Shown here: positions 1 through 64,000 of the stretch, one piece after another | Position numbering within the stretch: the first letter of the stretch is position 1 | How the letters are laid out: every line of letters starts with the position of its first letter | Sequence record: PX092659.1 | Source of the DNA: a phage | Reading direction: 5' to 3' (one strand) | Length of the DNA stretch: 64,000 nt | The notes under the pieces: model-generated | What the model saw: the letters and a program-made list of their open reading frames with translations, nothing else | The model's database searches: none | What the model was told of the DNA's origin: nothing | Position numbers and translations under genes: made by a program

Positions 1-1279
1 CGTTGTTACGATATACTGCCATACGTCCAGAAGCCTGTCTTAGTCCAGTGCCACCTTTCATAATTAGATCTACAACAATAGGGTCGAGTTTACCCTCGAC
101 AATACGTTGAACACGGCCTGCAAGCTGTTCAATGAGAGATTCATTATTAATGAGGCTTCCCATTATTAAACAAGATAGCTCATTAAGGGAAATACCTTCA
201 GAGAAGATACTTTGAGCTGCTGCAAGTACACAAGGGCCACCTTTTGCTATATCTTCCTGAATTTTTAACCGATCATCAAGTGGGGTTGCGCCAATAATCT
301 CATAGGTTGTGACGCCTCGCTGAGATAGTGCTTCTAGTACTGTTTGGATTAACTCTGTTCTATCACTTACAATGAGTACTTTATGTCCCATATTCACATA
401 TAAATGTGCTAGGTTTATAATAGTCTCTCGATATTCATGGTGATTATATACATCGTTAGCACGTAATGCCCATGGTACGTTTTGGTTCCCTGATAACTCA
501 ACAGGTACGGAGTATCTATGGATTGTAGGTGCAACAGTATTATTAACCGGTGGGCTAAAGATCTTATATCCAAAGAAATCTTTGAACATAACTTGTAGAC
601 CATCTTTACGTTTTAATGTTCCAGATAGCCCAATCTTATAGCGAGCACATGATATTTCTAGGAAGTTAGTGAAAGTTGTAGCCACACAATGGTGAACTTC
701 ATCAACTATAACAGTACCGAATACTTTAGAAAGATTATTCGCATGTTTATTCACTGTTTGAATATTACTGACCACAATTGGTGGATCAATATTGTATTTT
801 CCAGAACCTATGATACCAGGTTCAAACCCAAACCATTTACGAACTTCTGCTGCCCACATTTCACGAATGGATGTATTCGTACAGATTACCAAAGTTTTCT
901 GGCCAAATTTATACGCAAGTGCAAGGGCTAGGATAGTTTTACCAAATCCAGGCTTACCATTAATAATACAGGTATCATCACACTCTTCATATATTGGGAG
1001 CTGGTCTTCTTCACGCAGTTTGAACTTAGGTTTTGGTATATCTACCGGAGCTAATGTGCGTTTATCTACTAATTCGTATTTTACTCCTTTAGCATCTAAT
1101 AAATCTAGACGCGTGATAGGAATCCACTTAATCTCTTTGGCAACAACACCACTATTCTTATACATAATAGGGTATTTACTAGTCATTGTCTCAATGTGAT
1201 AAGTGGTTTGCTTACTACAATAATCCCAAAGTTCATCATCGGGCTTGAAATAGGCTTTATTAGATATAACAACCTTCAT
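1..1279 (-). CDS. SF2 DEAD/DEAH-box helicase, partial (C-terminus lies beyond window start)
   Basis: Absent from ORF track because it runs off the edge. Minus-strand translation from ATG at 1279 shows Walker A GKPGFGKT, motif II DEVHH and motif VI-like QLAGRVQR. Start overlaps upstream stop (ATGA). Confidence 0.75.
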   Translation of the reverse strand, partial: MKVVISNKAYFKPDDELWDYCSKQTTYHIETMTSKYPIMYKNSGVVAKEIKWIPITRLDLLDAKGVKYELVDKRTLAPVDIPKPKFKLREEDQLPIYEECDDTCIINGKPGFGKTILALALAYKFGQKTLVICTNTSIREMWAAEVRKWFGFEPGIIGSGKYNIDPPIVVSNIQTVNKHANNLSKVFGTVIVDEVHHCVATTFTNFLEISCARYKIGLSGTLKRKDGLQVMFKDFFGYKIFSPPVNNTVAPTIHRYSVPVELSGNQNVPWALRANDVYNHHEYRETIINLAHLYVNMGHKVLIVSDRTELIQTVLEALSQRGVTTYEIIGATPLDDRLKIQEDIAKGGPCVLAAAQSIFSEGISLNELSCLIMGSLINNESLIEQLAGRVQRIVEGKLDPIVVDLIMKGGTGLRQASGRMAVYRNN

Positions 1280-1773
1280 AATTTTATTCTAAGTCTAGGA
1301 ATTTCAGGCTCCTCTTGATGGACTTGATAAATAACAGGGCTATTATTTACCAGAATATAGCTTATATAAGCTGGAACATAGGATAATACAAATGGATATG
1401 GAACTTTAGCTACATAGCATTGGTATTTTCCGTTATAAATTCTAGCTGAATGCAAAACTTTAGAGGTGACAACATCATAGAACGTAGTTTTCTTCCAGTT
1501 AATAAGATTTCCATCAGAATCTATAAATTGGCTACGCTTTGACCCAACTAATTGAGACAACATTGATATTCTACCTCTAATAGGATAGAGCTTGTATGGT
1601 AATTCTTTCCGTTTCTCAAATAGAATAAGTCTACGTTGAGAAAAAGTGCCAGGCAACTTCCTGTTATCTAGCACATATTTATTATACCTTGTTATAATTA
1701 CGGAATAATCACCTTCTTGCTCAATTGATACAAACGCCCGTAAAGCATATACGGGCAATTTGAAATCAAGCAC
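1276..1773 (-). CDS. hypothetical protein
   Basis: 165-aa track ORF, co-oriented and overlapping stop/start with helicase and polymerase genes. Confidence 0.55.
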   Translation of the reverse strand: MLDFKLPVYALRAFVSIEQEGDYSVIITRYNKYVLDNRKLPGTFSQRRLILFEKRKELPYKLYPIRGRISMLSQLVGSKRSQFIDSDGNLINWKKTTFYDVVTSKVLHSARIYNGKYQCYVAKVPYPFVLSYVPAYISYILVNNSPVIYQVHQEEPEIPRLRIKL

Positions 1774-4333
1774 CGAGAATCCTTCTCACGTTATCCAAAT
1801 CTTTACATACAGCAATAAACTTATCATCCTTGTATTTGCTATGATCTGGATGCTCTTTATCCATTGCAGCTAGTTTCTTATACTCGAATTCTGCATCAAG
1901 TAATACACCCTTGACATAACGAGTATATTCATCATCATCAATACAAGCGATTGATGGATGCTGCTTCTTCATCTTACCACAAGAGTAGTCACGAGAACCT
2001 CCAGCTTCAGAATCAGAATCAATACCAATCGGACAACCAGGAATACTGATACCGCGGTCTTTCTGAATATTACGAATCAGGATTTCATTGTATTGGTCGA
2101 TCAAATCCTCACGAACAATAGCAACTACGGAGTCGTGAACCAGCATAACAATCTTCATCTCTTGTTCTAGGCCAAGAGAAATGATCTCATTATCTGCATC
2201 TACAGCACCTAAAAGGAGGCTATCAGAGGAAGCAGACTGAATGATTGCGTTAAATCCAGAACGAATTTCTTCACCCTGAACACCACGGTCTTCGGAGTGG
2301 ATATTGTGCAGACGACGCTTACGACCAAAGTGACTATAGATAAATCCATGATTCTTGATCTGATCGTGGCACTTATCAATCCAACGCTTAAGCTGCGGGA
2401 ACTGACCGAAGTAAGTTTCGATATACTCTTTAGCATCTGCAACCGTACATTCTACAAACGGTTCGCCTGTCTTAGCAGCCTGTTCCAGAAGAGCTTCGTT
2501 AACAGAATGAGCTACTTTAGCTGGGCCAGAACCATACAAAATACCGAAGGTAATTGCCTTAGCAGCCTGACGCAGAGCTGGGAATAACTTTTTAACATCA
2601 CGAGGTTCACATTGCAATTTAAATACCATGTGGGCGATGTTAGAGTGGAAGTCGGGGTATTTATCAGGTTCATTTCTCATGTTGATAAATACCTGTTGCA
2701 TATTTCTATCACCAGATAGAACAGCAGCATAATAAACTTCCGCAGTTGTTAAGTCCCATGCGATTACACGATACCCGGGAGGAGCTACTACACAACCCTT
2801 GATAATAGATTCATCACGAGGTAACTGTTGCAGGTTCAGTTTACCAGAAGAACTCAGACGACCAGAAGTAGTCATATGTTCATGGAAACCAGTACGAATG
2901 CAACCATCAGCATCAATGCTCAGAAGAATCTTCTCAACGTAAGTAGAGATTAGCTTAGTCAGCTTACGAATCTCTAGTAGAGTCTTAGCAATTGGATGCT
3001 GTGTAGACAGTTCGTTCAGAGCTTCTGCATCTGTAGAGTCTGCTCCAGTATCCGTCAATTTACCTGTTGGAGTTAAGCCAACATAATCAAACAGAAGAAC
3101 ACGTAGCTGCTTAACAGAGTTTGGGTTAAACGCTTCGTTCTGATCTTTCTCTAGCTGAACGACTTCTGGATAAGTATACAGCTTTTCACGAGCTTTATTC
3201 AGATTATGAGTTAACTGGTACTGAGCTTCTTTTAAACGATCAATAGAAATAGGTACACCACGATCCTCAACACGCTGGAGAAATACACAACCAGGCATTA
3301 GAACATCATAATACAGACTGCAAAGTTTTTCATTCTTCTCAATTTTTGGTAAGAAGAAATTGTGCAAACGTATGGTGGCATCGGTATCTTTTGCAGCGTA
3401 AGGCCACATAATATCAAACGGAATTAAATCATATGTGAAATCTTCTTTCTTGATTTTATGTGCTTTGCAGTAATCATCTTTGAACTTATCTAGTTCAAAG
3501 TCATAGTCACCCATATCTGTATACTTCATTGCTAGAGATTTCAAGCCATGAGTACCACGACGCTCATCTAGAACATAATGCTGCAACATAGTATCATGGA
3601 GCCTGCGTTCTTTATGTGCTTTATCAAAAGTAAGTCCCAGATGGTACTTATAAAAGTGCATATCAAACTTCAAGTTGTGAAAAACAATAGTGTGGTTTTC
3701 ACTATCCAGAATTTTCTGGAGATAATATACTGCAACCTCTGTGAGACAATCAGAATCGATATATACACCCTGGTACTCTTGGTGAGATATAGAAACACCA
3801 AGCAGATAACCATCTCGACAGTATAGTGCTGAGGTTTCGGAGTCGAATGCGACAGGTCCGATAACCATATTATACACCATCTTGATATATTCTTCCGCCT
3901 CGTCAGGGTCAGTAATAGGACGGTAATCACCAGCTTTTGCAATCTTCTCACGACCATTGATAATATCGTGGATATTCTCTACTGTTGCATCGAAAACTGG
4001 TTTCATTTCAGGCTTAAAGTGTAACTGGGCTGGGCTGATACTCGCAATCCAGTTAGCATATCCATTATACTCTACACGTTTACCAGTATAGTCACCAATG
4101 CCTTTCTTACCTGCGAAATACAGGAAAGGTTCAGCACCTACTAGTATAACAAAATCATAATCATTCGGGTCAAATGGGTTTTCCGGGGTCCCGATAGTAA
4201 TATGTTTTTTGAGCAAACGACCGGACAACTTCTCGTTACACATATGGAATACATCAACTTCCTCGCCGTATAGCTGGAAATGTTTATCGTAACGAGTGTT
4301 GTTTAGAGCTTTATCAACTACTGCGATTTTCAA
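1766..4333 (-). CDS. DNA polymerase, family A (Pol I-like) with 3'-5' exonuclease domain
   Basis: 855 aa; exo motifs FDSETSALY and YAAKDTD; polymerase motif B RQAAKAITFGILYG; motif C MLVHDS. Confidence 0.9.
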   Translation of the reverse strand: MKIAVVDKALNNTRYDKHFQLYGEEVDVFHMCNEKLSGRLLKKHITIGTPENPFDPNDYDFVILVGAEPFLYFAGKKGIGDYTGKRVEYNGYANWIASISPAQLHFKPEMKPVFDATVENIHDIINGREKIAKAGDYRPITDPDEAEEYIKMVYNMVIGPVAFDSETSALYCRDGYLLGVSISHQEYQGVYIDSDCLTEVAVYYLQKILDSENHTIVFHNLKFDMHFYKYHLGLTFDKAHKERRLHDTMLQHYVLDERRGTHGLKSLAMKYTDMGDYDFELDKFKDDYCKAHKIKKEDFTYDLIPFDIMWPYAAKDTDATIRLHNFFLPKIEKNEKLCSLYYDVLMPGCVFLQRVEDRGVPISIDRLKEAQYQLTHNLNKAREKLYTYPEVVQLEKDQNEAFNPNSVKQLRVLLFDYVGLTPTGKLTDTGADSTDAEALNELSTQHPIAKTLLEIRKLTKLISTYVEKILLSIDADGCIRTGFHEHMTTSGRLSSSGKLNLQQLPRDESIIKGCVVAPPGYRVIAWDLTTAEVYYAAVLSGDRNMQQVFINMRNEPDKYPDFHSNIAHMVFKLQCEPRDVKKLFPALRQAAKAITFGILYGSGPAKVAHSVNEALLEQAAKTGEPFVECTVADAKEYIETYFGQFPQLKRWIDKCHDQIKNHGFIYSHFGRKRRLHNIHSEDRGVQGEEIRSGFNAIIQSASSDSLLLGAVDADNEIISLGLEQEMKIVMLVHDSVVAIVREDLIDQYNEILIRNIQKDRGISIPGCPIGIDSDSEAGGSRDYSCGKMKKQHPSIACIDDDEYTRYVKGVLLDAEFEYKKLAAMDKEHPDHSKYKDDKFIAVCKDLDNVRRILGA

Positions 4334-4395
4334 ATTTAATCTCCTCTTGGTAAGTAAGTATAACTTCAGTGTTTCTTCTCTAACTTACCAATATA

Positions 4396-5286
4396 TTATA
4401 CCAAATCTTTGAGCGATTCAGCAACTAAAATTTCAATACGTTTTGCTAACATATCAATTTCATCTTTGTTTAAATCACCTGGGTCTTTACCTTCAGGCAG
4501 AAGAAAGTTAGCCACTACAGGCGTTAAACGCGTTTTTGTACGAATTAGCTTGGCCAACGCTTGTGCAGCTTTATTACCAGAAGCATCATTATCTAGTAAG
4601 ATAACAACAACTTTTACACCAGCAATAATATAAGGACTGAACTTATCTGCAATGTTATCCGAGGTAAACTGATGTGTACCAAAGCAGCAAGAAGCATAGT
4701 CTATACCATTATCCTCTAGGTTCAGCATATCAAAGATACCTTCAACTAGAATAAGAACTGGAGTATTATATCGTACAGGGAAAATCGGTGGTGAAACTTG
4801 TTTTGGTTTTACTAAGTATTTAGGAGGGGCAGAACTGTTTATAGAACGACCCAAAAATAGGATATTGCGTCCAACAGCATCTGTGATTGGGAATACAATT
4901 CTGCCTTCCCAATTTTCTTGGTGTTGGAAAGCAAAATATTTCTTCAAGGTCTTAGAACTTATACCTCGGAAATCACCTTCGAAAAGAAAGGCAGATTCTG
5001 GGATTGCAAGATTCGTAGATCCATTTCTAATTTCAGAAATTTTTTTACGTACTTGGGATAGTCTTGGAGATTGTCTATATTGAGTTTCATTAAAATAATG
5101 ATAAATACTAGGTATACCTTTGCCAAAACCGCAACTCAAACAGTGCATAATCCCGGTTTCAGGATCAATACGCAAACTTGGGTGTTTATCGTCATGATCT
5201 GGATTCAGGCAGCATATAAGAATATCTCCTCCAGTATCTTTATACTCAATTCCTTTCAGATCAAGTAGTTCTGTTATTCTACTCAT
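4396..5286 (-). CDS. DNA primase (zinc-binding plus TOPRIM)
   Basis: 296 aa; N-terminal Cys-rich zinc motif (CCLNPDH...HCLSCG); TOPRIM-like acidic motifs EGIFDM and LLDND. Confidence 0.7.
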   Translation of the reverse strand: MSRITELLDLKGIEYKDTGGDILICCLNPDHDDKHPSLRIDPETGIMHCLSCGFGKGIPSIYHYFNETQYRQSPRLSQVRKKISEIRNGSTNLAIPESAFLFEGDFRGISSKTLKKYFAFQHQENWEGRIVFPITDAVGRNILFLGRSINSSAPPKYLVKPKQVSPPIFPVRYNTPVLILVEGIFDMLNLEDNGIDYASCCFGTHQFTSDNIADKFSPYIIAGVKVVVILLDNDASGNKAAQALAKLIRTKTRLTPVVANFLLPEGKDPGDLNKDEIDMLAKRIEILVAESLKDLV

Positions 5287-5816
5287 GCGTTTAGCTCCTC
5301 TAATGCAGGATAATTAGACGGGTCGAATATTTCTTGAATAGCGTTTTCCCCATGGAACTGTAGTCGTAGCTTATTAATCTTATCTATTGCTGATTCTAAA
5401 TTCTGGTACTCAAAATATCCACCGAATACTTTCTTTTTATTGGTATCTCTTAGTTGAACTTGCCATTTTTGCCTTTGTTTATTCCAACTAACTCCTATAT
5501 ACCCTGATTTACTTTTAGCTGCTTTATTCCTACTATTCTCTTGGTGAGAAGAATCTTTAAGATTAACCCAACGATTATCACTTCGTATACGGTTTATATG
5601 GTCTACCTCTTCAGGTAAATAACCTTCCATATAGAGAAAAGCTAGTTGATGAGCATAGTAAGGCTTTCCATCTACCCATATACATATATAATCATCTTTT
5701 CTTAAAGAACCAGCTATACTACCAGCTCTTTGATTGCCTCTAGATACTTTTCTAGTAAACTCCCCAGTTCCTGGGGAGTAATCAAATAACTCTTTTAGCC
5801 TTTCCTGTGTTATCAT
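5283..5816 (-). CDS. HNH homing endonuclease (paralog family)
   Basis: 177 aa; N-terminus MITQERLKELFDY shared with other copies; HNH-like region AHQLAFLYMEG...VDHINRIRSDNRWVNL. Confidence 0.7.
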   Translation of the reverse strand: MITQERLKELFDYSPGTGEFTRKVSRGNQRAGSIAGSLRKDDYICIWVDGKPYYAHQLAFLYMEGYLPEEVDHINRIRSDNRWVNLKDSSHQENSRNKAAKSKSGYIGVSWNKQRQKWQVQLRDTNKKKVFGGYFEYQNLESAIDKINKLRLQFHGENAIQEIFDPSNYPALEELNA

Positions 5817-7279
5817 ATATCGCTGGCCTGTTCACCTGTTGAATTTTCAGCTTTGTCTTTCTTAGCACGTTTAGGTTGAGCCGGCTTATCCTTCTCAATA
5901 GGGATAACGAACTCAGCTTCCATTTGAGATATATCTTCCATTGCTAGGTTGGTAGTGTTATCCATTCGCAGAGTTTCCCAGTTCATTTTAGGCATAAACT
6001 TCACGCTATCAGAAGAACGAGTCTTAACGAAGTCAAACATAATAGCACCTTGACCATTATCAGCTTTTGCAGCATTAAGATTAGCAGCCATGTCTGCGGA
6101 ATCAAGAATCCCCTTTGACATACGTGTTCTACCATCCTGATCGATCTGGTAAGGAGCTACACCAGCCACGTTATGTTTCTGGCAGATAGATTTGAAAGAC
6201 GAGCTAACAACCATCTGTTCTTTCCAGTCATACATATCAATGGTTTTAGAATCTGGAAGTCGGGTTTGGTTAATATAGTCCAGTAAAGCTACTGTAACTT
6301 TATCACCATATCTAGCAACTAATTTATTTAACTCTACATCAACTGTTGTAATGGACAGTTCAGGGTCATAAACGATAATCATAGGAGTATGTAGTTCATA
6401 CCCCTCTATTAGTTTACTCTCCATATCGTAGAAATCACTCATCTTAGCCATTGTGTACTGTTTAACAAAGTTATCGAAAAGCTCTTCACCACCATTAAAC
6501 ATTCTAGCTCTAGTTCTGGCTAATCTCAACAGAGCTGCACCTTCTAGAGTATTATTACGCATTGCTAGTGCTGATACACCAGCTAACATGGCTAGATTAC
6601 GTCTAAATACTTCATGTTCTTTCATCTCAATTGAGAAGTATGGAGCAATATCTCCATTCAAATATTGCTGAACCTGTATGTTTGAACAGATAATGGATTT
6701 ACCAGTACCACGCCAACCACCAAGCAGTAACGTTTCTGTGCGAGCTAAACCAATTTGAGCGTCGAACTCATTACAAATACCAAGAGCGATTAAGTTCAGT
6801 TTGGTATCTTCTTCTCTCTGGAAAATACGCATGTTATCTGCGTTGAATACTTTTCCAGTATTCGTTACTTTCTCTTCTAATTTTAAGTGAAGGGAGGCAA
6901 CTCGGTTGAGAATTTCTCCCTGATCCAGCATTGTTAAATCTTGAAGCACGTCTGTTTCTAGAAGCTTCAGGAATAAATCCTGTGTATATTCGGCCTCTAG
7001 GACTTCAAGTGCCTGTTCCATGCTCACTTCTGGAATTTGAGTGTTAGCTAAGACGACTAGAGCTTGAGAAAGGCGGGCGTTCCTATTAGCTTCAAGCATA
7101 AGTGCGTCAATGGACGGCATTGTGTTATATTTTTTATAATAATTCTGGACGGCTTGGTAAATTGAGGAGAAAGCGTCATTAAAATGATCTTTATGCAGTT
7201 TTGAGAATGTTTCCAATGCTATTTGCTTCTGTTCGGAAGCTAGAAGCATCTTCAACACTACAGCTTGCACGTTAAACAT
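5813..7279 (-). CDS. P-loop NTPase, probable replicative helicase-like protein
   Basis: 488 aa; Walker A-like GGWRGTGKS; sits between primase and ligase genes; start ATGA-overlaps upstream HNH stop. Confidence 0.5.
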   Translation of the reverse strand: MFNVQAVVLKMLLASEQKQIALETFSKLHKDHFNDAFSSIYQAVQNYYKKYNTMPSIDALMLEANRNARLSQALVVLANTQIPEVSMEQALEVLEAEYTQDLFLKLLETDVLQDLTMLDQGEILNRVASLHLKLEEKVTNTGKVFNADNMRIFQREEDTKLNLIALGICNEFDAQIGLARTETLLLGGWRGTGKSIICSNIQVQQYLNGDIAPYFSIEMKEHEVFRRNLAMLAGVSALAMRNNTLEGAALLRLARTRARMFNGGEELFDNFVKQYTMAKMSDFYDMESKLIEGYELHTPMIIVYDPELSITTVDVELNKLVARYGDKVTVALLDYINQTRLPDSKTIDMYDWKEQMVVSSSFKSICQKHNVAGVAPYQIDQDGRTRMSKGILDSADMAANLNAAKADNGQGAIMFDFVKTRSSDSVKFMPKMNWETLRMDNTTNLAMEDISQMEAEFVIPIEKDKPAQPKRAKKDKAENSTGEQASDI

Positions 7280-7853
7280 TATCTAGCAGCTCCTCTGTAA
7301 AGTTATCCGCTATATTCTGCGGTTTAACCCTCTCTATATCTAGAGCATCTAGAGCTGCGAAATCTCCATACAGGGCTAAAAGCAGCTTATCTCTATACCA
7401 CAGAGCTTCTCCTAGAGTTTTTAGGGTTTTTCTAAATACTTTGGAGTTTTTAGATATGGTTACTTTAAATGTGTTATTTTTTGTTACTTCTATATTACGA
7501 ATGCCTAGCTTGTTACCTATAAAGCTATTAGCGGAATTTTGAGAGGAAGTAACTTCACGTAAGTTATTCCAAGTATTATCAGTTTTAATTCTATTTTTAT
7601 GATCTACCTTGTCAGGAATTTCTCCTTCCATGTATAGAAAGGCCCACCTATGCGCTCCCATAGATTTTTGTATACCTGACTCTAAGGTTATCTTTATATA
7701 AATGTAGCCCGATGAATGCATATAGCCTGCAGGTTTGTTAGCGTGCTTAGCATTGAACGCAGGATTATTTTCTCTAGGTAGCCAGTAAAAATTTCCAGTA
7801 TCAGGCTCATATCTTAATAATGTTTTAAGATACTGCTGGGTAATCTCCCCCAT
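7272..7853 (-). CDS. HNH homing endonuclease (paralog family)
   Basis: 193 aa; HNH-like region AHRWAFLYMEGEIPDKVDHKNRIKTDNTWNNL. Confidence 0.65.
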   Translation of the reverse strand: MGEITQQYLKTLLRYEPDTGNFYWLPRENNPAFNAKHANKPAGYMHSSGYIYIKITLESGIQKSMGAHRWAFLYMEGEIPDKVDHKNRIKTDNTWNNLREVTSSQNSANSFIGNKLGIRNIEVTKNNTFKVTISKNSKVFRKTLKTLGEALWYRDKLLLALYGDFAALDALDIERVKPQNIADNFTEELLDNV

Positions 7854-7869
7854 TATGTAGCCTTCTAAT

Positions 7870-7897
7870 ATACAAGAAAGGAGAACCGAAGTTCTCC
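7870..7897 (-). terminator. rho-independent terminator (minus strand)
   Basis: Stem GGAGAAC / GTTCTCC with 4-nt loop, followed on the minus strand by TTTCTTGT; lies downstream of CDS 7913-8680. Confidence 0.6.
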
Positions 7898-7912
7898 TTA
7901 TCTGCCTTCTAA

Positions 7913-8680
7913 TTATTCAGCAGCCGCAGCTTTTGCATCCAGTTTAGCACGCTTAGCGGCACCATCATAGTCCTTAGCAACCAGACCACGACGGGACAGC
8001 ATAGATTTAACACCACGCTCAGACTTACCAGTTTTCTCAGCGATCTCAGCAACAGTCATGTTAACCAGATCCAGACCTTCTAACAGATCTTCACGAGTTT
8101 TAGCACTTGAAGTTTCCTGTACCGGCATAGCCGCAATACGACCTTCACGGAGCAGGCTCAGAGCTTTACCACGGATCTGCTTAATATTGCGACCGAAGTG
8201 AGCAGCGATAGCTTCAATAGTAGCACCAGCAACAACCTGATTAACAAAGTCAGTTTCTTCATCCGGAGTGAAGGAACGAACAGCAGCAGCTTTTTCAGTT
8301 GGTTTAACAGAAGCGGTCATTTCCAGACTCAGGATCTTACCCTGTACCTGTTTAGCACCAAACTGACCACCAGCTACAGCAGCAGCGATTTCAGCATAAG
8401 TATACTGACCAGCATGAGCGTTCAGGAAATCAACCAGTTCAGCTTCCTGCTCAGGAGTCCACGGGGATTTCTGTACTTCGTTAGCTTTCTGTACTTCGAA
8501 ACCTTCTTTACGCAGCTTAGAGCCAACAGAGCGAGCGGTAACGTCTTTGCCAGTTTCAGCAGCCAGTTCAGCAGCGATAGCCGCTACTTGTTCTTGAGAG
8601 ATTACAGCAACACCCAGAGCAGTGGCTTTTGCTTTCAGAGACTCGGTTACACCTTCTACGTTCCAGTTCAGTTTAGACAT
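7913..8680 (-). CDS. hypothetical Ala/Lys-rich protein with internal repeats (possible DNA-binding early protein)
   Basis: 255 aa; three internal repeats of the form AEIA...G...K; position next to the ligase resembles the D5-type gene of T5-like phages. Confidence 0.45.
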   Translation of the reverse strand: MSKLNWNVEGVTESLKAKATALGVAVISQEQVAAIAAELAAETGKDVTARSVGSKLRKEGFEVQKANEVQKSPWTPEQEAELVDFLNAHAGQYTYAEIAAAVAGGQFGAKQVQGKILSLEMTASVKPTEKAAAVRSFTPDEETDFVNQVVAGATIEAIAAHFGRNIKQIRGKALSLLREGRIAAMPVQETSSAKTREDLLEGLDLVNMTVAEIAEKTGKSERGVKSMLSRRGLVAKDYDGAAKRAKLDAKAAAAE

Positions 8681-9455
8681 TATTATTTTTCTCCAATAGT
8701 TCTTTAATCGACAGGATTTCTATCCCATTCGTTTCGGCTTTCTTATAAGATGAGGAAGAACGCTTCGATTCATCCTCACAGATTAGGTATTTGACGTCTT
8801 TGGTAACGGATTTCTTAACCGTATATCCTAGACCTTCTAAATAGTTTGTTGCATCCGTTCTATTTGCAAAATCTTGCAAAGATCCGGTAATACATACCGT
8901 TATTCCGTTTGGTTGGGCTACTAGACCATCAGTGATGATGACCTCAGCTTTAGCACCTTTAATACCGGTTGTGAATTTCCATGGTAATTCGATAACATCC
9001 TTGCCTTGTGGGGAATTTAGCCAGGCTTTATAATTTTCTCCAGCTTTGCCATCAGCTCTCACATCATGGAAGCTAGTGCAATTTTGGGATAATTTCTTTG
9101 CTGCAACCTCTCCAATTAGAGGGATTCCTAAAGAACCGAGAACTGAACCAAAGTCAATGTCTCCGCGAACTTTAGTATTTAATTCGCTAATTAACTTAGC
9201 GGCAACCTTGCTACCCACGGCTCTAACCAAATCTTCTTCGGTTAGGTAAAATAGTTCTGAAATCTTCGTCAGCTCCAGCTTCTCAATAGTTTTTGGGCCA
9301 AAGCCCTTTAACTTCATTTTTGTACAGAAGTTCTCAATTAACTTACTTGACTGCGCTGGACAGTTGGACTTATTCCTACAGAATAATTGTCCGTTGACAA
9401 GATCTAGCTTAGAACCACAAGAGGGACATTGTGTTGGAATTTCGATTTTCATCAA
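8673..9455 (-). CDS. ligB: NAD-dependent DNA ligase, C-terminal subunit (zinc finger / HhH / BRCT)
   Basis: 260 aa; Cys4 zinc finger CPSCGS...CRNKSNC; HhH-like and BRCT-like C-terminus (VCITGSL); complements the adenylation-domain ORF at 9655-10626. Confidence 0.75.
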   Translation of the reverse strand: MMKIEIPTQCPSCGSKLDLVNGQLFCRNKSNCPAQSSKLIENFCTKMKLKGFGPKTIEKLELTKISELFYLTEEDLVRAVGSKVAAKLISELNTKVRGDIDFGSVLGSLGIPLIGEVAAKKLSQNCTSFHDVRADGKAGENYKAWLNSPQGKDVIELPWKFTTGIKGAKAEVIITDGLVAQPNGITVCITGSLQDFANRTDATNYLEGLGYTVKKSVTKDVKYLICEDESKRSSSSYKKAETNGIEILSIKELLEKNNNV

Positions 9456-9482
9456 ATTTCTTCCTTATCAATTTATATAAAT

Positions 9483-9511
9483 ATTATAGCAAGTATTTAA
9501 GCATTTAGCAA
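9483..9511 (-). promoter_or_regulatory. sigma70-type early promoter (minus): TTGCTA-N17-TATAAT
   Basis: Reverse complement reads TTGCTA, 17-nt spacer, TATAAT; member of the repeated cassette. Confidence 0.65.
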
Positions 9512-9575
9512 CTACAATTTTAACTAACTTTGCTCACCCTCGCCATAACTTTCTATCCCTCAACTGAATGATAAT

Positions 9576-9604
9576 AGTATATACCTAAGCGGCGAAAATG
9601 TCAA
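9576..9604 (-). promoter_or_regulatory. second promoter class (minus): TTGACATTTTCGC-type
   Basis: Reverse complement reads TTGACA ttttcgccgcttaggta TATACT; shares a 13-nt identity TTGACATTTTCGC with the promoter at 39953-39981. Confidence 0.55.
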
Positions 9605-9654
9605 TAACCACTTTATAATTCCGATATGGTAGATGGGTAGCAAAGGGTTATGTA

Positions 9655-10626
9655 TTAATCATATACTCGCTCTACTATGCACGGGATTACACCACCAGCA
9701 CGAATCACTCGAATCTGGCAACCGATCTCTAGATCGAGAGAGTTAATATAATCAACGTTATTAAGAGTCGCTTTAACAATTGTAGCATCATCAATAATTA
9801 CCGGTTCGAAATAACCAACTGGAGTTACTTTACCAGAAGCCCCTACCTGCCACTCAACTTTAGTAAGAGTTGTAATCTCGCCTTCTTCATCCTCTTTAAC
9901 AGCAAATGCTCCACGAGGGAATTTATTAGTCCAGCCTTCACGGAAGAATTTGTTGTTGTCATTAATACGAACAACTTTACCGTCCGTCGGAATCCATTTA
10001 AAGAAGGAACGCACATTAACAACTGTTAAGAAGTTCTCATTCTCTAGCCAAAGCATATCTTTTAAGTATGCTTCTGTAATACCTACAGATTCAGCAGAAC
10101 ACTGGATACCATAAGCAACAAAGATTAAACCACCTTCCCCGATACGTTGTACGAAATCATCACTATCTTTGAGGTTAATAGCACCAGAGGCAAAGTTACG
10201 TTTATTTTCTACTTCTTTTGTAATTAGAACTTCACCAGTGATTTGAGTTGGTACTTTTTGGGAAATCTTTTTAGGGATATTCAGCAGTCTTACGTTGCTT
10301 GTGACATCATTCCCTAGAATACCATTACCACGAGTTAGTGCTTGAACAAATTCGCCATTAATATATAGTAGAGAAATCGCACAACCATCTAACTTGTCAG
10401 TTTCTACCTGACCTAATGGGTTAAATGGGGGTTTATCTCCACGATTATAATAAACTTTCTGTAAAGAATACATACGATACAGATGTGGAATATCGCCCTT
10501 AGGCCCGATCTCTTCTTCTAACGGAAATCTTTTAATCAGACGATCATATTCTTCGTCAGAGATTAAAGACATTCCCTGGTAATATGCTTCTTGACAGCGT
10601 TTAATAAATTCTTTTACATTGGTCAT
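9655..10626 (-). CDS. ligA: NAD-dependent DNA ligase, N-terminal adenylation/OB subunit
   Basis: 323 aa; adenylation lysine motif KLDG (ETDKLDGCAISL); separated from the C-terminal half by a 199-bp promoter-containing spacer. Confidence 0.75.
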   Translation of the reverse strand: MTNVKEFIKRCQEAYYQGMSLISDEEYDRLIKRFPLEEEIGPKGDIPHLYRMYSLQKVYYNRGDKPPFNPLGQVETDKLDGCAISLLYINGEFVQALTRGNGILGNDVTSNVRLLNIPKKISQKVPTQITGEVLITKEVENKRNFASGAINLKDSDDFVQRIGEGGLIFVAYGIQCSAESVGITEAYLKDMLWLENENFLTVVNVRSFFKWIPTDGKVVRINDNNKFFREGWTNKFPRGAFAVKEDEEGEITTLTKVEWQVGASGKVTPVGYFEPVIIDDATIVKATLNNVDYINSLDLEIGCQIRVIRAGGVIPCIVERVYD

Positions 10627-10657
10627 TTATTTATATCTCTCATTAATTTATATAAAT

Positions 10658-10686
10658 ATTATATAACAAAACTGAGTTGAAAGCAA
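10658..10686 (-). promoter_or_regulatory. sigma70-type early promoter (minus): TTGCTT-N17-TATAAT
   Basis: Reverse complement gives TTGCTT, 17 nt, TATAAT upstream of ligA. Confidence 0.65.
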
Positions 10687-10692
10687 ATACAT

Positions 10693-11004
10693 TTATTCTT
10701 TTTCCGCCAGGCGTTTAGCTTCTTTTTCTACTTCTAATAAAACCTCACTATTAGATAATATTTTAGTAAATGCCTTAAATAAATGAGATGTTGTTTCTAG
10801 AGTGTATGGCATACTGAATCCACTTTTTGTTGGAAACCATTCACCTTCTATATCTTGGAGCCAGTACCTAATTCCTAAGTATAGATTCCCCCTAAACTCA
10901 GATACAGTTAGCCTAACCTGTTGGCCATCTTCTCTTTCCCAGATAACTATGGACTGATCATCTACATGTCCAACATAATCCTGATTTACATTATCTCCCG
11001 ACAT
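10693..11004 (-). CDS. hypothetical protein
   Basis: 103-aa track ORF, co-oriented; overlaps downstream gene start. Confidence 0.5.
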   Translation of the reverse strand: MSGDNVNQDYVGHVDDQSIVIWEREDGQQVRLTVSEFRGNLYLGIRYWLQDIEGEWFPTKSGFSMPYTLETTSHLFKAFTKILSNSEVLLEVEKEAKRLAEKE

Positions 11005-11651
11005 TTTATTGCTCCCTGACTTAGGAGATATTCCTCTGCCTCCTCTGGTTGAATATTAAAAAACTCAGTAGAACCATCAAATATTGATTCTGTAAATATC
11101 TGTGTAGTACTAAAAAATCTATGAGCTTTATTTTCTAGATTATACGCTGACTCATCATAAGAGTATACTCCATATATACTCAAGTCCTCCAGATTAGAAT
11201 CTTTTTTGATCTCTAAAAGTCTTCTATCTGGACTTTTAGATGTTCCTATTTTTGTGCCTAGTTGTGGGCTATAAAATACGTATAAATAGCTAGTAGATTT
11301 ACACATAGGGCATGATCTACCAGCATTTTTAACTTTATCTACACTACTAGTCCACGTGTGTCCGTGGGTGCACTCAAATATTGCCGGACTTTGGGAATTT
11401 ATATAGGAGGATATAAGTTTTATACCTTTAGTACTTAACTGTTGATTTATGACCTCTACAGTTAGTTTAGCTTTGCCACTACAATAAGGGCAGCCACTAC
11501 CTTTCCGTATATTACTTAAATATCCCTTCCATTGATGACCTTTTGAACACTCAAATATAGCGGGTGTTCTTATATTAGCCCATTCACTCACTATATGAAA
11601 ACCTAGTGGCTCTAACTCTTTATTTATTTGCTCTTCTGTTAATTTTTTCAC
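10986..11651 (-). CDS. Zn-ribbon repeat protein with C-terminal T5orf172-like (GIY-YIG superfamily) domain
   Basis: 221 aa; repeated CxxC zinc-ribbon units (GSGCPYCSGK, GRSCPMCKS) then YVFYSPQLGTKIGTSKSPDRRLLEIK; paralog of 22845-23708. Confidence 0.55.
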   Translation of the reverse strand: MKKLTEEQINKELEPLGFHIVSEWANIRTPAIFECSKGHQWKGYLSNIRKGSGCPYCSGKAKLTVEVINQQLSTKGIKLISSYINSQSPAIFECTHGHTWTSSVDKVKNAGRSCPMCKSTSYLYVFYSPQLGTKIGTSKSPDRRLLEIKKDSNLEDLSIYGVYSYDESAYNLENKAHRFFSTTQIFTESIFDGSTEFFNIQPEEAEEYLLSQGAIKCREIM

Positions 11652-11663
11652 TATAATTTACAT

Positions 11664-11689
11664 ATGACAAAGGAGAGCCGAAGCTCTCC
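11664..11689 (-). terminator. rho-independent terminator (minus strand, possibly bidirectional)
   Basis: Stem GGAGAGC / GCTCTCC with CGAA loop; T-run on both sides. Confidence 0.6.
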
Positions 11690-11698
11690 TTTTCTTTA

Positions 11699-11989
11699 TT
11701 ATTTTTTGCCTACTGGCGTAGCTCTATCAAGTTCACTAGACAATGAAGTGACACGTTTCACCTTATTTACAGGAATAAATCGGAAGCTATCATTAGTGCG
11801 ACTAAACACTAGAATTTCGTCATCTTTTGGTTGACGGATACGCTCCTGAGCAAAACGTTTACTTAGGTACTTATCAGTAAAATCCATAGTGCCCTGTAAA
11901 TAGGTAGTGCCCTTTTGACGGAGCTTTTCGTAATGAAGATAAAATTCATTATGAGCTTCACATGCGGAGATAATTTCTTGCTTAGTCAT
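11699..11989 (-). CDS. hypothetical protein
   Basis: 96-aa track ORF, co-oriented. Confidence 0.5.
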   Translation of the reverse strand: MTKQEIISACEAHNEFYLHYEKLRQKGTTYLQGTMDFTDKYLSKRFAQERIRQPKDDEILVFSRTNDSFRFIPVNKVKRVTSLSSELDRATPVGKK

Positions 11990-12004
11990 TTTTAATCCCC
12001 CTTA

Positions 12005-12415
12005 TTACTTAGTGATAGCTCGGATTGCTTCTGCCAGATGAGCAGCCGCTTTACCGGTCAGTTTGTCGATAATTGCATCATCCAGAAAATCTGGTGCTAA
12101 GCCAGCATCAGAGAACGCTGAACGAAGATCAGCATGAGCTTGGGCTTTGGAGGTACGAGAGCCACCGGAAGCTTTTTCTCCAGTAGATGCACTAGATTTA
12201 GAAGTAGAACCAGCAGCTTTCTTGATATACAAACCTGCTTTAGTCAGTTTCATACGAAAACCGTTCGGAGTTACACCATTTTCCTGGGCAATTTCACTAA
12301 CAATTTCCATGCTAACGCCCGGACGTTCATCCTCTGGGAATTGCTCCATACGAGCAACGTATTCGGAAGACATTTTTTCGAACAGTTCATCAGTCCACTG
12401 AGTTGGAGTAGTCAT
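12005..12415 (-). CDS. hypothetical protein
   Basis: 136-aa track ORF; promoter cassette at 12473-12501 just upstream. Confidence 0.5.
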   Translation of the reverse strand: MTTPTQWTDELFEKMSSEYVARMEQFPEDERPGVSMEIVSEIAQENGVTPNGFRMKLTKAGLYIKKAAGSTSKSSASTGEKASGGSRTSKAQAHADLRSAFSDAGLAPDFLDDAIIDKLTGKAAAHLAEAIRAITK

Positions 12416-12472
12416 ATTTTATATTTCCTTAATTAAGAATTAAACAGAATAGTTCTTTCAAACTATGAGAAT

Positions 12473-12501
12473 ATTATATCAAGAATTATAGGATTAAGCA
12501 A
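12473..12501 (-). promoter_or_regulatory. sigma70-type early promoter (minus): TTGCTT-N17-TATAAT
   Basis: Reverse complement gives TTGCTT, 17 nt, TATAAT. Confidence 0.6.
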
Positions 12502-12518
12502 CTGAAATTTTTAAGTAG

Positions 12519-12794
12519 TTACTCCACTAGGCCAACAGCGAGCATATCATCAATGCTGGCAACCTCCCAATCGTCCGCAATAGCTTCGCATACTGTTAAT
12601 GAAACAACCTCGCTATATGGATAGTTACCGGCTACCCAGGTATGCTGAGTAGCTACATCCGAGTCAGCATCTAAAGTTAGTAACACTAAGCCGTTATTAT
12701 CGTTATCCCAGCTTCTGCGATATAGTGTTTTTACTTCCCCATCTTTAAGTAAATCAGTTAGTTTACTCACGGCGTTTTCCTTTTTCTTTATCAA
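12519..12794 (-). CDS. hypothetical protein
   Basis: 91-aa track ORF, co-oriented. Confidence 0.45.
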   Translation of the reverse strand: MIKKKENAVSKLTDLLKDGEVKTLYRRSWDNDNNGLVLLTLDADSDVATQHTWVAGNYPYSEVVSLTVCEAIADDWEVASIDDMLAVGLVE

Positions 12795-13467
12795 GTTTCA
12801 AGGCAGCCTTAACAGCTTCGTTAATCAGTGTGATAACTTCTTCCCGGGACCATTTGTACCCCAGAGACTTTACATCAACCCCTAACTTTTCCAGATGTTT
12901 AACAGAAGCCAGCTCGTAATTCATATAATGAACGTTCTGTTGTTTGCCTTCCGATAGTAACCAGACTCGATAACAACCAACAGGATTATCCATTGCTTTT
13001 TTGATTTCACCGATACACTGGTATCCAGGAACCCAAACTAGTTCTCCAACTTCAAATTCTTCTGCTACAGCATCATCAGGAATAATTGGAGGATTCAATG
13101 GATCTACAATATCGTTCAAACGAAGTAGAGCACCATATCGTTCCAGAACAGATTTAACCATTGCTACAGAGCGATAATTACGATCGGCAATCTCTTCAAA
13201 AGAATCGCCAGATAGATACTGTTCAATAACGTTGGCCAACTCAATACCTTCAATGAGTGTACCACGTTTCTTTTTCTTCATCTCAGCAACTTGAATCTGG
13301 CGGTCTTGCCATTCTTCAATCATCCTTTCCATAGTTGGGTTGGATGATACACCGAGCATTTCACATGCTGCTTTCTTAGTACCACCGTTCTCCAGATGCT
13401 CTATAACTTTTTTAAAGACTTCATCCGGGATTTCATGGATATGTTTTTTTCTGCGAGAACCAGCCAT
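12763..13467 (-). CDS. hypothetical protein, possible HTH DNA-binding protein
   Basis: 234 aa; basic N-terminus followed by a helix-turn-helix-like segment (TKKAACEMLGVSSNPTMERM); promoter cassette immediately upstream. Confidence 0.5.
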   Translation of the reverse strand: MAGSRRKKHIHEIPDEVFKKVIEHLENGGTKKAACEMLGVSSNPTMERMIEEWQDRQIQVAEMKKKKRGTLIEGIELANVIEQYLSGDSFEEIADRNYRSVAMVKSVLERYGALLRLNDIVDPLNPPIIPDDAVAEEFEVGELVWVPGYQCIGEIKKAMDNPVGCYRVWLLSEGKQQNVHYMNYELASVKHLEKLGVDVKSLGYKWSREEVITLINEAVKAALKLDKEKGKRRE

Positions 13468-13498
13468 ATTTAAACTCCTCTCTCAAATTTATGAATCT

Positions 13499-13527
13499 AT
13501 TATACAGAAAATTTTTCCTGAAAGCAA
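13499..13527 (-). promoter_or_regulatory. sigma70-type early promoter (minus): TTGCTT-N17-TATAAT
   Basis: Reverse complement gives TTGCTT, 17 nt, TATAAT, then cataaatttgagagagg before the ATG. Confidence 0.65.
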
Positions 13528-13535
13528 ATAAATTT

Positions 13536-13877
13536 TTACGATTCCTTGAGTAAAGAAGAAAGTTCAGCATATACTTTATCTAACTCAAACCCTATGCGAA
13601 GAGATACGTTAGTCCTCCGTTGTTTAAGTAACCACTCGGATATGTTAGGGATACCAGCTAATCTATGTGGTACCACCCTACATAGCTTTTCCGAAGTGTC
13701 ATAAACAGGAACTTTACGTTCTTTTACTGGGAACTTCCTTGTTTCCCATTTCTTATTCTTCACTGTCATATCTCTCCGAGGGATTAAATTCACCAAACAG
13801 CTCTTTAACTCCCCTAAGGTATAGCTGATGGGCTTCTTCCGGGGTATCTCGTCTACCAAAAATATGTTGCTTTCCAT
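13536..13877 (-). CDS. hypothetical protein (uncertain; overlaps HNH gene by about 125 nt)
   Basis: 113-aa track ORF in a different frame from the 3' end of 13753-14283; may start later or be spurious. Confidence 0.3.
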   Translation of the reverse strand: MESNIFLVDEIPRKKPISYTLGELKSCLVNLIPRRDMTVKNKKWETRKFPVKERKVPVYDTSEKLCRVVPHRLAGIPNISEWLLKQRRTNVSLRIGFELDKVYAELSSLLKES

Positions 13878-14283
13878 CGCAGTAAGCGTAGGCCATATAC
13901 CTATTACCTCGTTTTACAACTCCAGTGAATCCGGTAGAATTAGTAGAACACTTCTTATTCTTCCCATTTTCGGAATAGGTAGCCTTACGTAAATTATCCC
14001 ACAAGTTGTTTAAACTATCGCCGTCTTTATGGTCAATAGTTTTACCCCCAGGATCTTCACCTGTCTTTATAAACCAGATTATTCTATGGGCTAAGTAAGC
14101 TGTCCGCTCCCCATTTATCGTAAACTCTAGCTGTCTCCCAGTTTTCATTTTGGAGCCCGCTACCTTTCCCTTCCTTGGGCCAGATAACCAAATTAAGTCC
14201 CCAGTACTTTCGTCATACCTAAGCTTTTCTAGGATAAATGCCATAGGAGGCATTGGTTTATGCATTTTCATTAGTTGCTCCAA
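13753..14283 (-). CDS. HNH homing endonuclease (paralog family)
   Basis: 176 aa; AHRIIWFIKTGEDPGGKTIDHKDGDSLNNLWDNL HNH-like motif. Confidence 0.65.
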   Translation of the reverse strand: MEQLMKMHKPMPPMAFILEKLRYDESTGDLIWLSGPRKGKVAGSKMKTGRQLEFTINGERTAYLAHRIIWFIKTGEDPGGKTIDHKDGDSLNNLWDNLRKATYSENGKNKKCSTNSTGFTGVVKRGNRYMAYAYCDGKQHIFGRRDTPEEAHQLYLRGVKELFGEFNPSERYDSEE

Positions 14284-17044
14284 GTTCGGACAGTACTTCT
14301 TCTGCCATAGCCTTCTCTTCCTCTGTCATGAATTTGAAAGGAATTGGCATACACTCGATTTTACAATAGGTTCTGTACCAGTCTACGATATTCTCCGTGT
14401 TCATATCTTTACCAATACCCATCATACCAAGATACATTCTAGCATATTTTGGGTTAGCACTCTGACCTGTTTTAAGGAAGAAGTCCTTCTTCTTACCTTT
14501 CAGAGCCTCTATGAATGGTTTAATGGTCACATTTGAACACTTCTTAATATCTTCCCAGAACATCTCGTGCATCTTATGGAAGAATGCAGCTCGATCATTC
14601 GGTTTATCTTTGATATATTGTTCAACATGCTCAACTGTTACATCTTTAATAGACTCGAGATGATAATAGCGAACAAGAAGTAGCTTAGCTTCATATGCAT
14701 CCGCATGGCGCGGAGCACAATAATCAGGAGTTGAGTGCAGAATAGCTTTGATTCGCTCCTCTGTGTACTCTTTACCAGCACCTTCAATAGTTCCCCAGCT
14801 TTCACTGAAAATATCAATAGTTGCACCCTGATCAAGCAAGTAATAACGTAAAGTACTAGTATAGTTCCTAGATTCTAATTCCCTGCGACGTGCGTATAAT
14901 TGCTGTGCTAACTCCAGCCAACCTTCATCAATATTATATTGTTCAGAACCTGCGGAGAATCCACTCGTAGATTTATCAATAAAATAATAGATATTTTGAG
15001 CACCACGGTCGCGCCTGATTGCTTGGAAACGCATGTTTGGCGCTTGATTACTAGTTCTAGTAATAACGAATACGTTATCAAAATAGTTGAAGTCAACACC
15101 ACTCGTTACGGATGGACTACATAATAAGCAATCAATTTGTTGATCAATTAGCTCATTAGTTGTGTAATCCAGAATACGTCTAATATCTACATCAGACGTA
15201 GAGTTTGAGTGGATTTCCTTAACTAACGCACCCGTATTACGACGCAACGCCATGCCCTTCTCATTCAGTTCATCTGGCCCACAGTCAGATACTAGGATAG
15301 ATTTCTCACCCATCTCCAGGGAAGTCTGAAGTGCAACCCAAATACTAGACTCATCAGGGAACTCATAAGCATGAGCTTTTGATAGCATTTTACGGTGGTG
15401 ATTGTAAAATGCAACCGGTTTATCAAACTCAATCAAAGAACCATATGCTTCAATTGTTTCTGCACTAATATCCCCATCAGATAATATAATGATTTTTGCA
15501 GTTGCAAGAATATCCCGAAGAACCTGAATACATTCACGACGTTGTTTAACAACCGGGGCGAATAATAGGTCATTCATTACAGCGTCACATTCATCGATAA
15601 AGATTGCATCGATTTGACCAATAAAACTCTTGAACTTATGTAAAGAGTGAATAGTTGTGGACATACGGTCAATAGCGCCACGCTTAAAATTAAGCATATC
15701 TACAGACTTATCATATTGTCCTGCACTAAATTTCTTAGCATTTGAAGATACCAGTGCTCGAGTATTGGTAATTGCTAAGAAATTACCTTTAATAACTCCT
15801 GAATCTAACCAACGAACAACAGCCGTTGTTTTACCCGTGCCTAGGCTTGCTTTTACAAAAGTCATATAGCCTTCTGGTGGTACAGTATTTAATTTCAAGA
15901 AGTTGTCGGTCTCTAGTGAGTTAGTCTCTAGTTTTTTAAGTGGAATACCTTTTAAAACATCAGGTATATCACGTTTAGAATTATTCACAAAGGCTTTTAA
16001 CGCCTGCTTACGACCGTTATTAAAGTAATCTTGAATATTACGACTATTATCTTTAGTTGCAATATACTCAGATAAAGCTGGGCGGATCTCCTTCTCTAGC
16101 CAGCCAAAATCTACACCATCCTCTAGTGCTCGGTGATAGAGTTTAGGAATAATACGTAGATATACACCATCCTCAGCTTCTTCTAACTCGCTGATGGTTT
16201 CTTCTACTTTATCAGAGGCAGCTTTTTTACCCTTAATTTGGTCTAGTAAAGAGTAGAACTCTTCCTTAAACTCACCTCTAGTTGTTTCATAGTCAACTAG
16301 ATTATTAGGTAAATTTACTTTTGAGCCTTTAACAAATACCAGACGTGAAGCACCCTCCGCTTTAAACGGATCTACTATACCATCAGTGAATAAAGGATCT
16401 GCAAAGTAATGGAGCTGTACGGAAGAGTAATAAGCTAAGTCGGCAATATCAAAGCCATACTTTTGTCTACTACTTTCGTTGATAGATGTAAATAAGAATT
16501 TGATTTGACCCTGAGTTACTTTAACATTAGATTCTAGTATTAAGTGCATTCGGATACCTGGTTTTAGCCCAGCCGAAGACGATGCATGAGCGATAAACCC
16601 TGCATCAAGAGGAAACATATCCTCACTAATACTATTTAACATTCTAATAATATGTCGAGCCATGCCAACAAGATCAAACTTGTTACAACCACCTGTATCT
16701 ACAATACCATCCACGTCCATTGCAATTATATGACTTGGGTTAGATACATTAAAGTTGCCCTTCTTACGTCGCACATTATTTTTAGGTGCAAGACATCGAC
16801 CTCGTACCGCAACGATATGAGGGTCAGACGTTAAACGTCTCATAAGAGGAAGCATTTCTACTAGGGTTTGAGGATCAACTTCATCAATTACATCAAACTT
16901 GAAGGGCATTGAAGCTGGTTTACCTTCAGGATGCTTTGAGGAAAATCTTTTAGCAAAAAGATAGTCTTCTGCTTTAACTTCTCGCCAATTGCCTGTGGCT
17001 AAATCGCGATGAAATCCTGCATGACCTTGTAGGATTGAAAACAC
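14258..17044 (-). CDS. large P-loop NTPase, replication-associated (origin-binding / helicase-like)
   Basis: Track ORF starts at TTG 17122; GTG at 17044 preceded by AGGAG is the more likely start. Walker A KASLGTGKTT and Walker B-like IFIDECD. Confidence 0.55.
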   Translation of the reverse strand: MFSILQGHAGFHRDLATGNWREVKAEDYLFAKRFSSKHPEGKPASMPFKFDVIDEVDPQTLVEMLPLMRRLTSDPHIVAVRGRCLAPKNNVRRKKGNFNVSNPSHIIAMDVDGIVDTGGCNKFDLVGMARHIIRMLNSISEDMFPLDAGFIAHASSSAGLKPGIRMHLILESNVKVTQGQIKFLFTSINESSRQKYGFDIADLAYYSSVQLHYFADPLFTDGIVDPFKAEGASRLVFVKGSKVNLPNNLVDYETTRGEFKEEFYSLLDQIKGKKAASDKVEETISELEEAEDGVYLRIIPKLYHRALEDGVDFGWLEKEIRPALSEYIATKDNSRNIQDYFNNGRKQALKAFVNNSKRDIPDVLKGIPLKKLETNSLETDNFLKLNTVPPEGYMTFVKASLGTGKTTAVVRWLDSGVIKGNFLAITNTRALVSSNAKKFSAGQYDKSVDMLNFKRGAIDRMSTTIHSLHKFKSFIGQIDAIFIDECDAVMNDLLFAPVVKQRRECIQVLRDILATAKIIILSDGDISAETIEAYGSLIEFDKPVAFYNHHRKMLSKAHAYEFPDESSIWVALQTSLEMGEKSILVSDCGPDELNEKGMALRRNTGALVKEIHSNSTSDVDIRRILDYTTNELIDQQIDCLLCSPSVTSGVDFNYFDNVFVITRTSNQAPNMRFQAIRRDRGAQNIYYFIDKSTSGFSAGSEQYNIDEGWLELAQQLYARRRELESRNYTSTLRYYLLDQGATIDIFSESWGTIEGAGKEYTEERIKAILHSTPDYCAPRHADAYEAKLLLVRYYHLESIKDVTVEHVEQYIKDKPNDRAAFFHKMHEMFWEDIKKCSNVTIKPFIEALKGKKKDFFLKTGQSANPKYARMYLGMMGIGKDMNTENIVDWYRTYCKIECMPIPFKFMTEEEKAMAEEVLSELGATNENA

Positions 17045-17643
17045 AACAATACTCCTGTGTTGGAAATGGAATAAGTTTTCTTTAGGACTATTCAGAAAGA
17101 ATAGAACAACTGTTACTGTCAATTTCTCAACAAATTAATTGCAAATACTGAAGTGGGGTGGCAACTTCCACTTTCACGCTGCGCTGCTGCCTCATTATAC
17201 CGCACAAATCCTTGAGGATGGCCGCTAAGCCAGATTTGCTCACCTAATGCTTCATATACTAGCTCATACTAGATGCAATATAACTTACAGAATCACGTCT
17301 CGGTAGTTTTTCACTCCTCCCATCTCACTTCACAACCACCTCATACTAGGTTGCTTCGAGGCCTTACCAGGGTTCCTATGGGACGCAGATCGCTAAGTAT
17401 TCTATTAACTATTTGCTTAAAAACTAACACGTAACAGTTAAAACAACCCTTAATGGGGCAGCCTAACTGTTCCGTATCGCGGATTGTAAACAAGAAAAAA
17501 CTTTTTCGTAAAGCTCTAGCAACGTACCTTATGCAGCTATTTACGGGTCATCGATTCCTCTCGCCGTAAATCTCTTGTCAGCTTCACTAAGAAAAATTAG
17601 TAAAAGATCAATTTTTACTAATGTCTCTCAATTCAATATAAAT

Positions 17644-17672
17644 ATTATAGCAAGATTTTGAGCATCATGCAA
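17644..17672 (-). promoter_or_regulatory. sigma70-type early promoter (minus): TTGCAT-N17-TATAAT
   Basis: Reverse complement gives TTGCAT, 17 nt, TATAAT; would start a roughly 600-nt untranslated leader before CDS 14258-17044. Confidence 0.55.
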
Positions 17673-17707
17673 GTAGATTTTTAAAGAGAATGCTATCAGT
17701 GTCTTTG

Positions 17708-17740
17708 AGCACAGAGAAAACCGAGCCAAAATGACTCGGT
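17708..17740 (-). terminator. rho-independent terminator (minus strand)
   Basis: Stem ACCGAG / CTCGGT followed on the minus strand by TTTTCTCTGTG; directly downstream of CDS 17749-17943. Confidence 0.6.
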
Positions 17741-17748
17741 TATACGGA

Positions 17749-17943
17749 TTAATCATAAAAAAGACCACGAATAGTATTAGCAAATTTAAGTATAATAGCG
17801 CGGTTTGAGCTACTTAACTTTTTAATATCGAAAGTGGGATCAGTCAAATATCTCGCCATAAATTTTACTTGTTTAGCTGAAAGTTGACCCTTATTCCACT
17901 TTTTAATTTTACCATAACATACCCAATATTCTTTATTCATCAT
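17749..17943 (-). CDS. hypothetical protein
   Basis: 64-aa track ORF. Confidence 0.4.
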   Translation of the reverse strand: MMNKEYWVCYGKIKKWNKGQLSAKQVKFMARYLTDPTFDIKKLSSSNRAIILKFANTIRGLFYD

Positions 17944-18325
17944 TTAGTCCCGGAACATAGATCCCAACACGATTTAATTGTTCTTTAGCTTCTTTGAGAA
18001 TATCTGGAGTGTACTCCCAAATATCATCTTCCACCTGTAAAAGATGTGGCGAACAACCGTCATCAGGCACACGACATATGGCCAAACCACGTGGATGGAA
18101 CAAAGAGAAATTTAGGGCAACAATCAAGCCCATAGCAGACAATTCATTCCAATCCAATTCCCATTCCCTGGCATATCCAGACAGGAAAATGCCAATGCAT
18201 GGATCATCTATTTGCTGCTCCGGAAAAGTGAAGGAGGCTTGTCTTACCCCCAACCAACGTTGTAGCAGCTTCTCCGCACGCTTCACCAAACTAGGATCAA
18301 TCTGACGCCAGTATACTTGTTCCAT
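17933..18325 (-). CDS. hypothetical protein (paralog of 18335-18763)
   Basis: 130 aa; shares motifs with the neighbour (PCIGI.L, W.ELD.N/EL..MGL..ALN..LF.P, C-terminal GIYVPGL). Confidence 0.5.
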   Translation of the reverse strand: MEQVYWRQIDPSLVKRAEKLLQRWLGVRQASFTFPEQQIDDPCIGIFLSGYAREWELDWNELSAMGLIVALNFSLFHPRGLAICRVPDDGCSPHLLQVEDDIWEYTPDILKEAKEQLNRVGIYVPGLNDE

Positions 18326-18334
18326 TATGCCTCC

Positions 18335-18763
18335 TTAGGCAGTTAAACCCGGAATTTGATAACCAAAACGGCGAAGTTTTTGGATACCATCATTTACTTC
18401 TTCCGGTGAGTAAGACCAACCATAACGTTCATTAACCTGAAAACCAGGAGATTCACTAGTTTTATAGTTAACAACGAGGCGATGCTTAGCAGGCATAAAC
18501 AGCTTATAGTTTAACGCAAAAACTAAGCCCATTTCATCTAACTCTTTCCAGCCGACAATTTCTTCAAGACCATCCTCTACCTGCACAATTAAACCAATAC
18601 AGGGAGCCTCATCAATATCATCTTTAAAAGCAAAGGAGATTTCGTTATTCTCACACCATATTTTCAAAGAGTTAATAGCCTCATTATACAGGCTAGCTGG
18701 GAGAGTACGCCAAAAGTTAACCAAAATTGGGTTAGCTTCTTTAGAGAGTACATTATTGAACAT
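18335..18763 (-). CDS. hypothetical protein (paralog of 17933-18325)
   Basis: 142 aa; APCIGLIVQVEDG, WKELDEMGLVFALNYKLFMP, C-terminal GYQIPGL. Confidence 0.5.
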   Translation of the reverse strand: MFNNVLSKEANPILVNFWRTLPASLYNEAINSLKIWCENNEISFAFKDDIDEAPCIGLIVQVEDGLEEIVGWKELDEMGLVFALNYKLFMPAKHRLVVNYKTSESPGFQVNERYGWSYSPEEVNDGIQKLRRFGYQIPGLTA

Positions 18764-18765
18764 AT

Positions 18766-19272
18766 TTACACCTTAAATTGTTGTAAGGATTTACACATTT
18801 CAAGATCTGGGCTAAATTCTAGCATATAGCTAACAGCTTTTAAATCTTGAAGATTTATCCCAGTCCTACCGTTGACTATAACTGTTGGATACTGATACAT
18901 CATAGCACCCGCATCATCAAGTACACACCAATGTTTGAGCTTATACTTTTCAACGAAACGAAGAACAGAATTACCCCTAGATAATCCACCTCCAGTAAAA
19001 TCCGTTGTACCAAGAAAACGATCGATAAGACCTAATCTGGTCATAATCTGAACGTTCTCCATCTCATTTCTAACAGAGAACCAAGATGATACTCCAACAA
19101 TCATTATCGGAGAAGGACGAATAAAGTCCTGAAAAGCCTTGAGAAGCGGTTTGAAAACCCAGTCACTTCCAAAGAAAATCTTTTCATCATCAGGTGCATG
19201 ATGGTGGGAGATGCTCGAATTGAGCACCCCATCAATGTCTAGAAAAATAATCGGAGTATTACTTATTTCCAC
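18766..19272 (-). CDS. HAD-superfamily hydrolase-like protein
   Basis: 168 aa; N-terminal HAD motif I FLDIDGVLN and later VLDDAG. Confidence 0.5.
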   Translation of the reverse strand: MEISNTPIIFLDIDGVLNSSISHHHAPDDEKIFFGSDWVFKPLLKAFQDFIRPSPIMIVGVSSWFSVRNEMENVQIMTRLGLIDRFLGTTDFTGGGLSRGNSVLRFVEKYKLKHWCVLDDAGAMMYQYPTVIVNGRTGINLQDLKAVSYMLEFSPDLEMCKSLQQFKV

Positions 19273-19441
19273 TTTTGTCCCTTTCTAAGAACGTATCATA
19301 CTCAACCGTATCAACATATATGACACCATAGTCATCGGATTTATAGTCCATTTCCCACAGCTCACAGCGATAGCACCAACTACCGTCCGCCCATACAAAT
19401 ATATCATCAGGGTGTGCATACACAGATTTAATTATGGACAT
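19259..19441 (-). CDS. hypothetical protein
   Basis: 60-aa track ORF. Confidence 0.4.
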   Translation of the reverse strand: MSIIKSVYAHPDDIFVWADGSWCYRCELWEMDYKSDDYGVIYVDTVEYDTFLERDKSGNK

Positions 19442-20255
19442 ATTTGTTCCCCGGCATATAAGGCCTACCCTCTAGATGAGCTTCTACACGAGCAATAAAA
19501 TCAGGGTCACTGAAGGCATCTACAGCCCCTTTACCCCAGTAAGGGATACCGCGTTCTTCCAACTGGTACATCTCACTACGAGTCATGCCTTGATAGCCAG
19601 GTTCCGCTGCTAGGGCATTATCATAGTAGTTAACAACCATTAGCTTGGCAGCAGTAAGGTTAAGAATAGGAAATAATTCCCAGTAGAAGTTAATTACTTG
19701 GTTAGAGCAACCAACCACAATGATCATATCTTGACTGGTAATACCATCAAAAACATTGTACATTTCTGTATATGCTGGAGCATGCTCACCAAAGAAGATG
19801 ACATTAGGTTTAACCCATTTATAGTCATCTGGGTCAATAGAGTTATACCCAACATCAATAATTCGTTTATTACTACTATTGTAGCTATCAGCTACAACAA
19901 CCTCCTTTAAGTATCCATGAATGTGGAGAATATCATTATGGGGAACACCAGCACGCTCAATAAGGTCATCAACGTTAGTAGTCAAATTTACTACTTGACC
20001 TGGGTATTGTTTATACCACTCACCAATACGAAGATGCGCAAGGTTAGGTTCAACAGTTTTTAGCTCTTCACGACGCTTGTTGTAAAACATATGGGTTTTA
20101 TGATAAAAATTACCACGAAAGGCATGAATATTACATACTTCTTCTAGATCATAATCATCCCACAATGCTTTACCACTAGCAGTATCAGTACGAAAGGCTC
20201 GTACACCACTTTCAACGCTCAAACCCGCACCGCTAATAATAATTAATCTACGCAT
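19428..20255 (-). CDS. Sir2-family (sirtuin-like) NAD-dependent protein
   Basis: 275 aa; sirtuin motifs GAGLSVESGVRAFR, TTNVDDLIERAG, catalytic-His region LHIHGYL; no Cys4 zinc module seen. Confidence 0.65.
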   Translation of the reverse strand: MRRLIIISGAGLSVESGVRAFRTDTASGKALWDDYDLEEVCNIHAFRGNFYHKTHMFYNKRREELKTVEPNLAHLRIGEWYKQYPGQVVNLTTNVDDLIERAGVPHNDILHIHGYLKEVVVADSYNSSNKRIIDVGYNSIDPDDYKWVKPNVIFFGEHAPAYTEMYNVFDGITSQDMIIVVGCSNQVINFYWELFPILNLTAAKLMVVNYYDNALAAEPGYQGMTRSEMYQLEERGIPYWGKGAVDAFSDPDFIARVEAHLEGRPYMPGNKYVHN

Positions 20256-20469
20256 TTTTCACCTGTTCTCTGAAGTTTTGCCCAATACTGTCTAATAGCT
20301 CAGCTAATTCTTTATTGCCTTTCTCCATTAAGGTATTAGCAATAACTTCTAGCATAGTAGCGCAGGATTCAACACCATCCTTATAGCCAGTTTCCCAGTG
20401 CTGCATTAATGCGTTTTCCAAAGCGGCGTTTAAACCCTTATCTGGTAGTATCGGCTTCAAGAATGCCAT
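20248..20469 (-). CDS. hypothetical protein
   Basis: 73-aa track ORF. Confidence 0.45.
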   Translation of the reverse strand: MAFLKPILPDKGLNAALENALMQHWETGYKDGVESCATMLEVIANTLMEKGNKELAELLDSIGQNFREQVKNA

Positions 20470-20641
20470 AAAGTTTCTCCTCTAATTCCATAACACGATT
20501 TTCATAAGAGGCACGCAACTTTTCAATTGCCAGTGCACGCACCGTAACCTCATTAGAATTAATAGCTAATTGGGCCAGATCTTCTGTTTCCATACGTCCG
20601 TTGTAAATTAAGCGATATTTAAGATGTTTTACGTTTTTCAT
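20438..20641 (-). CDS. hypothetical protein
   Basis: 67-aa track ORF. Confidence 0.45.
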   Translation of the reverse strand: MKNVKHLKYRLIYNGRMETEDLAQLAINSNEVTVRALAIEKLRASYENRVMELEEKLYGILEADTTR

Positions 20642-20650
20642 TCTTGTTCC

Positions 20651-20932
20651 TTAGTTCTGTACTGTAAATTCATTCTTATCACAGTGAGCATAATAATACC
20701 CATACATACGATAAATCTTCACAGCCTTAGTAGACCCCTTCGATTCTTCGTAATCAATCCAGAGCCACTTGTCTTTACCTACATAATGTACCCGAAACTT
20801 CTTAACTTTCTTATCATTCCATGTTGCAACAACACGACGATAATCAAATCCGCCCAACCAATCCAGAGCTTTACGTTCTTCACTAGGCTCTCCAAGATGG
20901 GAGACATCTACTTTAGGAAGCAACTCGCTCAT
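20651..20932 (-). CDS. hypothetical protein
   Basis: 93-aa track ORF; promoter cassette immediately upstream. Confidence 0.5.
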   Translation of the reverse strand: MSELLPKVDVSHLGEPSEERKALDWLGGFDYRRVVATWNDKKVKKFRVHYVGKDKWLWIDYEESKGSTKAVKIYRMYGYYYAHCDKNEFTVQN

Positions 20933-20960
20933 AACTTTCTCCTCTCAAATTTATAAATCT

Positions 20961-20989
20961 ATTATATATAAATTTTTGGCTGAAAGCAA
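20961..20989 (-). promoter_or_regulatory. sigma70-type early promoter (minus): TTGCTT-N17-TATAAT
   Basis: Reverse complement gives TTGCTT, 17 nt, TATAAT. Confidence 0.65.
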
Positions 20990-21031
20990 ATAAAATAAAA
21001 GCCAGGTCGACTAGCAACCCGGCTGATTAGC

Positions 21032-22858
21032 TTACTTAAGATTTAAGTGTTTTACTCTACCAAGAACTTCTTTTTGTTTCCCAGAATTGAAAGGCCTACT
21101 GCCAGGAGATCCCAGGTACCCGCAAACCCTACGTGTAACCTCTATTTCTTCAGACCCACAACTCGGACATACAAACCCACGTTCAGAGGCAACAGATTCA
21201 CCCATATACCCACAGTTGAAGCACTCATCAATTGGTATATTAACACCAATATAATGGCTACATTCTAGCCCCTTATCCACCACATACTCAAGAGCTTTGT
21301 GGAACTTTTTCATTTGAGGTAGTTCCACAAATGATATATTACCACCATTAGCTATTTTGGTAAAATGAGCCTCGTACTCAAATTTAGTATCTGGAGCTAC
21401 CTTCTCTCTTACGTCCAAATGGTGACTATTAGTAAGATAGCCTTTGTCTGTTAACCAAGAATACTCTGGGAATCTACGTTCTAGTAATTTATTAAAACGA
21501 TTACATAGAGACTCACTAGGAGTAGCATACAAGCTAAACCCAAGATTAGTCTCATTAGCTTTAACTTCGCAACGATTTTTTAGGTGAGTGAGAACTTCCT
21601 CTGTAAATTCAATACAGTCCCTATGGGTCTGTGGTAAACTAAACATTATTTGGCACATCTCATAGACCCCAATATACCCAAGAGATACAGAGGATCTACC
21701 CTCAAAAATAGGCCATACATATTCTTCCCCTTCTAAACGTGCACCAAACCCACCGTGCATATAAAGAATAGGGGCTTGTTTAGCCTTAACTTTCTTCAGT
21801 CTGTTTAAGAAGAAGTCATGCGCTTCAAAAGCCTCATCCACATATTTGTCTAGAATACCCCAGAAATCTTCAAAAACTCCATCTGCCTCAGCAGCAACCA
21901 TAGGTAGATTGATAGACACAACACCTAAATTATTACGTCCTGCAATTTCTCCAGAGGGGATAGCAGATAAAAAACTACGACAACCCATAGGGGCTTTAAA
22001 ATCACCAGTAACAGCTACAACTCTCTCGTAACTTAAATAGTCTGGATACATACGAGTAGCAGAACACTCAAGTGCTAGCTGTTTTATATCATAGTTAGGA
22101 TCACCTGGGTTTTTATTTAACCCTTCTTTAACTGAGAATACTAGTTTAGGGAAGATAGGGGTTGACTCAGCAGCACCTAAACCTTTAATGCGATTTTGGA
22201 GGATGGCTTTCTGAATCATCCTTTCCTCCCACTCCTGCCCTAATCCAAAGCCAAGCGTAACAAAAGGGGTCTGCCCATTAGAGTTAAATAATGAATTAGT
22301 TTCATACTCTAGAGCTTGGAATGCATCATAACACTCTTTTTCAGTAAGCTCAGTAGCATACACAGCAGCTTTTCTTTCATCCTTGAGCCAACGTAGCCCA
22401 CGACCCAGATGTTTATTGTAAGACTTTCTGACATACGGGGCTAGAACCTCGTCGATACGATCAATAGAGGTGCCACCATACTGAGCACCAGATACTTGGG
22501 CAATAATCTGAGCAGTGATTGCACATGCAGTAGTTATGGATTTAGGAGTTTCAATATTTGCATTACCAATTTTAGTACCATTCTTCAGCATGCCACCAAG
22601 GTCTACTAAGCAACAGTTAGTGTACCCCTGCGCCCTGTAATCCATATCATGAATGTGTATCTTACCTAGATTATGTGCGTCTAATAGATGTTTGGGTAAT
22701 TCCTGCGATACTAAATACTTGTTGATTTCTCCGGCTAATAAGTCTCTTTGAGTATGGAACATCTCACTAGGCTTATTAGCATTATTATGTTGTAAGTCCT
22801 TGTCAGCAGTTAGAGTGAGCAGGCCTTTGCAATTCTCAATTAATTCATTCTCTGTCAT
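21032..22858 (-). CDS. nrdD: anaerobic ribonucleoside-triphosphate reductase (class III RNR)
   Basis: 608 aa; C-terminal Cys4 zinc ribbon (CFNCGY...CPSCGS) and glycyl-radical motif RRVCGYLGS. Confidence 0.8.
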   Translation of the reverse strand: MTENELIENCKGLLTLTADKDLQHNNANKPSEMFHTQRDLLAGEINKYLVSQELPKHLLDAHNLGKIHIHDMDYRAQGYTNCCLVDLGGMLKNGTKIGNANIETPKSITTACAITAQIIAQVSGAQYGGTSIDRIDEVLAPYVRKSYNKHLGRGLRWLKDERKAAVYATELTEKECYDAFQALEYETNSLFNSNGQTPFVTLGFGLGQEWEERMIQKAILQNRIKGLGAAESTPIFPKLVFSVKEGLNKNPGDPNYDIKQLALECSATRMYPDYLSYERVVAVTGDFKAPMGCRSFLSAIPSGEIAGRNNLGVVSINLPMVAAEADGVFEDFWGILDKYVDEAFEAHDFFLNRLKKVKAKQAPILYMHGGFGARLEGEEYVWPIFEGRSSVSLGYIGVYEMCQIMFSLPQTHRDCIEFTEEVLTHLKNRCEVKANETNLGFSLYATPSESLCNRFNKLLERRFPEYSWLTDKGYLTNSHHLDVREKVAPDTKFEYEAHFTKIANGGNISFVELPQMKKFHKALEYVVDKGLECSHYIGVNIPIDECFNCGYMGESVASERGFVCPSCGSEEIEVTRRVCGYLGSPGSRPFNSGKQKEVLGRVKHLNLK

Positions 22859-23708
22859 TGATTATTTCCTCGATAAACTTTATAGCTACTTTTGGTTCAA
22901 TATTGAAGAATTCCGTAGCGCCATCAAAATCTTTGTAATGGCAATTCTGTTCTTTAAAGTAGTTATGAGCTAATTTTTCGATTCGAACTGCACTACTATA
23001 TTCGCCAATTTCAAATACTTTAAGTATTTCCAAATCAATAAGGTGGCCACTAGATTTAATATGTAGAAGCCTACGCTCTGGATTGTTAGACCTACCTATT
23101 TTAACTCCATGTGTGGGGCTATGCATAACATATATCTTAGTACTTTCTAAATCTCTATAGCTACAGTAAGGACAACCGTTCCCTCTTAATACAGATCCTG
23201 GAGTAGCTCCCCACCTATGCCCTGCGCCACAGAGAAAGGTAGTCTTAGTATTCGCATTAACATATTCACCTACTATTCTGATATTTCTGGCAGTAAGACG
23301 ATCATTTATAACACTAATACTAAGTTTCTGCTTATTAATAGCACAAGACGGACAGCCACTCCCCCTATTAATTATGCTATTAAGCGTAGTAGTCCACTCA
23401 TGACCACAAATACACCTAAATTTAGTGTTTATATCAACACTATTTTTATATCCCCCCAACAATGTAATACCTCTGTCCTGTAATACAGAACTAATTTTAT
23501 CAATATCTAGTTTACGGCTATTAGTAGAGCAAGTAGGACAATTGGTCTTTCCATTCCTAATAGCGTCAAATTTAGCTGTCCATTGATGGCCATATTCACA
23601 CTGATACGTATGCCTATACCTAGAATTTTGATACGGCTTATCCACCATAGTAAAACCACGCTCGGCTAGGCATTTATCTACTTCTTCTTGGGTTAATTTT
23701 TTCGGCAT
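22845..23708 (-). CDS. Zn-ribbon repeat protein with C-terminal T5orf172-like (GIY-YIG superfamily) domain
   Basis: Track ORF runs to 23765 but overlaps the promoter; ATG at 23708 (MPKKLTQEEV) with GGAGAAGAG upstream is the likelier start. Repeated CxxC units, then IYVMHSPTHGVKIGRSNNPERRLLHIK. Confidence 0.55.
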   Translation of the reverse strand: MPKKLTQEEVDKCLAERGFTMVDKPYQNSRYRHTYQCEYGHQWTAKFDAIRNGKTNCPTCSTNSRKLDIDKISSVLQDRGITLLGGYKNSVDINTKFRCICGHEWTTTLNSIINRGSGCPSCAINKQKLSISVINDRLTARNIRIVGEYVNANTKTTFLCGAGHRWGATPGSVLRGNGCPYCSYRDLESTKIYVMHSPTHGVKIGRSNNPERRLLHIKSSGHLIDLEILKVFEIGEYSSAVRIEKLAHNYFKEQNCHYKDFDGATEFFNIEPKVAIKFIEEIINDRE

Positions 23709-23736
23709 TACTCTTCTCCATAGAATTTTTACATTT

Positions 23737-23765
23737 ATTATACTAAACATTATCCACCATGTCAA
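23737..23765 (-). promoter_or_regulatory. sigma70 promoter (minus): TTGACA-N17-TATAAT, leftward arm of divergent region
   Basis: Reverse complement gives TTGACA tggtggataatgtttag TATAAT. Confidence 0.6.
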
Positions 23766-23902
23766 TTAAAATTTTCTTTCGCCATCTAATACTGTAATAT
23801 TTCGCGTATAAATAGTTGAGTATCTAGTATCACACATCCCACGTTAAAAGCAAGCAAATTTTTTATTTAAATGCAATATCATAGGCTTATTTAAAATTGT
23901 AG

Positions 23903-23931
23903 TTGCTTTTTACTGTATATATTGGTATAAT
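23903..23931 (+). promoter_or_regulatory. sigma70-type early promoter (plus): TTGCTT-N17-TATAAT, rightward arm of divergent region
   Basis: TTGCTT, 17 nt, TATAAT; upstream of phoH. Confidence 0.6.
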
Positions 23932-24004
23932 ATATTTGTAAGTTGATAAACAAGATCTTTTTGTTGATCCTCTGTTAGCGAAGTACACTATAGGAGTGTT
24001 ATTT

Positions 24005-24757
24005 ATGGGAAAAGCACGTCAAAAAAGAGAGAACCGCAACGGTTCAAGAAAGCGTGGCAACAAATATGAGAATAACGTAATTCAGGCGGATTTTTCTAAT
24101 GATTACGCTAACCCAGTTGCTAAATCCCTAGTAGGTAAAAACCGCGAGCAAAAATCATATATCAATATGATCAAGAACAACACAGTGACTGTGGGTATTG
24201 GTGAGCCGGGTACAGGTAAAACCTTTATTCCGTCTGTTCTTGCAGCTCAGGAACTCGTAGACATTCACTCAGATATTGAGCAAGTGATCCTCGTACGTCC
24301 TAATGAACCTCTAGGTAAGTCTCTTGGTATGCTTCCTGGTGATCTAGCGGAAAAGCTAGAGCCTTGGTTGGAGCCAATAGCTGATGGTATGAAATGGGCC
24401 ATCGGCGATCATGCGTATAAAGGATATGTCGAACGTCAGAAAATTAAATTTTTGGCTGTCGAACATGCTCGTGGCAGAACTTTCAACAACTCCTATGTAA
24501 TTGTCGATGAAGCTCAGAATATTTCCGTTGAGGCAATGATTTGTCTCCTAACTCGTGTAGGACAAGACTGCCGTTTAATTATCTGCGGAGATATAGCTCA
24601 GAAAGACATTAAAGGTGACTCAGGTCTAGCACTCCTTATGGAAGTCTATGAGAAATACGAAAATGCCCCATTCTCAATGATCGAATTGATTGATAACGTT
24701 CGTTCTGTCGAGTCTAAAGCATTCTATGATATTTTTAAAGACATGGGGAAGGTGTAA
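24005..24757 (+). CDS. phoH: PhoH-like ATPase
   Basis: Track ORF from GTG 23996; ATG 24005 after TAGGAG is likelier. Walker A GEPGTGKTF, Walker B VIVDEAQN. Confidence 0.8.
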   Translation: MGKARQKRENRNGSRKRGNKYENNVIQADFSNDYANPVAKSLVGKNREQKSYINMIKNNTVTVGIGEPGTGKTFIPSVLAAQELVDIHSDIEQVILVRPNEPLGKSLGMLPGDLAEKLEPWLEPIADGMKWAIGDHAYKGYVERQKIKFLAVEHARGRTFNNSYVIVDEAQNISVEAMICLLTRVGQDCRLIICGDIAQKDIKGDSGLALLMEVYEKYENAPFSMIELIDNVRSVESKAFYDIFKDMGKV

Positions 24758-24758
24758 T

Positions 24759-24980
24759 ATGGGAAACGTCGTTCATCTGAGCCGTAAAACTAAAATACAT
24801 CGTACTTCACTGAGTGCTGCTAATATTATTACACGTAAAGAAGGAGAAGAAAGTCCTAAGACAACCCTAGCGTGGAAAATTGTAACCTCAAACCCAAATA
24901 AACCCTTCAATTATAACGAGCTGAGCACCTCCATAGATATTCTATTAAAAGAAGTAGCTAGAGCTAAAGTAATTGAATAA
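24759..24980 (+). CDS. hypothetical protein
   Basis: ATG 24759 follows the phoH stop directly; the track ORF's N-terminal extension overlaps phoH. Confidence 0.45.
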   Translation: MGNVVHLSRKTKIHRTSLSAANIITRKEGEESPKTTLAWKIVTSNPNKPFNYNELSTSIDILLKEVARAKVIE

Positions 24981-25122
24981 GCTAAAAAGCTAGACTGGTA
25001 ATATACAGGGCCTGGGTATGAAAATACTCGGGCCTTTTCTATCAGAAAATTTTATTTGCCTAATGACCAATAATAATGTAGAATATTCCTTAAATCCTGA
25101 TAACTATAAAAAGGAAAGCCAA

Positions 25123-27453
25123 ATGAGCCATCGCATTGAAAAAGTAATTAAACGTGACGGTACTGTAGAAGACTTTGCTCCTGAAAAACTCAATGGTTGG
25201 GCAGAGTATGGTTGCAAAACAGTTGATGTAAGTTGGTCAGCCATTACTATGGCTGCTCAAAAAACTCTACCTAAAGGGGTTGTAGATTCCGACACTCTGA
25301 TGGACGCATTAATTAAAGCTGCTGAAAGTCTTATCAAAGATAACCCAGCATACGATGTGCCAGCAAAGGAATTACGTCTTGCGCAAATGCGTAAGCGCCT
25401 TTATGACTCTTTCGAACCACCTTCTCTACGTTTCTTCCATGACCATATGGTTAGCGTAGGTGCATGGGAAGACATGAGTGCATGGATTACCGATGAGCAA
25501 TTTGAAGCTCTGAATCAGGTTATCGATCATGATCGTGACCGTCTTTTTACTAGTGGTGGACTGAAACAGTTCTTTGATAAGTATTCCCGTCGTAACATAG
25601 CCACTGGTGAAATTTATGAAACCCCGCAGTTTGCCTACATGGGTATGGCAATGGCGATGTTATCTCAACCTAACTGGACAATTCTAGATGCAATCGACCT
25701 CTACAACGCAATGTCGCTCCACAAAATCAACGTTCCTACGCCGCCACTGGTTGGTCTGCGCTCTAGTGACCGTGGATTTGCTAGTTGCTGCCTCGTGGAT
25801 TCCACTGACACGTTGGATTCAATCGACACCGCCGAGCACATCGTCTTCAAAATGGTCGCAGCCAGAGCGGGAATCGGGTATCATCTTGAAAGCCGATCAA
25901 TTGCTGATCCGGTGCGAAATGGGGCATTCCCGCATTCCGGAAAACTGCCATATTATAGACACATTGACCGCTCAGTAAAGGCCAATACTCAGCAAACTCG
26001 TGGGGGTTCTGCCACAGTGTCTTATCCATACTTCGACCCTGAAATCATTCAATTGATGCAGGTTAAGCAACAACGTGCTACAGATGAGAATAAAATCGAT
26101 AAGATGGATTATTCTCTGAGCTTCAACAATCTTTTGTTAAAACGTTATCTGAAAAATGAAGATATTACGCTAATGTCATACTTCTATGCTCCAGAAGTTC
26201 ATGAAGCGTTTTATAGTGATGACGAGGCTAAATTTGAAGAAATCTACGTGGCAGCGGAGAAACGTGTGGCATCTCTTACAAAGATCGACCACGAAGGAAA
26301 AACAGTTCCTGCAGCTCCTAAAGTCTCTGCAAAAGAAATCCTAGATACTTGGCTACGTATCCGAATGGAAACAGGACGTATGTATGCTCATCACATCGGG
26401 GAATCTAATCGTCACGGTAACTTCCTTGATCCGATCCGTATGACAAACCTTTGTGTTGAGATTACTCAGCCTACGCGCCCGTTCCATCATATCACAGAAC
26501 TGTATAAGACAAAAGAGCAGCTTGATCAAATGAAGCCGGAGGATATTGGTGAAGTATCTCTGTGTAACTTAGGTGGTGTTGTACTTGGGCGCATGGAATC
26601 TCTGGCTGAGTGGGAAAAAACTTGCTACATCCTTCTGAAATTCGTTGATACAATTATCGAAATTCAGGATTATCCGTTCCCAACTATGGAATATACGGCT
26701 AAGAAACGTCGTAATGTTGGTATTGGTCTAATGAACGCAGCAGGTGCAATGGCAGCAGAAGGTCTGGCTTATGAAGGTATTGAAGCCCGTAACTGGATTC
26801 ACCGTGAGGCTGAAAAACTGTCTTACTTCCTGCATAAAGCCTCTGTACGCCTAGCTAGAGAACAGGGCGCATGTGAGTGGTTTGATCGTACTAAACCATC
26901 TAAAGGAATTCTGGTAATCGACACGTACAAGAAAACTGTTGATGAACTGGTATCCGTAGGTCTAGAAATGGATTGGGAGTCTCTGCGTGCAGATATTCTG
27001 AAATACGGTATGCGTAACTCTGTTCTGACTGCTCAGATGCCGGGGGAAAGTTCCTCTGTTCTGTTAGGTGTTACTAACTCTATCGAACCGCCTCGTAAGA
27101 TTGTATCTATCAAGGGTAGTGCAGTAAATAAAGTAATTGCAATTGCTCCAGGTGCAACCGATTGGGAAACGTTAATGAGCTATAAATTGGCTTATGATGT
27201 AGATCGTATCGAGTGGATCAAATGGGTAGCAACTATGCAGAAATTCTTCAGTCAGTCTATCAGTACGAATATGTACTATGACTACACTAAGTTTGAGAAT
27301 GAAATCATTCCTGGCCCAGTAGTAGTTCGTGATTTCATGACTGCTGTTAAGTATGGGTGGAAAACTTGGTATTATGCTAACTTCAATACCGCAAATGGTG
27401 GAGGTGCTGGAGAAGAAGCAGCCGGTTGTGCATCAGGTGGTTGTACTATTTAA
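25123..27453 (+). CDS. nrdA: ribonucleoside-diphosphate reductase alpha subunit (class Ia)
   Basis: Track ORF from 25018; ATG 25123 (MSHRIEKVIKRDGTVEDF = ATP-cone) after AAAGGAAAG is likelier. Catalytic motifs NLCVEI and C-terminal Cys pair GCASGGC. Confidence 0.85.
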   Translation: MSHRIEKVIKRDGTVEDFAPEKLNGWAEYGCKTVDVSWSAITMAAQKTLPKGVVDSDTLMDALIKAAESLIKDNPAYDVPAKELRLAQMRKRLYDSFEPPSLRFFHDHMVSVGAWEDMSAWITDEQFEALNQVIDHDRDRLFTSGGLKQFFDKYSRRNIATGEIYETPQFAYMGMAMAMLSQPNWTILDAIDLYNAMSLHKINVPTPPLVGLRSSDRGFASCCLVDSTDTLDSIDTAEHIVFKMVAARAGIGYHLESRSIADPVRNGAFPHSGKLPYYRHIDRSVKANTQQTRGGSATVSYPYFDPEIIQLMQVKQQRATDENKIDKMDYSLSFNNLLLKRYLKNEDITLMSYFYAPEVHEAFYSDDEAKFEEIYVAAEKRVASLTKIDHEGKTVPAAPKVSAKEILDTWLRIRMETGRMYAHHIGESNRHGNFLDPIRMTNLCVEITQPTRPFHHITELYKTKEQLDQMKPEDIGEVSLCNLGGVVLGRMESLAEWEKTCYILLKFVDTIIEIQDYPFPTMEYTAKKRRNVGIGLMNAAGAMAAEGLAYEGIEARNWIHREAEKLSYFLHKASVRLAREQGACEWFDRTKPSKGILVIDTYKKTVDELVSVGLEMDWESLRADILKYGMRNSVLTAQMPGESSSVLLGVTNSIEPPRKIVSIKGSAVNKVIAIAPGATDWETLMSYKLAYDVDRIEWIKWVATMQKFFSQSISTNMYYDYTKFENEIIPGPVVVRDFMTAVKYGWKTWYYANFNTANGGGAGEEAAGCASGGCTI

Positions 27454-27462
27454 TAAAAACAA

Positions 27463-27489
27463 GGAGATCTTCGGGTCTCCTTTTTCTTT
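27463..27489 (+). terminator. rho-independent terminator
   Basis: GGAGATC ttcg GGTCTCC followed by TTTTTCTTT, downstream of nrdA. Confidence 0.65.
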
Positions 27490-27499
27490 GAAATTTTAC

Positions 27500-27528
27500 T
27501 TGCTAATCGCTACCAGATTTGCTATAAT
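27500..27528 (+). promoter_or_regulatory. sigma70-type early promoter: TTGCTA-N17-TATAAT
   Basis: Cassette match upstream of the HNH gene at 27555. Confidence 0.6.
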
Positions 27529-27554
27529 ATCTCCATTAGTTAAGGAGATTAGTT

Positions 27555-28070
27555 TTGATAACACAAGATGAATTAAAAAGGATTCTGGAGTATAATCCAG
27601 ATGAAGGAACATTTACTTGGTTAAATAACCAAGAAGTACACAATAAAGTAAGAGGATTACCTGCTGGCTGTTTAAAACCACACTCAGTAGACCCTAACCG
27701 AAAAGACTTAGTGATACAAATCAAGGGCAAGAAGTACCCTGCACAAAATATTGCCTTCCTGTACATGACAGGAAACTTACCTAAAGTTATGGTTGACCAT
27801 ATAGATGGAGATTCACTAAACTATAAGTGGACTAATCTAAGAGAAGCAGACTGGCAATTAAATAGTCAAAATAGAAAAACCAGTAAAAACAATATATTGG
27901 GTACTAAGAATATTCGGAAGAAAGGGTCTGGATTTCAAGTTAGAAAATCCATTAACGGAAAAGAATATGTGAAAACTCTTCCAACTCTAGAAGAGGCAAT
28001 AGAGTATCGAGATTCTTTAATCCTCTCTATAACCAAAGATCCAACACTACTTAGAAACACAGATAAATAG
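27555..28070 (+). CDS. HNH homing endonuclease (paralog family), free-standing between nrdA and nrdB
   Basis: 171 aa; TTG start after AAGGAG; MITQDELKRILEYNPDEGTF N-terminus and IAFLYMTGNLPKVMVDHIDGDSLNYKWTNL HNH region. Confidence 0.65.
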   Translation: MITQDELKRILEYNPDEGTFTWLNNQEVHNKVRGLPAGCLKPHSVDPNRKDLVIQIKGKKYPAQNIAFLYMTGNLPKVMVDHIDGDSLNYKWTNLREADWQLNSQNRKTSKNNILGTKNIRKKGSGFQVRKSINGKEYVKTLPTLEEAIEYRDSLILSITKDPTLLRNTDK

Positions 28071-28078
28071 GAGAACTA

Positions 28079-29224
28079 ATGACAACTTTACTTAACTTAA
28101 ACTGGGATCATACCAATAAAGATCTATTTCTCGGTGATTCTCTTGGTATTGCAGATTATGTACGAGTAGCCCATCCAGAGCTGGAAAGGCTGGCGTTATT
28201 AGCTCGCTCTCAATTTTGGACTGAAACTGAAATCAGTCTGGAAGCAGATAAGAAACAATGGCCTAATCTCCCACGAGAAATTCAGGAAATTACACTCCTG
28301 AACTTAGCATGGCAGACTCAAACTGATTCCTTTATCAGTCGTGCCCCTGAAGCAGCTATTATGCCACTTGTAAGTCGTCCAGAATTGGAAGGTATGCTCA
28401 AACAGTGGAGCTATTTTGAAGACTTGCATAGTCGTGCTTATAGCAATATTATTCGTAATGTGCTGACTGATCCAGCAGAATTTATTGATTCTGTAACCAA
28501 AAACCAAGAAGCATTCGCGCGCATCGCTGATTCTGTTGAACTATTCGATGAACTGTACCAGTTAGGTCAGTATTTCATCGCAGTACGCGATCATCGTGGC
28601 GACAATACATACCCAGAAACGGAGTTTCCTGAAGTTAAACGTGAAACTCAGGCTAAACTATTAGATGCTTACTTTGCTATCTATGGTCTGGAAGCAATGC
28701 AGTTTTACGCATCCTTTGCATGTACCTTTGCATTAGCAGAGAACGATATTCTGCAAGGTATTGCTAAAAATCTGCAATTAATCGCTAAAGATGAAGCTCT
28801 GCACACTCAGATGTCCAAAGCAATCATCCAGATTATGTTCCAGCAGTTTGACAAAGACCTAGTAGATGAAGCAGTGGCTAAAGCACCAGCACAGCTCCTG
28901 AAAACCCTGAAAACTGAAATTGAATGGGGTCATTTCATTTTCAAAGGTCGTAGTCTGATTGGCTTGAATGCAGAACTTCTAGAAGAATATCTGTACTTTG
29001 TGGGGCGTAATGCATTTATGCACATCGGTGTAGAATGGCCTAGTCATTTACCAGTAATCACCAAAAACCCTATTCCGTGGATTATGAACTGGTTGGATAC
29101 TACTTCTCTACAGCCTGCTCCACAAGAAATTCAGATTGGTGCAGCCTACCGTGTAGGTCAGGTAACTGAGACCTCTACTGATACTCTGAAAGATCTGGGT
29201 AATGAATTTGGAGATTTCTTATGA
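28079..29224 (+). CDS. nrdB: ribonucleoside-diphosphate reductase beta subunit
   Basis: 381 aa; ferritin-like diiron/radical regions (FYASFACTFALAEN, KDEALHTQ). Confidence 0.8.
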   Translation: MTTLLNLNWDHTNKDLFLGDSLGIADYVRVAHPELERLALLARSQFWTETEISLEADKKQWPNLPREIQEITLLNLAWQTQTDSFISRAPEAAIMPLVSRPELEGMLKQWSYFEDLHSRAYSNIIRNVLTDPAEFIDSVTKNQEAFARIADSVELFDELYQLGQYFIAVRDHRGDNTYPETEFPEVKRETQAKLLDAYFAIYGLEAMQFYASFACTFALAENDILQGIAKNLQLIAKDEALHTQMSKAIIQIMFQQFDKDLVDEAVAKAPAQLLKTLKTEIEWGHFIFKGRSLIGLNAELLEEYLYFVGRNAFMHIGVEWPSHLPVITKNPIPWIMNWLDTTSLQPAPQEIQIGAAYRVGQVTETSTDTLKDLGNEFGDFL

Positions 29225-29754
29225 TTACAGCAATGTATGCAGTTGGGCCGAATGGGGAGTTCGGCCTCCGAGGTAAACTTCCCTGGGGTTCCTTCAAAGA
29301 AGAACTAGATGCTTTCTATTCTCAACTGGACGTGTTGAATCCAGATAACATCATCATTGGTGCGGGTACTTATTTAGCTCTTCCATACGCCGTTAGAGAA
29401 CGTATGATTGGAGCTTCTGACCTATTTATTCGTGCTGATCGTCCACTGCCAGACGATATTACACATGATATTTACACTCCAATTTCTAAGATTGGGGATG
29501 CTTTACCTACATTTCTGAAAGATCAGCAGACAGTAGTTCTAGGTGGGGCTAACCTTCTTCTAGAAATGTATATTCATGGACATATTGAAAGTGCTTTTGT
29601 ATCTACAATCTTTAGTGATCAAAAACTAGAGGCAGATACACACCTAGATAGTATGATACTGGATTATAACTATGAATCCACTCGATTAGTCTATGCAGTT
29701 GGCGCAAACAGTGATAACAGCCTGCGATTTGTACAGGAATTGGTTACTTATTAA
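29221..29754 (+). CDS. frd: dihydrofolate reductase
   Basis: 177 aa; N-terminal DHFR signature MYAVGPNGEFGLRGKLPW; overlaps nrdB stop and abuts thyA. Confidence 0.7.
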   Translation: MITAMYAVGPNGEFGLRGKLPWGSFKEELDAFYSQLDVLNPDNIIIGAGTYLALPYAVRERMIGASDLFIRADRPLPDDITHDIYTPISKIGDALPTFLKDQQTVVLGGANLLLEMYIHGHIESAFVSTIFSDQKLEADTHLDSMILDYNYESTRLVYAVGANSDNSLRFVQELVTY

Positions 29755-30593
29755 TGCAACAATACTTAAAAATTTTGACAGATGTAATTTTACTAGGTGA
29801 ACCCCGTAATGACCGTACAGGAACAGGCACAGTTTCAATTTTTGATTCTTACGCTAAATTCGATCTACGTGACGGGTTTCCTGCTGTCACTACCAAACGT
29901 CTAGCTTGGAAATCAGTAGTAGGAGAACTTTTATGGTTCTTGTCTGGTTCTACAAATCTTCATGATCTACGTGTATTCACATTTGGTCGTGACGAAGGAC
30001 AGTGGACCATCTGGACTCCAAATTATGAAGACCAAGCTATAAGTATGGGTTATGATAAGGGTAATCTAGGACCAGTATATGGTAAACAGTGGCGTAACTT
30101 TGGTGGGCGAGATCAGATTCTAGAACTCATTGAGGGACTCAAAAATAACCCGCATGGCCGTAGACACCTAGTATCTGCATGGAACGTAGCTGAACTGGAC
30201 AAGATGGCATTACCACCATGTCACTATGGTTTCCAATGTTACATAAGTAATGATGGATACTTAGATCTTAAATGGACACAACGCTCTGTGGATTGTTTCC
30301 TCGGTTTACCTTTCAATATTGCTAGTTATGCTTTATTAACGCATATATTAGCAAAACTGACAGGATTAAAACCTCGTTATCTTATCTTTAGTGGCGGTGA
30401 TACTCATATCTATAATGACCACATGGAACAGGTAGAAGAACAGGTAAAACGTAAACCTCGTCCTTTACCGACTCTAGTAATGCCAGAATTTGTAGATCTT
30501 TACGACTTACTAGAAAATAATACGGCAGCTTGGTCATTCCATTTAGAGGGGTACGATCCTCATCCAGCTCTTAAAGCTAAAATGTCCTCTTAA
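29754..30593 (+). CDS. thyA: thymidylate synthase
   Basis: 279 aa; active-site LPPCHYGFQ; folate-binding region KRLAWKSVVGELLWFLSGST. Confidence 0.9.
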   Translation: MQQYLKILTDVILLGEPRNDRTGTGTVSIFDSYAKFDLRDGFPAVTTKRLAWKSVVGELLWFLSGSTNLHDLRVFTFGRDEGQWTIWTPNYEDQAISMGYDKGNLGPVYGKQWRNFGGRDQILELIEGLKNNPHGRRHLVSAWNVAELDKMALPPCHYGFQCYISNDGYLDLKWTQRSVDCFLGLPFNIASYALLTHILAKLTGLKPRYLIFSGGDTHIYNDHMEQVEEQVKRKPRPLPTLVMPEFVDLYDLLENNTAAWSFHLEGYDPHPALKAKMSS

Positions 30594-30598
30594 ATTAA

Positions 30599-30622
30599 AT
30601 AGCCCTTCGGGGCTATTATATT
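30599..30622 (+). terminator. rho-independent terminator
   Basis: AGCCC ttcg GGGCT followed by an A/T-rich run (attatattt), after thyA. Confidence 0.5.
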
Positions 30623-30632
30623 TAAATTTCAT

Positions 30633-30661
30633 TTGCTTATTTAGTGAAATTTAAATATAAT
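30633..30661 (+). promoter_or_regulatory. sigma70-type early promoter: TTGCTT-N17-TATAAT
   Basis: Cassette match. Confidence 0.6.
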
Positions 30662-30686
30662 ATATTTTATAAATTGGAGGTATACA

Positions 30687-30968
30687 ATGATTTCAGCCAA
30701 AGAAGCCCAAGAACTTGCAGGATTAACAGAAGTACCCGCATTTCTAAAGTTTATAGAAGAAAAGATTGTAGAAGCTGCTAAGTCTGGAAATACAGAAGTA
30801 ATTATTCGAGATAATCCTTACGCTAGGTGGCTATATAATCCTAGAGAAATGCCAGGAGCCGCTAAATCGGTACTAAAAACCTTATCGGATAAGGGGTATC
30901 ATCACTCACAATACTACCGAGAAGCCGCCTTTGTAGACATGGGTCTTAAAATTAGTTGGGGGGTATAA
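30687..30968 (+). CDS. hypothetical protein
   Basis: 93-aa track ORF; GGAGG RBS upstream. Confidence 0.5.
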   Translation: MISAKEAQELAGLTEVPAFLKFIEEKIVEAAKSGNTEVIIRDNPYARWLYNPREMPGAAKSVLKTLSDKGYHHSQYYREAAFVDMGLKISWGV

Positions 30969-31444
30969 TGTCGGTTTTCCACATTTACACAGATGGTGCT
31001 TGTAAGTCTAATCCGGGTCCAGGTGCTTGGGGTTTTATTGTCTATGATGATAACGACGATCGTTTAGGTTCTAAATCTGGTTATAATCCTAAAACTACAA
31101 ATAATGAGATGGAACTCACAGCTATTGTAGAAGCTCTACGTTGGTCTGTTAAAAAAGATAATAGACCAATTGCTATCTATACTGACTCTGCTTATTGCAA
31201 AAATGGTATGGAAAGTTGGATGTTTTCTTGGCAAAGGAAAGGCTGGAAGAAAGCAGATGGTGAAGTTCCTCTTAATCTAGAACTTTGGCAGGAAGCATTT
31301 AAATTAACACAGCAGTATATCAACTTTCATAATACTAACCCTACTTTTATTAAGGTTAAAGGACATTCTGGTATTAGTGGTAATGAAGCTGTAGACGCCT
31401 TATGTAACACAGTTATTACTGAAGCTGAAATGGCTGAGATGTAA
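30968..31444 (+). CDS. rnhA: ribonuclease H
   Basis: ATG 30968 overlaps upstream stop (TAATG); RNase HI catalytic regions IYTDGACK, NNEMELTAI, IYTDSAY, GHSGISGNEAVD. Confidence 0.8.
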   Translation: MSVFHIYTDGACKSNPGPGAWGFIVYDDNDDRLGSKSGYNPKTTNNEMELTAIVEALRWSVKKDNRPIAIYTDSAYCKNGMESWMFSWQRKGWKKADGEVPLNLELWQEAFKLTQQYINFHNTNPTFIKVKGHSGISGNEAVDALCNTVITEAEMAEM

Positions 31445-31464
31445 TAAATAAATTAAAAATTCTC

Positions 31465-31493
31465 TTGCTTAAAGCCCTCTAATTTAGTATAAT
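31465..31493 (+). promoter_or_regulatory. sigma70-type early promoter: TTGCTT-N17-TATAAT
   Basis: Cassette match. Confidence 0.6.
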
Positions 31494-31520
31494 ATTCGTA
31501 TTGAAAGTGAGGAGGGCTTT

Positions 31521-31799
31521 ATGCGGATTTATAACTTAAATTCATTAGGATTTAAACCATTGAGAAAACGTGCACAATCACCTCGTCAAATAAGAAAGGC
31601 TAATATTGGTGAGCCAGAAACACGTCTTCCACCTCCTCCAGAACAACGTTTAGTTTATCTGGATGAAGAATTAGCCGAACGCGAAAGAAAAGCTCAAGAA
31701 GAGATTGAGCGTAAGAAAATGTGTACTGCTCCAGCATATAATAAAGGAGCGTATCAATATGTTTCCGATGCAGAACAAGCCAAGATGGTTGGTAGATAA
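31521..31799 (+). CDS. hypothetical protein
   Basis: 92-aa track ORF after GAGGAGGG RBS. Confidence 0.5.
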   Translation: MRIYNLNSLGFKPLRKRAQSPRQIRKANIGEPETRLPPPPEQRLVYLDEELAERERKAQEEIERKKMCTAPAYNKGAYQYVSDAEQAKMVGR

Positions 31800-31815
31800 T
31801 TTTTAAAAAATTCAT

Positions 31816-31844
31816 TTGCTAAACGCTTCAAATTCTTGTATAAT
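31816..31844 (+). promoter_or_regulatory. sigma70-type early promoter: TTGCTA-N17-TATAAT
   Basis: Consensus-like cassette copy (aaaaattcaTTTGCTAaacgcttcaaattcttgTATAATatacttcataaattga). Confidence 0.7.
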
Positions 31845-31882
31845 ATACTTCATAAATTGATAAACAAAAAGGAAAACAAATA

Positions 31883-32398
31883 ATGGCTAAGCAGAAAAAC
31901 GCAAAAACTCAAGCAGCTACTACAGTTAAAACTTTCCCGCAGACTGAGGCTAACCGCAAAGCTCGTCTGGAACGCCACCTGCGCAAGCACCCTACTGATG
32001 CTCAAGCTGCACAGGCACTGAATCGTCCGGCTCCGATTCGTCAAAAGCCGAAGGCTAAGAACGCTACTCGTTCTGTAGCCCGCCTTGTGACCTATGTACA
32101 AGGTTATGGTCACAAATCTGTCCCAGTAACACTGAGTTTCAATGCTGGAGCAGAATTGTTCCCTCGTAATGGCATGGCCATGAAAGATTACGAGAAAGCA
32201 GTTAACCAGAAACGCAAACCAACGGCAGATGTACTGCGTGATGCTCGTGGACAGTTTGGTTCTGTTAAGCCAAATATCTTCGGTGTAGAGTATAGCAAAG
32301 ATAACGTTCGTGCTCTGTGTTACGGTGTAGGCATTAAGTTCACGGGTGATTCTGCTCGTAAATCTGCTAAACCAGCTCGTAAACGTAAAGCGAAGTAA
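31883..32398 (+). CDS. hypothetical basic (Lys/Arg/Ala-rich) protein
   Basis: 171 aa; promoter and AAAGGAAAACAAATAATG RBS upstream; antisense track ORF 31850-32425 rejected. Confidence 0.55.
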   Translation: MAKQKNAKTQAATTVKTFPQTEANRKARLERHLRKHPTDAQAAQALNRPAPIRQKPKAKNATRSVARLVTYVQGYGHKSVPVTLSFNAGAELFPRNGMAMKDYEKAVNQKRKPTADVLRDARGQFGSVKPNIFGVEYSKDNVRALCYGVGIKFTGDSARKSAKPARKRKAK

Positions 32399-32405
32399 TA
32401 GATAA

Positions 32406-32430
32406 GAGGGGCTTTCGCCCCTCATATTTT
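32406..32430 (+). terminator. rho-independent terminator
   Basis: GAGGGGC tttc GCCCCTC followed by ATATTTT. Confidence 0.65.
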
Positions 32431-32439
32431 GGAGAAACT

Positions 32440-32676
32440 ATGCGTAATTTTGTAGCAAAGAATGATTTTAACCGTGCTAGCACCCATAAGTCAGCTAGGG
32501 ATTATACACGACTTTCTAGTCATGAGGTAATGGATGCCTGTTATGAAGAGCTGGAAGGTAGCTGGAATGAATGGCCCGACTTCTCTATGGAAGAAAACTG
32601 GGATGTCAGTGAGGATATGCTTCCTGGTTTTAAAGACCCCAAGAAGTGGGAGTCTATTAAAGAGACAGCTCTTTAA
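32440..32676 (+). CDS. hypothetical protein
   Basis: 78-aa track ORF after GGAGAAACT RBS. Confidence 0.5.
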   Translation: MRNFVAKNDFNRASTHKSARDYTRLSSHEVMDACYEELEGSWNEWPDFSMEENWDVSEDMLPGFKDPKKWESIKETAL

Positions 32677-32704
32677 TAGTTTTCTACACAATAAAGGATA
32701 AGTT

Positions 32705-33406
32705 ATGAAAGTAAAACCATTTGGTATGCTAGATATTGAATCTCTAGGAACTCCAGGAGATTGTGGTACTACTCATATCGCAATGCCTTCTTTCGCTTTT
32801 GTGGCTATGCATGGGATTGACAAAGACCCTGACTTAGTATTTGTTACTTTGGATGTGCAGGATCAGCTTAATTCTGGTGCCAAAGTTACAGCATCTACTC
32901 TAGCATTCTGGATGGATCAAGCTAAAAATAGCCCGTCTGCTATTCACATTATGGAAGCTATGAAGGAACGTAATCCAAAACTGATTGCCTTCCAGAATGG
33001 TAAACATCATTGCACTAATAAATTAGGCTCAAACTATGCTGCCTTCTCTATGGCACAAAATATTATGGAGTTGGCTCTAGGCGAAAATGCTTTGTATTAT
33101 GGCAATGGCCCAGAGTTTGATATGACTATCTACTCTGCAAACACGTTCCATGCTGGAACCAATGAAGAGGTAGTTCCGTGGAAATTCTGGAATTTGGGTA
33201 ATGTTCGATCTCTTCGTAATCTCTGGATGCAAGCTGGATACAGTTATAAGGCTCTAGAGACCGAAGCTATTAGCTGGGCAATAGCTAAAATGGAGAAGAT
33301 GGACACCATTCGTTATGGGATCTATCCGGTTAAGCACGACCCAGCATTCGATGCCCTAGTTGAGAGCTATTGTGTTGCAGCTATGATCGAAAAAATGAAA
33401 ATTTGA
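32705..33406 (+). CDS. DnaQ-like 3'-5' exonuclease (DEDDh), DexA-like
   Basis: 233 aa; exo motif I LDIESLG; C-terminal H-x4-D motif (KHDPAFDAL). Confidence 0.5.
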   Translation: MKVKPFGMLDIESLGTPGDCGTTHIAMPSFAFVAMHGIDKDPDLVFVTLDVQDQLNSGAKVTASTLAFWMDQAKNSPSAIHIMEAMKERNPKLIAFQNGKHHCTNKLGSNYAAFSMAQNIMELALGENALYYGNGPEFDMTIYSANTFHAGTNEEVVPWKFWNLGNVRSLRNLWMQAGYSYKALETEAISWAIAKMEKMDTIRYGIYPVKHDPAFDALVESYCVAAMIEKMKI

Positions 33407-33407
33407 T

Positions 33408-33436
33408 TTGCTTCCGGCTCCAAAATTCTGTATAAT
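33408..33436 (+). promoter_or_regulatory. sigma70-type early promoter: TTGCTT-N17-TATAAT
   Basis: Cassette match. Confidence 0.6.
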
Positions 33437-33476
33437 ATATTCATAAATTTGAGAAAACAATAAAAGGAAAACAAAT

Positions 33477-33659
33477 ATGCCAGTATCTAAAAATGTTCGT
33501 AAAAACGGTAAGAAAGCTACTCGTAATCTGGGTATCCGTCGTATGGCTGAACGTCAATCAGGTATCCAGAAAATCTTTGATCTGCTAAATCGTGCTAATC
33601 CTAAAATTGGTAACAGTAATGATACTGTTCTGCGCACTCTGCTGGCAATTGGTCTGTAA
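33477..33659 (+). CDS. hypothetical small basic protein
   Basis: 60-aa track ORF after AAAAGGAAAACAAAT RBS. Confidence 0.45.
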   Translation: MPVSKNVRKNGKKATRNLGIRRMAERQSGIQKIFDLLNRANPKIGNSNDTVLRTLLAIGL

Positions 33660-33712
33660 TAGACCAAATTTAAACAAATTCAAATCTCAAACTTCATATA
33701 AGGAAGCAAATA

Positions 33713-34351
33713 ATGACTACTCGTATCTCTAAAACTCGCGCTCTGGCAACTATCAAATCTCTGGAAGCTAAAATCCGTAAAGCTACTGAACAACAGCTTC
33801 TGATCGCTGTTGGTGAAGGTAAGGATAAAAATAAGGTTGTAGTTGGCGCTGCAATCGAAGTAGACGATCTGTCTGCTCGTATTAAGGCAGATTTCCAATC
33901 TCTCCTGGATATGATGTCCCAGCGTGATCGTATCAAAGCTGCTCTTATTAAGAGCAATGCGGAAACAGTGGTTGAGATTGGTTCTCGTAAGATGACTGTT
34001 GCGGAAGCAATTGAAGCTAAGCGTTCTATGGAGCTTAAAGCCCAACTGCTGGCTAACATGCGTAAGCAGTTCCATGCCGCTACGGTTAAGTTTAATACGC
34101 AGAAAGCACAGTTTGATGCTAAATATGAGCGTTTGCAGGATAGCATGGCTACCCGCGATAAGAAAACTTCCGAAGATGAAGTTAAAATGCAGCTCAACCT
34201 GCTGGAACTCAAGAATACTCCATTCTTGATTGATCCGCTGGAACTGGAAAAGCTGATTAAGCAGCACGACGAGGAATATCAGGACTTTGCAACAAATGTT
34301 GACTTTGTTCTGTCCGAGTCTAACGCCTCTACCTTCATTGAAGTAGAGTAA
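33713..34351 (+). CDS. hypothetical protein (coiled-coil-rich)
   Basis: 212 aa; AAGGAAGCAAATAATG RBS; co-oriented; two antisense track ORFs rejected. Confidence 0.5.
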   Translation: MTTRISKTRALATIKSLEAKIRKATEQQLLIAVGEGKDKNKVVVGAAIEVDDLSARIKADFQSLLDMMSQRDRIKAALIKSNAETVVEIGSRKMTVAEAIEAKRSMELKAQLLANMRKQFHAATVKFNTQKAQFDAKYERLQDSMATRDKKTSEDEVKMQLNLLELKNTPFLIDPLELEKLIKQHDEEYQDFATNVDFVLSESNASTFIEVE

Positions 34352-34734
34352 TAATTTAAAAGCTAGTAAATCGGTAGACGAAAGCCCAAGCATCTTACCT
34401 CGCAGCAGCGGTTGAAATACGAGGTTAAATAAGACCGCTGACCATACTATAAAGTATAATCTATTGGAGATTATGTTTATTACACCAGCCTCTTAAGCTG
34501 ACACGTAAGAACAAAGCGTCGTTGATATTACCGACACAACTTCAAAGATCAACATTTAAGTATGAAAGCTGAAAAGTTTAAAGAACTCAAACTTCTAAAC
34601 TTCTAAAGCTAAAAGATGCAAAGTATTCGTTGATGATTCAAACCCTAGATCAAAGGTACATGGCTCGTAAGATATGGCCTGTGGCGCCTCTAGGCTGTTT
34701 ATCGGTTTACTAGTTTCACAATTTAAAAATGTAT

Positions 34735-34763
34735 TTGCTAATTTACTAAGTTATCTGTATAAT
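34735..34763 (+). promoter_or_regulatory. sigma70-type early promoter: TTGCTA-N17-TATAAT
   Basis: Cassette match. Confidence 0.6.
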
Positions 34764-34793
34764 ATATTTTTAAATTGATGAAACGAGGCTATT

Positions 34794-35111
34794 ATGACTT
34801 TTCATATTTTGATTGATGATGTGCGTAATCTTCACGGAATGGACATTATCATTCGAACCCCAGAAGCCGCTGTAGAGTTTCTGAATAAAACTGATACCAC
34901 AGGCCATTTCGTTTATATGGATAATGACTTGGCTGTAGATGGTATGGAAGGTTATCAAATTCTCCGTTTACTCTTAGAATTTGGGCAGAGACCAAAGAAA
35001 GTGGTACTAGTAACCTCGAACCCAGTAGCTAAGCAAAATATGCGCAATGATTTGCTTGACTTAGGGTATAAAGAAAATCCCAATCGTGTTGAATATGATT
35101 GGCAGGAGTAA
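34794..35111 (+). CDS. hypothetical protein
   Basis: 105-aa track ORF. Confidence 0.5.
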   Translation: MTFHILIDDVRNLHGMDIIIRTPEAAVEFLNKTDTTGHFVYMDNDLAVDGMEGYQILRLLLEFGQRPKKVVLVTSNPVAKQNMRNDLLDLGYKENPNRVEYDWQE

Positions 35112-35116
35112 AAAGA

Positions 35117-35566
35117 ATGAAGGCAGCTTTGCTTTTAGTAGCTGCCCTTACCTTCAGCTTTAGTAGTCAGGCATCGCACGATGCAAAAGAAATAGATTGC
35201 ATTGCTAAAAATATCTATTTCGAAAGTCGTGGTGAGGGCATAAAGGGAATGACGGCGATTGCACATGTTACTAAAAACCGTGTAAACTCCGGTAAATTCC
35301 CAGATTCCTACTGTAAAGTAGTATATCAGTCTAACCAGTTCTCTTGGGTATCTAAGAAACCAAAAGTTGATAAAACTGATGAGGCTTGGCAAACCGCTAA
35401 GAATTTAGCTAGAGTGATATACTACGTTGATTTACCACAAGATCCTACATATGGAGCACTATACTTCCATAGTGGTAAAGATAAACCTTACTGGACAAAG
35501 AAGTTTAAGAAAACAACTAAGATTAAGGGACATACGTTTTATAAACCTGTTGTCACTAAAACTTAA
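35117..35566 (+). CDS. secreted cell-wall hydrolase (SleB-like)
   Basis: Start moved to ATG 35117 so that the signal peptide MKAALLLVAALTFSFSSQA is N-terminal; hydrolase-like region NIYFESRGEGIKGMTAIAHVTKNR. Confidence 0.55.
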   Translation: MKAALLLVAALTFSFSSQASHDAKEIDCIAKNIYFESRGEGIKGMTAIAHVTKNRVNSGKFPDSYCKVVYQSNQFSWVSKKPKVDKTDEAWQTAKNLARVIYYVDLPQDPTYGALYFHSGKDKPYWTKKFKKTTKIKGHTFYKPVVTKT

Positions 35567-35576
35567 AAAAATTTAC

Positions 35577-35605
35577 TTGCTTAGCTACTTAAATTTCTGT
35601 ATAAT
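35577..35605 (+). promoter_or_regulatory. sigma70-type early promoter: TTGCTT-N17-TATAAT
   Basis: Cassette match. Confidence 0.6.
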
Positions 35606-35636
35606 ACTTTCATAAATTAATGAGAGGAAGCGAAAT

Positions 35637-35807
35637 ATGAAATCAGTTGTAATTATTGGTGTTAACACTCGCGGTATTCGTACTACGAAAACTGTTAAAA
35701 CTTCTAACATTGCTGAAATCACTACGAACCCTAAAAAGTTTGATTTCGCCAAAGTCTCAGCAGTTATGACAGAACAATCTTTTAACCAAGCATTGGGGAT
35801 GAAATAA
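35637..35807 (+). CDS. hypothetical small protein (56 aa, below track cutoff)
   Basis: ATG after GAGAGGAAGCGAAAT RBS; stop overlaps next start (TAATG). Confidence 0.4.
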   Translation: MKSVVIIGVNTRGIRTTKTVKTSNIAEITTNPKKFDFAKVSAVMTEQSFNQALGMK

Positions 35808-36265
35808 TGGGTGAAAATATTCTAATGACCCTTCGTGGACTGCTTAGTCTAGCACGTACTCACGGTGATAAGGAACGGGCACTTAATCTTCAGACCATGA
35901 TTGGTGATCTGCAACGTATTGATAAAGACATTGTTACTCGAACCGAGTTCGTAGCCTATCTGAAAGCTCAGATTAAGGCTCTAGAAAATGCAAAACAACG
36001 CGCTATTAAAGTTGGTACGGAAGTTCCTACCGATGTAGACTATGAGCAACTGCTTTATTCCATGCTGCAAGAGTATCAGCCAAGTCAACTTACTGAAACT
36101 GAAATTCGTGAGTATTTTGCAGAACTGGTTAAATTAAACCCAGGTATTACCAAAGCTCTATTAATGAAAACCATTAAGGCAGAATTTCCTGGACGTTATG
36201 ACGGTAAAACAACTGCTTTGATTGCTAGTGAATTTTTTAAAAATTCATTTGCTAAATGCTTATAA
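35807..36265 (+). CDS. hypothetical protein
   Basis: 152-aa track ORF. Confidence 0.5.
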   Translation: MGENILMTLRGLLSLARTHGDKERALNLQTMIGDLQRIDKDIVTRTEFVAYLKAQIKALENAKQRAIKVGTEVPTDVDYEQLLYSMLQEYQPSQLTETEIREYFAELVKLNPGITKALLMKTIKAEFPGRYDGKTTALIASEFFKNSFAKCL

Positions 36266-36277
36266 ATTCTGTATAAT
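36249..36277 (+). promoter_or_regulatory. sigma70-type early promoter: TTGCTA-N17-TATAAT, reads into an 810-nt ORF-free region
   Basis: Cassette match; no ORF of 60 aa or more and no convincing RBS-led small ORF until tRNA-Arg at 37090. Confidence 0.6.
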
Positions 36278-37046
36278 ATATTCATAAATTAGGGAACAGC
36301 GAGCCGATTACGCTGAACTTGTCTTAATGTAAGATGCGTCGAGCACTAAGATTCGTTGAATAGAGTCGGTGGGTTAGTTGTAAAACTAGTACACAGGGGG
36401 CGGCAATCCCGGTTAGTGGCTAGAACGTGTAAAATGAGGCGTCTGAAACCTCTCCCCTAAACTCTTCTCTAATTTATAAATAGTGGGGTGTGGAAATCAC
36501 TTATGTAGTAGCACTGCCGTCCTAGTATAATTGGTATTATCAAGCCGTAACTGGTGGAAGATGTAGGTTCGAATCTTACGGTCGGTAAGAACTGGATAAC
36601 TGATGCTTTTAACGTAAAAGCTTCCGAGGTTAGTTGCGCACTGCCTAAACCACGCGGTAGTTGGTTCCAGGCTAACCAACCAGTCTGCTGAATAGTTTTA
36701 TTACGATTTAACTATGTCCAGACTAAAGAAGAACTTTAGAAGGTATTCTAGGATAGTGAAGTTCTTTCTCCATATCGGAGTAGTTTTTCAAGCTATCCAC
36801 AAAGTGGGAAATGCTGACATGAGAGATGTCACTAATGGTGCACAATAGCACAGGTAATTCGCGATAACTCCTGTTGAGTAGCAGCAAAAGGCGGGAAGTC
36901 ATGACCCCAAGCCTAACCGAGTCCTCAATATACCGCAGGACATAACCACTAAGTCACCCTGACTTAAACTGGAAAATAATAGACGTTACTGTATTTTGTC
37001 TTGAAATACTTAATGAGTGAGACTTATGACTCTCCCGGTATCGTCT

Positions 37047-37084
37047 GTATTTTTAAGAGTTTTTACGAGAGTTCTTAAAAATAC
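37047..37084 (+). repeat. perfect 12-bp inverted repeat (GTATTTTTAAGA ... TCTTAAAAATAC) with 14-nt loop
   Basis: Read directly from sequence; sits 5 nt upstream of tRNA-Arg. Confidence 0.7.
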
Positions 37085-37089
37085 TTAAA

Positions 37090-37164
37090 CGGGGTGTAGT
37101 CTAAGGGAGAGGCAGGAGTCTTCTAAATTCCTTTATGCAGGTTCGAATCCTGTCACCTCGGCCA
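37090..37164 (+). tRNA. tRNA-Arg (anticodon TCT)
   Basis: Manual cloverleaf: acceptor CGGGGTG/CACCTCG, anticodon loop CTTCTAA, T-arm GCAGG-TTCGAAT-CCTGT, CCA encoded. Confidence 0.7.
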
Positions 37165-37198
37165 ATTTTATTAACTGTAACTAAAACAAAGGAAATAT

Positions 37199-38146
37199 AT
37201 GTTTAATACTAAAAATATGAAAGAACTGACTTCTGAGCAGAAAGTAATTCGTACTATTAAACGTTGGGGTATTGGTGCTGTAGTTGGTTTAGCAGGCTTG
37301 ATTCTAGCCTTTAATTCATATACTATTGTTTCTGATGGTACGGTTAAAACTCAAACATTTCTGGGTAAAGTAGATCCTAACCCAGTATTACCAGGTTTCC
37401 ATCTTGTAAACCCCTTTGCATCTTTCGACACTTTTAGTACAAAAGATATTGCTGTAAAATTAGATAAACTTCAAGTTCCTAGTCAGGATAAATTTAAATC
37501 CACTGTTGACCTGACTGTTATGTTGCAGTTTGATGGTTCTAAGGCACCGATTAACCGTATTAATGCGGGTACTCAGGATCAAGCGTTAGACAAATATGTA
37601 ACTGAAAAATTACTGTCTACTATTCGTGAGTTTGGTAAGTCTGTACCTAAAGCACAAGATTTGTTTGATGCTAAAATTCAGGCTCAATTGCAAACTGCAA
37701 TTCAACAGGAAGTTGAAGAGTATGCACGCCCATATGGTTATACAGTTAAGCAGGTATTCCTTCAGGATATTACTTTGCCACCGGTAATCATGGAACAGGT
37801 ACAGAATACCAAAGTTCGTGAAGAACAGGTTAATGCTGCTAAAGCTGAATTAGCTCGTGTTGAACAGGAAGCACAGCAAAAAGTTAAACAAGCAGAAGCA
37901 GATCGCGAAGCTCGTAATAACCAAGCTATTGCCAATGAGCGTGACGCAGATGCCAAACTGTACGCAGCTAAGAAAGAAGCTGAAGCTAACGCCGCGTTGC
38001 AACGTACCATTACTCCTGAGATGATTCGCTGGAAGCAACTGGAAGTTGAAATGATTCGTGCTCAGAAATACCAAGGTGGTGTACCGCAGACTGTGGTTGG
38101 CACTGGCTATGATGGCCAAATGATTATGGATATGCGTAATAAATAA
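37199..38146 (+). CDS. SPFH/band-7 (prohibitin/HflC-like) membrane protein
   Basis: 315 aa; N-terminal TM helix (IGAVVGLAGLILAF), SPFH-like core, C-terminal Ala/Glu/Gln-rich coiled coil. Confidence 0.7.
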   Translation: MFNTKNMKELTSEQKVIRTIKRWGIGAVVGLAGLILAFNSYTIVSDGTVKTQTFLGKVDPNPVLPGFHLVNPFASFDTFSTKDIAVKLDKLQVPSQDKFKSTVDLTVMLQFDGSKAPINRINAGTQDQALDKYVTEKLLSTIREFGKSVPKAQDLFDAKIQAQLQTAIQQEVEEYARPYGYTVKQVFLQDITLPPVIMEQVQNTKVREEQVNAAKAELARVEQEAQQKVKQAEADREARNNQAIANERDADAKLYAAKKEAEANAALQRTITPEMIRWKQLEVEMIRAQKYQGGVPQTVVGTGYDGQMIMDMRNK

Positions 38147-38170
38147 TACCCGCATGTAACATCTGAAATA

Positions 38171-38205
38171 AGCCCTGCGTTTCCTGGAGAGCGCAGGGCT
38201 TTTCT
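38171..38205 (+). terminator. rho-independent terminator
   Basis: AGCCCTGCG ... CGCAGGGCT stem followed by TTTTCTG. Confidence 0.75.
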
Positions 38206-38221
38206 GTATTTAAGATAAAAG

Positions 38222-38256
38222 AAAAGCCCCTAAGTCTTTCGACTAGGGGCTTTATT
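38222..38256. terminator. bidirectional rho-independent terminator
   Basis: GCCCCTAAGTC tttc GACTAGGGGC with T-runs on both strands; ends the plus-strand SPFH unit and the minus-strand pair 38471-39901. Confidence 0.7.
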
Positions 38257-38470
38257 GTTTGGTTCTTTAGAACCATATACTCTTGTTACAGCAACCACCC
38301 ATACGGGAGGCCAATCTTGACTGAAAATCTACTCTAGGGGGCAGGATAAGAGTAGGCTTAAAGGCAAACGGATTGAACGCCGGTATTTGTGTAAACATTG
38401 CTGGAGAGCAACAACGTGCTACAGGCATTGGGCAGCACGAAATAGATTTTCTGCAACACATAATTTCTCC

Positions 38471-38887
38471 TTAGGAGTTATTACCACCATTTTGAGCTTT
38501 TGCAACTTGGCTTTGGCAGAAGCTATTAAACTTACCCATAAGTGATACAAGCTGTTTCCCATCCTCTGTCTTTGCGAAGTCTTCGAAAAGGGCTAGTACT
38601 GCCTGTCCTTCCGCAGAAACCTGCGGTTGTTGGGTTTGTTGCTGAACTTGCTGCTGAGGCACCTGTTGCTGCATTTGTTGAGGCATTTGCGACTGCCCGC
38701 TCATTTGCTGCATCATTTGCATAGGACTCACACTTCCAGGGTTTTGCTGGAGTTGTTGCTGCATCTGTTGCGCTTCTGCTAAACGCTGTTGCAATTGTTG
38801 TAAGTAGGGGTTATCCAGACCCGGAATGGGCTGCTGGGAGCCCATACTTTGATTAAGTCCGTTATTTACAAAACCATATTTACTCAT
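38471..38887 (-). CDS. hypothetical Gln-rich low-complexity protein
   Basis: 138 aa; about 35 percent Gln (QQLQQRLAEAQQMQQQLQQ...); part of the inverted two-gene module. Confidence 0.5.
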   Translation of the reverse strand: MSKYGFVNNGLNQSMGSQQPIPGLDNPYLQQLQQRLAEAQQMQQQLQQNPGSVSPMQMMQQMSGQSQMPQQMQQQVPQQQVQQQTQQPQVSAEGQAVLALFEDFAKTEDGKQLVSLMGKFNSFCQSQVAKAQNGGNNS

Positions 38888-38908
38888 AATGGGCTCCTCC
38901 CCTTAATA

Positions 38909-39901
38909 TTAAGCCGGCAGTTTAGCCTGCAGACCAGCCAGAGTCTGAGTGATAGCACCAAGACTTACAGCGATTTGATTAATTACCTGACCGTTAGCAC
39001 CGTTACCCGCAGCGATTGCTTCACGTAGGCGACATGCATCTAACTCATCCTGAATACGAGCAGTAGTTACACCAGCGATAGCAGTCTGAAGTTCACAGCA
39101 ACATTCAGCGATCTGACGTTCCAGAGAGTTCTGGTTAGCACACATCTGAGCCTGAACAGCGGCAAACTGGTTATTAGTTTGTAAAGTCTGCTGGAAAGCG
39201 ATCTGTGCAGAATCAAACTTATCTTGTGCACGAGCTATCTGATTAGCTGCGAAAGATTGATCAATCTGGCGAGAAAGATCGAACTGACCCTGAATAACGT
39301 TGCGAGTTTCCTGACAGATCTGATTAGACAGATTAGCACCTGTACCATAGATCGTAGTTAGTACAGACTGAGTATCACGGCTCTGGTTTTGGGATGTCTG
39401 GCTAAACCCATTGTTAACTGCGCTTAAAACAGCTCCAGTACCCTGGTTAGCTTCTGTACGAGTAGTGTTAATAGCTGCTAGAATACTAGCGGTATCTTGG
39501 TTCTGAAGTACTGCATCAACTGCGGTACCATCACCAACTACACCACGTCCACCGAATCCACCGAAACCACCGAATCCGCCTGTTAATAGAGCACCGATTA
39601 GGATAGCTCCGAATAGTCCCATACCTTCACCACCGAAAGCACCTGCGTTTGCTGGGTAACCACCCAGTAGGCCAGGGAAGCCACTAGTAAATACGTTTAC
39701 TGGTTCTTGCATTTTATGTTTTCCATATTTATGACAATGTTCATCGTCATCTTCTTCATCATCGTGTTCACGATGTTTTTCTTCGTAGGCTCTGACCTTC
39801 TCCCACTTTTTCTTATCTGATTCCTCGTGACGGTGCAGTTCTGCTGCAACGCTAGCGACGGTCTCAGGACTCTTAGCTACTTCTTCTGTCATTTTTGACA
39901 C
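38909..39901 (-). CDS. hypothetical membrane protein with glycine-zipper TM segment and Gln/Asn/Cys-rich C-terminal domain
   Basis: 330 aa; acidic/His-rich N-terminus, Gly-zipper TM (GLFGAILIGALLTGGFGGFGGFGG), Q/N/T-rich C-terminal half with Cys clusters (AECCCELQ); AGGAGGTG RBS. Confidence 0.55.
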   Translation of the reverse strand: MSKMTEEVAKSPETVASVAAELHRHEESDKKKWEKVRAYEEKHREHDDEEDDDEHCHKYGKHKMQEPVNVFTSGFPGLLGGYPANAGAFGGEGMGLFGAILIGALLTGGFGGFGGFGGRGVVGDGTAVDAVLQNQDTASILAAINTTRTEANQGTGAVLSAVNNGFSQTSQNQSRDTQSVLTTIYGTGANLSNQICQETRNVIQGQFDLSRQIDQSFAANQIARAQDKFDSAQIAFQQTLQTNNQFAAVQAQMCANQNSLERQIAECCCELQTAIAGVTTARIQDELDACRLREAIAAGNGANGQVINQIAVSLGAITQTLAGLQAKLPA

Positions 39902-39952
39902 CTCCTAGTATATAGAAAATGTGTGTCTCTTTGATCACTCATCCATAACATA

Positions 39953-39981
39953 TACTTTACACTACCCCAGCGAAAATGTCA
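39953..39981 (-). promoter_or_regulatory. second promoter class (minus): TTGACATTTTCGC-type
   Basis: Reverse complement reads TTGACA ttttcgctggggtagtg TAAAGT; shares the 13-nt TTGACATTTTCGC with 9576-9604. Confidence 0.55.
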
Positions 39982-40098
39982 AGGGGTCTTTAAAAATTGC
40001 CCCTGAATTTTTAGTGGGGTCACAAATTTTGGTCCTCACCATTTATCTGCTATCCTTAAGTGCCCTATGATTTTCCTCTAAAAAGTTAAAAAATTTGA

Positions 40099-40127
40099 TT
40101 GCTTGAATGCTAAATTCTCTGTATAAT
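40099..40127 (+). promoter_or_regulatory. sigma70-type early promoter: TTGCTT-N17-TATAAT
   Basis: Cassette match. Confidence 0.6.
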
Positions 40128-40157
40128 ATATCTATAAATTTGAAAGAGGAACCAAAT

Positions 40158-40676
40158 ATGAATGTTGATGAGCTAACACAGCACCTCTTATCTAGAGGAT
40201 TTGATACAGATAAATATCATTGCTGGTTAAGTCCGGAAGGATGGCTAACAGTCCCGTTGTATGACTTCTCTGGGATGTTGAGGGGCTATCAAACTTATAA
40301 TCCTTCTGCTCCAAAAGGTCATGGTAAGTGCCCCTTTGAAGCTAAATACTTTACTTATTCTACTACCCAGTGTGTATGGGGACTAGAAACTCTCAATGGA
40401 GATGAAAAAGTAGTATTGATTGCTGAATCTGTATTTAAGGCAGTTGCGTTACATAATGCTGGTTATCCAGCCCTAGCAATGTTGGGTTCTTCTCCAGGAA
40501 AAGCGTTATTAAAGCAACTGAAATTACTACCTTTTAAATTGGTAGCTGTCGGAGATAATGATCCTGCGGGTGAAAAATTTGCTAGAAAATTAAACGGCTT
40601 TGTTTCTCCCGTAGATGTGGATGAGATGTCTACCGAAAACTTGAAAAATTTTCTTGCTATGAAGCTAAATTTCTAA
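40158..40676 (+). CDS. small TOPRIM-domain-like protein
   Basis: ATG 40158 after GAAAGAGGAAC RBS (track ORF extends to 40107); TOPRIM-like Glu (LIAESVFK) and DxD (AVGDNDPAG). Confidence 0.45.
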   Translation: MNVDELTQHLLSRGFDTDKYHCWLSPEGWLTVPLYDFSGMLRGYQTYNPSAPKGHGKCPFEAKYFTYSTTQCVWGLETLNGDEKVVLIAESVFKAVALHNAGYPALAMLGSSPGKALLKQLKLLPFKLVAVGDNDPAGEKFARKLNGFVSPVDVDEMSTENLKNFLAMKLNF

Positions 40677-40682
40677 TATAAT
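40654..40682 (+). promoter_or_regulatory. sigma70-type early promoter: TTGCTA-N17-TATAAT (inside 3' end of previous ORF)
   Basis: Cassette match; would drive the tRNA-Ser/tRNA-Met pair. Confidence 0.55.
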
Positions 40683-40697
40683 ATATCTTATAAATTC

Positions 40698-40786
40698 GGA
40701 AGAATAGCATAACGGTATTGCAGCAGATTGCTAATCTGTCGGCTTGAAATATAGCCTTGTGGGTTCGATTCCCACTTCTTCCGCCA
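40698..40786 (+). tRNA. tRNA-Ser (anticodon GCT), class II
   Basis: Acceptor GGAAGAA/TTCTTCC, anticodon loop TTGCTAA, long variable arm, T-arm GTGGG-TTCGATT-CCCAC, G73-CCA. Confidence 0.75.
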
Positions 40787-40792
40787 AACATA

Positions 40793-40867
40793 GGGTCGGT
40801 AGCTTAAAGTTAAAGCGGTGGCCTCATAAGCTAACGAGTAGGAGTTAGATTCTCCTCCGACCCACCA
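40793..40867 (+). tRNA. tRNA with CAT anticodon (Met, fMet or Ile2 type)
   Basis: Perfect acceptor GGGTCGG/CCGACCC, D-stem GCTT/AAGC, anticodon loop CTCATAA, T-arm AGGAG-TTAGATT-CTCCT. Confidence 0.7.
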
Positions 40868-40881
40868 ATTAGGTACTGCGT

Positions 40882-41283
40882 ATGGAAAAGGTTGAATTTG
40901 AGTACTTTGGAGTTATTTTAATTGTACACTTAAATGGTACAATAGAAACTAAAGATAGAATAATAACACAACGAAATCAATATGGCGAGTATACTAGAAC
41001 TATAAAAGGAAAGGTACTGTCTCCACGTTGCAATGGTAAATCTGGGTATTTTCAGGTGAAGATTTGCAATAAGGGATTAGGTAAAAATGAGTATGTGCAC
41101 AGACTCGTATGGATGGCTTTCAACGGTGAAATACCGGAAGGCTATGAAATAGAGCACAAAGATGATGATAAGTCTAATAATGCTTTACCTAACCTAGAAT
41201 TATTCACAAGAAAGCAGAATATGGACAAAGTCTTAAATAAGATGACTAGAGATTCTCTAGGTCGTTTTGAAAAACTTAACTAG
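40882..41283 (+). CDS. HNH homing endonuclease (divergent copy) inside tRNA cluster
   Basis: 133 aa; HRLVWMAFNGEIPEGYEIEHKDDDKSNNALPNLELFTRKQN. Confidence 0.6.
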   Translation: MEKVEFEYFGVILIVHLNGTIETKDRIITQRNQYGEYTRTIKGKVLSPRCNGKSGYFQVKICNKGLGKNEYVHRLVWMAFNGEIPEGYEIEHKDDDKSNNALPNLELFTRKQNMDKVLNKMTRDSLGRFEKLN

Positions 41284-41291
41284 GAGACTAT

Positions 41292-41477
41292 ATGTCTAAG
41301 TTTCAAGAACTCAAGCAAGAGCTAGAAGAATGTGCCTGCCCTGAGTGTAGAGGAATTGGTGAAAGTTCTGATGCAGAAGCAGGAGATACTTTTTGCAATA
41401 TCTGGGTTTGCCCAACTTGCAATGGTACAGGTATTAATCCTAACTGCGGTATTTCCCTAGATATTGAGCGAGGATAA
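41292..41477 (+). CDS. hypothetical small Cys-rich protein (two CxxC pairs)
   Basis: 61 aa; CACPECRG ... CPTCNG. Confidence 0.45.
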   Translation: MSKFQELKQELEECACPECRGIGESSDAEAGDTFCNIWVCPTCNGTGINPNCGISLDIERG

Positions 41478-41578
41478 TACCTGTGAAACTAAAAGATTAT
41501 TATATTGGTTGGTTTGTGGGACTAGTAGTAGTATTTTCACTAGGCTATAATATGTATCAACTAATAAACTGATTACAT

Positions 41579-41655
41579 GGGGGTGTAATCGAATTGGCAT
41601 AGGTACTGGACTTAAAATTCAGGTTTTGTGGGTTCGAATCCCACCACCCCTACCA
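41579..41655 (+). tRNA. tRNA with TAA anticodon (Leu-type anticodon) but short variable arm
   Basis: Acceptor GGGGGTG/CACCCCT, anticodon stem CTGGA/TTCAG with loop CTTAAAA, 5-nt variable region, T-arm GTGGG-TTCGAAT-CCCAC, A73-CCA. Confidence 0.6.
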
Positions 41656-41830
41656 AATTAAGGAAATAAGATGTATAGACATCCACCTCCGCCAACACGT
41701 CGTTCCAGAGAAGTTATCCTCATGGAGTTGACTAAAAACTTCAAGGCAACTCTTGAAGATAGAGATTTAGGCACGGATGAAGACATTGATTTTATTTGTA
41801 GACTATTAAAGATGAAACTGGAGAAACAAC

Positions 41831-42037
41831 ATGGCTAATCCTGAAATTACCGCACAACGTTTCATGCTTAAAGGCATGATTGCTGAAGCAGGTATGACTC
41901 AAGAGGTTGCAGACTTTCATAAGCAATTTCTTGATATTATAACTCTAGCTAAAGAGACTGGAGAAAAAGAACACGGAGCAGCAATTATGGCTATATCTCT
42001 TATTAGTCTAGACTTGGCTGAAGAATCTGGAGTTTAG
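41831..42037 (+). CDS. hypothetical protein
   Basis: 68-aa track ORF; a 56-aa ORF at about 41671-41841 precedes it. Confidence 0.45.
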   Translation: MANPEITAQRFMLKGMIAEAGMTQEVADFHKQFLDIITLAKETGEKEHGAAIMAISLISLDLAEESGV

Positions 42038-42067
42038 CTCCTCCAAACAGAATTTTTAAAAATGTAC

Positions 42068-42097
42068 TTGCCTTTTGCTTTAAATTTCTGATATAAT
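42068..42097 (+). promoter_or_regulatory. sigma70-type promoter (TTGCCT-N18-TATAAT)
   Basis: Cassette-like with 18-nt spacer. Confidence 0.45.
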
Positions 42098-42127
42098 AGT
42101 TATATAAATTGATGAAGGAGTTAACGA

Positions 42128-42403
42128 ATGCAAAATCGTGTTATAGCAGCTGGTATTGAAAGTGCAATCTGTAAATCCTGGGAAGGCTGGGAAGGTGAGA
42201 TTGAATGGCTTTATTTCTATGATGTAGAACTTCTGCCGGAAGTTAAAGCTAAATGTGTTGAAGCTGGCATGGCTCCAGATGCAAAAGCTGATATTGATAT
42301 TTCAATGTCTGAACTTAAAGGTCGTGTAATTACTGTTAGTGATGAGGGCGAAGAAGTCTTCGAACTTCCATTCTCCTTAATTGTCACTCCTAAGTTCGAC
42401 TAA
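42128..42403 (+). CDS. hypothetical protein
   Basis: 91-aa track ORF after GAAGGAG RBS. Confidence 0.5.
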   Translation: MQNRVIAAGIESAICKSWEGWEGEIEWLYFYDVELLPEVKAKCVEAGMAPDAKADIDISMSELKGRVITVSDEGEEVFELPFSLIVTPKFD

Positions 42404-42439
42404 CTAATACAGCACTGAGCAAGTTCTTTAAAATTTGAC

Positions 42440-42468
42440 TTGCTCAGTGCTATAAAACTTGATATAAT
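42440..42468 (+). promoter_or_regulatory. sigma70-type early promoter: TTGCTC-N17-TATAAT
   Basis: Cassette match; drives the RNA-only unit 42496-42938. Confidence 0.55.
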
Positions 42469-42495
42469 AGTTATCTAATTTGGAAAGTTCTTTTT

Positions 42496-42589
42496 AAGGT
42501 AGTTCCTACTTTAGTAGAGTAAATTTTTGGCAGATGGCCCCACCATTTTACCGATAACTCCTAGTCAGTGCGGCAACACTGGCTACCTT
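42496..42589 (+). ncRNA. candidate tRNA-sized structured RNA (non-canonical, no consensus T-loop)
   Basis: Terminal 7-bp helix AAGGTAG/CTACCTT encloses three hairpins (CTAC-ttta-GTAG; ATGG-cccca-CCAT; CAGTG-cggcaa-CACTG); lies between promoter and tRNA-Tyr. Confidence 0.3.
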
Positions 42590-42600
42590 AAAGAGAATTT

Positions 42601-42687
42601 GGGCGTTTATTCCGTAAGTGGTAGCGGAGGGGATTGTAAATCCCTGGTCATTGCGACTCGAGTGGTTCGACTCCATTAACGCCCACC
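42601..42687 (+). tRNA. tRNA-Tyr (anticodon GTA), class II
   Basis: Acceptor GGGCGTT/AACGCCC, anticodon loop TTGTAAA, long variable arm, A73-CCA. Confidence 0.75.
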
Positions 42688-42695
42688 AAATTTAA

Positions 42696-42772
42696 GTCCT
42701 GTTAGACAAACGGGTAAAGTCACTACCCTTTCAAGGTAGGATTTGCGGGTTCGATCCCCGCACAGGACGCCA
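42696..42772 (+). tRNA. tRNA-Glu (anticodon TTC)
   Basis: Acceptor GTCCTGT/ACAGGAC, anticodon stem CTACC/GGTAG with loop CTTTCAA, T-arm GCGGG-TTCGATC-CCCGC. Confidence 0.8.
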
Positions 42773-42780
42773 ATTTCTGC

Positions 42781-42857
42781 ATTCCTAGAGTGTTACTGGA
42801 CAGCATGTCGGTCTCCAAAACCGTACGGTCTAGGTTCGAGTCCTAGTAGGTTTGCCA
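42781..42857 (+). tRNA. tRNA-Trp (anticodon CCA), two U-U mismatches in acceptor stem
   Basis: Anticodon loop CTCCAAA on stem CGGT/ACCG; T-arm CTAGG-TTCGAGT-CCTAG; acceptor ATTCCTA/TAGGTTT pairs at 5 of 7 positions. Confidence 0.55.
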
Positions 42858-42863
42858 AAATTT

Positions 42864-42938
42864 GCACCTTTAGCTGAGATGGATTAGCGCTTGCCTGAAG
42901 AGCTTGAGAGGTTCGTTCGATACGAACAGGGTGCACCA
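42864..42938 (+). tRNA. tRNA-Phe (anticodon GAA)
   Basis: Acceptor GCACCTT/AGGGTGC, D-stem GCTG/TAGC, anticodon loop CTGAAGA, T-arm GTTCG-TTCGATA-CGAAC. Confidence 0.65.
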
Positions 42939-42955
42939 AATTGAAGGAGCTGCTG

Positions 42956-43228
42956 ATGCATCCTGAAAACTTCTTTATTTACTGCGCGGATAAGTCGCTG
43001 AAACGTAGAATTAACAAAGTCTATCATTATCGTGCTAGTCAACAGCCTTATGTATATGCTTTTGACGGTGATCACATTCCACTAGAACAATTATCTTGTG
43101 ATTACATGATATTGAAGAACTTTGACGAGACGAAGATCTCAAGCGTTCATAATCGACAGAATCCCTTAACGTGGAAATATAAGAAGAAAAAGAAAGGCAT
43201 CAAATTCTTAAAAAATGTAGTTGCTTAG
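42956..43228 (+). CDS. hypothetical protein
   Basis: ATG 42956 after GAAGGAG (track ORF starts at TTG 42941). Confidence 0.45.
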   Translation: MHPENFFIYCADKSLKRRINKVYHYRASQQPYVYAFDGDHIPLEQLSCDYMILKNFDETKISSVHNRQNPLTWKYKKKKKGIKFLKNVVA

Positions 43229-43249
43229 TTTCTAAAAGTTCTGTATAAT
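43221..43249 (+). promoter_or_regulatory. sigma70-type early promoter: TTGCTT-N17-TATAAT (within 3' end of previous ORF)
   Basis: Cassette match. Confidence 0.55.
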
Positions 43250-43297
43250 AATTACATAAATTGAACTGGAGAAGCAACATGACAGAACAAGATAAAC

Positions 43298-43373
43298 CGA
43301 CCGTTGGCTGAATGGCTTAGGCGAAGGATTGCAAATCCTTTTTATGTGAGTTCAAATCTCATGCGGTCGTCCA
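43298..43373 (+). tRNA. tRNA-Cys (anticodon GCA)
   Basis: Acceptor CGACCGT/GCGGTCG, anticodon stem AAGGA/TCCTT with loop TTGCAAA, T-arm GTGAG-TTCAAAT-CTCAT. Confidence 0.7.
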
Positions 43374-43380
43374 AATTTTA

Positions 43381-43463
43381 GGGTCGTTAGCCAAGCGGTT
43401 TGGCGGCGGATTGTTAATCCGTGTCGAAAGACAACGTAGGTTCGAATCCTACACGGCCCGCCA
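43381..43463 (+). tRNA. class II-shaped tRNA with GTT (Asn-type) anticodon and G73
   Basis: Acceptor GGGTCGT/ACGGCCC, D-stem GCCA/TGGC, anticodon stem GCGGA/TCCGT with loop TTGTTAA, 13-nt variable arm with GTC/GAC stem, T-arm GTAGG-TTCGAAT-CCTAC. Confidence 0.55.
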
Positions 43464-43565
43464 AATTCTGTGTAGAGTTAAGTAAACCGGTAGCCAACCA
43501 GCTATCATTGCTGACATCGAATTCAGCCACAGATACCATTTTCATTAATAACTGAGGAAACAAGC

Positions 43566-43751
43566 ATGTCCAAGAATGTAATTGCGCAGCTAGAAGTTCA
43601 TCGTGATAGCACTATTAACAATATTGAAGTTGAAAAGAAATACATCGAAGAACTTAAACACGATATACTAGTAAGTCTCAATCGTCTTAATGTACGAAAA
43701 GAGTTTCTTAAAGAACTTAATGCAGCTATTGAAAAACTCAAAGCTGAGTAA
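43566..43751 (+). CDS. hypothetical protein
   Basis: 61-aa track ORF after GAGGAAACAAGC RBS. Confidence 0.45.
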   Translation: MSKNVIAQLEVHRDSTINNIEVEKKYIEELKHDILVSLNRLNVRKEFLKELNAAIEKLKAE

Positions 43752-43760
43752 ATGAATTAT

Positions 43761-43837
43761 GCGACCGGGGCTGGCTTGGTAATGGTACTCCCCTGTCACG
43801 GGAGAGAATGTGGGTTCGAATCCCATCGGTCGCGCCA
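43761..43837 (+). tRNA. tRNA-Asp (anticodon GTC)
   Basis: Acceptor GCGACCG/CGGTCGC, anticodon stem CTCCC/GGGAG with loop CTGTCAC, T-arm TGGG-TTCGAAT-CCCA. Confidence 0.8.
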
Positions 43838-44013
43838 AATAAGGTAGGTTAGCTATGGAATGTAGGGAGTTTACTCCAGAAGAGATAGAGCAGATAAAAG
43901 AATCTGCTATGAAAAATGCTAGAATATCTCTGTCACTGGAAGGTATCATTATTAGTGATGTAAACTTTGAAAAAATCAAAGCCATAGCTGATGAACTGGA
44001 AAAGTAATTTAAT

Positions 44014-44089
44014 ACATCCATAGCTCAATGGTTAGAGCTACCGCCTCTTAAGCGGAGGGTTCTAGGTTCAAGTCCTAGTGGGTGTACCA
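44014..44089 (+). tRNA. tRNA-Lys (anticodon CTT)
   Basis: Acceptor ACATCCA/TGGGTGT, D-arm GCTCAATGGTTAGAGC, anticodon loop CTCTTAA, T-arm CTAGG-TTCAAGT-CCTAG. Confidence 0.65.
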
Positions 44090-44114
44090 AATTAATTTAG
44101 TATGAGAATATACT

Positions 44115-44462
44115 ATGCGTAATGCTAAAGAAGAGCTGTTACTCGCCTTAAAAAATACCAATTCTAAAGTTAAGTGTATTAAAATAGAATTTGGGTATTA
44201 TGGGGACAAAAAAGTCTGGGTATTACCTTTAGGTTATACAGAAGAAGACATTGAGGGGTTTCTTAATAACCTAGACTTTGAATATGATTCTGGATACGGT
44301 GGACAATTACTTTATGGTAATGTATGGTTTGCCGATGGAACTTGGCTAGAACGTGGGGAATATGATGGTGCTGAGTGGTGGGAATACAAGGCTACACCAG
44401 CAATCCCAGAGGAATGCCGAACAATTAATGGTGAAGTAGATAATACTTTACGGTTAAACTAA
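44115..44462 (+). CDS. hypothetical protein
   Basis: 115-aa track ORF. Confidence 0.5.
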   Translation: MRNAKEELLLALKNTNSKVKCIKIEFGYYGDKKVWVLPLGYTEEDIEGFLNNLDFEYDSGYGGQLLYGNVWFADGTWLERGEYDGAEWWEYKATPAIPEECRTINGEVDNTLRLN

Positions 44463-44855
44463 TAAAATTTCAGTGCAGAACACGGAGCTAGCAATTCGGA
44501 AGTGCTGACTCATGATAAGCTGCCTATGTACTTGCAAAGCGGTCGTGTCCAAGACTCGGACTCTTGCACTGAAAACAATCAAACATTCTAGCGTGGTTGA
44601 TGGGGAAACCAGCTTGGCTAGGGCAGAAGCTCGTTCGATTCGAGTGAAAGAATGGTTCTCGTAAGTCCGCACAAGTGATAGCAGGTTCGAGTCCTGTCTA
44701 GAATGATACTATAAAGTTTACTTATTGAGTAGGTTCCGATAGATCGGCGGGTCTATTCTGGCAGTTAAGAGAGGTCTCGCAAACTTCTTTGTCAGCCGTG
44801 GGGTTGGTAGCCTCCAGGTGGCCTACACAATAAGTAAATTTATTAAAAATTCATT

Positions 44856-44884
44856 TGCTATTTCGCTTAATTCTCGGTATAATA
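44856..44884 (+). promoter_or_regulatory. sigma70-type early promoter: TTGCTA-N17-TATAAT
   Basis: Cassette match (coordinates here may be off by 1 nt). Confidence 0.55.
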
Positions 44885-44915
44885 TATCTTATAAAGTGTT
44901 GAGAAGGAAAGCAAA

Positions 44916-45113
44916 ATGAAAAAAGTTTTACTGCTGTCTGTATTCCTACTTACTGGTTGTTTTAAACTTGACTCAACCATTAATAAAGAGTATGAATTTG
45001 CTAAAAATTTCTGTGGCGGAGAGAGTAATATAAAGAATTTCTACATATATAGTACAATTCCTAGTACCGTTTATTGTGTAGACGGACGAATTATTAATAT
45101 TCCTCCACAATAA
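44916..45113 (+). CDS. small lipoprotein (signal peptide with lipobox LLTGC)
   Basis: 65 aa; MKKVLLLSVFLLTGC then mature Cys; AAGGAAAGC RBS. Confidence 0.55.
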   Translation: MKKVLLLSVFLLTGCFKLDSTINKEYEFAKNFCGGESNIKNFYIYSTIPSTVYCVDGRIINIPPQ

Positions 45114-45122
45114 AAGAATTAA

Positions 45123-45198
45123 CAGTGCGTAGCGCAGTTGGTAGCGTGGGAGCCTTGGATGCTTCGGGTCGCAGGTTCGAGTCCTGCCGCACTGACCA
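45123..45198 (+). tRNA. tRNA-Pro (anticodon TGG)
   Basis: Acceptor CAGTGCG/CGCACTG, D-arm GCGCAGTTGGTAGCGT, anticodon stem GGAGC/GCTTC with loop CTTGGAT, T-arm GCAGG-TTCGAGT-CCTGC. Confidence 0.75.
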
Positions 45199-45204
45199 AA
45201 CAAT

Positions 45205-45282
45205 TGCGGGTTAGATCTCTGGTAGAGATCGCTAGTCTCATAAGCTAGAAAGAGGTAGGTTCGATTCCTGCACCCGCTTCCA
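45205..45282 (+). tRNA. tRNA with CAT anticodon (Met/Ile2 type), 1-72 mismatch
   Basis: Anticodon stem CTAGT/GCTAG with loop CTCATAA; T-arm GTAGG-TTCGATT-CCTGC; acceptor TGCGGGT/ACCCGCT has a U-U at position 1-72. Confidence 0.6.
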
Positions 45283-45471
45283 TTTTAATAGAGGGTTTCG
45301 AAATGAAAGTATTTCGATTAGTAGTAAGTGACAAACGTTTAGGTAAGAATACCTCAAAATCCTTACTTGCTCATTATGGAAAAGATGAGAAAGAAGTAAT
45401 GGCGGAGTTTGGGATTAATCACCCTTACTTGAAAGTTCACTCTATTAAAGAAGTATATAATGGTTACTAAT

Positions 45472-45550
45472 AGATCGCTAGCTCAATAGGTTTAGTAGCA
45501 TCCGACTTTTAATCGGAAGGTTCTGGGTTCGAGTCCCAGGCGATCTACCA
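45472..45550 (+). tRNA. tRNA-Lys (anticodon TTT)
   Basis: Perfect acceptor AGATCGC/GCGATCT, anticodon stem TCCGA/TCGGA with loop CTTTTAA, T-arm CTGGG-TTCGAGT-CCCAG. Confidence 0.8.
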
Positions 45551-45568
45551 ATTTCAAGAAAAACGCAG

Positions 45569-45597
45569 TTGCTTAATGCGTAATTTCTTGTTACAAT
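45569..45597 (+). promoter_or_regulatory. sigma70-type early promoter: TTGCTT-N17-TACAAT
   Basis: Cassette variant; followed by about 235 nt of ORF-free leader before tRNA-Ala. Confidence 0.55.
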
Positions 45598-45835
45598 ATT
45601 TATATAAATTGATGAGGAGAAATCCTCGTCATAGTTCACTAAGGTATTAGCTCGACCTAGGACTGGCTGCCAAAAAGCACGATCCCTACGATTCGGGAGA
45701 AGTTCTAGATTAGTCCACTAGATTCAGCGGCAACTGAATAGTGTATCGGGTTTGCGAGATGACGCGGTTCCTTCCGCTCGAAGCGAAGGTGCTGTAGTTA
45801 CGCCGAGCTAATAGCCTTAGTAAACTAAAGAATTT

Positions 45836-45910
45836 GGGCGAATAGTGTCAGCGGGAGCACACCAGACTTGCAATCTGGTAGGGAGGGTTCGAGTCCCTCT
45901 TTGTCCACCA
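45836..45910 (+). tRNA. tRNA-Ala (anticodon TGC)
   Basis: Acceptor GGGCGAA/TTTGTCC with G3-U70 wobble (Ala identity pair), anticodon stem CCAGA/TCTGG with loop CTTGCAA, T-arm GAGGG-TTCGAGT-CCCTC. Confidence 0.8.
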
Positions 45911-45915
45911 AATAC

Positions 45916-45992
45916 GCGTGATTGATGGAATTGGCATACATACCGTCCTTAGAAGTCGGGTTTTGAGGGTTCGAATCCCTTGTCACGCACCA
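45916..45992 (+). tRNA. tRNA with TAG anticodon (Leu-type anticodon) but short variable arm
   Basis: Acceptor GCGTGAT/GTCACGC, anticodon loop CTTAGAA on stem CCGTC/GTCGG (one mismatch), 5-nt variable region, T-arm GAGGG-TTCGAAT-CCCTT, A73. Confidence 0.55.
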
Positions 45993-46104
45993 AATTTGAT
46001 GGTCAGAGTAAATTAAACCTACTATCTCGGTTGAGCTGTTTTAATGGGTTCGAATCCCAGCGAGGCGTAACTGCCTGGCGTGATAGAGGCATCATCTTAT
46101 TACT

Positions 46105-46195
46105 GGAAGAGCAAATCGAATTGGCGACGAAAACCGCTTGGAAAGTGGCTGACTGGTAAAACGGCTTGAGAGTTCAAATCTCTCCTCTTCCGCCA
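46105..46195 (+). tRNA. tRNA-Ser (anticodon GGA), class II
   Basis: Acceptor GGAAGAG/CTCTTCC, anticodon loop TTGGAAA on 4-bp stem, long variable arm, T-arm GAGAG-TTCAAAT-CTCTC, G73-CCA. Confidence 0.6.
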
Positions 46196-46214
46196 AACAC
46201 TTGAGGTAATAATA

Positions 46215-46562
46215 ATGTTAGCAAAAGATAAAGCTCTAGAGTTTTTAGCATCTTTAGATGAAGATAAGATTATAGATGCTGCTGAAAAAGCTGGAATGCC
46301 CGATTTAACATATCTGGAACGTGCTATTATTGCTCGTGATAAACTACAGAAAGAGTTTGCTATTGCCCAGGAGGAGTTTTATACTCGCTATAACGCTCTT
46401 ACTAAGCAAATTGAAAATGAGTGTTCCCATACTTGGGGAGTAACAGAAAACCTAGGTAATGATCACGATGGCTGGTCTAAAGTAAAAATTACCTACTATC
46501 ATCGTAGGACTTGTAAAATTTGTGGAAAAGTAGAAGATTTCACTAGTACGAGTGACTATTAG
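46215..46562 (+). CDS. hypothetical protein
   Basis: 115-aa track ORF after GAGGTAATAATA RBS. Confidence 0.5.
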   Translation: MLAKDKALEFLASLDEDKIIDAAEKAGMPDLTYLERAIIARDKLQKEFAIAQEEFYTRYNALTKQIENECSHTWGVTENLGNDHDGWSKVKITYYHRRTCKICGKVEDFTSTSDY

Positions 46563-46575
46563 TATAATAAATACT

Positions 46576-46665
46576 AGAAGATAGGACGTAGTGGTACGTA
46601 ACTGGTCTTGAAAACCAGCCCGCTGTAGCGATACGGTGATGGTTCGACTCCATTATCTTCTGCCA
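46576..46665 (+). tRNA. tRNA-Ser (anticodon TGA), class II
   Basis: Acceptor AGAAGAT/ATCTTCT, anticodon stem CTGGT/ACCAG with loop CTTGAAA, long variable arm, T-arm GATGG-TTCGACT-CCATT, G73-CCA. Confidence 0.75.
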
Positions 46666-47228
46666 ATTAACTATAAGGAAGTCTTATGAGCAAAACAGTT
46701 ACTGTAACAATGAAGGACGGTAAAAAATTTAAAGCATGTCTTCATGAAACAGATAAGGGGTGGATGGCTTATTTGCCACACCTAGATTCCACCGGGTACG
46801 GAATGACCCAACGTGAAGCTATTGTTGATGCTTTAAATGAGGCTTCTGCTGGTTTATAAAAAATTCTTGAAGTATGCCGGAATCGGTAGACGGGGCTGCC
46901 TAAAAGGTTTATAGGGAACATCCACTCCCTGCAACATACCTCATAAAGCGGCTGAGATAAATGGTCTATCTCGTGAAGGTTCAAGTCCTTCTGCTTCTTG
47001 ATACATCTATGGCTCAAAGTGTAACGGTGCTATTTGATGCTCTTGGTAAGACTTCCCCGACATGCGTTCGGGAGTAAGCTGCTAAGACTAGAGTAGAAGA
47101 GTTTCTGAGAGCCGCCACAATTGAAAATTCGTACTCGTCTTGAGCTGCGTGCAATAGGAGATAACTTGATTAGTATTCTAGAACATGCTAATTGAGGATG
47201 GTTTCGCTAACCCTGCGAGTTTTCAATT

Positions 47229-47305
47229 GTGGCTATATCATAATTGGTTAATGATCCTGATTGTGAATCAGGCCTATGTGGATTCGAATTCCACTAGCCA
47301 CCCCA
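47229..47305 (+). tRNA. tRNA-His (anticodon GTG)
   Basis: Acceptor GTGGCTA/TAGCCAC, C73, anticodon stem CCTGA/TCAGG with loop TTGTGAA, T-arm GTGGA-TTCGAAT-TCCAC. Confidence 0.8.
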
Positions 47306-47330
47306 AATTAACTTAAATAGGAAATAAAAT

Positions 47331-47528
47331 ATGGCTGATTTCTGCAAACAATGCTCCATTGATATGTGGGGCAGAGATACTGGTGATCTTTCTGGTTTGA
47401 TTACAGAAGCTGAGGTCAAAGAAGGTTATGGTGCAGTTGTGATTTGCGAAGGATGCGGAGTTATTCGAGTAGATCATGAAGGCAAACGTTTAAAAGAACC
47501 GGAAAACTTAGGAGAAACAAATGAGTAA
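47331..47528 (+). CDS. hypothetical small Cys-containing protein
   Basis: 65-aa track ORF; CKQC ... CEGCG. Confidence 0.45.
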   Translation: MADFCKQCSIDMWGRDTGDLSGLITEAEVKEGYGAVVICEGCGVIRVDHEGKRLKEPENLGETNE

Positions 47529-47757
47529 TGCTTTAATTAGTGAAATTATGTTAACACGTCTTGCAGAACTGCAAACTCTTCGAGATGAATCTCAGAATAA
47601 CTTAGCCTATCATAAACAGATGGTAGATACTCTTACTACTCGTATTGAAACTTACGAGCGTGATATTGCAGCATTACAGGCTCTTTTCTCAGTATCAGCA
47701 CCAGATACTTTAGAGCAGCCTGTTGTATCTCAGCCAGTAGAAACAGCATCTAGTTAA
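47521..47757 (+). CDS. hypothetical protein
   Basis: 78-aa track ORF, start overlaps upstream stop. Confidence 0.45.
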   Translation: MSNALISEIMLTRLAELQTLRDESQNNLAYHKQMVDTLTTRIETYERDIAALQALFSVSAPDTLEQPVVSQPVETASS

Positions 47758-47766
47758 TAGCATTTT

Positions 47767-47842
47767 TGGAGTGTAGATCAATTGGCAGATCGTCGGCCTC
47801 TGACTCCGAAGGTTCCTGGTTCGATCCCAGGCACTCCAGCCA
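47767..47842 (+). tRNA. tRNA-Gln (anticodon CTG)
   Basis: Acceptor TGGAGTG/CACTCCA, D-stem GATC/GATC, anticodon loop CTCTGAC, T-arm CCTGG-TTCGATC-CCAGG. Confidence 0.75.
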
Positions 47843-47848
47843 AATAAT

Positions 47849-47924
47849 TGGAGAGTAGTGTAACGGTTAGCACAACGGCCTTTGACTCCGTTAATGGTAG
47901 GTTCGATTCCTCCTTCTCCAGCCA
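47849..47924 (+). tRNA. tRNA-Gln (anticodon TTG)
   Basis: Acceptor TGGAGAG/TTCTCCA, anticodon loop CTTTGAC; near-duplicate of the adjacent Gln(CTG) gene. Confidence 0.7.
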
Positions 47925-47932
47925 AGTAATAA

Positions 47933-48008
47933 GCGGTTAAGCACACGGGTTGTGTCGCAGGCCTTCCAAGCCTCGCTGAGTAGGGTTCGATTCCCTCTAG
48001 CCGCTCCA
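47933..48008 (+). tRNA. tRNA-Gly (anticodon TCC)
   Basis: Acceptor GCGGTTA/TAGCCGC, anticodon stem AGGC/GCCT with loop CTTCCAA, T-arm AGGG-TTCGATT-CCCT. Confidence 0.65.
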
Positions 48009-48024
48009 ACTTTAAGGAAACGTT

Positions 48025-48276
48025 ATGCACGTTTTTGAGTTTCGTAATAAAAGTACCGATAAACGAGTTATTGTTATTGGAGAAACATACCGAGCATACG
48101 AACAAACTGACGGCTCTGTCATCCTGAATGATGAGAAAGGAGGTTTTAGCTTTTATCCAGAAGAACCTTATGAAGAGTTTCGAAAACAATTTAACCTAGA
48201 CTGGAGAAAGCATTTAAACACTGTTGCTTCATCTGTAGTATTGCCAACTACCAGTACTGTACTATCTAATGGCTGA
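48025..48276 (+). CDS. hypothetical protein
   Basis: 83-aa track ORF; a 52-aa ORF follows at about 48271-48432. Confidence 0.45.
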   Translation: MHVFEFRNKSTDKRVIVIGETYRAYEQTDGSVILNDEKGGFSFYPEEPYEEFRKQFNLDWRKHLNTVASSVVLPTTSTVLSNG

Positions 48277-48443
48277 TAACCTAAAAGTCAAGATCGACAA
48301 ACAAAAGAAACGTGTAGAAGTAGAGATTGGTGAAGAACGTGTAGCCTTCACCTTTGAATTCCTACAACAAATGGCAATGGTAGTTATGACTGATAAGTCT
48401 CCTGTTATTGAAAAAGAAATCCCGTTGAAATAACGGGATCATC

Positions 48444-48518
48444 GCTCCTAAAGCATTGCTGGCGATGCAGTTGCCTTGTAAGCATCTGAACCGGGTTCGA
48501 TTCCTGGTGGGAGCACCA
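48444..48518 (+). tRNA. tRNA-Thr (anticodon TGT)
   Basis: Acceptor GCTCCTA/TGGGAGC, D-arm GCATTGCTGGCGATGC, anticodon loop CTTGTAA, T-arm CCGGG-TTCGATT-CCTGG. Confidence 0.75.
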
Positions 48519-48533
48519 AATTTAAAAATTCAT

Positions 48534-48562
48534 TTGCTTTCTCTCTTATTTATTGTTATAAT
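48534..48562 (+). promoter_or_regulatory. sigma70-type early promoter: TTGCTT-N17-TATAAT
   Basis: Cassette match. Confidence 0.6.
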
Positions 48563-48592
48563 ATTTATATAAATTAATGAGAGGGAAACCAA

Positions 48593-48883
48593 ATGAAACG
48601 TTATCTTTCTGTTGTGTTCCAAACTGGTGGTCAACGCTATACCTATGAATTTCCTAGCTCTTGGAAGATCAAAGAAGGTGATCAAGTAGTAGTGTTAACA
48701 CCGCGAGATGGATATAAAGTAGTAACGGTTAAACAAGTATTCCCAAAAGATCATGAACCAGCTAAAGGCATTCGCTATAAGATGATTCATGGTGTGGTTC
48801 GTCAAGTACCACGAACTGAGGTAGAAGTAGATAAGACTGGAGAAGCTAAATTCCGTTATACTTCTTACCTAGATAGTGTGTGA
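48593..48883 (+). CDS. hypothetical protein
   Basis: 96-aa track ORF after GAGAGGGAAACC RBS. Confidence 0.5.
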   Translation: MKRYLSVVFQTGGQRYTYEFPSSWKIKEGDQVVVLTPRDGYKVVTVKQVFPKDHEPAKGIRYKMIHGVVRQVPRTEVEVDKTGEAKFRYTSYLDSV

Positions 48884-48898
48884 TGTAAATATTTTAAT

Positions 48899-48975
48899 GC
48901 TTCGGTAGCTTAGCGATCTAAAGCACTCGGCTGATAACCGAGAGATCGGGGGTTTAAATCCCTCCCGGAGTACCA
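48899..48975 (+). tRNA. tRNA-Ile (anticodon GAT)
   Basis: Acceptor GCTTCGG/CCGGAGT, D-stem GCTT/AAGC, perfect anticodon stem CTCGG/CCGAG with loop CTGATAA, T-arm GGGGG-TTTAAAT-CCCTC. Confidence 0.75.
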
Positions 48976-49071
48976 AATTTAGGAATTAAGACTATGCGTC
49001 CAGGAAAGTTTAAAAAAGCTAGTTGGTCTAAAGAGTATAAAGAATACTTACTTAGTCTAATAAAACATAAT

Positions 49072-49147
49072 AGTTAGTTGGCAGAGTGGTTATGCACCTC
49101 CTTCATACGGAGCGACTACAGTGGTTCAAATCCACTACTAACTACCA
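49072..49147 (+). tRNA. tRNA with CAT anticodon (Met/fMet/Ile2 type)
   Basis: Perfect acceptor AGTTAGT/ACTAACT, anticodon stem CTCC/GGAG with loop TTCATAC, T-arm AGTGG-TTCAAAT-CCACT. Confidence 0.7.
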
Positions 49148-49170
49148 AATTCTAACATCGGGGAGATCTA

Positions 49171-49539
49171 ATGAAAGCATATCAAAACCTTAAATCTGGC
49201 GTAATTAACCTTGTTCATGAAAATCAGATTATTCAGCTATACTCCGACAACGGTGAACTTAAACAGAAAGTTCTAGTTGAAGATCTAGAAGGTATCACAC
49301 CACAATTCGATCCTGAATCCTTCCGTGAAGTTAAGGTGGAAGTCGCCCCTCAAATCGAAGGTGGTCAGCACCTAAATGTCAATGTATTAAGCCGTGATCA
49401 GCTTTTGGATGCACAGAAACATCCTGAAAAATATCCTCAGTTGACCATCCGTGTCTCTGGCTACGCTGTTCGATTTAATGCACTGACTCGTGAACAACAG
49501 AACGACGTTATTAGTCGTACATTTACTCAGGCGATGTAA
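49171..49539 (+). CDS. autonomous glycyl-radical cofactor-like protein (GrcA/YfiD-like)
   Basis: 122 aa; C-terminal glycyl-radical signature [19 protein letters not shown], the PFL/GrcA-type motif rather than the NrdD-type. Confidence 0.65.
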
Positions 49540-49620
49540 TGGGGTTTGGGTACGATTTCTCCGAACTACGTGGGGTAGTCGAGCAAACTCCATTTATCTC
49601 CCAAGTTTTAGGAGAAATGT

Positions 49621-49935
49621 GTGGATCGAGCATTAAGACGCCATCACCGGCAACGTGTGAAGAACAACCGCAGGAAGTATTGGACAGTCTTCCCACATGA
49701 AGAAAGCCCTAAGCGGTTAGGTATTATCACTACTACTCCTTGCATCTGTTCTTGTTGGATGTGTGGGAACCCTCGCAAATACTATAAGAATAGTAAAGCA
49801 GGCATGAAAATTTCGGAGATTAGGAAAATGGAAGCAATGATTATGGGCATCTCAAATGATGAATTTGATGACTTTGTAGGATTCGGAGAAGGAATCAGCT
49901 CAGGCTGTTTCGAAGATGAGCGCCCCGATCTGTAA
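49621..49935 (+). CDS. hypothetical basic Cys-rich protein (GTG start, uncertain)
   Basis: 104 aa; CICSCWMCGNPRKY; no cassette promoter directly upstream; terminator downstream. Confidence 0.35.
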   Translation: MDRALRRHHRQRVKNNRRKYWTVFPHEESPKRLGIITTTPCICSCWMCGNPRKYYKNSKAGMKISEIRKMEAMIMGISNDEFDDFVGFGEGISSGCFEDERPDL

Positions 49936-49944
49936 TTAATAATA

Positions 49945-49980
49945 AACCCCAGCTATTGAATAAGTAGTCTGGGGTTTTTC
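49945..49980 (+). terminator. rho-independent terminator
   Basis: ACCCCAG ... CTGGGGT stem followed by TTTTC. Confidence 0.7.
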
Positions 49981-50056
49981 TGTATAAAGGTACATAATAT
50001 ATGTATAACAAAATTCATCCACATTAGGTTAATTTAAAAGACTTAATGGAGGTAAT

Positions 50057-50404
50057 ATGAGCCGTACTTATCGTAAACAATCTGGTGATCAGTGGTGGAA
50101 GTCTAAAGAACAATTCTCTCAAGAATATTCTTTCTTCAAAGAAAATGGCTACTGGATTCGTGTTATTTATGCTAAATCCTGGGATGATATAAAACAGGAA
50201 ATGAAGGAAGCAACCATTCGTAATGAGAAAAAGGATGGTTATAACTGGAATTCTATTAGTAAGAATGTTAAGTGGCATTCTAATAAAATGGTTCGTCAAG
50301 GGAATCGTCAAGAACTCCACCGCGTGATGAAAGATCCAGAAAATTACGACTATAATCGCGATCATGACATGCGTAAGCGTGGATTATGGTGGTGCTATGA
50401 CTAA
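50057..50404 (+). CDS. hypothetical Trp-rich protein
   Basis: 115-aa track ORF after GGAGGTAATATG; antisense track ORF 50024-50365 rejected. Confidence 0.5.
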   Translation: MSRTYRKQSGDQWWKSKEQFSQEYSFFKENGYWIRVIYAKSWDDIKQEMKEATIRNEKKDGYNWNSISKNVKWHSNKMVRQGNRQELHRVMKDPENYDYNRDHDMRKRGLWWCYD

Positions 50405-50421
50405 ATTCTGAAATAATTCAT

Positions 50422-50450
50422 TTGCTAAACCTCTCTTTTCTTGCTATAAT
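50422..50450 (+). promoter_or_regulatory. sigma70-type early promoter: TTGCTA-N17-TATAAT
   Basis: Cassette match. Confidence 0.6.
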
Positions 50451-50480
50451 ATATTTATAAATTGATGAGAGAGGTTTGAA

Positions 50481-50762
50481 ATGAAAACTCGTCTAGACTG
50501 TGCTGTTCATGTTCTTGAACACGATGTTGTGGGAACCTGTATGTCTTACCATGAAGCAGGTCGTTTAATTAAAGAACGTGTGGCAGATGTGTGCGGATTG
50601 AAGATTGCTGCTGAGGAAGCTGATGATCTTTTAGGTCAAGCACTAGAGAAAACCGAAATGTTTCTCTGCGATTCTTGTTCTTGGTGGTGTGAAGCTCACG
50701 AACGTTCTTTCAACGATTATGATGTATGTCGTGATTGTAGTGGGGAGGATGAAGATGAATAA
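50481..50762 (+). CDS. hypothetical Cys-rich protein with acidic C-terminal tail
   Basis: 93 aa; CDSCSWWCEAHE ... CRDCSGEDEDE. Confidence 0.5.
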   Translation: MKTRLDCAVHVLEHDVVGTCMSYHEAGRLIKERVADVCGLKIAAEEADDLLGQALEKTEMFLCDSCSWWCEAHERSFNDYDVCRDCSGEDEDE

Positions 50763-51054
50763 GTTTATTATTGCACTGATGATCTCCGCAGTTAGTTTCG
50801 GTTCTTTGGCATCTACCAAAGTTTCTATGAAAAATGGTAATGTTAAAGTCCAACAGAACGGCATTATTACCGAGTATGGTAAAGTTCGTGATGTTAGGGA
50901 ACGTAATGGTAAAGTAGAAATATATACTAATAAAAACTTCTCTACTCCAGCCGTTACTATTAGCAAACGCGGTGAAATAACCACTCAACGTACTAATAGC
51001 TCCAGTTCTTTTACTTGTCGTTATGATTGCGACTTTGAAGGTGAAGATGAATAA
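50755..51054 (+). CDS. hypothetical secreted protein (signal peptide)
   Basis: ATG 50755 gives MNKFIIALMISAVSFGSLAST signal peptide; ends CDFEGEDE. Confidence 0.5.
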   Translation: MNKFIIALMISAVSFGSLASTKVSMKNGNVKVQQNGIITEYGKVRDVRERNGKVEIYTNKNFSTPAVTISKRGEITTQRTNSSSSFTCRYDCDFEGEDE

Positions 51055-51466
51055 TTTAGACCCTAGAATTAAATTTGCAATTACAGAAATCCAAGATCAA
51101 ATTGACGAGGACTTCACCGTTTGGTCAAGGTCTGGTAATGGGGAATACTGCCAGCTTTACAGCATGAAAATGGGTATCTCAATTGAGCTTAATATCAACT
51201 CTGAAGGTAGAGTAGAAGCCCAACCCATGTTCAGTGTTCCAGGCTTCTCTGGGTTTGTTGCGGGTATGAAATTATGCCTACCAAATAACCATCTTCATCG
51301 AGTTATTTGTCAGCTAGAGACTATTAAGCATTTCTTGCCAGAAGATAATATCAATGACTACTACCATGAAGTCGTAGCAGCTCATATGATGAGAGAATGT
51401 AAACGTCGGAGAGAAGAACGTGAAAAGACTAAACATCAACAGCACAGTGCAGATTCCAGCAACTAA
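51047..51466 (+). CDS. hypothetical protein
   Basis: ATG 51047 (MNNLDPRIKF) overlapping previous stop. Confidence 0.45.
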   Translation: MNNLDPRIKFAITEIQDQIDEDFTVWSRSGNGEYCQLYSMKMGISIELNINSEGRVEAQPMFSVPGFSGFVAGMKLCLPNNHLHRVICQLETIKHFLPEDNINDYYHEVVAAHMMRECKRRREEREKTKHQQHSADSSN

Positions 51467-51716
51467 GGATGTTTTAACATTCCTACGTAGTGAGAATACC
51501 CAGTTTTGGCATGACTATATTCAGGAAAATAAAAATAATCCAGACATAGTTGCTTTTGCCAAAAAACGTATTGGGGAATATAAAGATCCAGAGATTAAAG
51601 ATGGGATGATTACTATGCAGTTATGGATAGCTATGAAAACCTTTGGACCTACTATGAGTTTAGGATTTACTCCACTGTTTACTGATATTCTAATTAATGA
51701 AAGGGATCTGAAATGA
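51420..51716 (+). CDS. hypothetical protein (start uncertain)
   Basis: 98-aa track ORF overlapping the previous ORF by 47 nt. Confidence 0.4.
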   Translation: MKRLNINSTVQIPATKDVLTFLRSENTQFWHDYIQENKNNPDIVAFAKKRIGEYKDPEIKDGMITMQLWIAMKTFGPTMSLGFTPLFTDILINERDLK

Positions 51717-51997
51717 TTATCTCCCCATTTGCTCTTTGGTTCGTCATTGGATCTATAGTTGCTATTTATAGCCTGGTTGATGATCTGTATATTTCTAAGA
51801 ATAAAGATGTAATATTATACGTTATACATAAAACACGTCCACTAGATCTAGCACCTCTTGATGATACAACACTATTAAGATGTGGTATGTCTGTGATATT
51901 TATTATGGATATTCTGCTAGGACCAGCATCTGTATTTTTCTATTACCGAAAAACTCGTAATATGAAAAAATTTAAAGCAGAAATGCAGAATAATTAA
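51713..51997 (+). CDS. hypothetical membrane protein
   Basis: 94 aa; two hydrophobic helices (ALWFVIGSIVAIYSLV; MSVIFIMDILLGPASVFFYY). Confidence 0.45.
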   Translation: MIISPFALWFVIGSIVAIYSLVDDLYISKNKDVILYVIHKTRPLDLAPLDDTTLLRCGMSVIFIMDILLGPASVFFYYRKTRNMKKFKAEMQNN

Positions 51998-52107
51998 AGA
52001 ACTCGCGTAGGACCGAGTTGCGTCACCTGCAACTGTTACGGATAAGGGAGTCGTGCCCCTTAGTGCGGTAAGTGGTGAGTTGGTCGCTGACCTTAACTGG
52101 AGATTAT

Positions 52108-52452
52108 ATGACTATAGTACTAATTCTTGTTACCACTTGGTTTTTAATCGGCGCTGGGTATGCAGTAGCTATACTTAGACACTTAGATGAATATTCTGCT
52201 GAATGGTTCATTAAACACCTTCGTATAGACAACAAGGAGCACGAGTTTGAAAACGAAAAACAAAGAAAAGCAGTTGAAGAAATGACAGGCGAAGAATGCT
52301 TATTCTATATGCGTGCAATAGGATTCTTAGGATTATTTAGTGCTGGCCCACTAGGTTTTACCATAGCTCCTTATAAAGAAACAGTAGACGATATTAAGTT
52401 ATGGAGAAATGCAGGGGTACTGCACAAAGCTAGAAAAACTAATATTACATAA
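52108..52452 (+). CDS. hypothetical membrane protein
   Basis: ATG 52108 (MTIVLILVTTWFLIGAGYAVAIL) after CTGGAGAT; track ORF extends to 52072. Confidence 0.45.
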   Translation: MTIVLILVTTWFLIGAGYAVAILRHLDEYSAEWFIKHLRIDNKEHEFENEKQRKAVEEMTGEECLFYMRAIGFLGLFSAGPLGFTIAPYKETVDDIKLWRNAGVLHKARKTNIT

Positions 52453-52496
52453 GATTGACACTAAGTCAGCTTACTAGCAAAAGCAAATAATGACAA

Positions 52497-52531
52497 AGCC
52501 CAGCCTGCAAAGTTGCGACTGGGCTATTTTT
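52497..52531 (+). terminator. rho-independent terminator
   Basis: AGCCCAG ... CTGGGCT stem with 15-nt loop, followed by ATTTTT. Confidence 0.6.
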
Positions 52532-52546
52532 ATAATAAAATTTTAG

Positions 52547-52575
52547 TTGCTTAGATGCCCAAACTTTTGTATAAT
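52547..52575 (+). promoter_or_regulatory. sigma70-type early promoter: TTGCTT-N17-TATAAT
   Basis: Cassette match. Confidence 0.6.
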
Positions 52576-52606
52576 ATGTTTATAGATTGAGGCAAGAGGA
52601 TTAAAT

Positions 52607-53305
52607 ATGAGGATTATTTCTAAGTTCGCCGATGTTTATGATTTGCAGAACAGTTTGTTCGACCCAGATCGTGTTTGGGAACGTAAAACTGAAGAGTTGC
52701 TGGTTAAAGTAACCGATGATGCAGAAAAGAACATTGTGCATACTCGCCAGGTATTTCGTGATGGCTCGCTATCTTTTCGTGGTGATTTCGAATATTTTGT
52801 AAACCCACTATTTGTTGCAGGTGAAGTTTACTGGTTGCACGAGCTGTACTGCTGGCATCCGGCATTTAGCTTCAAAACGTTCAACCTCGACACTATGTTC
52901 GATAAAATGGAAGAGATGGGATTGCATGCCCGCTCTTACTTAATGGATAAGAGTCGTGGAGATGTTCGTGAAACAATGCGTGATTTGCTCATTGAAGCAA
53001 AACCTAAAGCAGAACGTATCTTGTCCGAACTGCGTGTACCGATTGCATATGTGAAAGGTATTAAAAAGAACGATAATGATGATGTTCGTAACTTCGTGAT
53101 TCAGACTAACATTCGTTTCCATCAGTCAGGTATTCCGTGGCAGGAAATTGAAAGTAACTTATATCGTTTACACCAGATGATCGAGCAATATATCTGGGGC
53201 GTGTTAGGAACCGGTGAGCCTGATATGATTACCACTTCCGATAAGGATCGCTTAACCGCACATGGATTTGATACTGTTACTTCTTTTAGGAATATGAAAA
53301 GATGA
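52607..53305 (+). CDS. hypothetical protein
   Basis: 232-aa track ORF after CAAGAGGATTAAAT RBS. Confidence 0.5.
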   Translation: MRIISKFADVYDLQNSLFDPDRVWERKTEELLVKVTDDAEKNIVHTRQVFRDGSLSFRGDFEYFVNPLFVAGEVYWLHELYCWHPAFSFKTFNLDTMFDKMEEMGLHARSYLMDKSRGDVRETMRDLLIEAKPKAERILSELRVPIAYVKGIKKNDNDDVRNFVIQTNIRFHQSGIPWQEIESNLYRLHQMIEQYIWGVLGTGEPDMITTSDKDRLTAHGFDTVTSFRNMKR

Positions 53306-53799
53306 TCAGTAAGGAAGAGCTAAGAAGAATGTTCGATTACCAAGAAGATGGTAATCTTATCTGGAAACCCAGGGAAGGGGACGAACATTTTAATAAGATA
53401 TTCGCCGGAACAGTAGCAGGATCTAGACAAAGTACAGGGCATAGAGTAGTTGAACTATATAATGGTTCCATAGCTATAGGGGCACATAGATTAATCTATG
53501 CATGGCATACTGGAGAATGGCCTGAAATAGTTGATCACAAGGATAAAGACCCAACTAATGATAGATTTGAGAATCTAAGACCTGCTACAAGATCTGATAA
53601 TGCTTGTAACCAAAAAGTAAGAAGCGATAACCATTTAGGCGTTAAAAATATCCATAGAAAAACAAATGGGACTTACCAAGTAAGAATTACCAAACACGGT
53701 AAGCAAGTTTCGAAAACACTTAAGAGTTTGGAAGAGGCTATAAAATGGCGGGATACCAAACTCAAAGAACTCCACGGTGAGTTTGCGAGTACAGGCTAA
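53302..53799 (+). CDS. HNH homing endonuclease (paralog family)
   Basis: 165 aa; MISKEELRRMFDYQEDGNLIWKP and AHRLIYAWHTGEWPEIVDHKDKDPTNDRFENL. Confidence 0.65.
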   Translation: MISKEELRRMFDYQEDGNLIWKPREGDEHFNKIFAGTVAGSRQSTGHRVVELYNGSIAIGAHRLIYAWHTGEWPEIVDHKDKDPTNDRFENLRPATRSDNACNQKVRSDNHLGVKNIHRKTNGTYQVRITKHGKQVSKTLKSLEEAIKWRDTKLKELHGEFASTG

Positions 53800-54242
53800 T
53801 GCGGAAATGGTTTGTAGACTTAGTTTGGAATAACAAGATATACATCCTGGGAGCAGGTCTAGCGATAGGCATCGGGTTCGGTGCTTATCACTTAGTAGAT
53901 AAAGTGGAGACTTTAGCAGGAGATCTTGCGGTAGCTACTAAAAAGATTTCTTCTCTAGAAACCTCCCTTAATAAGGTGAAAGCTGAAAGCGAACTTCGTG
54001 AGACTAGAATGAATCAGTATTTCACGATGAATAATATTTCTCAAGCAGACTTAGATAAGAAAATTGGTCAGCTTGATAAGGCACTTAGCCGCCAAGATAT
54101 TATAGCTGCAAAGCCCGGATTGGTAACATTAATTGCTAAAAAGCAGAGTAAAGAGTTCGAGGAAAGATTAGCGTGTTTAACTGGAAACTTGGAATACTGC
54201 TCGCAGCCGCAATCACAATCACAGGCTGTGCACAAGAAATAG
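53799..54242 (+). CDS. TM plus coiled-coil protein (i-spanin-like candidate)
   Basis: 147 aa; N-terminal TM helix (IYILGAGLAIGIGFGAY) then coiled-coil-like periplasmic region; 3' end overlapped out of frame by a lipoprotein ORF. Confidence 0.4.
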   Translation: MRKWFVDLVWNNKIYILGAGLAIGIGFGAYHLVDKVETLAGDLAVATKKISSLETSLNKVKAESELRETRMNQYFTMNNISQADLDKKIGQLDKALSRQDIIAAKPGLVTLIAKKQSKEFEERLACLTGNLEYCSQPQSQSQAVHKK

Positions 54243-54526
54243 AGTCAGAACCCACACACGAGCTACCAACAGCTCATGTAGACTGGCCTAAAGGACTTCA
54301 ACCTTGTAGCTTTGACTTTAAGTTTGAAAAGAAATTAGCTACAAATGGAGAAGATGGCGTAGTAGTTGTTGTACCATATAAAGATTGGAATGCAAAAGCA
54401 AAATGTGAGGAAGCAGTTTACTCTTACATTTCACGACTGACTGGTATGGTTTGCTTCTATCGTCAAGATTTACAAGAAAAACGTTGCTTAGTTTACTATC
54501 CACCCATTACAAATAGGAAAGATTAA
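54173..54526 (+). CDS. lipoprotein (lipobox ITGC); possible o-spanin-like partner, atypically long
   Basis: 117 aa; MFNWKLGILLAAAITITGC signal/lipobox; start embedded in the 3' end of the preceding ORF. Confidence 0.45.
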   Translation: MFNWKLGILLAAAITITGCAQEIESEPTHELPTAHVDWPKGLQPCSFDFKFEKKLATNGEDGVVVVVPYKDWNAKAKCEEAVYSYISRLTGMVCFYRQDLQEKRCLVYYPPITNRKD

Positions 54527-55278
54527 TGTCAGTATTAGTCGGTTTACATGGTGAAGCTGGTTCGGGAAAAGATACCGTTGCAAAATTAATTATCGATTGG
54601 TGTAATGACACGTATCCAACGTGTTTATCCCGTCGTTACCGTTTTGCTAAGCCCGTTTATGAACTTGCATCCGTAATCCTCGGTGTAACTCCAGAGTTTC
54701 TAGGAGAGCGCAGAGGAAAAGAGATTGACCAATGGTTTACGGTCACACAATCTCAATTGGAGCGAGCCAGAGATGTGTGGTTTAAGTACGGTATCGATAA
54801 GTTTGAAGACTTCTCGTACGTTTGGCCTATTTTTGAGGAAAAATATCTTAATCCTCAACAACTTATCTCAGAGAATAAAGAAGACGGACTTTATAGTTTA
54901 TTTATTTCTCCGAGAAAAATGTTACAGCTCATAGGGACAGAGCTAGGAAGGCAGCTGGTGCATGAACGCATTTGGCTCATAATTCTGGAGCAATCCATCG
55001 CTAAAGACGACCCAGATGTCGCCGTAATAACAGATGTTAGATTCCCCAATGAAGGAGAGTTACTCAGAGAAACAAACCATTTAGATATGGATTCTTTGAT
55101 AGTAAATGTAGTACCCGCTGAGCAGAAGTTCACTATTAAATCAGATCATCCATCTGAAAGTGGTATTCCTGCAAAATATATTACTCACGAATTAGTTAAT
55201 AAATTCGATGGTATCAATAACCTTAAACTAGAAGTTTATAACTTCTGTGACTTAGAGCTAGAACCACTAGTTGGATAA
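54526..55278 (+). CDS. deoxynucleoside monophosphate kinase-like P-loop kinase
   Basis: 250 aa; N-terminal P-loop LVGLHGEAGSGKDT. Confidence 0.6.
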   Translation: MSVLVGLHGEAGSGKDTVAKLIIDWCNDTYPTCLSRRYRFAKPVYELASVILGVTPEFLGERRGKEIDQWFTVTQSQLERARDVWFKYGIDKFEDFSYVWPIFEEKYLNPQQLISENKEDGLYSLFISPRKMLQLIGTELGRQLVHERIWLIILEQSIAKDDPDVAVITDVRFPNEGELLRETNHLDMDSLIVNVVPAEQKFTIKSDHPSESGIPAKYITHELVNKFDGINNLKLEVYNFCDLELEPLVG

Positions 55279-55290
55279 TCAAGGATCGCT

Positions 55291-55890
55291 ATGACTAATA
55301 AAAAAGAAGAAAAGACTAACCTGTTTCACTCCATTCGCCAATCTAATGAGTATACCTTTTTCTTTGATGAAGAATTAGGCCCGCCGGATGAATACCGTGA
55401 TTTATCAATGGTACTTATGCAGGCAAATGAGGACGACGAAATTAATCTGATGATTAATGGCCCTGGTGGTTATGTTGATACTGCTGCACAGTTATCTAAC
55501 TTAATTGCTAATTGCCGTGGAACAGTTATAGGACACCTGATTGGTCCTAGTGCTTCTGCTTACTGCACAATTTTCCTATCCTGTCATGGATGGGTAGTAC
55601 ATCCACATGCTACGCTAATGGGACACACGTTCTCTGGCGGATTCTGTGAGAAGGGTCAAGAAATCAAGAAAGCCTATGAATCTTACAACAAGTTCGTAGA
55701 AGATATGATGCTAGATGTCTACTATCCGTTCTTCTCAATAGACGAAATCGACGAGATGGTAAAAGACAACAAAAATATCTATCTAGATAGCAAAGAAATC
55801 CATAAGCGTATTGAAATCTTGGCAAAATATCGATCTGAGCAATATAATAAAGCCCAGTTACCTCAATCCGAGGAGCATAACGAAGAGTAA
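55291..55890 (+). CDS. ClpP-like serine protease (S14-like)
   Basis: 199 aa; ClpP-like regions INLMINGPGGYV, GPSASAYCTIFL and conserved His (HPHATLMGH). Confidence 0.5.
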   Translation: MTNKKEEKTNLFHSIRQSNEYTFFFDEELGPPDEYRDLSMVLMQANEDDEINLMINGPGGYVDTAAQLSNLIANCRGTVIGHLIGPSASAYCTIFLSCHGWVVHPHATLMGHTFSGGFCEKGQEIKKAYESYNKFVEDMMLDVYYPFFSIDEIDEMVKDNKNIYLDSKEIHKRIEILAKYRSEQYNKAQLPQSEEHNEE

Positions 55891-55900
55891 GTAATTTTAA

Positions 55901-55930
55901 GCCAGGGTTTAACGACCCTGGCTTTTCTTT
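55901..55930 (+). terminator. rho-independent terminator
   Basis: GCCAGGG tttaacga CCCTGGC followed by TTTTCTTTT. Confidence 0.7.
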
Positions 55931-56046
55931 TATCTAAAATTCTTCTTGACAACGACAAAATTTTATGCTCCAGAAGTGATCTTTAAAAACACATTGTAAT
56001 TTTCCTCCAAAATTAGTATAATGGTACTGGTTAGAGGAGGTTACAA

Positions 56047-56703
56047 TTGGAAAAGTTCTTACAATTATTAACGGTACTGCTCCAAGAAGCGAAAGATCCA
56101 GCATCGCTTCTTAAACGTCTGCTAACTATCTTAGTTGCTGTCATTATTTTCTTATTTGTTAGTAATACTAGTGAGGTGATGTCGTTCTTAAAGACTTTCT
56201 CCACGTCTGCGGTTCTACAGGATGTTCAAACTCAAAGGATAAGTAATTTTCCTAACGTAGCTAGAGAAAAGAGCATGGTGCTTTTTTCCCAAACGGGTGC
56301 GGATGCTGTTTTTGTAGTCAAGTATAAACCCGATGCCATTAATGATTATTCTAACATTATTGCATGGGAAAGCAATGCGCAATTAGATAGGGCTGACTTG
56401 GCCGATAAAGCGGTAAATAAGACGTCTGAGCTATATAGACGTCACTTAGACGGCTTTAACTACGCATCGGATTTAAGTGTAAAAGTAAATAAATACATGG
56501 GGTTAAATATACCTGCGTTTAAGAACGTTACTTTTAATTACATATACACTTGTCCGTACTTCAATCTAAACAATATCTATGCTGGATATATTGGTATTGC
56601 TTGGAAAGATAATCCTGTAGATGCAGCCGATTCTGAGAAATTTAACGAGTATTTAACAAAGCTCTGTTCCCCACAACAGAGATCTTTAGGTAGATCAATA
56701 TGA
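56047..56703 (+). CDS. holin-like membrane protein (TTG start)
   Basis: 218 aa; TTG start 6 nt after GAGGAGG; N-terminal TM helix LLTILVAVIIFLFV; immediately upstream of and overlapping the endolysin. Confidence 0.55.
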   Translation: MEKFLQLLTVLLQEAKDPASLLKRLLTILVAVIIFLFVSNTSEVMSFLKTFSTSAVLQDVQTQRISNFPNVAREKSMVLFSQTGADAVFVVKYKPDAINDYSNIIAWESNAQLDRADLADKAVNKTSELYRRHLDGFNYASDLSVKVNKYMGLNIPAFKNVTFNYIYTCPYFNLNNIYAGYIGIAWKDNPVDAADSEKFNEYLTKLCSPQQRSLGRSI

Positions 56704-57113
56704 GTTTTAAATTTGGTAAAAATAGCGAAAAACAATTAGCTACCGTTAAGCCAGAGCTACAAAAAGTAGCTCGTAGAGCTTTAGAATTATCTCCTTATGA
56801 TTTCACGATCGTACAGGGTATTCGTACAGTAGCACAAAGTGCCCAGAATATTGCTAATGGTACTTCATTCTTAAAAGATCCTAGTAAAAGCAAGCATATT
56901 ACTGGGGATGCTCTTGATTTTGCTCCATACATTAATGGTAAGATTGATTGGAATGATTTAGAAGCATTTTGGGCAGTTAAAAAGGCTTTTGAACAAGCAG
57001 GTAAAGAACTAGGCATTAAACTTCGTTTTGGTGCTGATTGGAATGCTTCTGGAGACTATCACGATGAAATAAAACGTGGTACCTATGATGGCGGTCATGT
57101 CGAACTAGTTTAA
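56700..57113 (+). CDS. endolysin, L-alanyl-D-glutamate peptidase type (M15/LAS-like)
   Basis: 137 aa; zinc-binding motifs HITGDALDF and DGGHVEL; ATGA overlap with holin stop. Confidence 0.75.
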   Translation: MSFKFGKNSEKQLATVKPELQKVARRALELSPYDFTIVQGIRTVAQSAQNIANGTSFLKDPSKSKHITGDALDFAPYINGKIDWNDLEAFWAVKKAFEQAGKELGIKLRFGADWNASGDYHDEIKRGTYDGGHVELV

Positions 57114-57124
57114 TTAATAACTTA

Positions 57125-57147
57125 GGCGGGAGTATTCCCGCCTTTTT
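57125..57147 (+). terminator. rho-independent terminator
   Basis: GGCGGGA gtat TCCCGCC followed by TTTTT. Confidence 0.75.
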
Positions 57148-57190
57148 AGGCAAAGGGGGCTTTAATAATTTTTGAAGATAGGAGAAAGCC

Positions 57191-57607
57191 ATGTTTGCAG
57201 AACTATTCACTATGATGCTGCTAGGTATCTGGAAAATAAGTCTAGTAGTATTCGTTTTAATGATAGTCTTTACTATCATTGCATTAACTACCAGAAATAG
57301 CTTATTAATAAAGGTTATTCACGGACTAGAGTATATAATTATGGGTTCATTCGGCGTTTGTAAATGCAATTGCCATAGAGATACGAAATATTGTTGGTTA
57401 TGGATGGAACTAGAGAATCCCATATCCATAGCTTTGGCTGTTTCATTCGGTATGATTCTTATGGCCCTTACTCTAGCATTAATACCTTTGATGTTAGCTG
57501 GGGGAGTTACAGCGTATTTCACCCTTTTCTCCCCGATACTTATGTACTCAATTTACCCAATAACTATGTATCTAGTTAGGAAAAGATTTATACATGTAGT
57601 AGATTAA
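57191..57607 (+). CDS. hypothetical polytopic membrane protein
   Basis: 138 aa; several hydrophobic helices; GGAG RBS. Confidence 0.45.
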   Translation: MFAELFTMMLLGIWKISLVVFVLMIVFTIIALTTRNSLLIKVIHGLEYIIMGSFGVCKCNCHRDTKYCWLWMELENPISIALAVSFGMILMALTLALIPLMLAGGVTAYFTLFSPILMYSIYPITMYLVRKRFIHVVD

Positions 57608-57620
57608 GATAAAAAAGTAG

Positions 57621-57649
57621 TTGACTTTTAGCCCTAGTTATTATATAAT
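57621..57649 (+). promoter_or_regulatory. sigma70-type promoter: TTGACT-N17-TATAAT
   Basis: TTGACT, 17 nt, TATAAT then catAAATTagt cassette tail. Confidence 0.6.
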
Positions 57650-57682
57650 ATATACATAAATTAGTTAAGAGAGGTATATATT

Positions 57683-58114
57683 ATGTCTGATCGTTTCTAT
57701 ACTCAAATGGCGGAACATTTTCGTATACCACATTACGAGCTAAACATTGCACTCCGTGATCATGACTCTCCTGAGTACAAAAAGCTCGAAAAGAAAGCGG
57801 AAAAATCTATTGATACAAAGGTAGGTGCATCTATGTCTAAGGGCAAAAAGTTAACTCGTCTTGATCTTAATAAAATTTTAACTGAACTTTTGGGTACTGA
57901 TATTGAAGGTGCTAAATTACCACTTCTTGTACTAGAGACTATGATTAAAAAGGTCAAAAATAAAGAATATAAGAAGGTAGAAGTCCCGGAAGGCAGATTA
58001 AAGGCTCCTTATCAGGAAGCATTAACTGAGTGTTTGGGTGTAAATCTTGATCTGAGCACCGCAACCGTAAAAACTATGAAAAACTTCTTAGAGGCCATTA
58101 ATAACTATGAGTAA
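57683..58114 (+). CDS. hypothetical protein
   Basis: 143-aa track ORF after GAGAGGTATAT RBS. Confidence 0.5.
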   Translation: MSDRFYTQMAEHFRIPHYELNIALRDHDSPEYKKLEKKAEKSIDTKVGASMSKGKKLTRLDLNKILTELLGTDIEGAKLPLLVLETMIKKVKNKEYKKVEVPEGRLKAPYQEALTECLGVNLDLSTATVKTMKNFLEAINNYE

Positions 58115-58397
58115 ATTAGTATATCTATTAAAAGGTTCCACCTGTAACCCGTGTAAACTTTTCGAGCCAGTATTTGATAAAGTAGTCAATGACTATAATT
58201 TGGAAGTCCATAAAGAGACTGATAATACAGAATTAATGCAGAAATTTGGTGTACGCCAAGTTCCTGTAGTAGTTCTAGCGGATCGCTTACCTAATGGTCG
58301 AGTAGAAGCTAATCATATTTTGATTGGACGTCAGCTTCGTAAAGAAACTATGCACGAAGCTATTAAAAACTTCCTGGAGGATAATCCAGAAGATTAA
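58107..58397 (+). CDS. thioredoxin/glutaredoxin-like redox protein
   Basis: 96 aa; CxxC motif (STCNPCKLFEP) in a thioredoxin-fold-sized protein; follows the lysis genes, while nrdA/nrdB lie 30 kb upstream. Confidence 0.55.
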   Translation: MSKLVYLLKGSTCNPCKLFEPVFDKVVNDYNLEVHKETDNTELMQKFGVRQVPVVVLADRLPNGRVEANHILIGRQLRKETMHEAIKNFLEDNPED

Positions 58398-58403
58398 TAA
58401 ACC

Positions 58404-58436
58404 AAGCCTGATCTTAGCGGATCAGGCTTTTATTTT
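58404..58436 (+). terminator. rho-independent terminator
   Basis: AGCCTGATC ttagcg GATCAGGCT followed by TTTATTTT. Confidence 0.75.
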
Positions 58437-58438
58437 AC

Positions 58439-58467
58439 TTGCTTTTTGCTAAAAATTTTGGTATAAT
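58439..58467 (+). promoter_or_regulatory. sigma70-type early promoter: TTGCTT-N17-TATAAT
   Basis: Cassette match directly after the terminator. Confidence 0.6.
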
Positions 58468-58557
58468 ACTTATATAAATTGATGAGAAGGCTATCTTCGT
58501 ATGGGTTCTAGTCATACTAAGGGCTATCTACGCACTACAAGAAATAGGAGTATTCCA

Positions 58558-58935
58558 ATGAACTATGCATATCTTATTATTAATAATAACGTAGTTTGTG
58601 GTACTCGCGCTGTTGAGATGGGTATTACAGAAGAAAAGTATAAGTCACTTCCAGAAAAGGAACAACAATATTATGTTGAAGAAGCTGCTTGGGAGTATGC
58701 TGAGGTTTATCCCGAAGAACGTGAAGATCGTCTTACTCTTGTTGTGTCTCTGGGTTTGGTTGGCTGTGATACCGAAGTTGATACAGACCTAGAGACTTTA
58801 GAGGAGTGGGAAGAGTTAGATATTTCAGCTAAAAACTCCTTAATCCGTGAAGCCTTTTGGGAAGCTGTAGATTGCCATGTAGTATTTGAGCCTAATGATG
58901 AAGAGGCTGAAAAACATACTAACCATTGGAGATAA
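58558..58935 (+). CDS. hypothetical acidic protein
   Basis: ATG 58558 (MNYAYLIINN) after AGGAG; track ORF extends to 58501. Confidence 0.45.
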   Translation: MNYAYLIINNNVVCGTRAVEMGITEEKYKSLPEKEQQYYVEEAAWEYAEVYPEEREDRLTLVVSLGLVGCDTEVDTDLETLEEWEELDISAKNSLIREAFWEAVDCHVVFEPNDEEAEKHTNHWR

Positions 58936-58939
58936 TTAA

Positions 58940-59185
58940 ATGTTAGCGGAACAAGCAAAACGTTTAGCTAGAATAAATAGAGCCGCGTCCCTTAAGAGCC
59001 GAAAGAAAACGTATAGATGGGTTAAGCGAAGGATAGTATCTTCTGTCGAGATTGGAGGTTCTTTTGTACAGCTTAATCGTGACGAAATTAGTTATGAAGC
59101 TATAAAAGCCCTCTATAAAGATGGTTATACTCTAAAACTATCAAATAATTATGGTACAACTATTTTAAATGTTATTTGGGAATAA
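58940..59185 (+). CDS. hypothetical protein
   Basis: 81-aa track ORF. Confidence 0.45.
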   Translation: MLAEQAKRLARINRAASLKSRKKTYRWVKRRIVSSVEIGGSFVQLNRDEISYEAIKALYKDGYTLKLSNNYGTTILNVIWE

Positions 59186-59187
59186 TT

Positions 59188-60051
59188 ATGAAAAAAGAAT
59201 TTAATGTGCATAAAACACTAGTAGTACCTGATGATGTTAACTTATTCTTTGTTGGTGATATTCATGGATGCAACGATTTACTAGAAGATGCATTACAATT
59301 AGCTGGCTATAACGGCAAGAAAGACTGCGTTGTATGCGTTGGGGATTTAATTGATCGAGGCACGCAGAACCTACAAGTTTTAGCCAAATTCCTGTATAAT
59401 CCACGCTTTATCAGTGTCCGTGGTAATCATGACCAATTTATGATTGTGGGAGATTGGGCTAACTGGATGTATAACGGTGGTATGTGGGCCATGAATGAAC
59501 TAGATGCAGATACCATTAAAAATATTGCTGAAGACATGGCTGAAAAAATGCCAGTATTTCTGACTGTATTGCATCGTGGTAAAAAGTATGGTGTTGTTCA
59601 TGGTGGTGTACCTTTTACGTACAAAGAATGCGGTAACGAAGTAGAAACCCCAGTATGGGATAGCCTTATTGCACAAGTAGAAGCAGCTAAGGAAGATCCA
59701 CATGACCATCCTGGATACCATGTTGAGCCATACTTATGGGATCGAGATGTAATCCAAGAAATAGGTTTTCACTTAGCTAAAAATGGTGAAGAACACTCAC
59801 ATTTCCAGCGTTATGCAGGGTTTAAAGAGAAATACATGGTAGAAGTACCTCCGGTTAATGGAGTAGACTTTGTATTTCATGGGCATACCGGAGTACCTTA
59901 CCCGATTTTATACCAGAACCGTGTTTACCTAGATACCGGCGGTGTTTTCAACGGGCAGTTGACGGTTGCGCAGGTTAACGATGAAACTGGCAAAATCACC
60001 ACATTTACCACAGACAAAAATGATAGCTGCGGTGTACAGAGGATCCTTTAA
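59188..60051 (+). CDS. Ser/Thr protein phosphatase-like metallophosphoesterase
   Basis: ATG 59188 (MKKEFNVHK); calcineurin-like motifs GDIHGC, GDLIDRG, GNHD, HGG. Confidence 0.7.
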   Translation: MKKEFNVHKTLVVPDDVNLFFVGDIHGCNDLLEDALQLAGYNGKKDCVVCVGDLIDRGTQNLQVLAKFLYNPRFISVRGNHDQFMIVGDWANWMYNGGMWAMNELDADTIKNIAEDMAEKMPVFLTVLHRGKKYGVVHGGVPFTYKECGNEVETPVWDSLIAQVEAAKEDPHDHPGYHVEPYLWDRDVIQEIGFHLAKNGEEHSHFQRYAGFKEKYMVEVPPVNGVDFVFHGHTGVPYPILYQNRVYLDTGGVFNGQLTVAQVNDETGKITTFTTDKNDSCGVQRIL

Positions 60052-60338
60052 TGAATGATAGAATGAAAGAAGTACAAGAAGAATTACGAGCAATGCGTAT
60101 TGATGCCCTTCGTTGGAGGGCATTAGTTAATGCTTTCGTCAAAGGAGACACCGGAGTAATATATTCTGGAATAGCAGTCAATTTTTGTTTTAATTCTCCT
60201 GCTGAAATAGAGATAGAAACAAGGCTTACTACCTACCTTAATGAGGTAGACCTTAAGGAAGGAGAGACTCCCGAGGAGTTTAAAACTAGAGTATTAACTA
60301 CCTGGGTTGATAACTTAATACAAAAAAGGAGTAAGTGA
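60051..60338 (+). CDS. hypothetical protein
   Basis: 95-aa track ORF, start overlapping previous stop. Confidence 0.45.
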   Translation: MNDRMKEVQEELRAMRIDALRWRALVNAFVKGDTGVIYSGIAVNFCFNSPAEIEIETRLTTYLNEVDLKEGETPEEFKTRVLTTWVDNLIQKRSK

Positions 60339-60928
60339 TGAAGGTTAAATTCTGGTCAGACTTGCACTTAGACCACCCTGGAGCACTACGTTTCCGTCCG
60401 TGGTTTAAGAACATGAAAGAGCACGATGAGTATATTCTAGATACTTTGTCCAAGCATATTGGTAAACGAACAAAACTTATTTTGCTAGGAGATATTGCAG
60501 TAGGTCGTGAAGGTCTGGACAAATTAAAGTCGGTTATCCACAATGTCCCTAATCAACTCATTATGGGTAATCATGATGCGGAGCGTCAAGGACTGAGTAT
60601 TAGGGACTTAGCGGAAGTTTATGATGATATTCAGGCTCTAGGTAAACAGACTGGAGGTGGCAAAAAGTTTTGGCTATCTCACTGCCCTTTGCATCCCAAT
60701 GAACTTCGTGGTAAACTAAATATTCACGGACACGTACATACTACTTCTTTACGTGATCCACGTTATATTAATGTCTCATTTGAAATGAGTAAAATTCCAA
60801 TTCCGCTAGAGGATATTGTATCTGGTAAGTTTACTAGCTATGATAGGGTAGTTAATTGTACTACCGGCGAGGTATTACAAATAGGAGAAGACGTAGCTGC
60901 TGTATTACGTGGTGATATAAATGTCTAA
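60335..60928 (+). CDS. metallophosphoesterase (calcineurin-like), second copy
   Basis: 197 aa; LLGDIAVGR, GNHD and HGHVH motifs. Confidence 0.65.
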   Translation: MMKVKFWSDLHLDHPGALRFRPWFKNMKEHDEYILDTLSKHIGKRTKLILLGDIAVGREGLDKLKSVIHNVPNQLIMGNHDAERQGLSIRDLAEVYDDIQALGKQTGGGKKFWLSHCPLHPNELRGKLNIHGHVHTTSLRDPRYINVSFEMSKIPIPLEDIVSGKFTSYDRVVNCTTGEVLQIGEDVAAVLRGDINV

Positions 60929-61036
60929 GTATATAGCTGAGGCTATTATTAAACGAATCATACAAGCGATAGCAATACTTATAATTATTTGTATTGCTAT
61001 TGGCACAGGATTAGGCATTTTAACTAAAAGTTTTAT

Positions 61037-61065
61037 TTGCTAAAATGCTTAAGTTTCTGTATAAT
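61037..61065 (+). promoter_or_regulatory. sigma70-type early promoter: TTGCTA-N17-TATAAT
   Basis: Cassette match. Confidence 0.6.
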
Positions 61066-61095
61066 TACTTTATAAATTGATGAGAAGGAATCAAA

Positions 61096-61527
61096 ATGAA
61101 CAAAGTTGATAAAGCTCTAGTTTTCGCAGCAGCAGATAAGTTTGAACAAGTTAAGGCAACTTTCCGAACCTTGTTCCAGTCTTACGTTCAGGATAAGTCT
61201 AATCCTATTTCTGAACGCTTGATGGTTTGGGAGTGTCATGCTTGCAATGCCCTGCTAATTGCTGATTACCGTAGTGATATAGATAAAGATCTTTGTGAAA
61301 TCCTTATCCCCGAGGAAGCAGAACGTTATCAGTTAATCTCTTTCCAAGATTTGGCGGAGCATATCATTCCTGATGATCTTTGGGACAAATATTACGGTGA
61401 TCCTGAAGATGAAGGAATGACTCCAGAAGCCTGTATTGAGCTGATCTGCAAAGATCATCCTGAAATTGCAGAGAAATTTGAAAAAGTTTTTGCTTCTGAG
61501 TTCTCCGGCGTTGTTAACGATTGGTAA
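61096..61527 (+). CDS. hypothetical protein
   Basis: 143-aa track ORF after GAGAAGGAATCAAA RBS. Confidence 0.5.
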   Translation: MNKVDKALVFAAADKFEQVKATFRTLFQSYVQDKSNPISERLMVWECHACNALLIADYRSDIDKDLCEILIPEEAERYQLISFQDLAEHIIPDDLWDKYYGDPEDEGMTPEACIELICKDHPEIAEKFEKVFASEFSGVVNDW

Positions 61528-61544
61528 GTAATTAAAAAATTCAG

Positions 61545-61573
61545 TTGCTTTAAGCCTTAAAATTCTGTATAAT
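61545..61573 (+). promoter_or_regulatory. sigma70-type early promoter: TTGCTT-N17-TATAAT
   Basis: Cassette match. Confidence 0.6.
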
Positions 61574-61605
61574 AAGTTCATAAATTAATGAGAGAGGAAA
61601 TTCTA

Positions 61606-61884
61606 ATGGAAAACATGACTAAAGACTTCGACGCCTCTAACCTTACCAAGACTGAAATGGCCAATGTATTAGCAATTCTCCTCGACATGCAAGGATTTGA
61701 GGGGCAACTGATGAAAATGTCTATTCCGGCGATGAAGAAGATGTATGATTCTCTTAACAAGAACGCTATGGCCTTTAACTTAGCAAAACAAGAGGCACGC
61801 TTTGCTAAGGAGCATCAAGCAGTGGCAGAACGCCGAGCAGCTAGCTTTGAGCGTGAAGTCAAGCAATTAAAGAAAAAATGCTAA
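61606..61884 (+). CDS. hypothetical protein
   Basis: ATG 61606 (MENMTKDF) after GAGAGG; track ORF extends to 61588. Confidence 0.4.
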   Translation: MENMTKDFDASNLTKTEMANVLAILLDMQGFEGQLMKMSIPAMKKMYDSLNKNAMAFNLAKQEARFAKEHQAVAERRAASFEREVKQLKKKC

Positions 61885-62414
61885 CACAAGAAAGATTAAA
61901 AGAGTTATTTGAATACCGCCCGGAAACGGGCGAGTTTATAAGGAAAGTCAGTAGAGGACGAGGTAAAGCAGGTAGTATTGCTGGTAGTCCTGATAAGGAT
62001 GGTTATATATTTATTGGGATAAATAGAAGAAGATATGCAGCCCATAGGTTAGCCTTTTTGTACATGGAGGGGTATATTCCAAATCTAGTACACCACTTAA
62101 ATAATATAAGAAAAGATAATAGATGGTGTAATTTAAAAGATTGTACGTCCCAAGAAAATAATCGTAGCAAAATCGCTCAATCTAATTCGGGGTACTTAGG
62201 AGTTACCTGGAAAAAAGATCGACAACAATGGAGAGTCCAGGCCAGAAGCGCCGAAAGCATTACAGTACACGGAGGCTACTTTAGGTATCTAGATTTAGAG
62301 TTGGCAGTTCAAAGAGCTAATGAACTACGTTTAGAACTACATGGGCCTAATGCTGTTATAGAAACTTTTGATCATACAAAACCCTTACCTACTTTAGAGG
62401 ACTTAAATAAATGA
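61878..62414 (+). CDS. HNH homing endonuclease (paralog family)
   Basis: 178 aa; MLTQERLKELFEYRPETGEFIRKV and AHRLAFLYMEGYIPNLVHHLNNIRKDNRWCNL; closest paralog of 5283-5816. Confidence 0.7.
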   Translation: MLTQERLKELFEYRPETGEFIRKVSRGRGKAGSIAGSPDKDGYIFIGINRRRYAAHRLAFLYMEGYIPNLVHHLNNIRKDNRWCNLKDCTSQENNRSKIAQSNSGYLGVTWKKDRQQWRVQARSAESITVHGGYFRYLDLELAVQRANELRLELHGPNAVIETFDHTKPLPTLEDLNK

Positions 62415-62692
62415 TTACAGAAATTCTCATTGGATTGCTAGTGCTTATGACACTAGCAGCGATTGGTGGGATTATTGGTATTGTAAGCATACGAAAAAAT
62501 ATGGAGGGTATGATTATTACTAATAGTGGACTTCACTGTCGTTTGATAGAACAAGAACAAGATATTGAACTAGCACAGAGACGCTCAGATATTCTAAAAG
62601 AAAAACTAAACAATATTGAAGCAATAGCTGGAAATACCAAATTACCTGCCAAAGTAATGCGTGCACAGATAATCACGGAGATTAAAAAATGA
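62411..62692 (+). CDS. hypothetical membrane protein
   Basis: 93 aa; N-terminal TM helix (ILIGLLVLMTLAAIGGIIGIV). Confidence 0.45.
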   Translation: MITEILIGLLVLMTLAAIGGIIGIVSIRKNMEGMIITNSGLHCRLIEQEQDIELAQRRSDILKEKLNNIEAIAGNTKLPAKVMRAQIITEIKK

Positions 62693-62934
62693 TGATGTTT
62701 ATTCTAGCATTTTATTTGATTGTGGTAGGGGTTCTAGTTACTAAGTACCATACATGGGCACCAAAGAATGTAGGTAAGGTAGCACTGTTTGTTATCCCAG
62801 TTCCACTTATTATACTTTCTATGCTACTGGTGATGTTAATAGGTAAAGTAACAAAAACAGATGTTAAGCGCATTGCTGACGAATTGCAACAGTCCTGTGA
62901 TATGGTTGAGGATATTCTTAAAGATGAAGCTTAA
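62689..62934 (+). CDS. hypothetical membrane protein
   Basis: 81 aa; two TM helices. Confidence 0.45.
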   Translation: MMMFILAFYLIVVGVLVTKYHTWAPKNVGKVALFVIPVPLIILSMLLVMLIGKVTKTDVKRIADELQQSCDMVEDILKDEA

Positions 62935-63250
62935 TTTTAATGAATTAAATACCTTACATGAGATATTACAGTTTGTGAATAATAATATTAGTATTCCAGA
63001 TGATACACTAGAAGTTCTCAGGGTAATCGAGAAAAAGGTAGGAATTGAAATTGAGGACTCTTGGAAACCACTTTCTGTATTAACACCTCTTAATATGAAA
63101 GTGATAGTTAAAAATATCGATACTGGTGAAGAATGTAAGATGATTCGTAAAGAACTAGCTGATAGTTATTCACCAAAGTCTGTAGTAATGTATCATGATG
63201 ACACACCTAAGATCCTACAGACAGCTAATTACGTATGGCGTCTCCCATGA
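62924..63250 (+). CDS. hypothetical protein
   Basis: ATG 62924 (MKLNFNELNT) overlapping previous stop; track ORF extends to 62861. Confidence 0.45.
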   Translation: MKLNFNELNTLHEILQFVNNNISIPDDTLEVLRVIEKKVGIEIEDSWKPLSVLTPLNMKVIVKNIDTGEECKMIRKELADSYSPKSVVMYHDDTPKILQTANYVWRLP

Positions 63251-63349
63251 TTGATTTAGTACCAATTACTGCGGGGCTACTGGCACTATTAGTGCTCGCA
63301 GTTTTTATTATTGTGGAGCAGGCCAAAGTAATAAGGAGACTTAAAAACA

Positions 63350-63550
63350 ATGATAAAACGTCTTGTTTATCAGGCACCAAAGATTGTAACTGAGTATTTT
63401 GTATTACTGCCTCAGATTGTATTTCTAACAGCATTATTTAATATACTTTTTCGACATCTAGGAATAACGGAAAATATTTTCTACACTTCTGAACTACTTC
63501 CTTTTATGTACGAAGGCATCCTCGTGGCAATTAACGGAGTTCGTAAATGA
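63350..63550 (+). CDS. hypothetical small membrane protein
   Basis: 66-aa track ORF; a 47-aa TM ORF at about 63247-63390 overlaps it, so the gene model is unresolved. Confidence 0.35.
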   Translation: MIKRLVYQAPKIVTEYFVLLPQIVFLTALFNILFRHLGITENIFYTSELLPFMYEGILVAINGVRK

Positions 63551-64000
63551 CAGCACTACAACAACTACAGAATTACTGGTTTGATAACCAATTTAACGAT
63601 CTCTTTATCCAGTTATTTGTCGAAACGAACGGACGCTTCAACTACCGATTCTTTAATAAGTTTCACGAAACAAAATTCTCGCATACAGAAATTAATGCAG
63701 CGATCCAAGACCTAACTGGTTCTAAAGTAATTCAGTATCGTGAAGTAGACTTCACACCGGATTGCTTTGGGTTTAAATTGTTTAAGAAAGCGTATAAATT
63801 TGGTAAGTTTGAAGATGCTCGTCAATGGGTTTACGATTTCTGGTACAACACTGATATTGTTCCTAGTCGTGTACTGATTCTTAACTGGATTGCTAAACAA
63901 CATCCACCTAAAGCTCAATCGTCCTTCTTACCAACAGACACAGGAAACCTTTACCATGACAGAAAAGAAAAATCCATTGCTGGAGCAGATGAAGGAATGG
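63547..64000 (+). CDS. hypothetical protein, partial (continues beyond window end)
   Basis: Open frame from ATG 63547 (MTALQQLQNYWFDNQF...) with no stop before 64000; not in track because it runs off the edge. Confidence 0.45.
   Translation, partial: MTALQQLQNYWFDNQFNDLFIQLFVETNGRFNYRFFNKFHETKFSHTEINAAIQDLTGSKVIQYREVDFTPDCFGFKLFKKAYKFGKFEDARQWVYDFWYNTDIVPSRVLILNWIAKQHPPKAQSSFLPTDTGNLYHDRKEKSIAGADEGM

What the first reader, a model, noticed from the sequence alone, without database searches (positions are those of the whole stretch)
9576..9604. Second promoter family sharing the 13-mer TTGACATTTTCGC (also at 39953-39981)
Two minus-strand sites, upstream of ligB and upstream of the inverted two-gene module, share an identical TTGACATTTTCGC -35 region followed by a -10-like hexamer at 17-nt spacing. 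This differs from the dominant cassette and may mark a distinct temporal class or host-RNAP-only promoters.
Basis: seen in the sequence. Interest (0 to 1): 0.4.

Follow-up and report, generated by a model that had tools for sequence, protein, structure and literature searches.

The report
Two known T5 phage promoters
The two sites are real host-type promoters of a T5-like phage that public T5 records already annotate as P-K28b and P12, and the 13 bases they share are the textbook -35 box plus a few loosely constrained spacer bases, so the finding is ordinary.

Summary
TTGACATTTTCGC occurs exactly twice in the window, both on the minus strand (9592-9604 and 39970-39982). Each copy is followed after 17 nt by a -10-like hexamer, TATACT or TAAGT-type TAAAGT.

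The window is the early region of a T5-like phage (Demerecviridae). Site 1 lies inside the promoter that the T5 GenBank record calls P-K28b. It is the upstream member of a tandem pair ahead of ligB-D5. Site 2 lies inside annotated promoter P12, which drives an oppositely oriented three-gene module (327, 138 and 64 aa).

The two are not a cassette family:
- Similarity stops at the 13-mer, and the flanks match at chance level.
- At P12, bases 11-15 are the only variable patch across 23 relatives. T5 itself reads TTGACATTTTCTC.
- The shared prefix ranges from 9 to 15 nt in 17 genomes.
- Distant relatives keep a TTGAC-type promoter ahead of ligB, but with unrelated spacers.

Both belong to a mixed minority of T5 promoters with a consensus -35 and an imperfect -10. 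They lack the early cassette (AAAAATT / TTGCTw / TGTATAATATATT / CATAAATTGA). A distinct timing class is possible but untested. All T5 classes use host sigma70 RNA polymerase. Verdict: already known, low interest.

The parts
9592..9604 (-). Shared 13-mer TTGACATTTTCGC, copy 1: the -35 hexamer (9604-9599) plus the first 7 spacer bases
9576..9581 (-). -10 hexamer TATACT of P-K28b, 17 nt from the -35; no TG extension
9550..9624 (-). Homologue of the annotated T5 'promoter P-K 28b' (AY543070 66366-66440). Start site inferred at about 9569, because the 75-nt T5 promoter features run from -55 to +20 (checked on P-N25, whose start site I took from memory).
   Evidence: 98.7% identity to T5
9457..9531 (-). 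Downstream tandem partner, P-K28a, an early-cassette promoter (TTGCTA at 9511-9506, TATAAT at 9488-9483, discriminator ATTTAT, inferred start about 9476)
9468..9567 (-). Long imperfect hairpin predicted in the leader of P-K28b transcripts. Its 3' arm is the P-K28a promoter sequence, so it is absent from P-K28a transcripts.
   Evidence: -29.5 kcal/mol, z -4.1; T5 z -4.5; antisense z +0.28; no DNA inverted repeat
8673..9452 (-). ligB (NAD-dependent DNA ligase subunit B; BRCT and HhH domains), the first gene downstream of the tandem promoters
7913..8680 (-). D5 homologue (DNA-binding protein), the next gene in the same transcription unit
39970..39982 (-). Shared 13-mer, copy 2: the -35 hexamer (39982-39977) plus 7 spacer bases
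39954..39959 (-). -10 hexamer TAAAGT of P12, 17 nt from the -35
39927..40001 (-). Homologue of annotated 'promoter P12' (AJ604531 9990-10064; T5 37954-38028). Inferred start about 39946. The 54-nt leader runs to the ATG at 39892. It is divergent from P15a (about 40080-40154, +).
38267..39892 (-). Three-gene module read from P12: 327 aa (38909-39892), 138 aa (38471-38887) and 64 aa (38267-38461). No Pfam match for the two larger proteins; they fall in PHROGs of unknown function. The 64-aa ORF was not searched.
38170..38201 (+). Strong hairpin-plus-T terminator that closes the module. It is annotated as a bidirectional terminator in relatives.

Best explanation
Both sites are ordinary, already catalogued promoters for the host sigma70 RNA polymerase in a T5-like phage. 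Site 1 is the homologue of P-K28b. It is the upstream member of a tandem promoter pair between ligA and ligB and reads ligB, D5 and the replication genes beyond. Site 2 is the homologue of P12. It sits back-to-back with P15a and reads a three-gene module of unknown function that ends at a bidirectional terminator.

Both promoters pair a perfect -35 hexamer (TTGACA) at the optimal 17-nt spacing with an imperfect -10 (TATACT, TAAAGT). They lack the TG extension, the ATATT discriminator and the +1 CATAAATTGA block of the dominant early cassette. They are therefore inferred to depend on sigma region 4 contact with the -35 rather than on an extended -10.

The shared 13-mer is that consensus hexamer plus seven spacer bases. 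Those bases follow the general T5 spacer trend (T/A-rich, then a C/G patch) and are only loosely constrained. It is not a dedicated regulatory motif, and the two promoters are not copies of one cassette.

Shown here: the sequence features, the homology to annotated promoters, the conservation pattern and the lack of flank similarity. Inferred: the start sites, dependence on the -35, and activity in this particular phage.
For: - The window is 98% identical to T5 across the ligA-ligB spacer and up to 99.9% identical to T5-like phages across the P12 region.
- The sites fall inside the annotated features 'promoter P-K 28b' and 'promoter P12'.
- The consensus scan ranks them 11/12 and 10/12 with 17-nt spacing, the best hits in their regions.
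- At P12, the -35, the following TTTT, the -10 region and the whole leader are invariant or nearly so in 23 sequences from two genera. Variation clusters at positions 11-15 of the spacer. This is the expected signature of a -35/-10 promoter.
- T5 has TTGACATTTTCTC at P12, and the shared prefix is 9-15 nt across 17 genomes.
- Distant ligB relatives (54-58% protein identity) keep a TTGAC(A/G)-N17-TATACT/TATAAT promoter upstream of a cassette promoter, but with unrelated spacers.
- The flanks of the two sites are unrelated: 15/50 and 17/50 identities, local-alignment p 0.70 and 0.34.
- There is no further copy in the window or in the 121.75-kb T5 genome.
- Spacer composition in 40 T5 promoters predicts about 0.6 promoter pairs sharing 7 post-hexamer bases, and several cassette pairs share 8-12.
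- All T5 classes use Esigma70 (PMC7472727). The dominant consensus TTGCTw/TATAATA/AAAAATT/TAAATT is published (PMC3326045).
Against: - Among only 15 TTGACA sites in the window, two sharing the next 7 bases has a nominal probability of about 0.01.
- In two relatives the identity extends to 15 nt, and 17 of 23 relatives keep the full 13-mer at P12. Some shared constraint or shared origin of the -35-proximal spacer cannot be excluded.
- No transcript 5' ends were available for this phage, and the primary paper on P-K28b (Gentz and Bujard 1985) could not be read. Experimental support therefore rests on GenBank feature names and on my recollection of that work.
Confidence: 0.82

Rival explanations
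1. The two promoters, possibly with the holin promoter (T5 TTGAAATTTTCC; window 55994 TTGTAATTTTCC), form a functional sub-class inside the early region. They depend on the -35 and lack the ATATT discriminator. They would therefore be handled differently from cassette promoters when the phage remodels host RNA polymerase (gpT5.026, D5), for example by staying active after early shut-off.
For: - PMC7472727 states that all early promoters identified so far carry ATATT in the discriminator, and suggests that this element underlies the opposite effects of gpT5.026 on early and late transcripts.
- P-K28b has ATTATC there and P12 has ATATGTT.
- P-K28b shares GTTATTGACA and the -10 TATACT with the late promoter P-J5.
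- A differently built promoter in tandem with a cassette promoter ahead of ligB is kept in distant relatives. That is easier to explain if the two are used differently.
- D5, needed for late transcription according to the T5 record, lies in this unit.
Against: - No expression data exist for either promoter.
- P12's discriminator matches ATATT in 4 of 5 positions.
- TTGACA-type promoters occur in pre-early, early-region and late contexts, so the -35 does not define a class.
- TTTTC after the hexamer is expected in about 0.3 of the other 38 T5 promoters from spacer composition alone (computed from the frequencies), so the holin promoter adds little.
Confidence: 0.15
2. The shared 13-15-mer is a remnant of common descent: one promoter core was copied to the other location by duplication or recombination, and the flanks have since diverged or were never copied.
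For: - The nominal probability of the match among TTGACA sites is about 0.01.
- The identity reaches 15 nt (TTGACATTTTCGCCG) in two relatives.
- Cassette promoters in T5 clearly form paralogous families.
Against: - There is no similarity outside the 13-mer.
- The -10 hexamers differ.
- A 13-nt tract is too short to establish homology.
- The promoter at the P-K28b position in distant relatives has a different spacer.
Confidence: 0.1
3. TTGACATTTTCGC(C/T)G is an operator bound by a phage or host DNA-binding protein that overlaps the -35. One candidate is D5, which carries a sigma region-4-like helix-turn-helix.
For: - D5 hits Pfam Sigma70_r4_2 at E 1.1e-6, above the family cut-off.
- D5 is described as a DNA-binding protein involved in early shut-off.
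- TTGACATTTT is invariant at both sites in close relatives.
Against: - Bases 11-15 vary freely at P12.
- There are only two sites and there is no dyad symmetry.
- Distant relatives do not keep the spacer.
- The Pfam match covers only a 27-residue generic helix-turn-helix.
Confidence: 0.04
4. The sites are chance consensus matches with no promoter activity.
For: The number of promoter-like hits in each region is no higher than in shuffles.
Against: - They are the top-scoring hits, intergenic, correctly oriented and annotated as named promoters in T5 records.
- The hexamers are invariant across 23-29 relatives while the P12 spacer drifts.
- TTGACA is otherwise strongly avoided in this genome, with 15 sites against 40 expected.
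Confidence: 0.03

Closest known systems
Bacteriophage T5 promoter P-K28b (feature in AY543070; from memory, one of the promoters selected by function by Gentz and Bujard, J Bacteriol 1985)
   Same: Site 1 is its direct homologue. It shows 98.7% identity over 473 nt, with identical -35, spacer, -10 and start region, and the same position between ligA and ligB, in tandem with P-K28a.
   Different: Nothing material. The one window-specific substitution seen in this region is an A-to-G change in the leader (GGGTAAGC to GGGTGAGC).
T5 / phage 5 promoter P12 (features in AJ604531 and AY543070)
   Same: Site 2 is its homologue. It has the same divergent arrangement with P15a and the same downstream 327, 138 and 64 aa ORFs and terminator.
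   Different: The spacer reads CGCTGGGG here and in most relatives, against CTCCTGGG in T5. This is why T5 itself lacks the second copy of the 13-mer.
T5 early promoter cassette (P-N25, P-N26, P-H207, P-K28a and others; consensus TTGCTw-N17/18-TATAATA with AAAAATT at -43 and TAAATT at +1, PMC3326045)
   Same: Same polymerase (host sigma70 holoenzyme), same 17-nt spacing, the same genome region, and an A/T-rich tract near -45.
   Different: The two sites have a -35 of TTGACA rather than TTGCTw. They have no TG extension, a non-consensus -10, no ATATT discriminator and no CATAAATTGA start block.
T5 late promoter P-J5 and pre-early promoters P-H22 and P-D/E20
   Same: They also have a consensus TTGACA -35 with an imperfect -10. 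P-J5 shares GTTATTGACA and TATACT with P-K28b.
   Different: They lie in the late and first-step-transfer regions, outside this window, and their spacers are unrelated. No timing data exist for P-K28b or P12.

Membership tests
sigma70-type (-35/-10) promoter | -35 hexamer close to TTGACA | tested here: met
   6 of 6 at both sites
sigma70-type (-35/-10) promoter | -10 hexamer close to TATAAT with A2 and T6, at 16-18 nt | tested here: met
   TATACT (5/6) and TAAAGT (4/6), both at 17 nt
sigma70-type (-35/-10) promoter | Intergenic, oriented towards a downstream gene | tested here: met
   Site 1 is 117 nt upstream of the ligB ATG and site 2 is 54 nt upstream of the 327-aa ORF, measured from the inferred start sites
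sigma70-type (-35/-10) promoter | Hexamers conserved more than the spacer in relatives | tested here: met
   P12: hexamers invariant in 23 sequences while spacer positions 11-15 vary. P-K28b: close relatives are uninformative because the whole spacer is invariant, but distant relatives keep TTGAC and the -10 and change the spacer.
sigma70-type (-35/-10) promoter | Transcription initiates there with Esigma70 | not testable with these tools
   This rests on the feature names in AY543070 and AJ604531. The primary paper is not held.
T5 early promoter cassette | -35 TTGCTw, TGnTATAATA, ATATT discriminator, CATAAATTGA at +1, AAAAATT near -43 | tested here: not met
   Neither site carries these blocks. 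The definition is taken from PMC3326045 and PMC7472727.
   Two copies in the window, one in the complete T5 genome, and none in the late or terminal-repeat regions of T5
   The 13-mer is intact in 17 of 23 relatives at P12, the shared prefix is 9-15 nt, and variation falls within the motif's last bases
   Flanks match at 15/50 and 17/50; local-alignment p 0.70 and 0.34
T5 late promoters (P-J5, P-G25) | Transcripts accumulate from about 30 min; located ahead of late (structural) genes | tested here: not met
   The location criterion is not met, because both sites lie in the early region ahead of replication or unknown genes. Kinetics cannot be tested here.

The most novel reading that the evidence does not exclude
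P-K28b and P12 (perhaps with the holin promoter) are a -35-dependent, ATATT-less promoter class embedded in the T5 early region. This class would escape the gpT5.026/D5-mediated early shut-off. The conserved tandem P-K28b + P-K28a arrangement would then give ligB-D5-replication genes two phases of expression, with the structured P-K28b-specific leader marking the second mRNA form.
Probability: 0.12. Interest if true: 0.4.

Novelty: already known. Interest (0 to 1): 0.12.

Why it matters
It matters little. The result confirms that the scan can recover real promoters outside the dominant cassette, but both are already annotated in T5-family records. The one open question it touches is how T5 switches between temporal classes with a single host polymerase. 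Promoters that lack the early discriminator yet sit in the early region would be cheap test cases for that question.

Tried and rejected
- An exact 14-mer scan of IMG/VR (TTGACATTTTCGCT) returned over 120 unrelated contigs. A 14-mer recurs by chance in a collection that large, so the scan was uninformative and I did not repeat it for the other 14-mer.
- Literature searches for K28b, K28a, Pk28b and for T5 start-site maps found nothing relevant. Gentz and Bujard 1985 is not held.
- The supplement of PMC7472727 holds only the legend of the early/late promoter alignment, not the sequences.
- Rfam found only tRNAs in the window and nothing at either site.
- I looked for extended homology between the two promoters and found none.
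- I looked for a DNA-level inverted repeat at site 1 and found none. At site 2 only weak repeats appeared (CCCC...GGGG around the -35), and these are not kept in T5 or in L040.
- I considered 'TTGAnATTTTC' as a three-member motif including the holin promoter. I rejected it as not significant against the position-specific spacer composition of T5 promoters.
- The P12 leader shows no unusual folding (z -0.75).

Full report
**What is there**

The 13-mer TTGACATTTTCGC occurs exactly twice in the window, at 9592-9604 and 39970-39982, both on the minus strand.

At site 1 the -35 hexamer TTGACA (9604-9599) is followed by a 17-nt spacer and TATACT (9581-9576). At site 2 TTGACA (39982-39977) is followed by 17 nt and TAAAGT (39959-39954). 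An independent consensus scan lists them as the best promoter-like hits of their regions, at 11/12 and 10/12 matches. The second is one base off.

**Where the window comes from**

Megablast places the window in the T5 group (Demerecviridae, Markadamsvirinae). It is 98% identical to T5 across ligA-ligB and up to 99.9% identical to phages SP15, EH1 and phiLLS around site 2. No single record matches the whole window; the best records are 93-97% identical over 87-94% of each 25-kb query. The window corresponds to the early region of T5, roughly T5 12-76 kb, in reverse orientation.

**Both sites are already annotated promoters**

In the T5 record AY543070, site 1 falls inside 'promoter P-K 28b' (66366-66440). 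This lies 93 nt upstream of 'promoter P-K 28a', between ligA and ligB, and D5 and D6 follow ligB.

In AJ604531 (phage 5) and AY543070, site 2 falls inside 'promoter P12'. It is back-to-back with P15a and reads ORFs of 327, 138 and 64 aa that end at a bidirectional terminator.

The 75-nt T5 promoter features run from -55 to +20. I checked this on P-N25, taking its start site from memory. That frame puts the start sites at about 9569 and about 39946, consistent with the hexamers above.

The names P-K28a/b come, to my knowledge, from the functional promoter selection of Gentz and Bujard (1985). I could not read that paper.

**How the two differ from the dominant cassette**

Extracting all annotated T5 promoters and scanning the window shows the dominant early cassette: AAAAATT near -43, TTGCT(A/T), a G/C patch in the spacer, TGTATAATATATT and CATAAATTGA at the start. 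The same consensus is published for the T5-like phage AKFV33 (PMC3326045).

P-K28b and P12 have none of these blocks. They share only a consensus -35, the 17-nt spacing and an imperfect -10 without a TG extension.

Other T5 promoters with TTGACA are:
- P-H22, and the TTGACA-N17-TAAGAT site at 4718 that lies inside the broad P-D/E20 feature (pre-early region); I equate that site with P-D/E20 from memory
- P-J5 (late)
- the nrdD promoter

The window also has a third TTGACA-N17-TATAAT site at 23765-23737(-) with an unrelated spacer. A TTGACA -35 therefore marks a mixed minority, not one class.

**Is the 13-mer a motif?**

Several tests say no.

1. There is no third copy in the window. The complete T5 genome has only the P-K28b copy, because T5's P12 reads TTGACATTTTCTC.
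2. In 17 genomes where both sites were recovered, the shared prefix is 9, 10, 11, 13 or 15 nt.
3. In an alignment of 23 P12 regions from Tequintavirus and Epseptimavirus, the -35, the following TTTT, the -10 region and the 54-nt leader are invariant or nearly so. Positions 11-15 from the start of the hexamer are the variable patch. The last bases of the 13-mer thus lie in the least constrained part of the promoter.
4. Relatives whose ligB is only 54-58% identical keep a tandem arrangement: a TTGAC(A/G)-N17-TATACT/TATAAT promoter followed by a cassette promoter. Their spacers begin ACACGTC, TCGCGAC or TACACAT.
5. Outside the 13-mer the two promoters are unrelated. Ungapped identities are 15/50 and 17/50, and local-alignment scores sit within shuffles at p 0.70 and 0.34.

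**Chance**

Repeated 13-mers are common. The window has 305, and simulations of the same size give about 93-162.

Restricting to TTGACA sites (only 15 in the window), two sharing the next 7 bases has a nominal probability near 0.01. In simulations with about 40 TTGACA sites it happened in 11 of 200 runs.

T5 promoter spacers are not random, however. They are A/T-rich at positions 7-9 and G/C-rich at 10-13. With those position-specific frequencies, two promoters share all 7 positions with probability 7.9e-4. That gives about 0.6 pairs among 40 promoters, and several cassette pairs share 8-12 bases.

I conclude the identity is mildly unusual for this pair but weak as a post-hoc observation. Shared ancestry of the core cannot be excluded.

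**Mechanism**

All three T5 temporal classes are transcribed by host sigma70 holoenzyme (PMC7472727). 'Host-RNAP-only' is therefore not a distinguishing property.

The most likely mechanism is plain sigma70 initiation, in which a perfect -35 at optimal spacing compensates for a weak -10. This is an inference from promoter anatomy.

A separate timing class remains possible. PMC7472727 reports that early promoters carry ATATT in the discriminator and proposes this as the basis of gpT5.026's opposite effects on early and late transcripts. P-K28b has ATTATC there and shares GTTATTGACA...TATACT with late P-J5. P12 has ATATGTT. No expression data bear on either promoter, so I give this reading about 0.15.

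**Side observations**

The 130-nt leader of P-K28b transcripts folds into a long hairpin (9468-9567) whose 3' arm is the P-K28a promoter sequence.
- Minimum free energy is -29.5 kcal/mol, z -4.1, with 0 of 200 shuffles as stable. For T5, z is -4.5.
- The antisense strand does not fold (z +0.28) and there is no DNA inverted repeat. The structure therefore relies on G-U pairs and is specific to the sense RNA.
- Distant relatives give z of -0.2 to -2.0.
- The few substitutions in close relatives are split between pair-keeping and pair-breaking.

TTGACA is strongly depleted in the window, with 15 sites against 40.4 ± 6.1 expected.

D5 carries a short sigma region-4-like helix-turn-helix.

**Verdict**

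Both promoters are already known, and interest is low.

Noticed in passing
window 9468-9567 (-): The leader of P-K28b transcripts folds into a long imperfect hairpin (-29.5 kcal/mol, z -4.1; T5 z -4.5; 0 of 200 shuffles as stable). Its 3' arm is the P-K28a promoter sequence. The antisense strand has z +0.28 and there is no DNA inverted repeat, so the structure is RNA- and strand-specific. Transcripts started at P-K28a lack it. It could be an RNase III site or a stabiliser. Distant relatives give z -0.2 to -2.0, and covariation is inconclusive.
   Followed up: partly
whole window (both strands): The consensus -35 hexamer TTGACA is strongly depleted: 15 sites against 40.4 ± 6.1 in 200 Markov simulations. 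TTGACT is also low (27 vs 44.7), while TTGCTA and TTGCTT are enriched. T5 has 53 TTGACA sites in 121.75 kb.
   Followed up: partly
window 7913-8680 (-), D5 homologue: D5 is described in the T5 record as a DNA-binding protein needed for late transcription and early shut-off. It matches Pfam Sigma70_r4_2 at residues 204-230 (E 1.1e-6, 28.7 bits, above the cut-off). The match is only a short helix-turn-helix.
   Followed up: no
window 39893-40160; loci L178-L180: The divergent P12/P15a intergenic region, including the whole 54-nt P12 leader, is almost identical in Epseptimavirus phages whose downstream 327-aa protein is only 73-75% identical. The non-coding DNA is better conserved than the gene it drives. 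The leader itself shows no unusual fold (z -0.75).
   Followed up: partly
window 23737-23765 (-): A third TTGACA-N17-TATAAT site with both hexamers at consensus lies 30 nt or so upstream of an ORF starting at 23707 (MPKKLTQEEV...), ahead of the nrdD-like 608-aa ORF. Its spacer is unrelated to the 13-mer, and this stretch differs from T5.
   Followed up: partly
T5 AY543070 99910-99984 (P-J5), outside the window: P-K28b resembles the late promoter P-J5 more than it resembles P12 in its functional elements. Both have GTTATTGACA, a 17-nt spacer and TATACT.
   Followed up: no
window 9519-9545 (-): A mini-ORF ATG GCG AGG GTG AGC AAA GTT AGT TAA (MARVSKVS) with GAGGGA upstream lies between the two tandem promoters. 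A distant relative has a comparable 9-codon ORF, but its sister (L036) has lost the ATG, so it is probably not meaningful.
   Followed up: partly
window 40009-40024 (-): A TGTGA-N6-TAAAA element (like a CRP half-site) is centred about 70 nt upstream of the inferred P12 start. It is conserved in most close relatives but reads TGTTA in the Epseptimavirus phages.
   Followed up: no
window 55994-56022 (+): The promoter of the holin/endolysin genes also departs from the cassette. It carries ATTTTCC right after its -35 (TTGTAA here, TTGAAA in T5), resembling the start of the 13-mer extension. This is not significant against T5 spacer composition.
   Followed up: partly

What the first reader, a model, noticed from the sequence alone, without database searches (positions are those of the whole stretch)
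10986..23708. Two Zn-ribbon-repeat / T5orf172-like (GIY-YIG superfamily) paralogs
ORFs 10986-11651 and 22845-23708 both combine tandem CxxC zinc-ribbon repeats with a C-terminal T5orf172-like domain (YV.HSP..G.KIG.S..P.RRL). They are a second mobile-endonuclease-like family distinct from the HNH set; one is adjacent to nrdD, one to ligA.
Basis: partly seen in the sequence, partly recalled or inferred. Interest (0 to 1): 0.35.

Follow-up and report, generated by a model that had tools for sequence, protein, structure and literature searches.

The report
Two T5orf172 homing-endonuclease genes in T5-like phage
These are two intact copies of a known family of selfish "homing" nuclease genes (zinc-finger DNA-binding repeats plus a T5orf172/GIY-YIG-type nuclease domain), each inserted just upstream of a conserved gene in a T5-like phage; this is an ordinary, well-supported example of something already described.

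Summary
ORF1 (10986-11651, minus strand, 221 aa) and ORF2 (22845-23708, minus strand, 287 aa) are paralogues (36% identity, E 2e-44). They carry two and three ~60-aa treble-clef zinc-finger repeats (C-x3-H…C-x2-C; Pfam DUF4379/CapR) and a C-terminal T5orf172/MUG113 domain, all above Pfam gathering scores. The window is a T5-like phage (Demerecviridae).

Both genes behave like free-standing homing endonuclease genes:
- They are present in only about 5-6% of related phage records and absent from T5 and Gostya9.
- Each is inserted immediately 5' of a conserved gene (nrdD; a PC4-like gene one gene from ligA) and carries that gene's ribosome-binding site.
- Each is flanked by abruptly more divergent DNA.
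- At the nrdD site, the "empty" phage Gostya9 keeps a decayed 3' remnant.
- Other T5-like phages hold different T5orf172 genes (43-48% identical) in the same slot.

The catalytic residues are invariant and align with the experimentally validated Glu of ICP1 Odn. dN/dS is about 0.15. The predicted domain fold matches T5orf172 proteins strongly and Slx1/UvrC weakly.

This architecture and its enrichment in T5-like phages near ribonucleotide reductase genes are published (Barth et al. 2023), and orthologues are already annotated. Novelty is low. Cleavage and homing remain inferred.

The parts
10986..11651 (-). ORF1: 221-aa free-standing T5orf172 homing-endonuclease gene (GTG start, no strong Shine-Dalgarno sequence)
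   Evidence: ORF; Pfam DUF4379/CapR/MUG113/T5orf172 above cut-offs; PHROG 681 E 4e-49; dN/dS 0.15 against the SP01 orthologue
11295..11648 (-). ORF1 DNA-binding region: two ~60-aa treble-clef Zn-finger repeats (aa 2-59 and 60-119; ligands C35/H39/C54/C57 and C94/H98/C114/C117)
   Evidence: Repeat alignment and C-x3-H...C-x2-C pattern; DUF4379 with 2 stretches, plus CapR
10989..11294 (-). ORF1 T5orf172/MUG113 nuclease domain (aa 120-221; predicted catalytic set Y124, K134/G136, R144, E173, H177, E196)
   Evidence: Pfam; invariant columns; alignment to Odn E180; residue numbering
10996..11768 (.). ORF1 insertion cassette: segment with no blastn match in the HEG-less phages Gostya9 and T5, where about 125 bp stand instead. 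It comprises ORF1, a hairpin (11669-11692) and the recoded last ~23 codons of the upstream 96-aa gene.
   Evidence: blastn boundaries; protein C-terminus of the 96-aa gene conserved although its DNA diverged; hairpin
10693..11004 (-). PC4-like ssDNA-binding gene immediately downstream of ORF1. Its Shine-Dalgarno sequence (AGGGAG) and start lie inside ORF1's 3' end. It is a divergent allele linked to the HEG.
   Evidence: Pfam PC4; junction sequence; 66-78% identity to HEG-less phages against 98-100% to HEG-carrying SP01
22845..23708 (-). ORF2: 287-aa free-standing T5orf172 homing-endonuclease gene, the first gene after an early promoter and upstream of nrdD
   Evidence: ORF; Pfam; PHROG 681 E 1e-63; orthologues at 89-93% identity annotated 'endonuclease' or 'putative homing endonuclease'; dN/dS 0.17
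23157..23702 (-). ORF2 DNA-binding region: three ~60-aa treble-clef Zn-finger repeats (aa 3-62, 65-124 and 125-184)
   Evidence: Repeat alignment; DUF4379 with 3 stretches; AlphaFold model with three similar helix plus beta-hairpin modules, pLDDT 85.7, pTM 0.41
22848..23153 (-). ORF2 T5orf172/MUG113 nuclease domain (aa 186-287; Y193, K203/G205, R213, E244, H248, E266 invariant)
   Evidence: Invariant columns; AlphaFold pLDDT 92, pTM 0.84, beta-beta-alpha-beta-alpha fold; Foldseek against T5orf172 proteins E 7e-10 and Slx1 probability 0.92; E244 aligns with Odn E180
23737..23765 (-). Consensus sigma-70 promoter (TTGACA-17-TATAAT, 12/12) driving ORF2 and nrdD. It is conserved in HEG-less Gostya9, where it directly precedes nrdD.
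   Evidence: Promoter scan; sequence; conserved flank in Gostya9
22966..23707 (.). Segment of ORF2 missing from Gostya9. The remaining ~105 bp (22859-22965 equivalent) survive there as a pseudogene remnant.
   Evidence: blastn alignment, and translation of the Gostya9 remnant 'HSNYCKE*NCQYRSFNGV...KFIEEII' against ORF2 'AHNYFKEQNCHYKDFDGA...KFIEEII'
21032..22858 (-). nrdD (class III ribonucleotide reductase), class-A allele. Its Shine-Dalgarno sequence (GAGGAA) and ATG lie inside the last codons of ORF2.
   Evidence: Junction sequence; 99% aa identity to Gostya9/ESCO40 nrdD but about 60% to T5/NBEco002/Kenya-K20 nrdD

Best explanation
ORF1 and ORF2 are two intact, free-standing homing endonuclease genes of the T5orf172 branch of the GIY-YIG nuclease superfamily, resident in a T5-like phage.

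Each protein is a 'beads-on-a-string' enzyme. An N-terminal array of two or three independently folded treble-clef zinc fingers (CapR/DUF4379 type) reads an extended DNA target. The C-terminal T5orf172 domain cuts DNA using a Tyr/Lys-Gly/Arg/Glu active site.

Inferred mechanism: during co-infection with a related phage that lacks the gene, the enzyme cleaves the HEG-less allele near the insertion point (the nrdD leader or 5' region for ORF2; the junction between the 96-aa gene and the PC4-like gene for ORF1). Recombinational repair then copies the HEG and a variable stretch of flanking DNA from the HEG-carrying genome. The carrier's own site is protected because the insertion and the linked sequence differences destroy the target.

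Both genes are embedded so as not to harm the phage. Each lies directly 5' of a conserved gene, overlaps its start codon and supplies its ribosome-binding site.

Shown here: domain content, conservation of catalytic and zinc ligands, purifying selection, patchy distribution, insertion boundaries, a decayed remnant, linked divergent flanks and turnover of family members at one slot.

Inferred: zinc and DNA binding, nuclease activity, target location and homing itself.
For: Domains: T5orf172, MUG113, DUF4379 and CapR are all above Pfam cut-offs, and PHROG 681 'endonuclease' matches.

Active site: Y193, K203/G205, R213, E244, H248 and E266 (ORF2 numbering), plus the Zn ligands, are invariant in 27 homologues at 22-91% identity. 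E244 (ORF2) and E173 (ORF1) align with Odn E180. The E180A mutation abolishes cleavage by that T5orf172 nuclease (PMC8263062).

Fold: the C-terminal domain model has pLDDT 92 and pTM 0.84. It gives 121 viral matches at E<=1e-3, led by T5-like 'Hef-like homing endonuclease' and T5orf172 proteins at TM 0.90. The best credible PDB matches are the GIY-YIG nucleases Slx1 (probability 0.92, rmsd 2.6 A) and UvrC.

Selection: dN/dS is 0.15-0.17, against 0.015-0.026 for nrdD and ligA.

Mobility signatures:
- A filled ORF2 site occurs in 27 of 441 matching phage records and a filled ORF1 site in 13 of 255.
- T5 and Gostya9 lack both genes, and SP01 has both.
- The cassette boundaries are sharp.
- Gostya9 keeps a stop- and frameshift-bearing 3' remnant.
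- Flank identity drops to 66-78% (PC4-like gene) and 60-75% (nrdD against T5), within genomes that are 90-99% identical elsewhere.
- The nrdD slot holds three mutually 43-48% identical T5orf172 genes in different phages, even where nrdD is 99% identical.

Literature: the same architecture, its enrichment in T5-like phages and its association with ribonucleotide reductase genes are published (PMC10448857).
Against: No cleavage or homing assay exists for these proteins. Barth et al. note that homing has not been verified experimentally for T5orf172 genes even in ICP1.

Links to canonical GIY-YIG enzymes are statistically weak. The window proteins have no PF01541 hit at E<=1. hhalign against I-TevI/SegG gives probability 0.3%. 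PDB Foldseek E-values are 0.16-0.8, and the PDB sequence-profile search found no GIY-YIG chain. The second motif Tyr is replaced by Lys.

The target sites are unknown.

The divergent flanks could reflect ordinary mosaic recombination rather than HEG-driven co-conversion.

ORF2 sits behind a perfect consensus early promoter. That is unusually strong expression for a potentially toxic selfish nuclease and might hint at a function useful to the phage.
Confidence: 0.8

Rival explanations
1. Domesticated nucleases that benefit the phage, in the way ICP1 Odn does. The zinc-finger array would direct the T5orf172 nuclease against a competitor genome (a co-infecting phage, a satellite or host DNA) for exclusion or anti-parasite defence, rather than mainly for the gene's own spread.
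For: Odn shows that T5orf172 HEG domains can be repurposed this way (PMC8263062; PMC10448857). ORF2 is the first gene behind a consensus early promoter. Both genes are under purifying selection. PADLOC gives a weak domain-level hit to defence candidate PDC-S57, E 3.5e-6.
Against: The DNA-binding modules are the generic HEG-type CapR/DUF4379 fingers, not a borrowed replication-initiator domain as in Odn. No related DNA occurs in 5,426 complete E. coli genomes. The genes are absent from about 95% of close relatives and decay to remnants, which is not expected for a generally useful function. The PADLOC hit covers only the nuclease domain.
Confidence: 0.1
2. CapR-like DNA-binding regulators: the proteins bind near the promoters of nrdD and the PC4-like gene and regulate early transcription, with the T5orf172 domain catalytically silent.
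For: PLE CapR is a HEG-derived zinc-finger repressor (PMC10448857). Both ORFs match the Pfam CapR homology domain. ORF2 lies in the divergent nrdD/phoH promoter region.
Against: Every predicted catalytic residue, including the Glu equivalent to Odn E180, is retained and invariant across the family. The nuclease domain is under purifying selection (omega 0.15-0.22). Most T5-like phages manage without the genes.
Confidence: 0.04
3. Inactive relics: the genes once homed but are now neutral passengers on their way to decay, and are no longer mobile.
For: HEG life cycles end in degeneration. A remnant exists in Gostya9, and an unannotated 45-aa fragment exists in DT571/2 (H85). Omega is about ten-fold higher than for neighbouring essential genes. 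ORF1 has a GTG start without a clear Shine-Dalgarno sequence.
Against: Both reading frames are full length with all motif residues intact. Omega of 0.15-0.17 at dS 0.3-0.8 shows sustained purifying selection. The 3' ends are additionally constrained by downstream ribosome-binding sites, but this covers only about 10 codons.
Confidence: 0.06

Closest known systems
Orthologous 'endonuclease' / 'putative homing endonuclease' / 'T5orf172 domain protein' genes of T5-like phages (for example Salmonella phages SP01 gp056 and gp071, SP3; Escherichia phages SelmaRatti, VAH1, HZ_ZJUN2)
   Same: Same two loci, same lengths (221 and 287 aa) and same domain order, with 80-93% amino-acid identity.
   Different: Allelic differences only. 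The ORF1 zinc-finger region is fairly diverged from SP01 (74% aa identity, dS 1.2), while the flanking PC4-like gene is 98-100% identical.
ICP1-type T5orf172 homing endonuclease genes with repeated CapR/DUF723/DUF4379 zinc fingers (Barth, Dunham & Seed 2023, PMC10448857)
   Same: N-terminal tandem Zn-finger DNA-binding repeats plus a C-terminal T5orf172 domain. Free-standing, variable between isolates, next to essential genes including ribonucleotide reductases. The paper explicitly reports enrichment in T5-like phages.
   Different: Different phage lineage and low sequence identity. The ICP1 fingers are described as CxxC...CxC, whereas here the ligand set is C-x3-H...C-x2-C.
ICP1 Odn (gp88), the origin-directed T5orf172 nuclease (PMC8263062)
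   Same: Homologous T5orf172 domain (BLASTP E 2e-4, 27% identity). The Tyr, Lys-x-Gly, Arg and catalytic Glu (E180) align with ORF2 Y193, K203/G205, R213 and E244. This is the only biochemical proof that the domain is a nuclease.
   Different: [quoted passage not shown] The window proteins use zinc-finger arrays and show HEG-type population behaviour.
T4 free-standing GIY-YIG homing endonucleases (SegA-G) and intron-encoded I-TevI
   Same: A modular nuclease plus DNA-binding domain. They are inserted between or next to conserved genes (nrd, td, gene 32) and spread by intronless homing with co-conversion of flanking markers (established knowledge; T4 annotation).
   Different: Domain order is reversed: GIY-YIG is N-terminal in the T4 enzymes and C-terminal here. 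The DNA-binding modules differ, and the second motif Tyr is Lys here. Direct profile similarity is not significant.
PLE CapR (capsid repressor of the Vibrio cholerae satellite PLE)
   Same: Shares the CapR-homology zinc-finger DNA-binding module (Pfam PF21817, 34-43 bits).
   Different: CapR functions as a transcriptional repressor for a satellite. The window proteins keep an intact T5orf172 catalytic domain.

Membership tests
T5orf172 / MUG113 domain family (Pfam PF10544 / PF13455) | Profile match above the curated gathering score | tested here: met
   ORF1: T5orf172 26.9 bits (cut-off 20), MUG113 40.0 (22.3). ORF2: 41.0 and 44.1 bits. All 27 aligned homologues match both models.
T5orf172 / MUG113 domain family (Pfam PF10544 / PF13455) | Fold shared with other T5orf172 proteins | tested here: met
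   The domain model (pLDDT 92) matches T5-like phage and other viral T5orf172 proteins at E down to 7e-10, TM 0.90, rmsd 0.9 A, with 121 hits at E<=1e-3.
GIY-YIG nuclease superfamily | Core beta-beta-alpha-beta-alpha fold superposable on solved GIY-YIG nucleases | tested here: inconclusive
   The secondary-structure order fits. The top credible PDB hits are Slx1 (probability 0.92, rmsd 2.6 A over 78 columns), UvrC N-terminal domain and UPF0213, but E-values are 0.16-0.8 and TM is about 0.5.
GIY-YIG nuclease superfamily | Catalytic residues: motif Tyr, conserved Arg, metal-binding Glu | tested here: met
   Y193, R213 and E244 (ORF2), and Y124, R144 and E173 (ORF1), are invariant in 27 sequences. 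The Glu aligns with Odn E180, which is required for cleavage. The second motif Tyr ('YIG') is Lys ('KIG'), as is typical for T5orf172.
GIY-YIG nuclease superfamily | Direct sequence-profile similarity to canonical GIY-YIG (PF01541, I-TevI, Seg) | tested here: not met
   The window proteins have no PF01541 hit at E<=1, and only 2 of 27 relatives hit weakly (best E 0.004). hhalign against I-TevI+SegG gives probability 0.3%. No GIY-YIG chain appeared in the PDB profile search. The link rests on the Pfam clan assignment (established knowledge) and the published alignment (PMC8263062).
GIY-YIG nuclease superfamily | Mg2+-dependent DNA cleavage | not testable with these tools
   Needs purified protein and substrate DNA.
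Free-standing phage homing endonuclease gene | Sporadic presence or absence at one locus among closely related genomes | tested here: met
   Filled sites occur in 27 of 441 (ORF2) and 13 of 255 (ORF1) records. T5 and Gostya9 are empty and SP01 is filled at both sites.
Free-standing phage homing endonuclease gene | Insertion next to a conserved or essential gene without disrupting it | tested here: met
   ORF2 overlaps the nrdD start by 14 nt and contains its Shine-Dalgarno sequence. ORF1 overlaps the PC4-like gene start by 19 nt and contains its Shine-Dalgarno sequence.
Free-standing phage homing endonuclease gene | Linked flanking sequence tracts (co-conversion or allele linkage), plus degeneration and turnover | tested here: met
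   Identity drops next to both genes. A pseudogene remnant exists in Gostya9. Three different family members occupy the nrdD slot, and nrdD is 99% identical between window and ESCO40 while their HEGs are 43% identical.
Free-standing phage homing endonuclease gene | Site-specific cleavage of the HEG-less allele and super-Mendelian inheritance in crosses | not testable with these tools
   Requires nuclease assays and mixed infections. Also not yet shown for any T5orf172 HEG according to PMC10448857.
CapR / DUF4379 treble-clef zinc-finger DNA-binding repeats | Profile match and a conserved four-ligand zinc site in each repeat | tested here: met
   DUF4379 scores 39.8 and 55.2 bits, and CapR 34.0 and 43.2 bits. 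C-x3-H-x14-15-C-x2-C is present in all five repeats, and the Cys ligands are invariant or nearly invariant. Metal and DNA binding were not tested.

The most novel reading that the evidence does not exclude
The promoter-proximal slot upstream of nrdD may be a HEG 'landing pad' where successive T5orf172 genes, less than 50% identical to one another, replace each other. These nucleases may cut the rival nrdD allele class, so that the HEG and the whole nrdD gene move as one unit. That would explain why two nrdD classes only about 60% identical at the protein level persist in T5-like phages that are otherwise 90-95% identical. It would be a concrete, testable instance of the 'HEG island / boundary of genetic exchange' idea in a tractable coliphage system.
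Probability: 0.3. Interest if true: 0.4.

Novelty: already known. Interest (0 to 1): 0.15.

Why it matters
It matters little for discovery. The gene family, its zinc-finger-repeat plus T5orf172 architecture, its abundance in T5-like phages and its preference for ribonucleotide reductase neighbourhoods are all published, and orthologues of both genes are already annotated as endonucleases.

Its value is as a clean worked example. Two paralogues in one genome show every genomic hallmark of homing: filled and empty alleles, a decayed remnant, linked divergent flanks and slot turnover. They occur in phages that are easy to cross in E. coli or Salmonella.

Homing has not been demonstrated experimentally for any T5orf172 gene. 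T5-like phage pairs such as this one against T5 or Gostya9/DT57C would therefore be a convenient system for that test, and for asking whether these nucleases drive exchange of whole essential genes such as nrdD.

Tried and rejected
1. MAFFT three-way alignments of filled against empty sites misplaced the short empty-site sequence. I replaced them with blastn boundary mapping.
2. I looked for an ORF1 remnant in the empty alleles of Gostya9 and T5 by permissive tblastn and found none. Unlike the nrdD site, that site gives no direct evidence of prior occupancy.
3. The PDB sequence-profile search with the family alignment gave only a marginal DUF4379 hit (E 0.08) and no GIY-YIG chain.
4. Foldseek with the full-length model was diluted by the flexible multi-domain arrangement. 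I re-ran it with the isolated domain.
5. hhalign of the T5orf172 domain alignment against a two-sequence T4 I-TevI/SegG profile was not significant (probability 0.3%, E 0.19). The target profile was too thin (Neff 1.7), so I treat this as inconclusive rather than negative.
6. Searches of 5,426 complete E. coli genomes with both genes (blastn, word 11) found nothing. There is therefore no sign of a host- or satellite-borne counterpart. Salmonella genomes were not available to search.
7. NCBIfam has no model for either protein. PADLOC gives only weak, domain-level hits to candidate PDC-S57, which I do not take as evidence for a defence role.
8. I considered and rejected that a HEG causes the ligA/ligB split. 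The ~200-bp gap between ligB (8673-9455) and ligA (9655-10626) holds no ORF, and in T5 it holds promoters.

Full report
**What is there**

The window is from a T5-like phage (Demerecviridae, Tequintavirus-like). The 14.5-kb stretch containing the finding matches 465 phage records. The best match is Escherichia phage ESCO30 at 93.6% identity, and gene order is the same as in T5 (ligB-ligA … obp … sir2 … nrdD | phoH).

The two proteins are paralogues: 36% identity over 217 residues, E 2e-44, with ORF1 aligning to residues 65-279 of ORF2. A tblastn of both proteins against the whole window finds no third copy.

**Domain content**

Both proteins exceed Pfam gathering scores for DUF4379 ('probable treble clef zinc finger'), the CapR homology domain, MUG113 and T5orf172. 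Both match PHROG 681 'endonuclease' at E 4e-49 and 1e-63.

The N-terminal part is a tandem array of ~60-aa units, two in ORF1 and three in ORF2.

An AlphaFold model of ORF2 is locally confident (mean pLDDT 85.7) but has low pTM (0.41). That is expected for independently folded beads on a string.

The isolated C-terminal domain (aa 186-287) models at pLDDT 92 and pTM 0.84, with a β-β-α-β-α core plus a C-terminal helix.
- Against predicted viral structures it gives 121 matches at E ≤ 1e-3. These are led by a T5-like phage 'Hef-like homing endonuclease' (TM 0.90, rmsd 0.9 Å) and many 'T5 Orf172' and 'GIY-YIG nuclease' proteins.
- Against the PDB, the best credible matches are the GIY-YIG nucleases Slx1 (probability 0.92, rmsd 2.6 Å over 78 columns), UvrC N-terminal domain and UPF0213. 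Their E-values are only 0.16-0.8.

**Active site**

I aligned 27 homologues that carry both domain types, at 22-91% identity to ORF2. The invariant columns are Y193, K203, G205, R213, E244, H248, F261, G263 and E266 (ORF2 numbering), plus the zinc ligands. The ORF1 equivalents are Y124, K134, G136, R144, E173, H177 and E196.

I fetched ICP1 gp88 (Odn), the one T5orf172 protein with biochemical data. Its E180 aligns with ORF2 E244 and ORF1 E173, and the Tyr, Lys-x-Gly and Arg positions also align. The E180A mutation abolishes DNA cleavage in vitro and function in vivo (PMC8263062). The catalytic constellation is therefore intact in both window proteins.

Direct similarity to canonical GIY-YIG enzymes could not be shown here:
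- The window proteins have no PF01541 hit.
- Only 2 of 27 relatives hit PF01541 weakly.
- hhalign against T4 I-TevI/SegG is not significant.
- The PDB profile search found no GIY-YIG chain.

That T5orf172 belongs to the GIY-YIG clan is established knowledge (Pfam clan; alignment in PMC8263062), not something I re-derived.

**Are the genes alive?**

Against the SP01 orthologues, dN/dS is 0.15 for ORF1 and 0.17 for ORF2, with similar values in the finger and nuclease halves. The neighbouring nrdD and ligA give 0.015 and 0.026. The genes are therefore under purifying selection that is real but about ten-fold weaker than on essential genes. That fits functional selfish genes and argues against relics.

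**Mobility signatures**

*Patchy distribution.* DNA covering the filled ORF2 site occurs in 27 of 441 matching phage records, and the filled ORF1 site in 13 of 255. T5 and Gostya9 lack both genes, while SP01 has both.

*Defined cassettes.* Homology to Gostya9 and T5 stops at about window 10995 and resumes at 11769 (ORF1 site). For the ORF2 site it stops at 22965 and resumes at 23708.

*A remnant.* The Gostya9 'empty' nrdD site still holds about 105 bp of the 3' end of an ORF2-like gene. It contains an in-frame stop and a frameshift: 'HSNYCKE*NCQYRSFNGV…KFIEEII' against 'AHNYFKEQNCHYKDFDGA…KFIEEII'. That allele is therefore a deletion derivative, not a naive site. No such remnant was found at the ORF1 site.

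*Linked divergent flanks.* The PC4-like gene just downstream of ORF1 is 66-78% identical to the HEG-less phages but 98-100% identical to HEG-carrying SP01, while sequence further out is 93-99% identical to all three. The last ~70 bp of the upstream 96-aa gene are recoded at the DNA level while its protein sequence is kept.

*Slot turnover.* In ESCO40, NBEco002 and Kenya-K20 the same promoter-proximal slot upstream of nrdD holds two-finger T5orf172 genes of 222-223 aa. These are only 43-48% identical to ORF2 and to each other's type. Window and ESCO40 have nrdD proteins 99% identical but HEGs 43% identical.

*Two nrdD classes.* nrdD itself occurs in two classes about 60% identical at the protein level. 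Class A is found in the window, Gostya9 and ESCO40; class B in T5, NBEco002 and Kenya-K20. Both sit inside genomes that are otherwise 90-95% identical.

**How the genes are embedded**

A perfect consensus σ70 promoter (TTGACA-17-TATAAT, 23765-23737) and a GGAG ribosome-binding site precede ORF2. The same promoter directly precedes nrdD in HEG-less Gostya9.

ORF2's last codons (…IEEIINDRE*) contain the nrdD Shine-Dalgarno sequence (GAGGAA) and start codon, with a 14-nt overlap. This explains why the 'FIEEII' tail is shared by all occupants of the slot and by the remnant.

ORF1's 3' end likewise contains the Shine-Dalgarno sequence (AGGGAG) and ATG of the PC4-like gene, with a 19-nt overlap. ORF1 itself has a GTG start without an obvious Shine-Dalgarno sequence and follows a hairpin at 11669-11692. 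I infer low expression from this.

The PC4-like gene (Pfam PC4) and a promoter lie between ORF1 and ligA.

**Mechanism (best explanation, confidence about 0.8)**

These are free-standing homing endonuclease genes. The zinc-finger array reads a long target, and the T5orf172 domain cuts the HEG-less allele of a co-infecting relative near the insertion point. Recombinational repair then copies the HEG and variable lengths of flanking DNA.

The domain content, intact active site, selection and population-genomic signatures are shown. Metal and DNA binding, cleavage, target location and homing are inferred.

The rivals are less likely, for these reasons:
- Odn-like domesticated weapon (0.10). The fingers are the generic HEG type. 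No counterpart exists in 5,426 E. coli genomes. About 95% of relatives do without the genes.
- CapR-like regulator (0.04). The catalytic residues are conserved and constrained.
- Inactive relic (0.06). The frames are intact and ω is about 0.15.

**Comparison with what is known**

Barth, Dunham & Seed (2023, PMC10448857) describe T5orf172 HEGs with repeated CapR/DUF723/DUF4379 zinc-finger domains as 'beads on a string'. They report enrichment in T5-like phages, find 33% of such genes in neighbourhoods containing ribonucleotide reductase genes, and propose that HEGs mark boundaries of genetic exchange. They also state that homing has not been verified experimentally.

GenBank and RefSeq already label the orthologues 'endonuclease', 'GIY-YIG nuclease family protein', 'T5orf172 domain protein' or 'putative homing endonuclease'.

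The finding is therefore already known. The window adds only new alleles: the best amino-acid identities are 89% for ORF1 and about 93% or higher for ORF2.

**Verdict**

Novelty is low and I score interest at 0.15.

The most novel reading still open (probability about 0.3) is that the nrdD-upstream slot is a HEG landing pad, and that its occupants drive exchange of whole nrdD alleles between T5-like phages. It could be tested by crosses and cleavage assays in a very tractable system.

Noticed in passing
window 21032-22858 (nrdD); loci L002, L003, L005-L007: T5-like phages carry two nrdD allele classes only about 60% identical at the protein level. Class A occurs in the window, Gostya9 and ESCO40; class B in T5, NBEco002 and Kenya-K20. 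Neighbouring genes are 90-95% identical at the DNA level. The divergent block runs roughly from window 20.9 to 23.8 kb and ends at the HEG/promoter edge.
   Followed up: partly
L002 (Gostya9) 13038-13141: An unannotated ~105-bp pseudogene remnant of a T5orf172 HEG (one stop, one frameshift) sits between the early promoter and nrdD in a phage scored as 'empty'.
   Followed up: yes
window 13753-14283 (-): A 176-aa HNH_3 endonuclease ORF (Pfam E 2e-13) lies between the obp/replication-origin-binding gene and the D2-like gene. The segment of about 13774-14267 is absent from Gostya9 and SP01 but present in T5 ('putative endonuclease'). This is a second, independent HEG-like presence/absence polymorphism.
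   Followed up: partly
window 20600-20930 (93-aa ORF 20651-20932, minus strand): The small gene just downstream of nrdD has no blastn match in Gostya9 or T5 but is 98-100% identical in SP01, and it has no Pfam hit. It is another variable cassette bordering the nrdD block.
   Followed up: no
window 8673-10626: The NAD-dependent DNA ligase is split into two separate ORFs: ligB (8673-9455) and ligA (9655-10626, adenylation plus OB domains only). The ~200-bp gap between them holds no ORF, and in T5 it carries two annotated early promoters. The split is conserved in T5-like phages and is not caused by a resident HEG here.
   Followed up: partly
NC_047749.1 (Escherichia phage DT571/2) 95216-95350, hit H85: An unannotated 45-aa stretch is 60% identical to ORF2 finger repeat 3 at a third genomic location. 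It is probably another decayed HEG fragment.
   Followed up: no
GenBank records OR849466.1, OR847452.1 ('Listeria phage LM 4-14-1 / 4-11-1') and some 'Campylobacter phage' records: Short records (1.5-3 kb) labelled as Listeria or Campylobacter phages match this enterobacterial T5-like sequence at 93-97% nucleotide identity. They look like mislabelled or contaminant contigs.
   Followed up: no
window 11699-11768 (3' end of the 96-aa gene): The last ~23 codons of the gene upstream of ORF1 are too diverged at the DNA level for blastn to align with HEG-less phages, yet the protein is nearly unchanged (…FIPVNKVKRVTSLSSELDRATPVGKK against …FIPVAKVRRITSLQSELDRASPVGR). This could be a co-conversion tract or target-site immunity changes.
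   Followed up: partly
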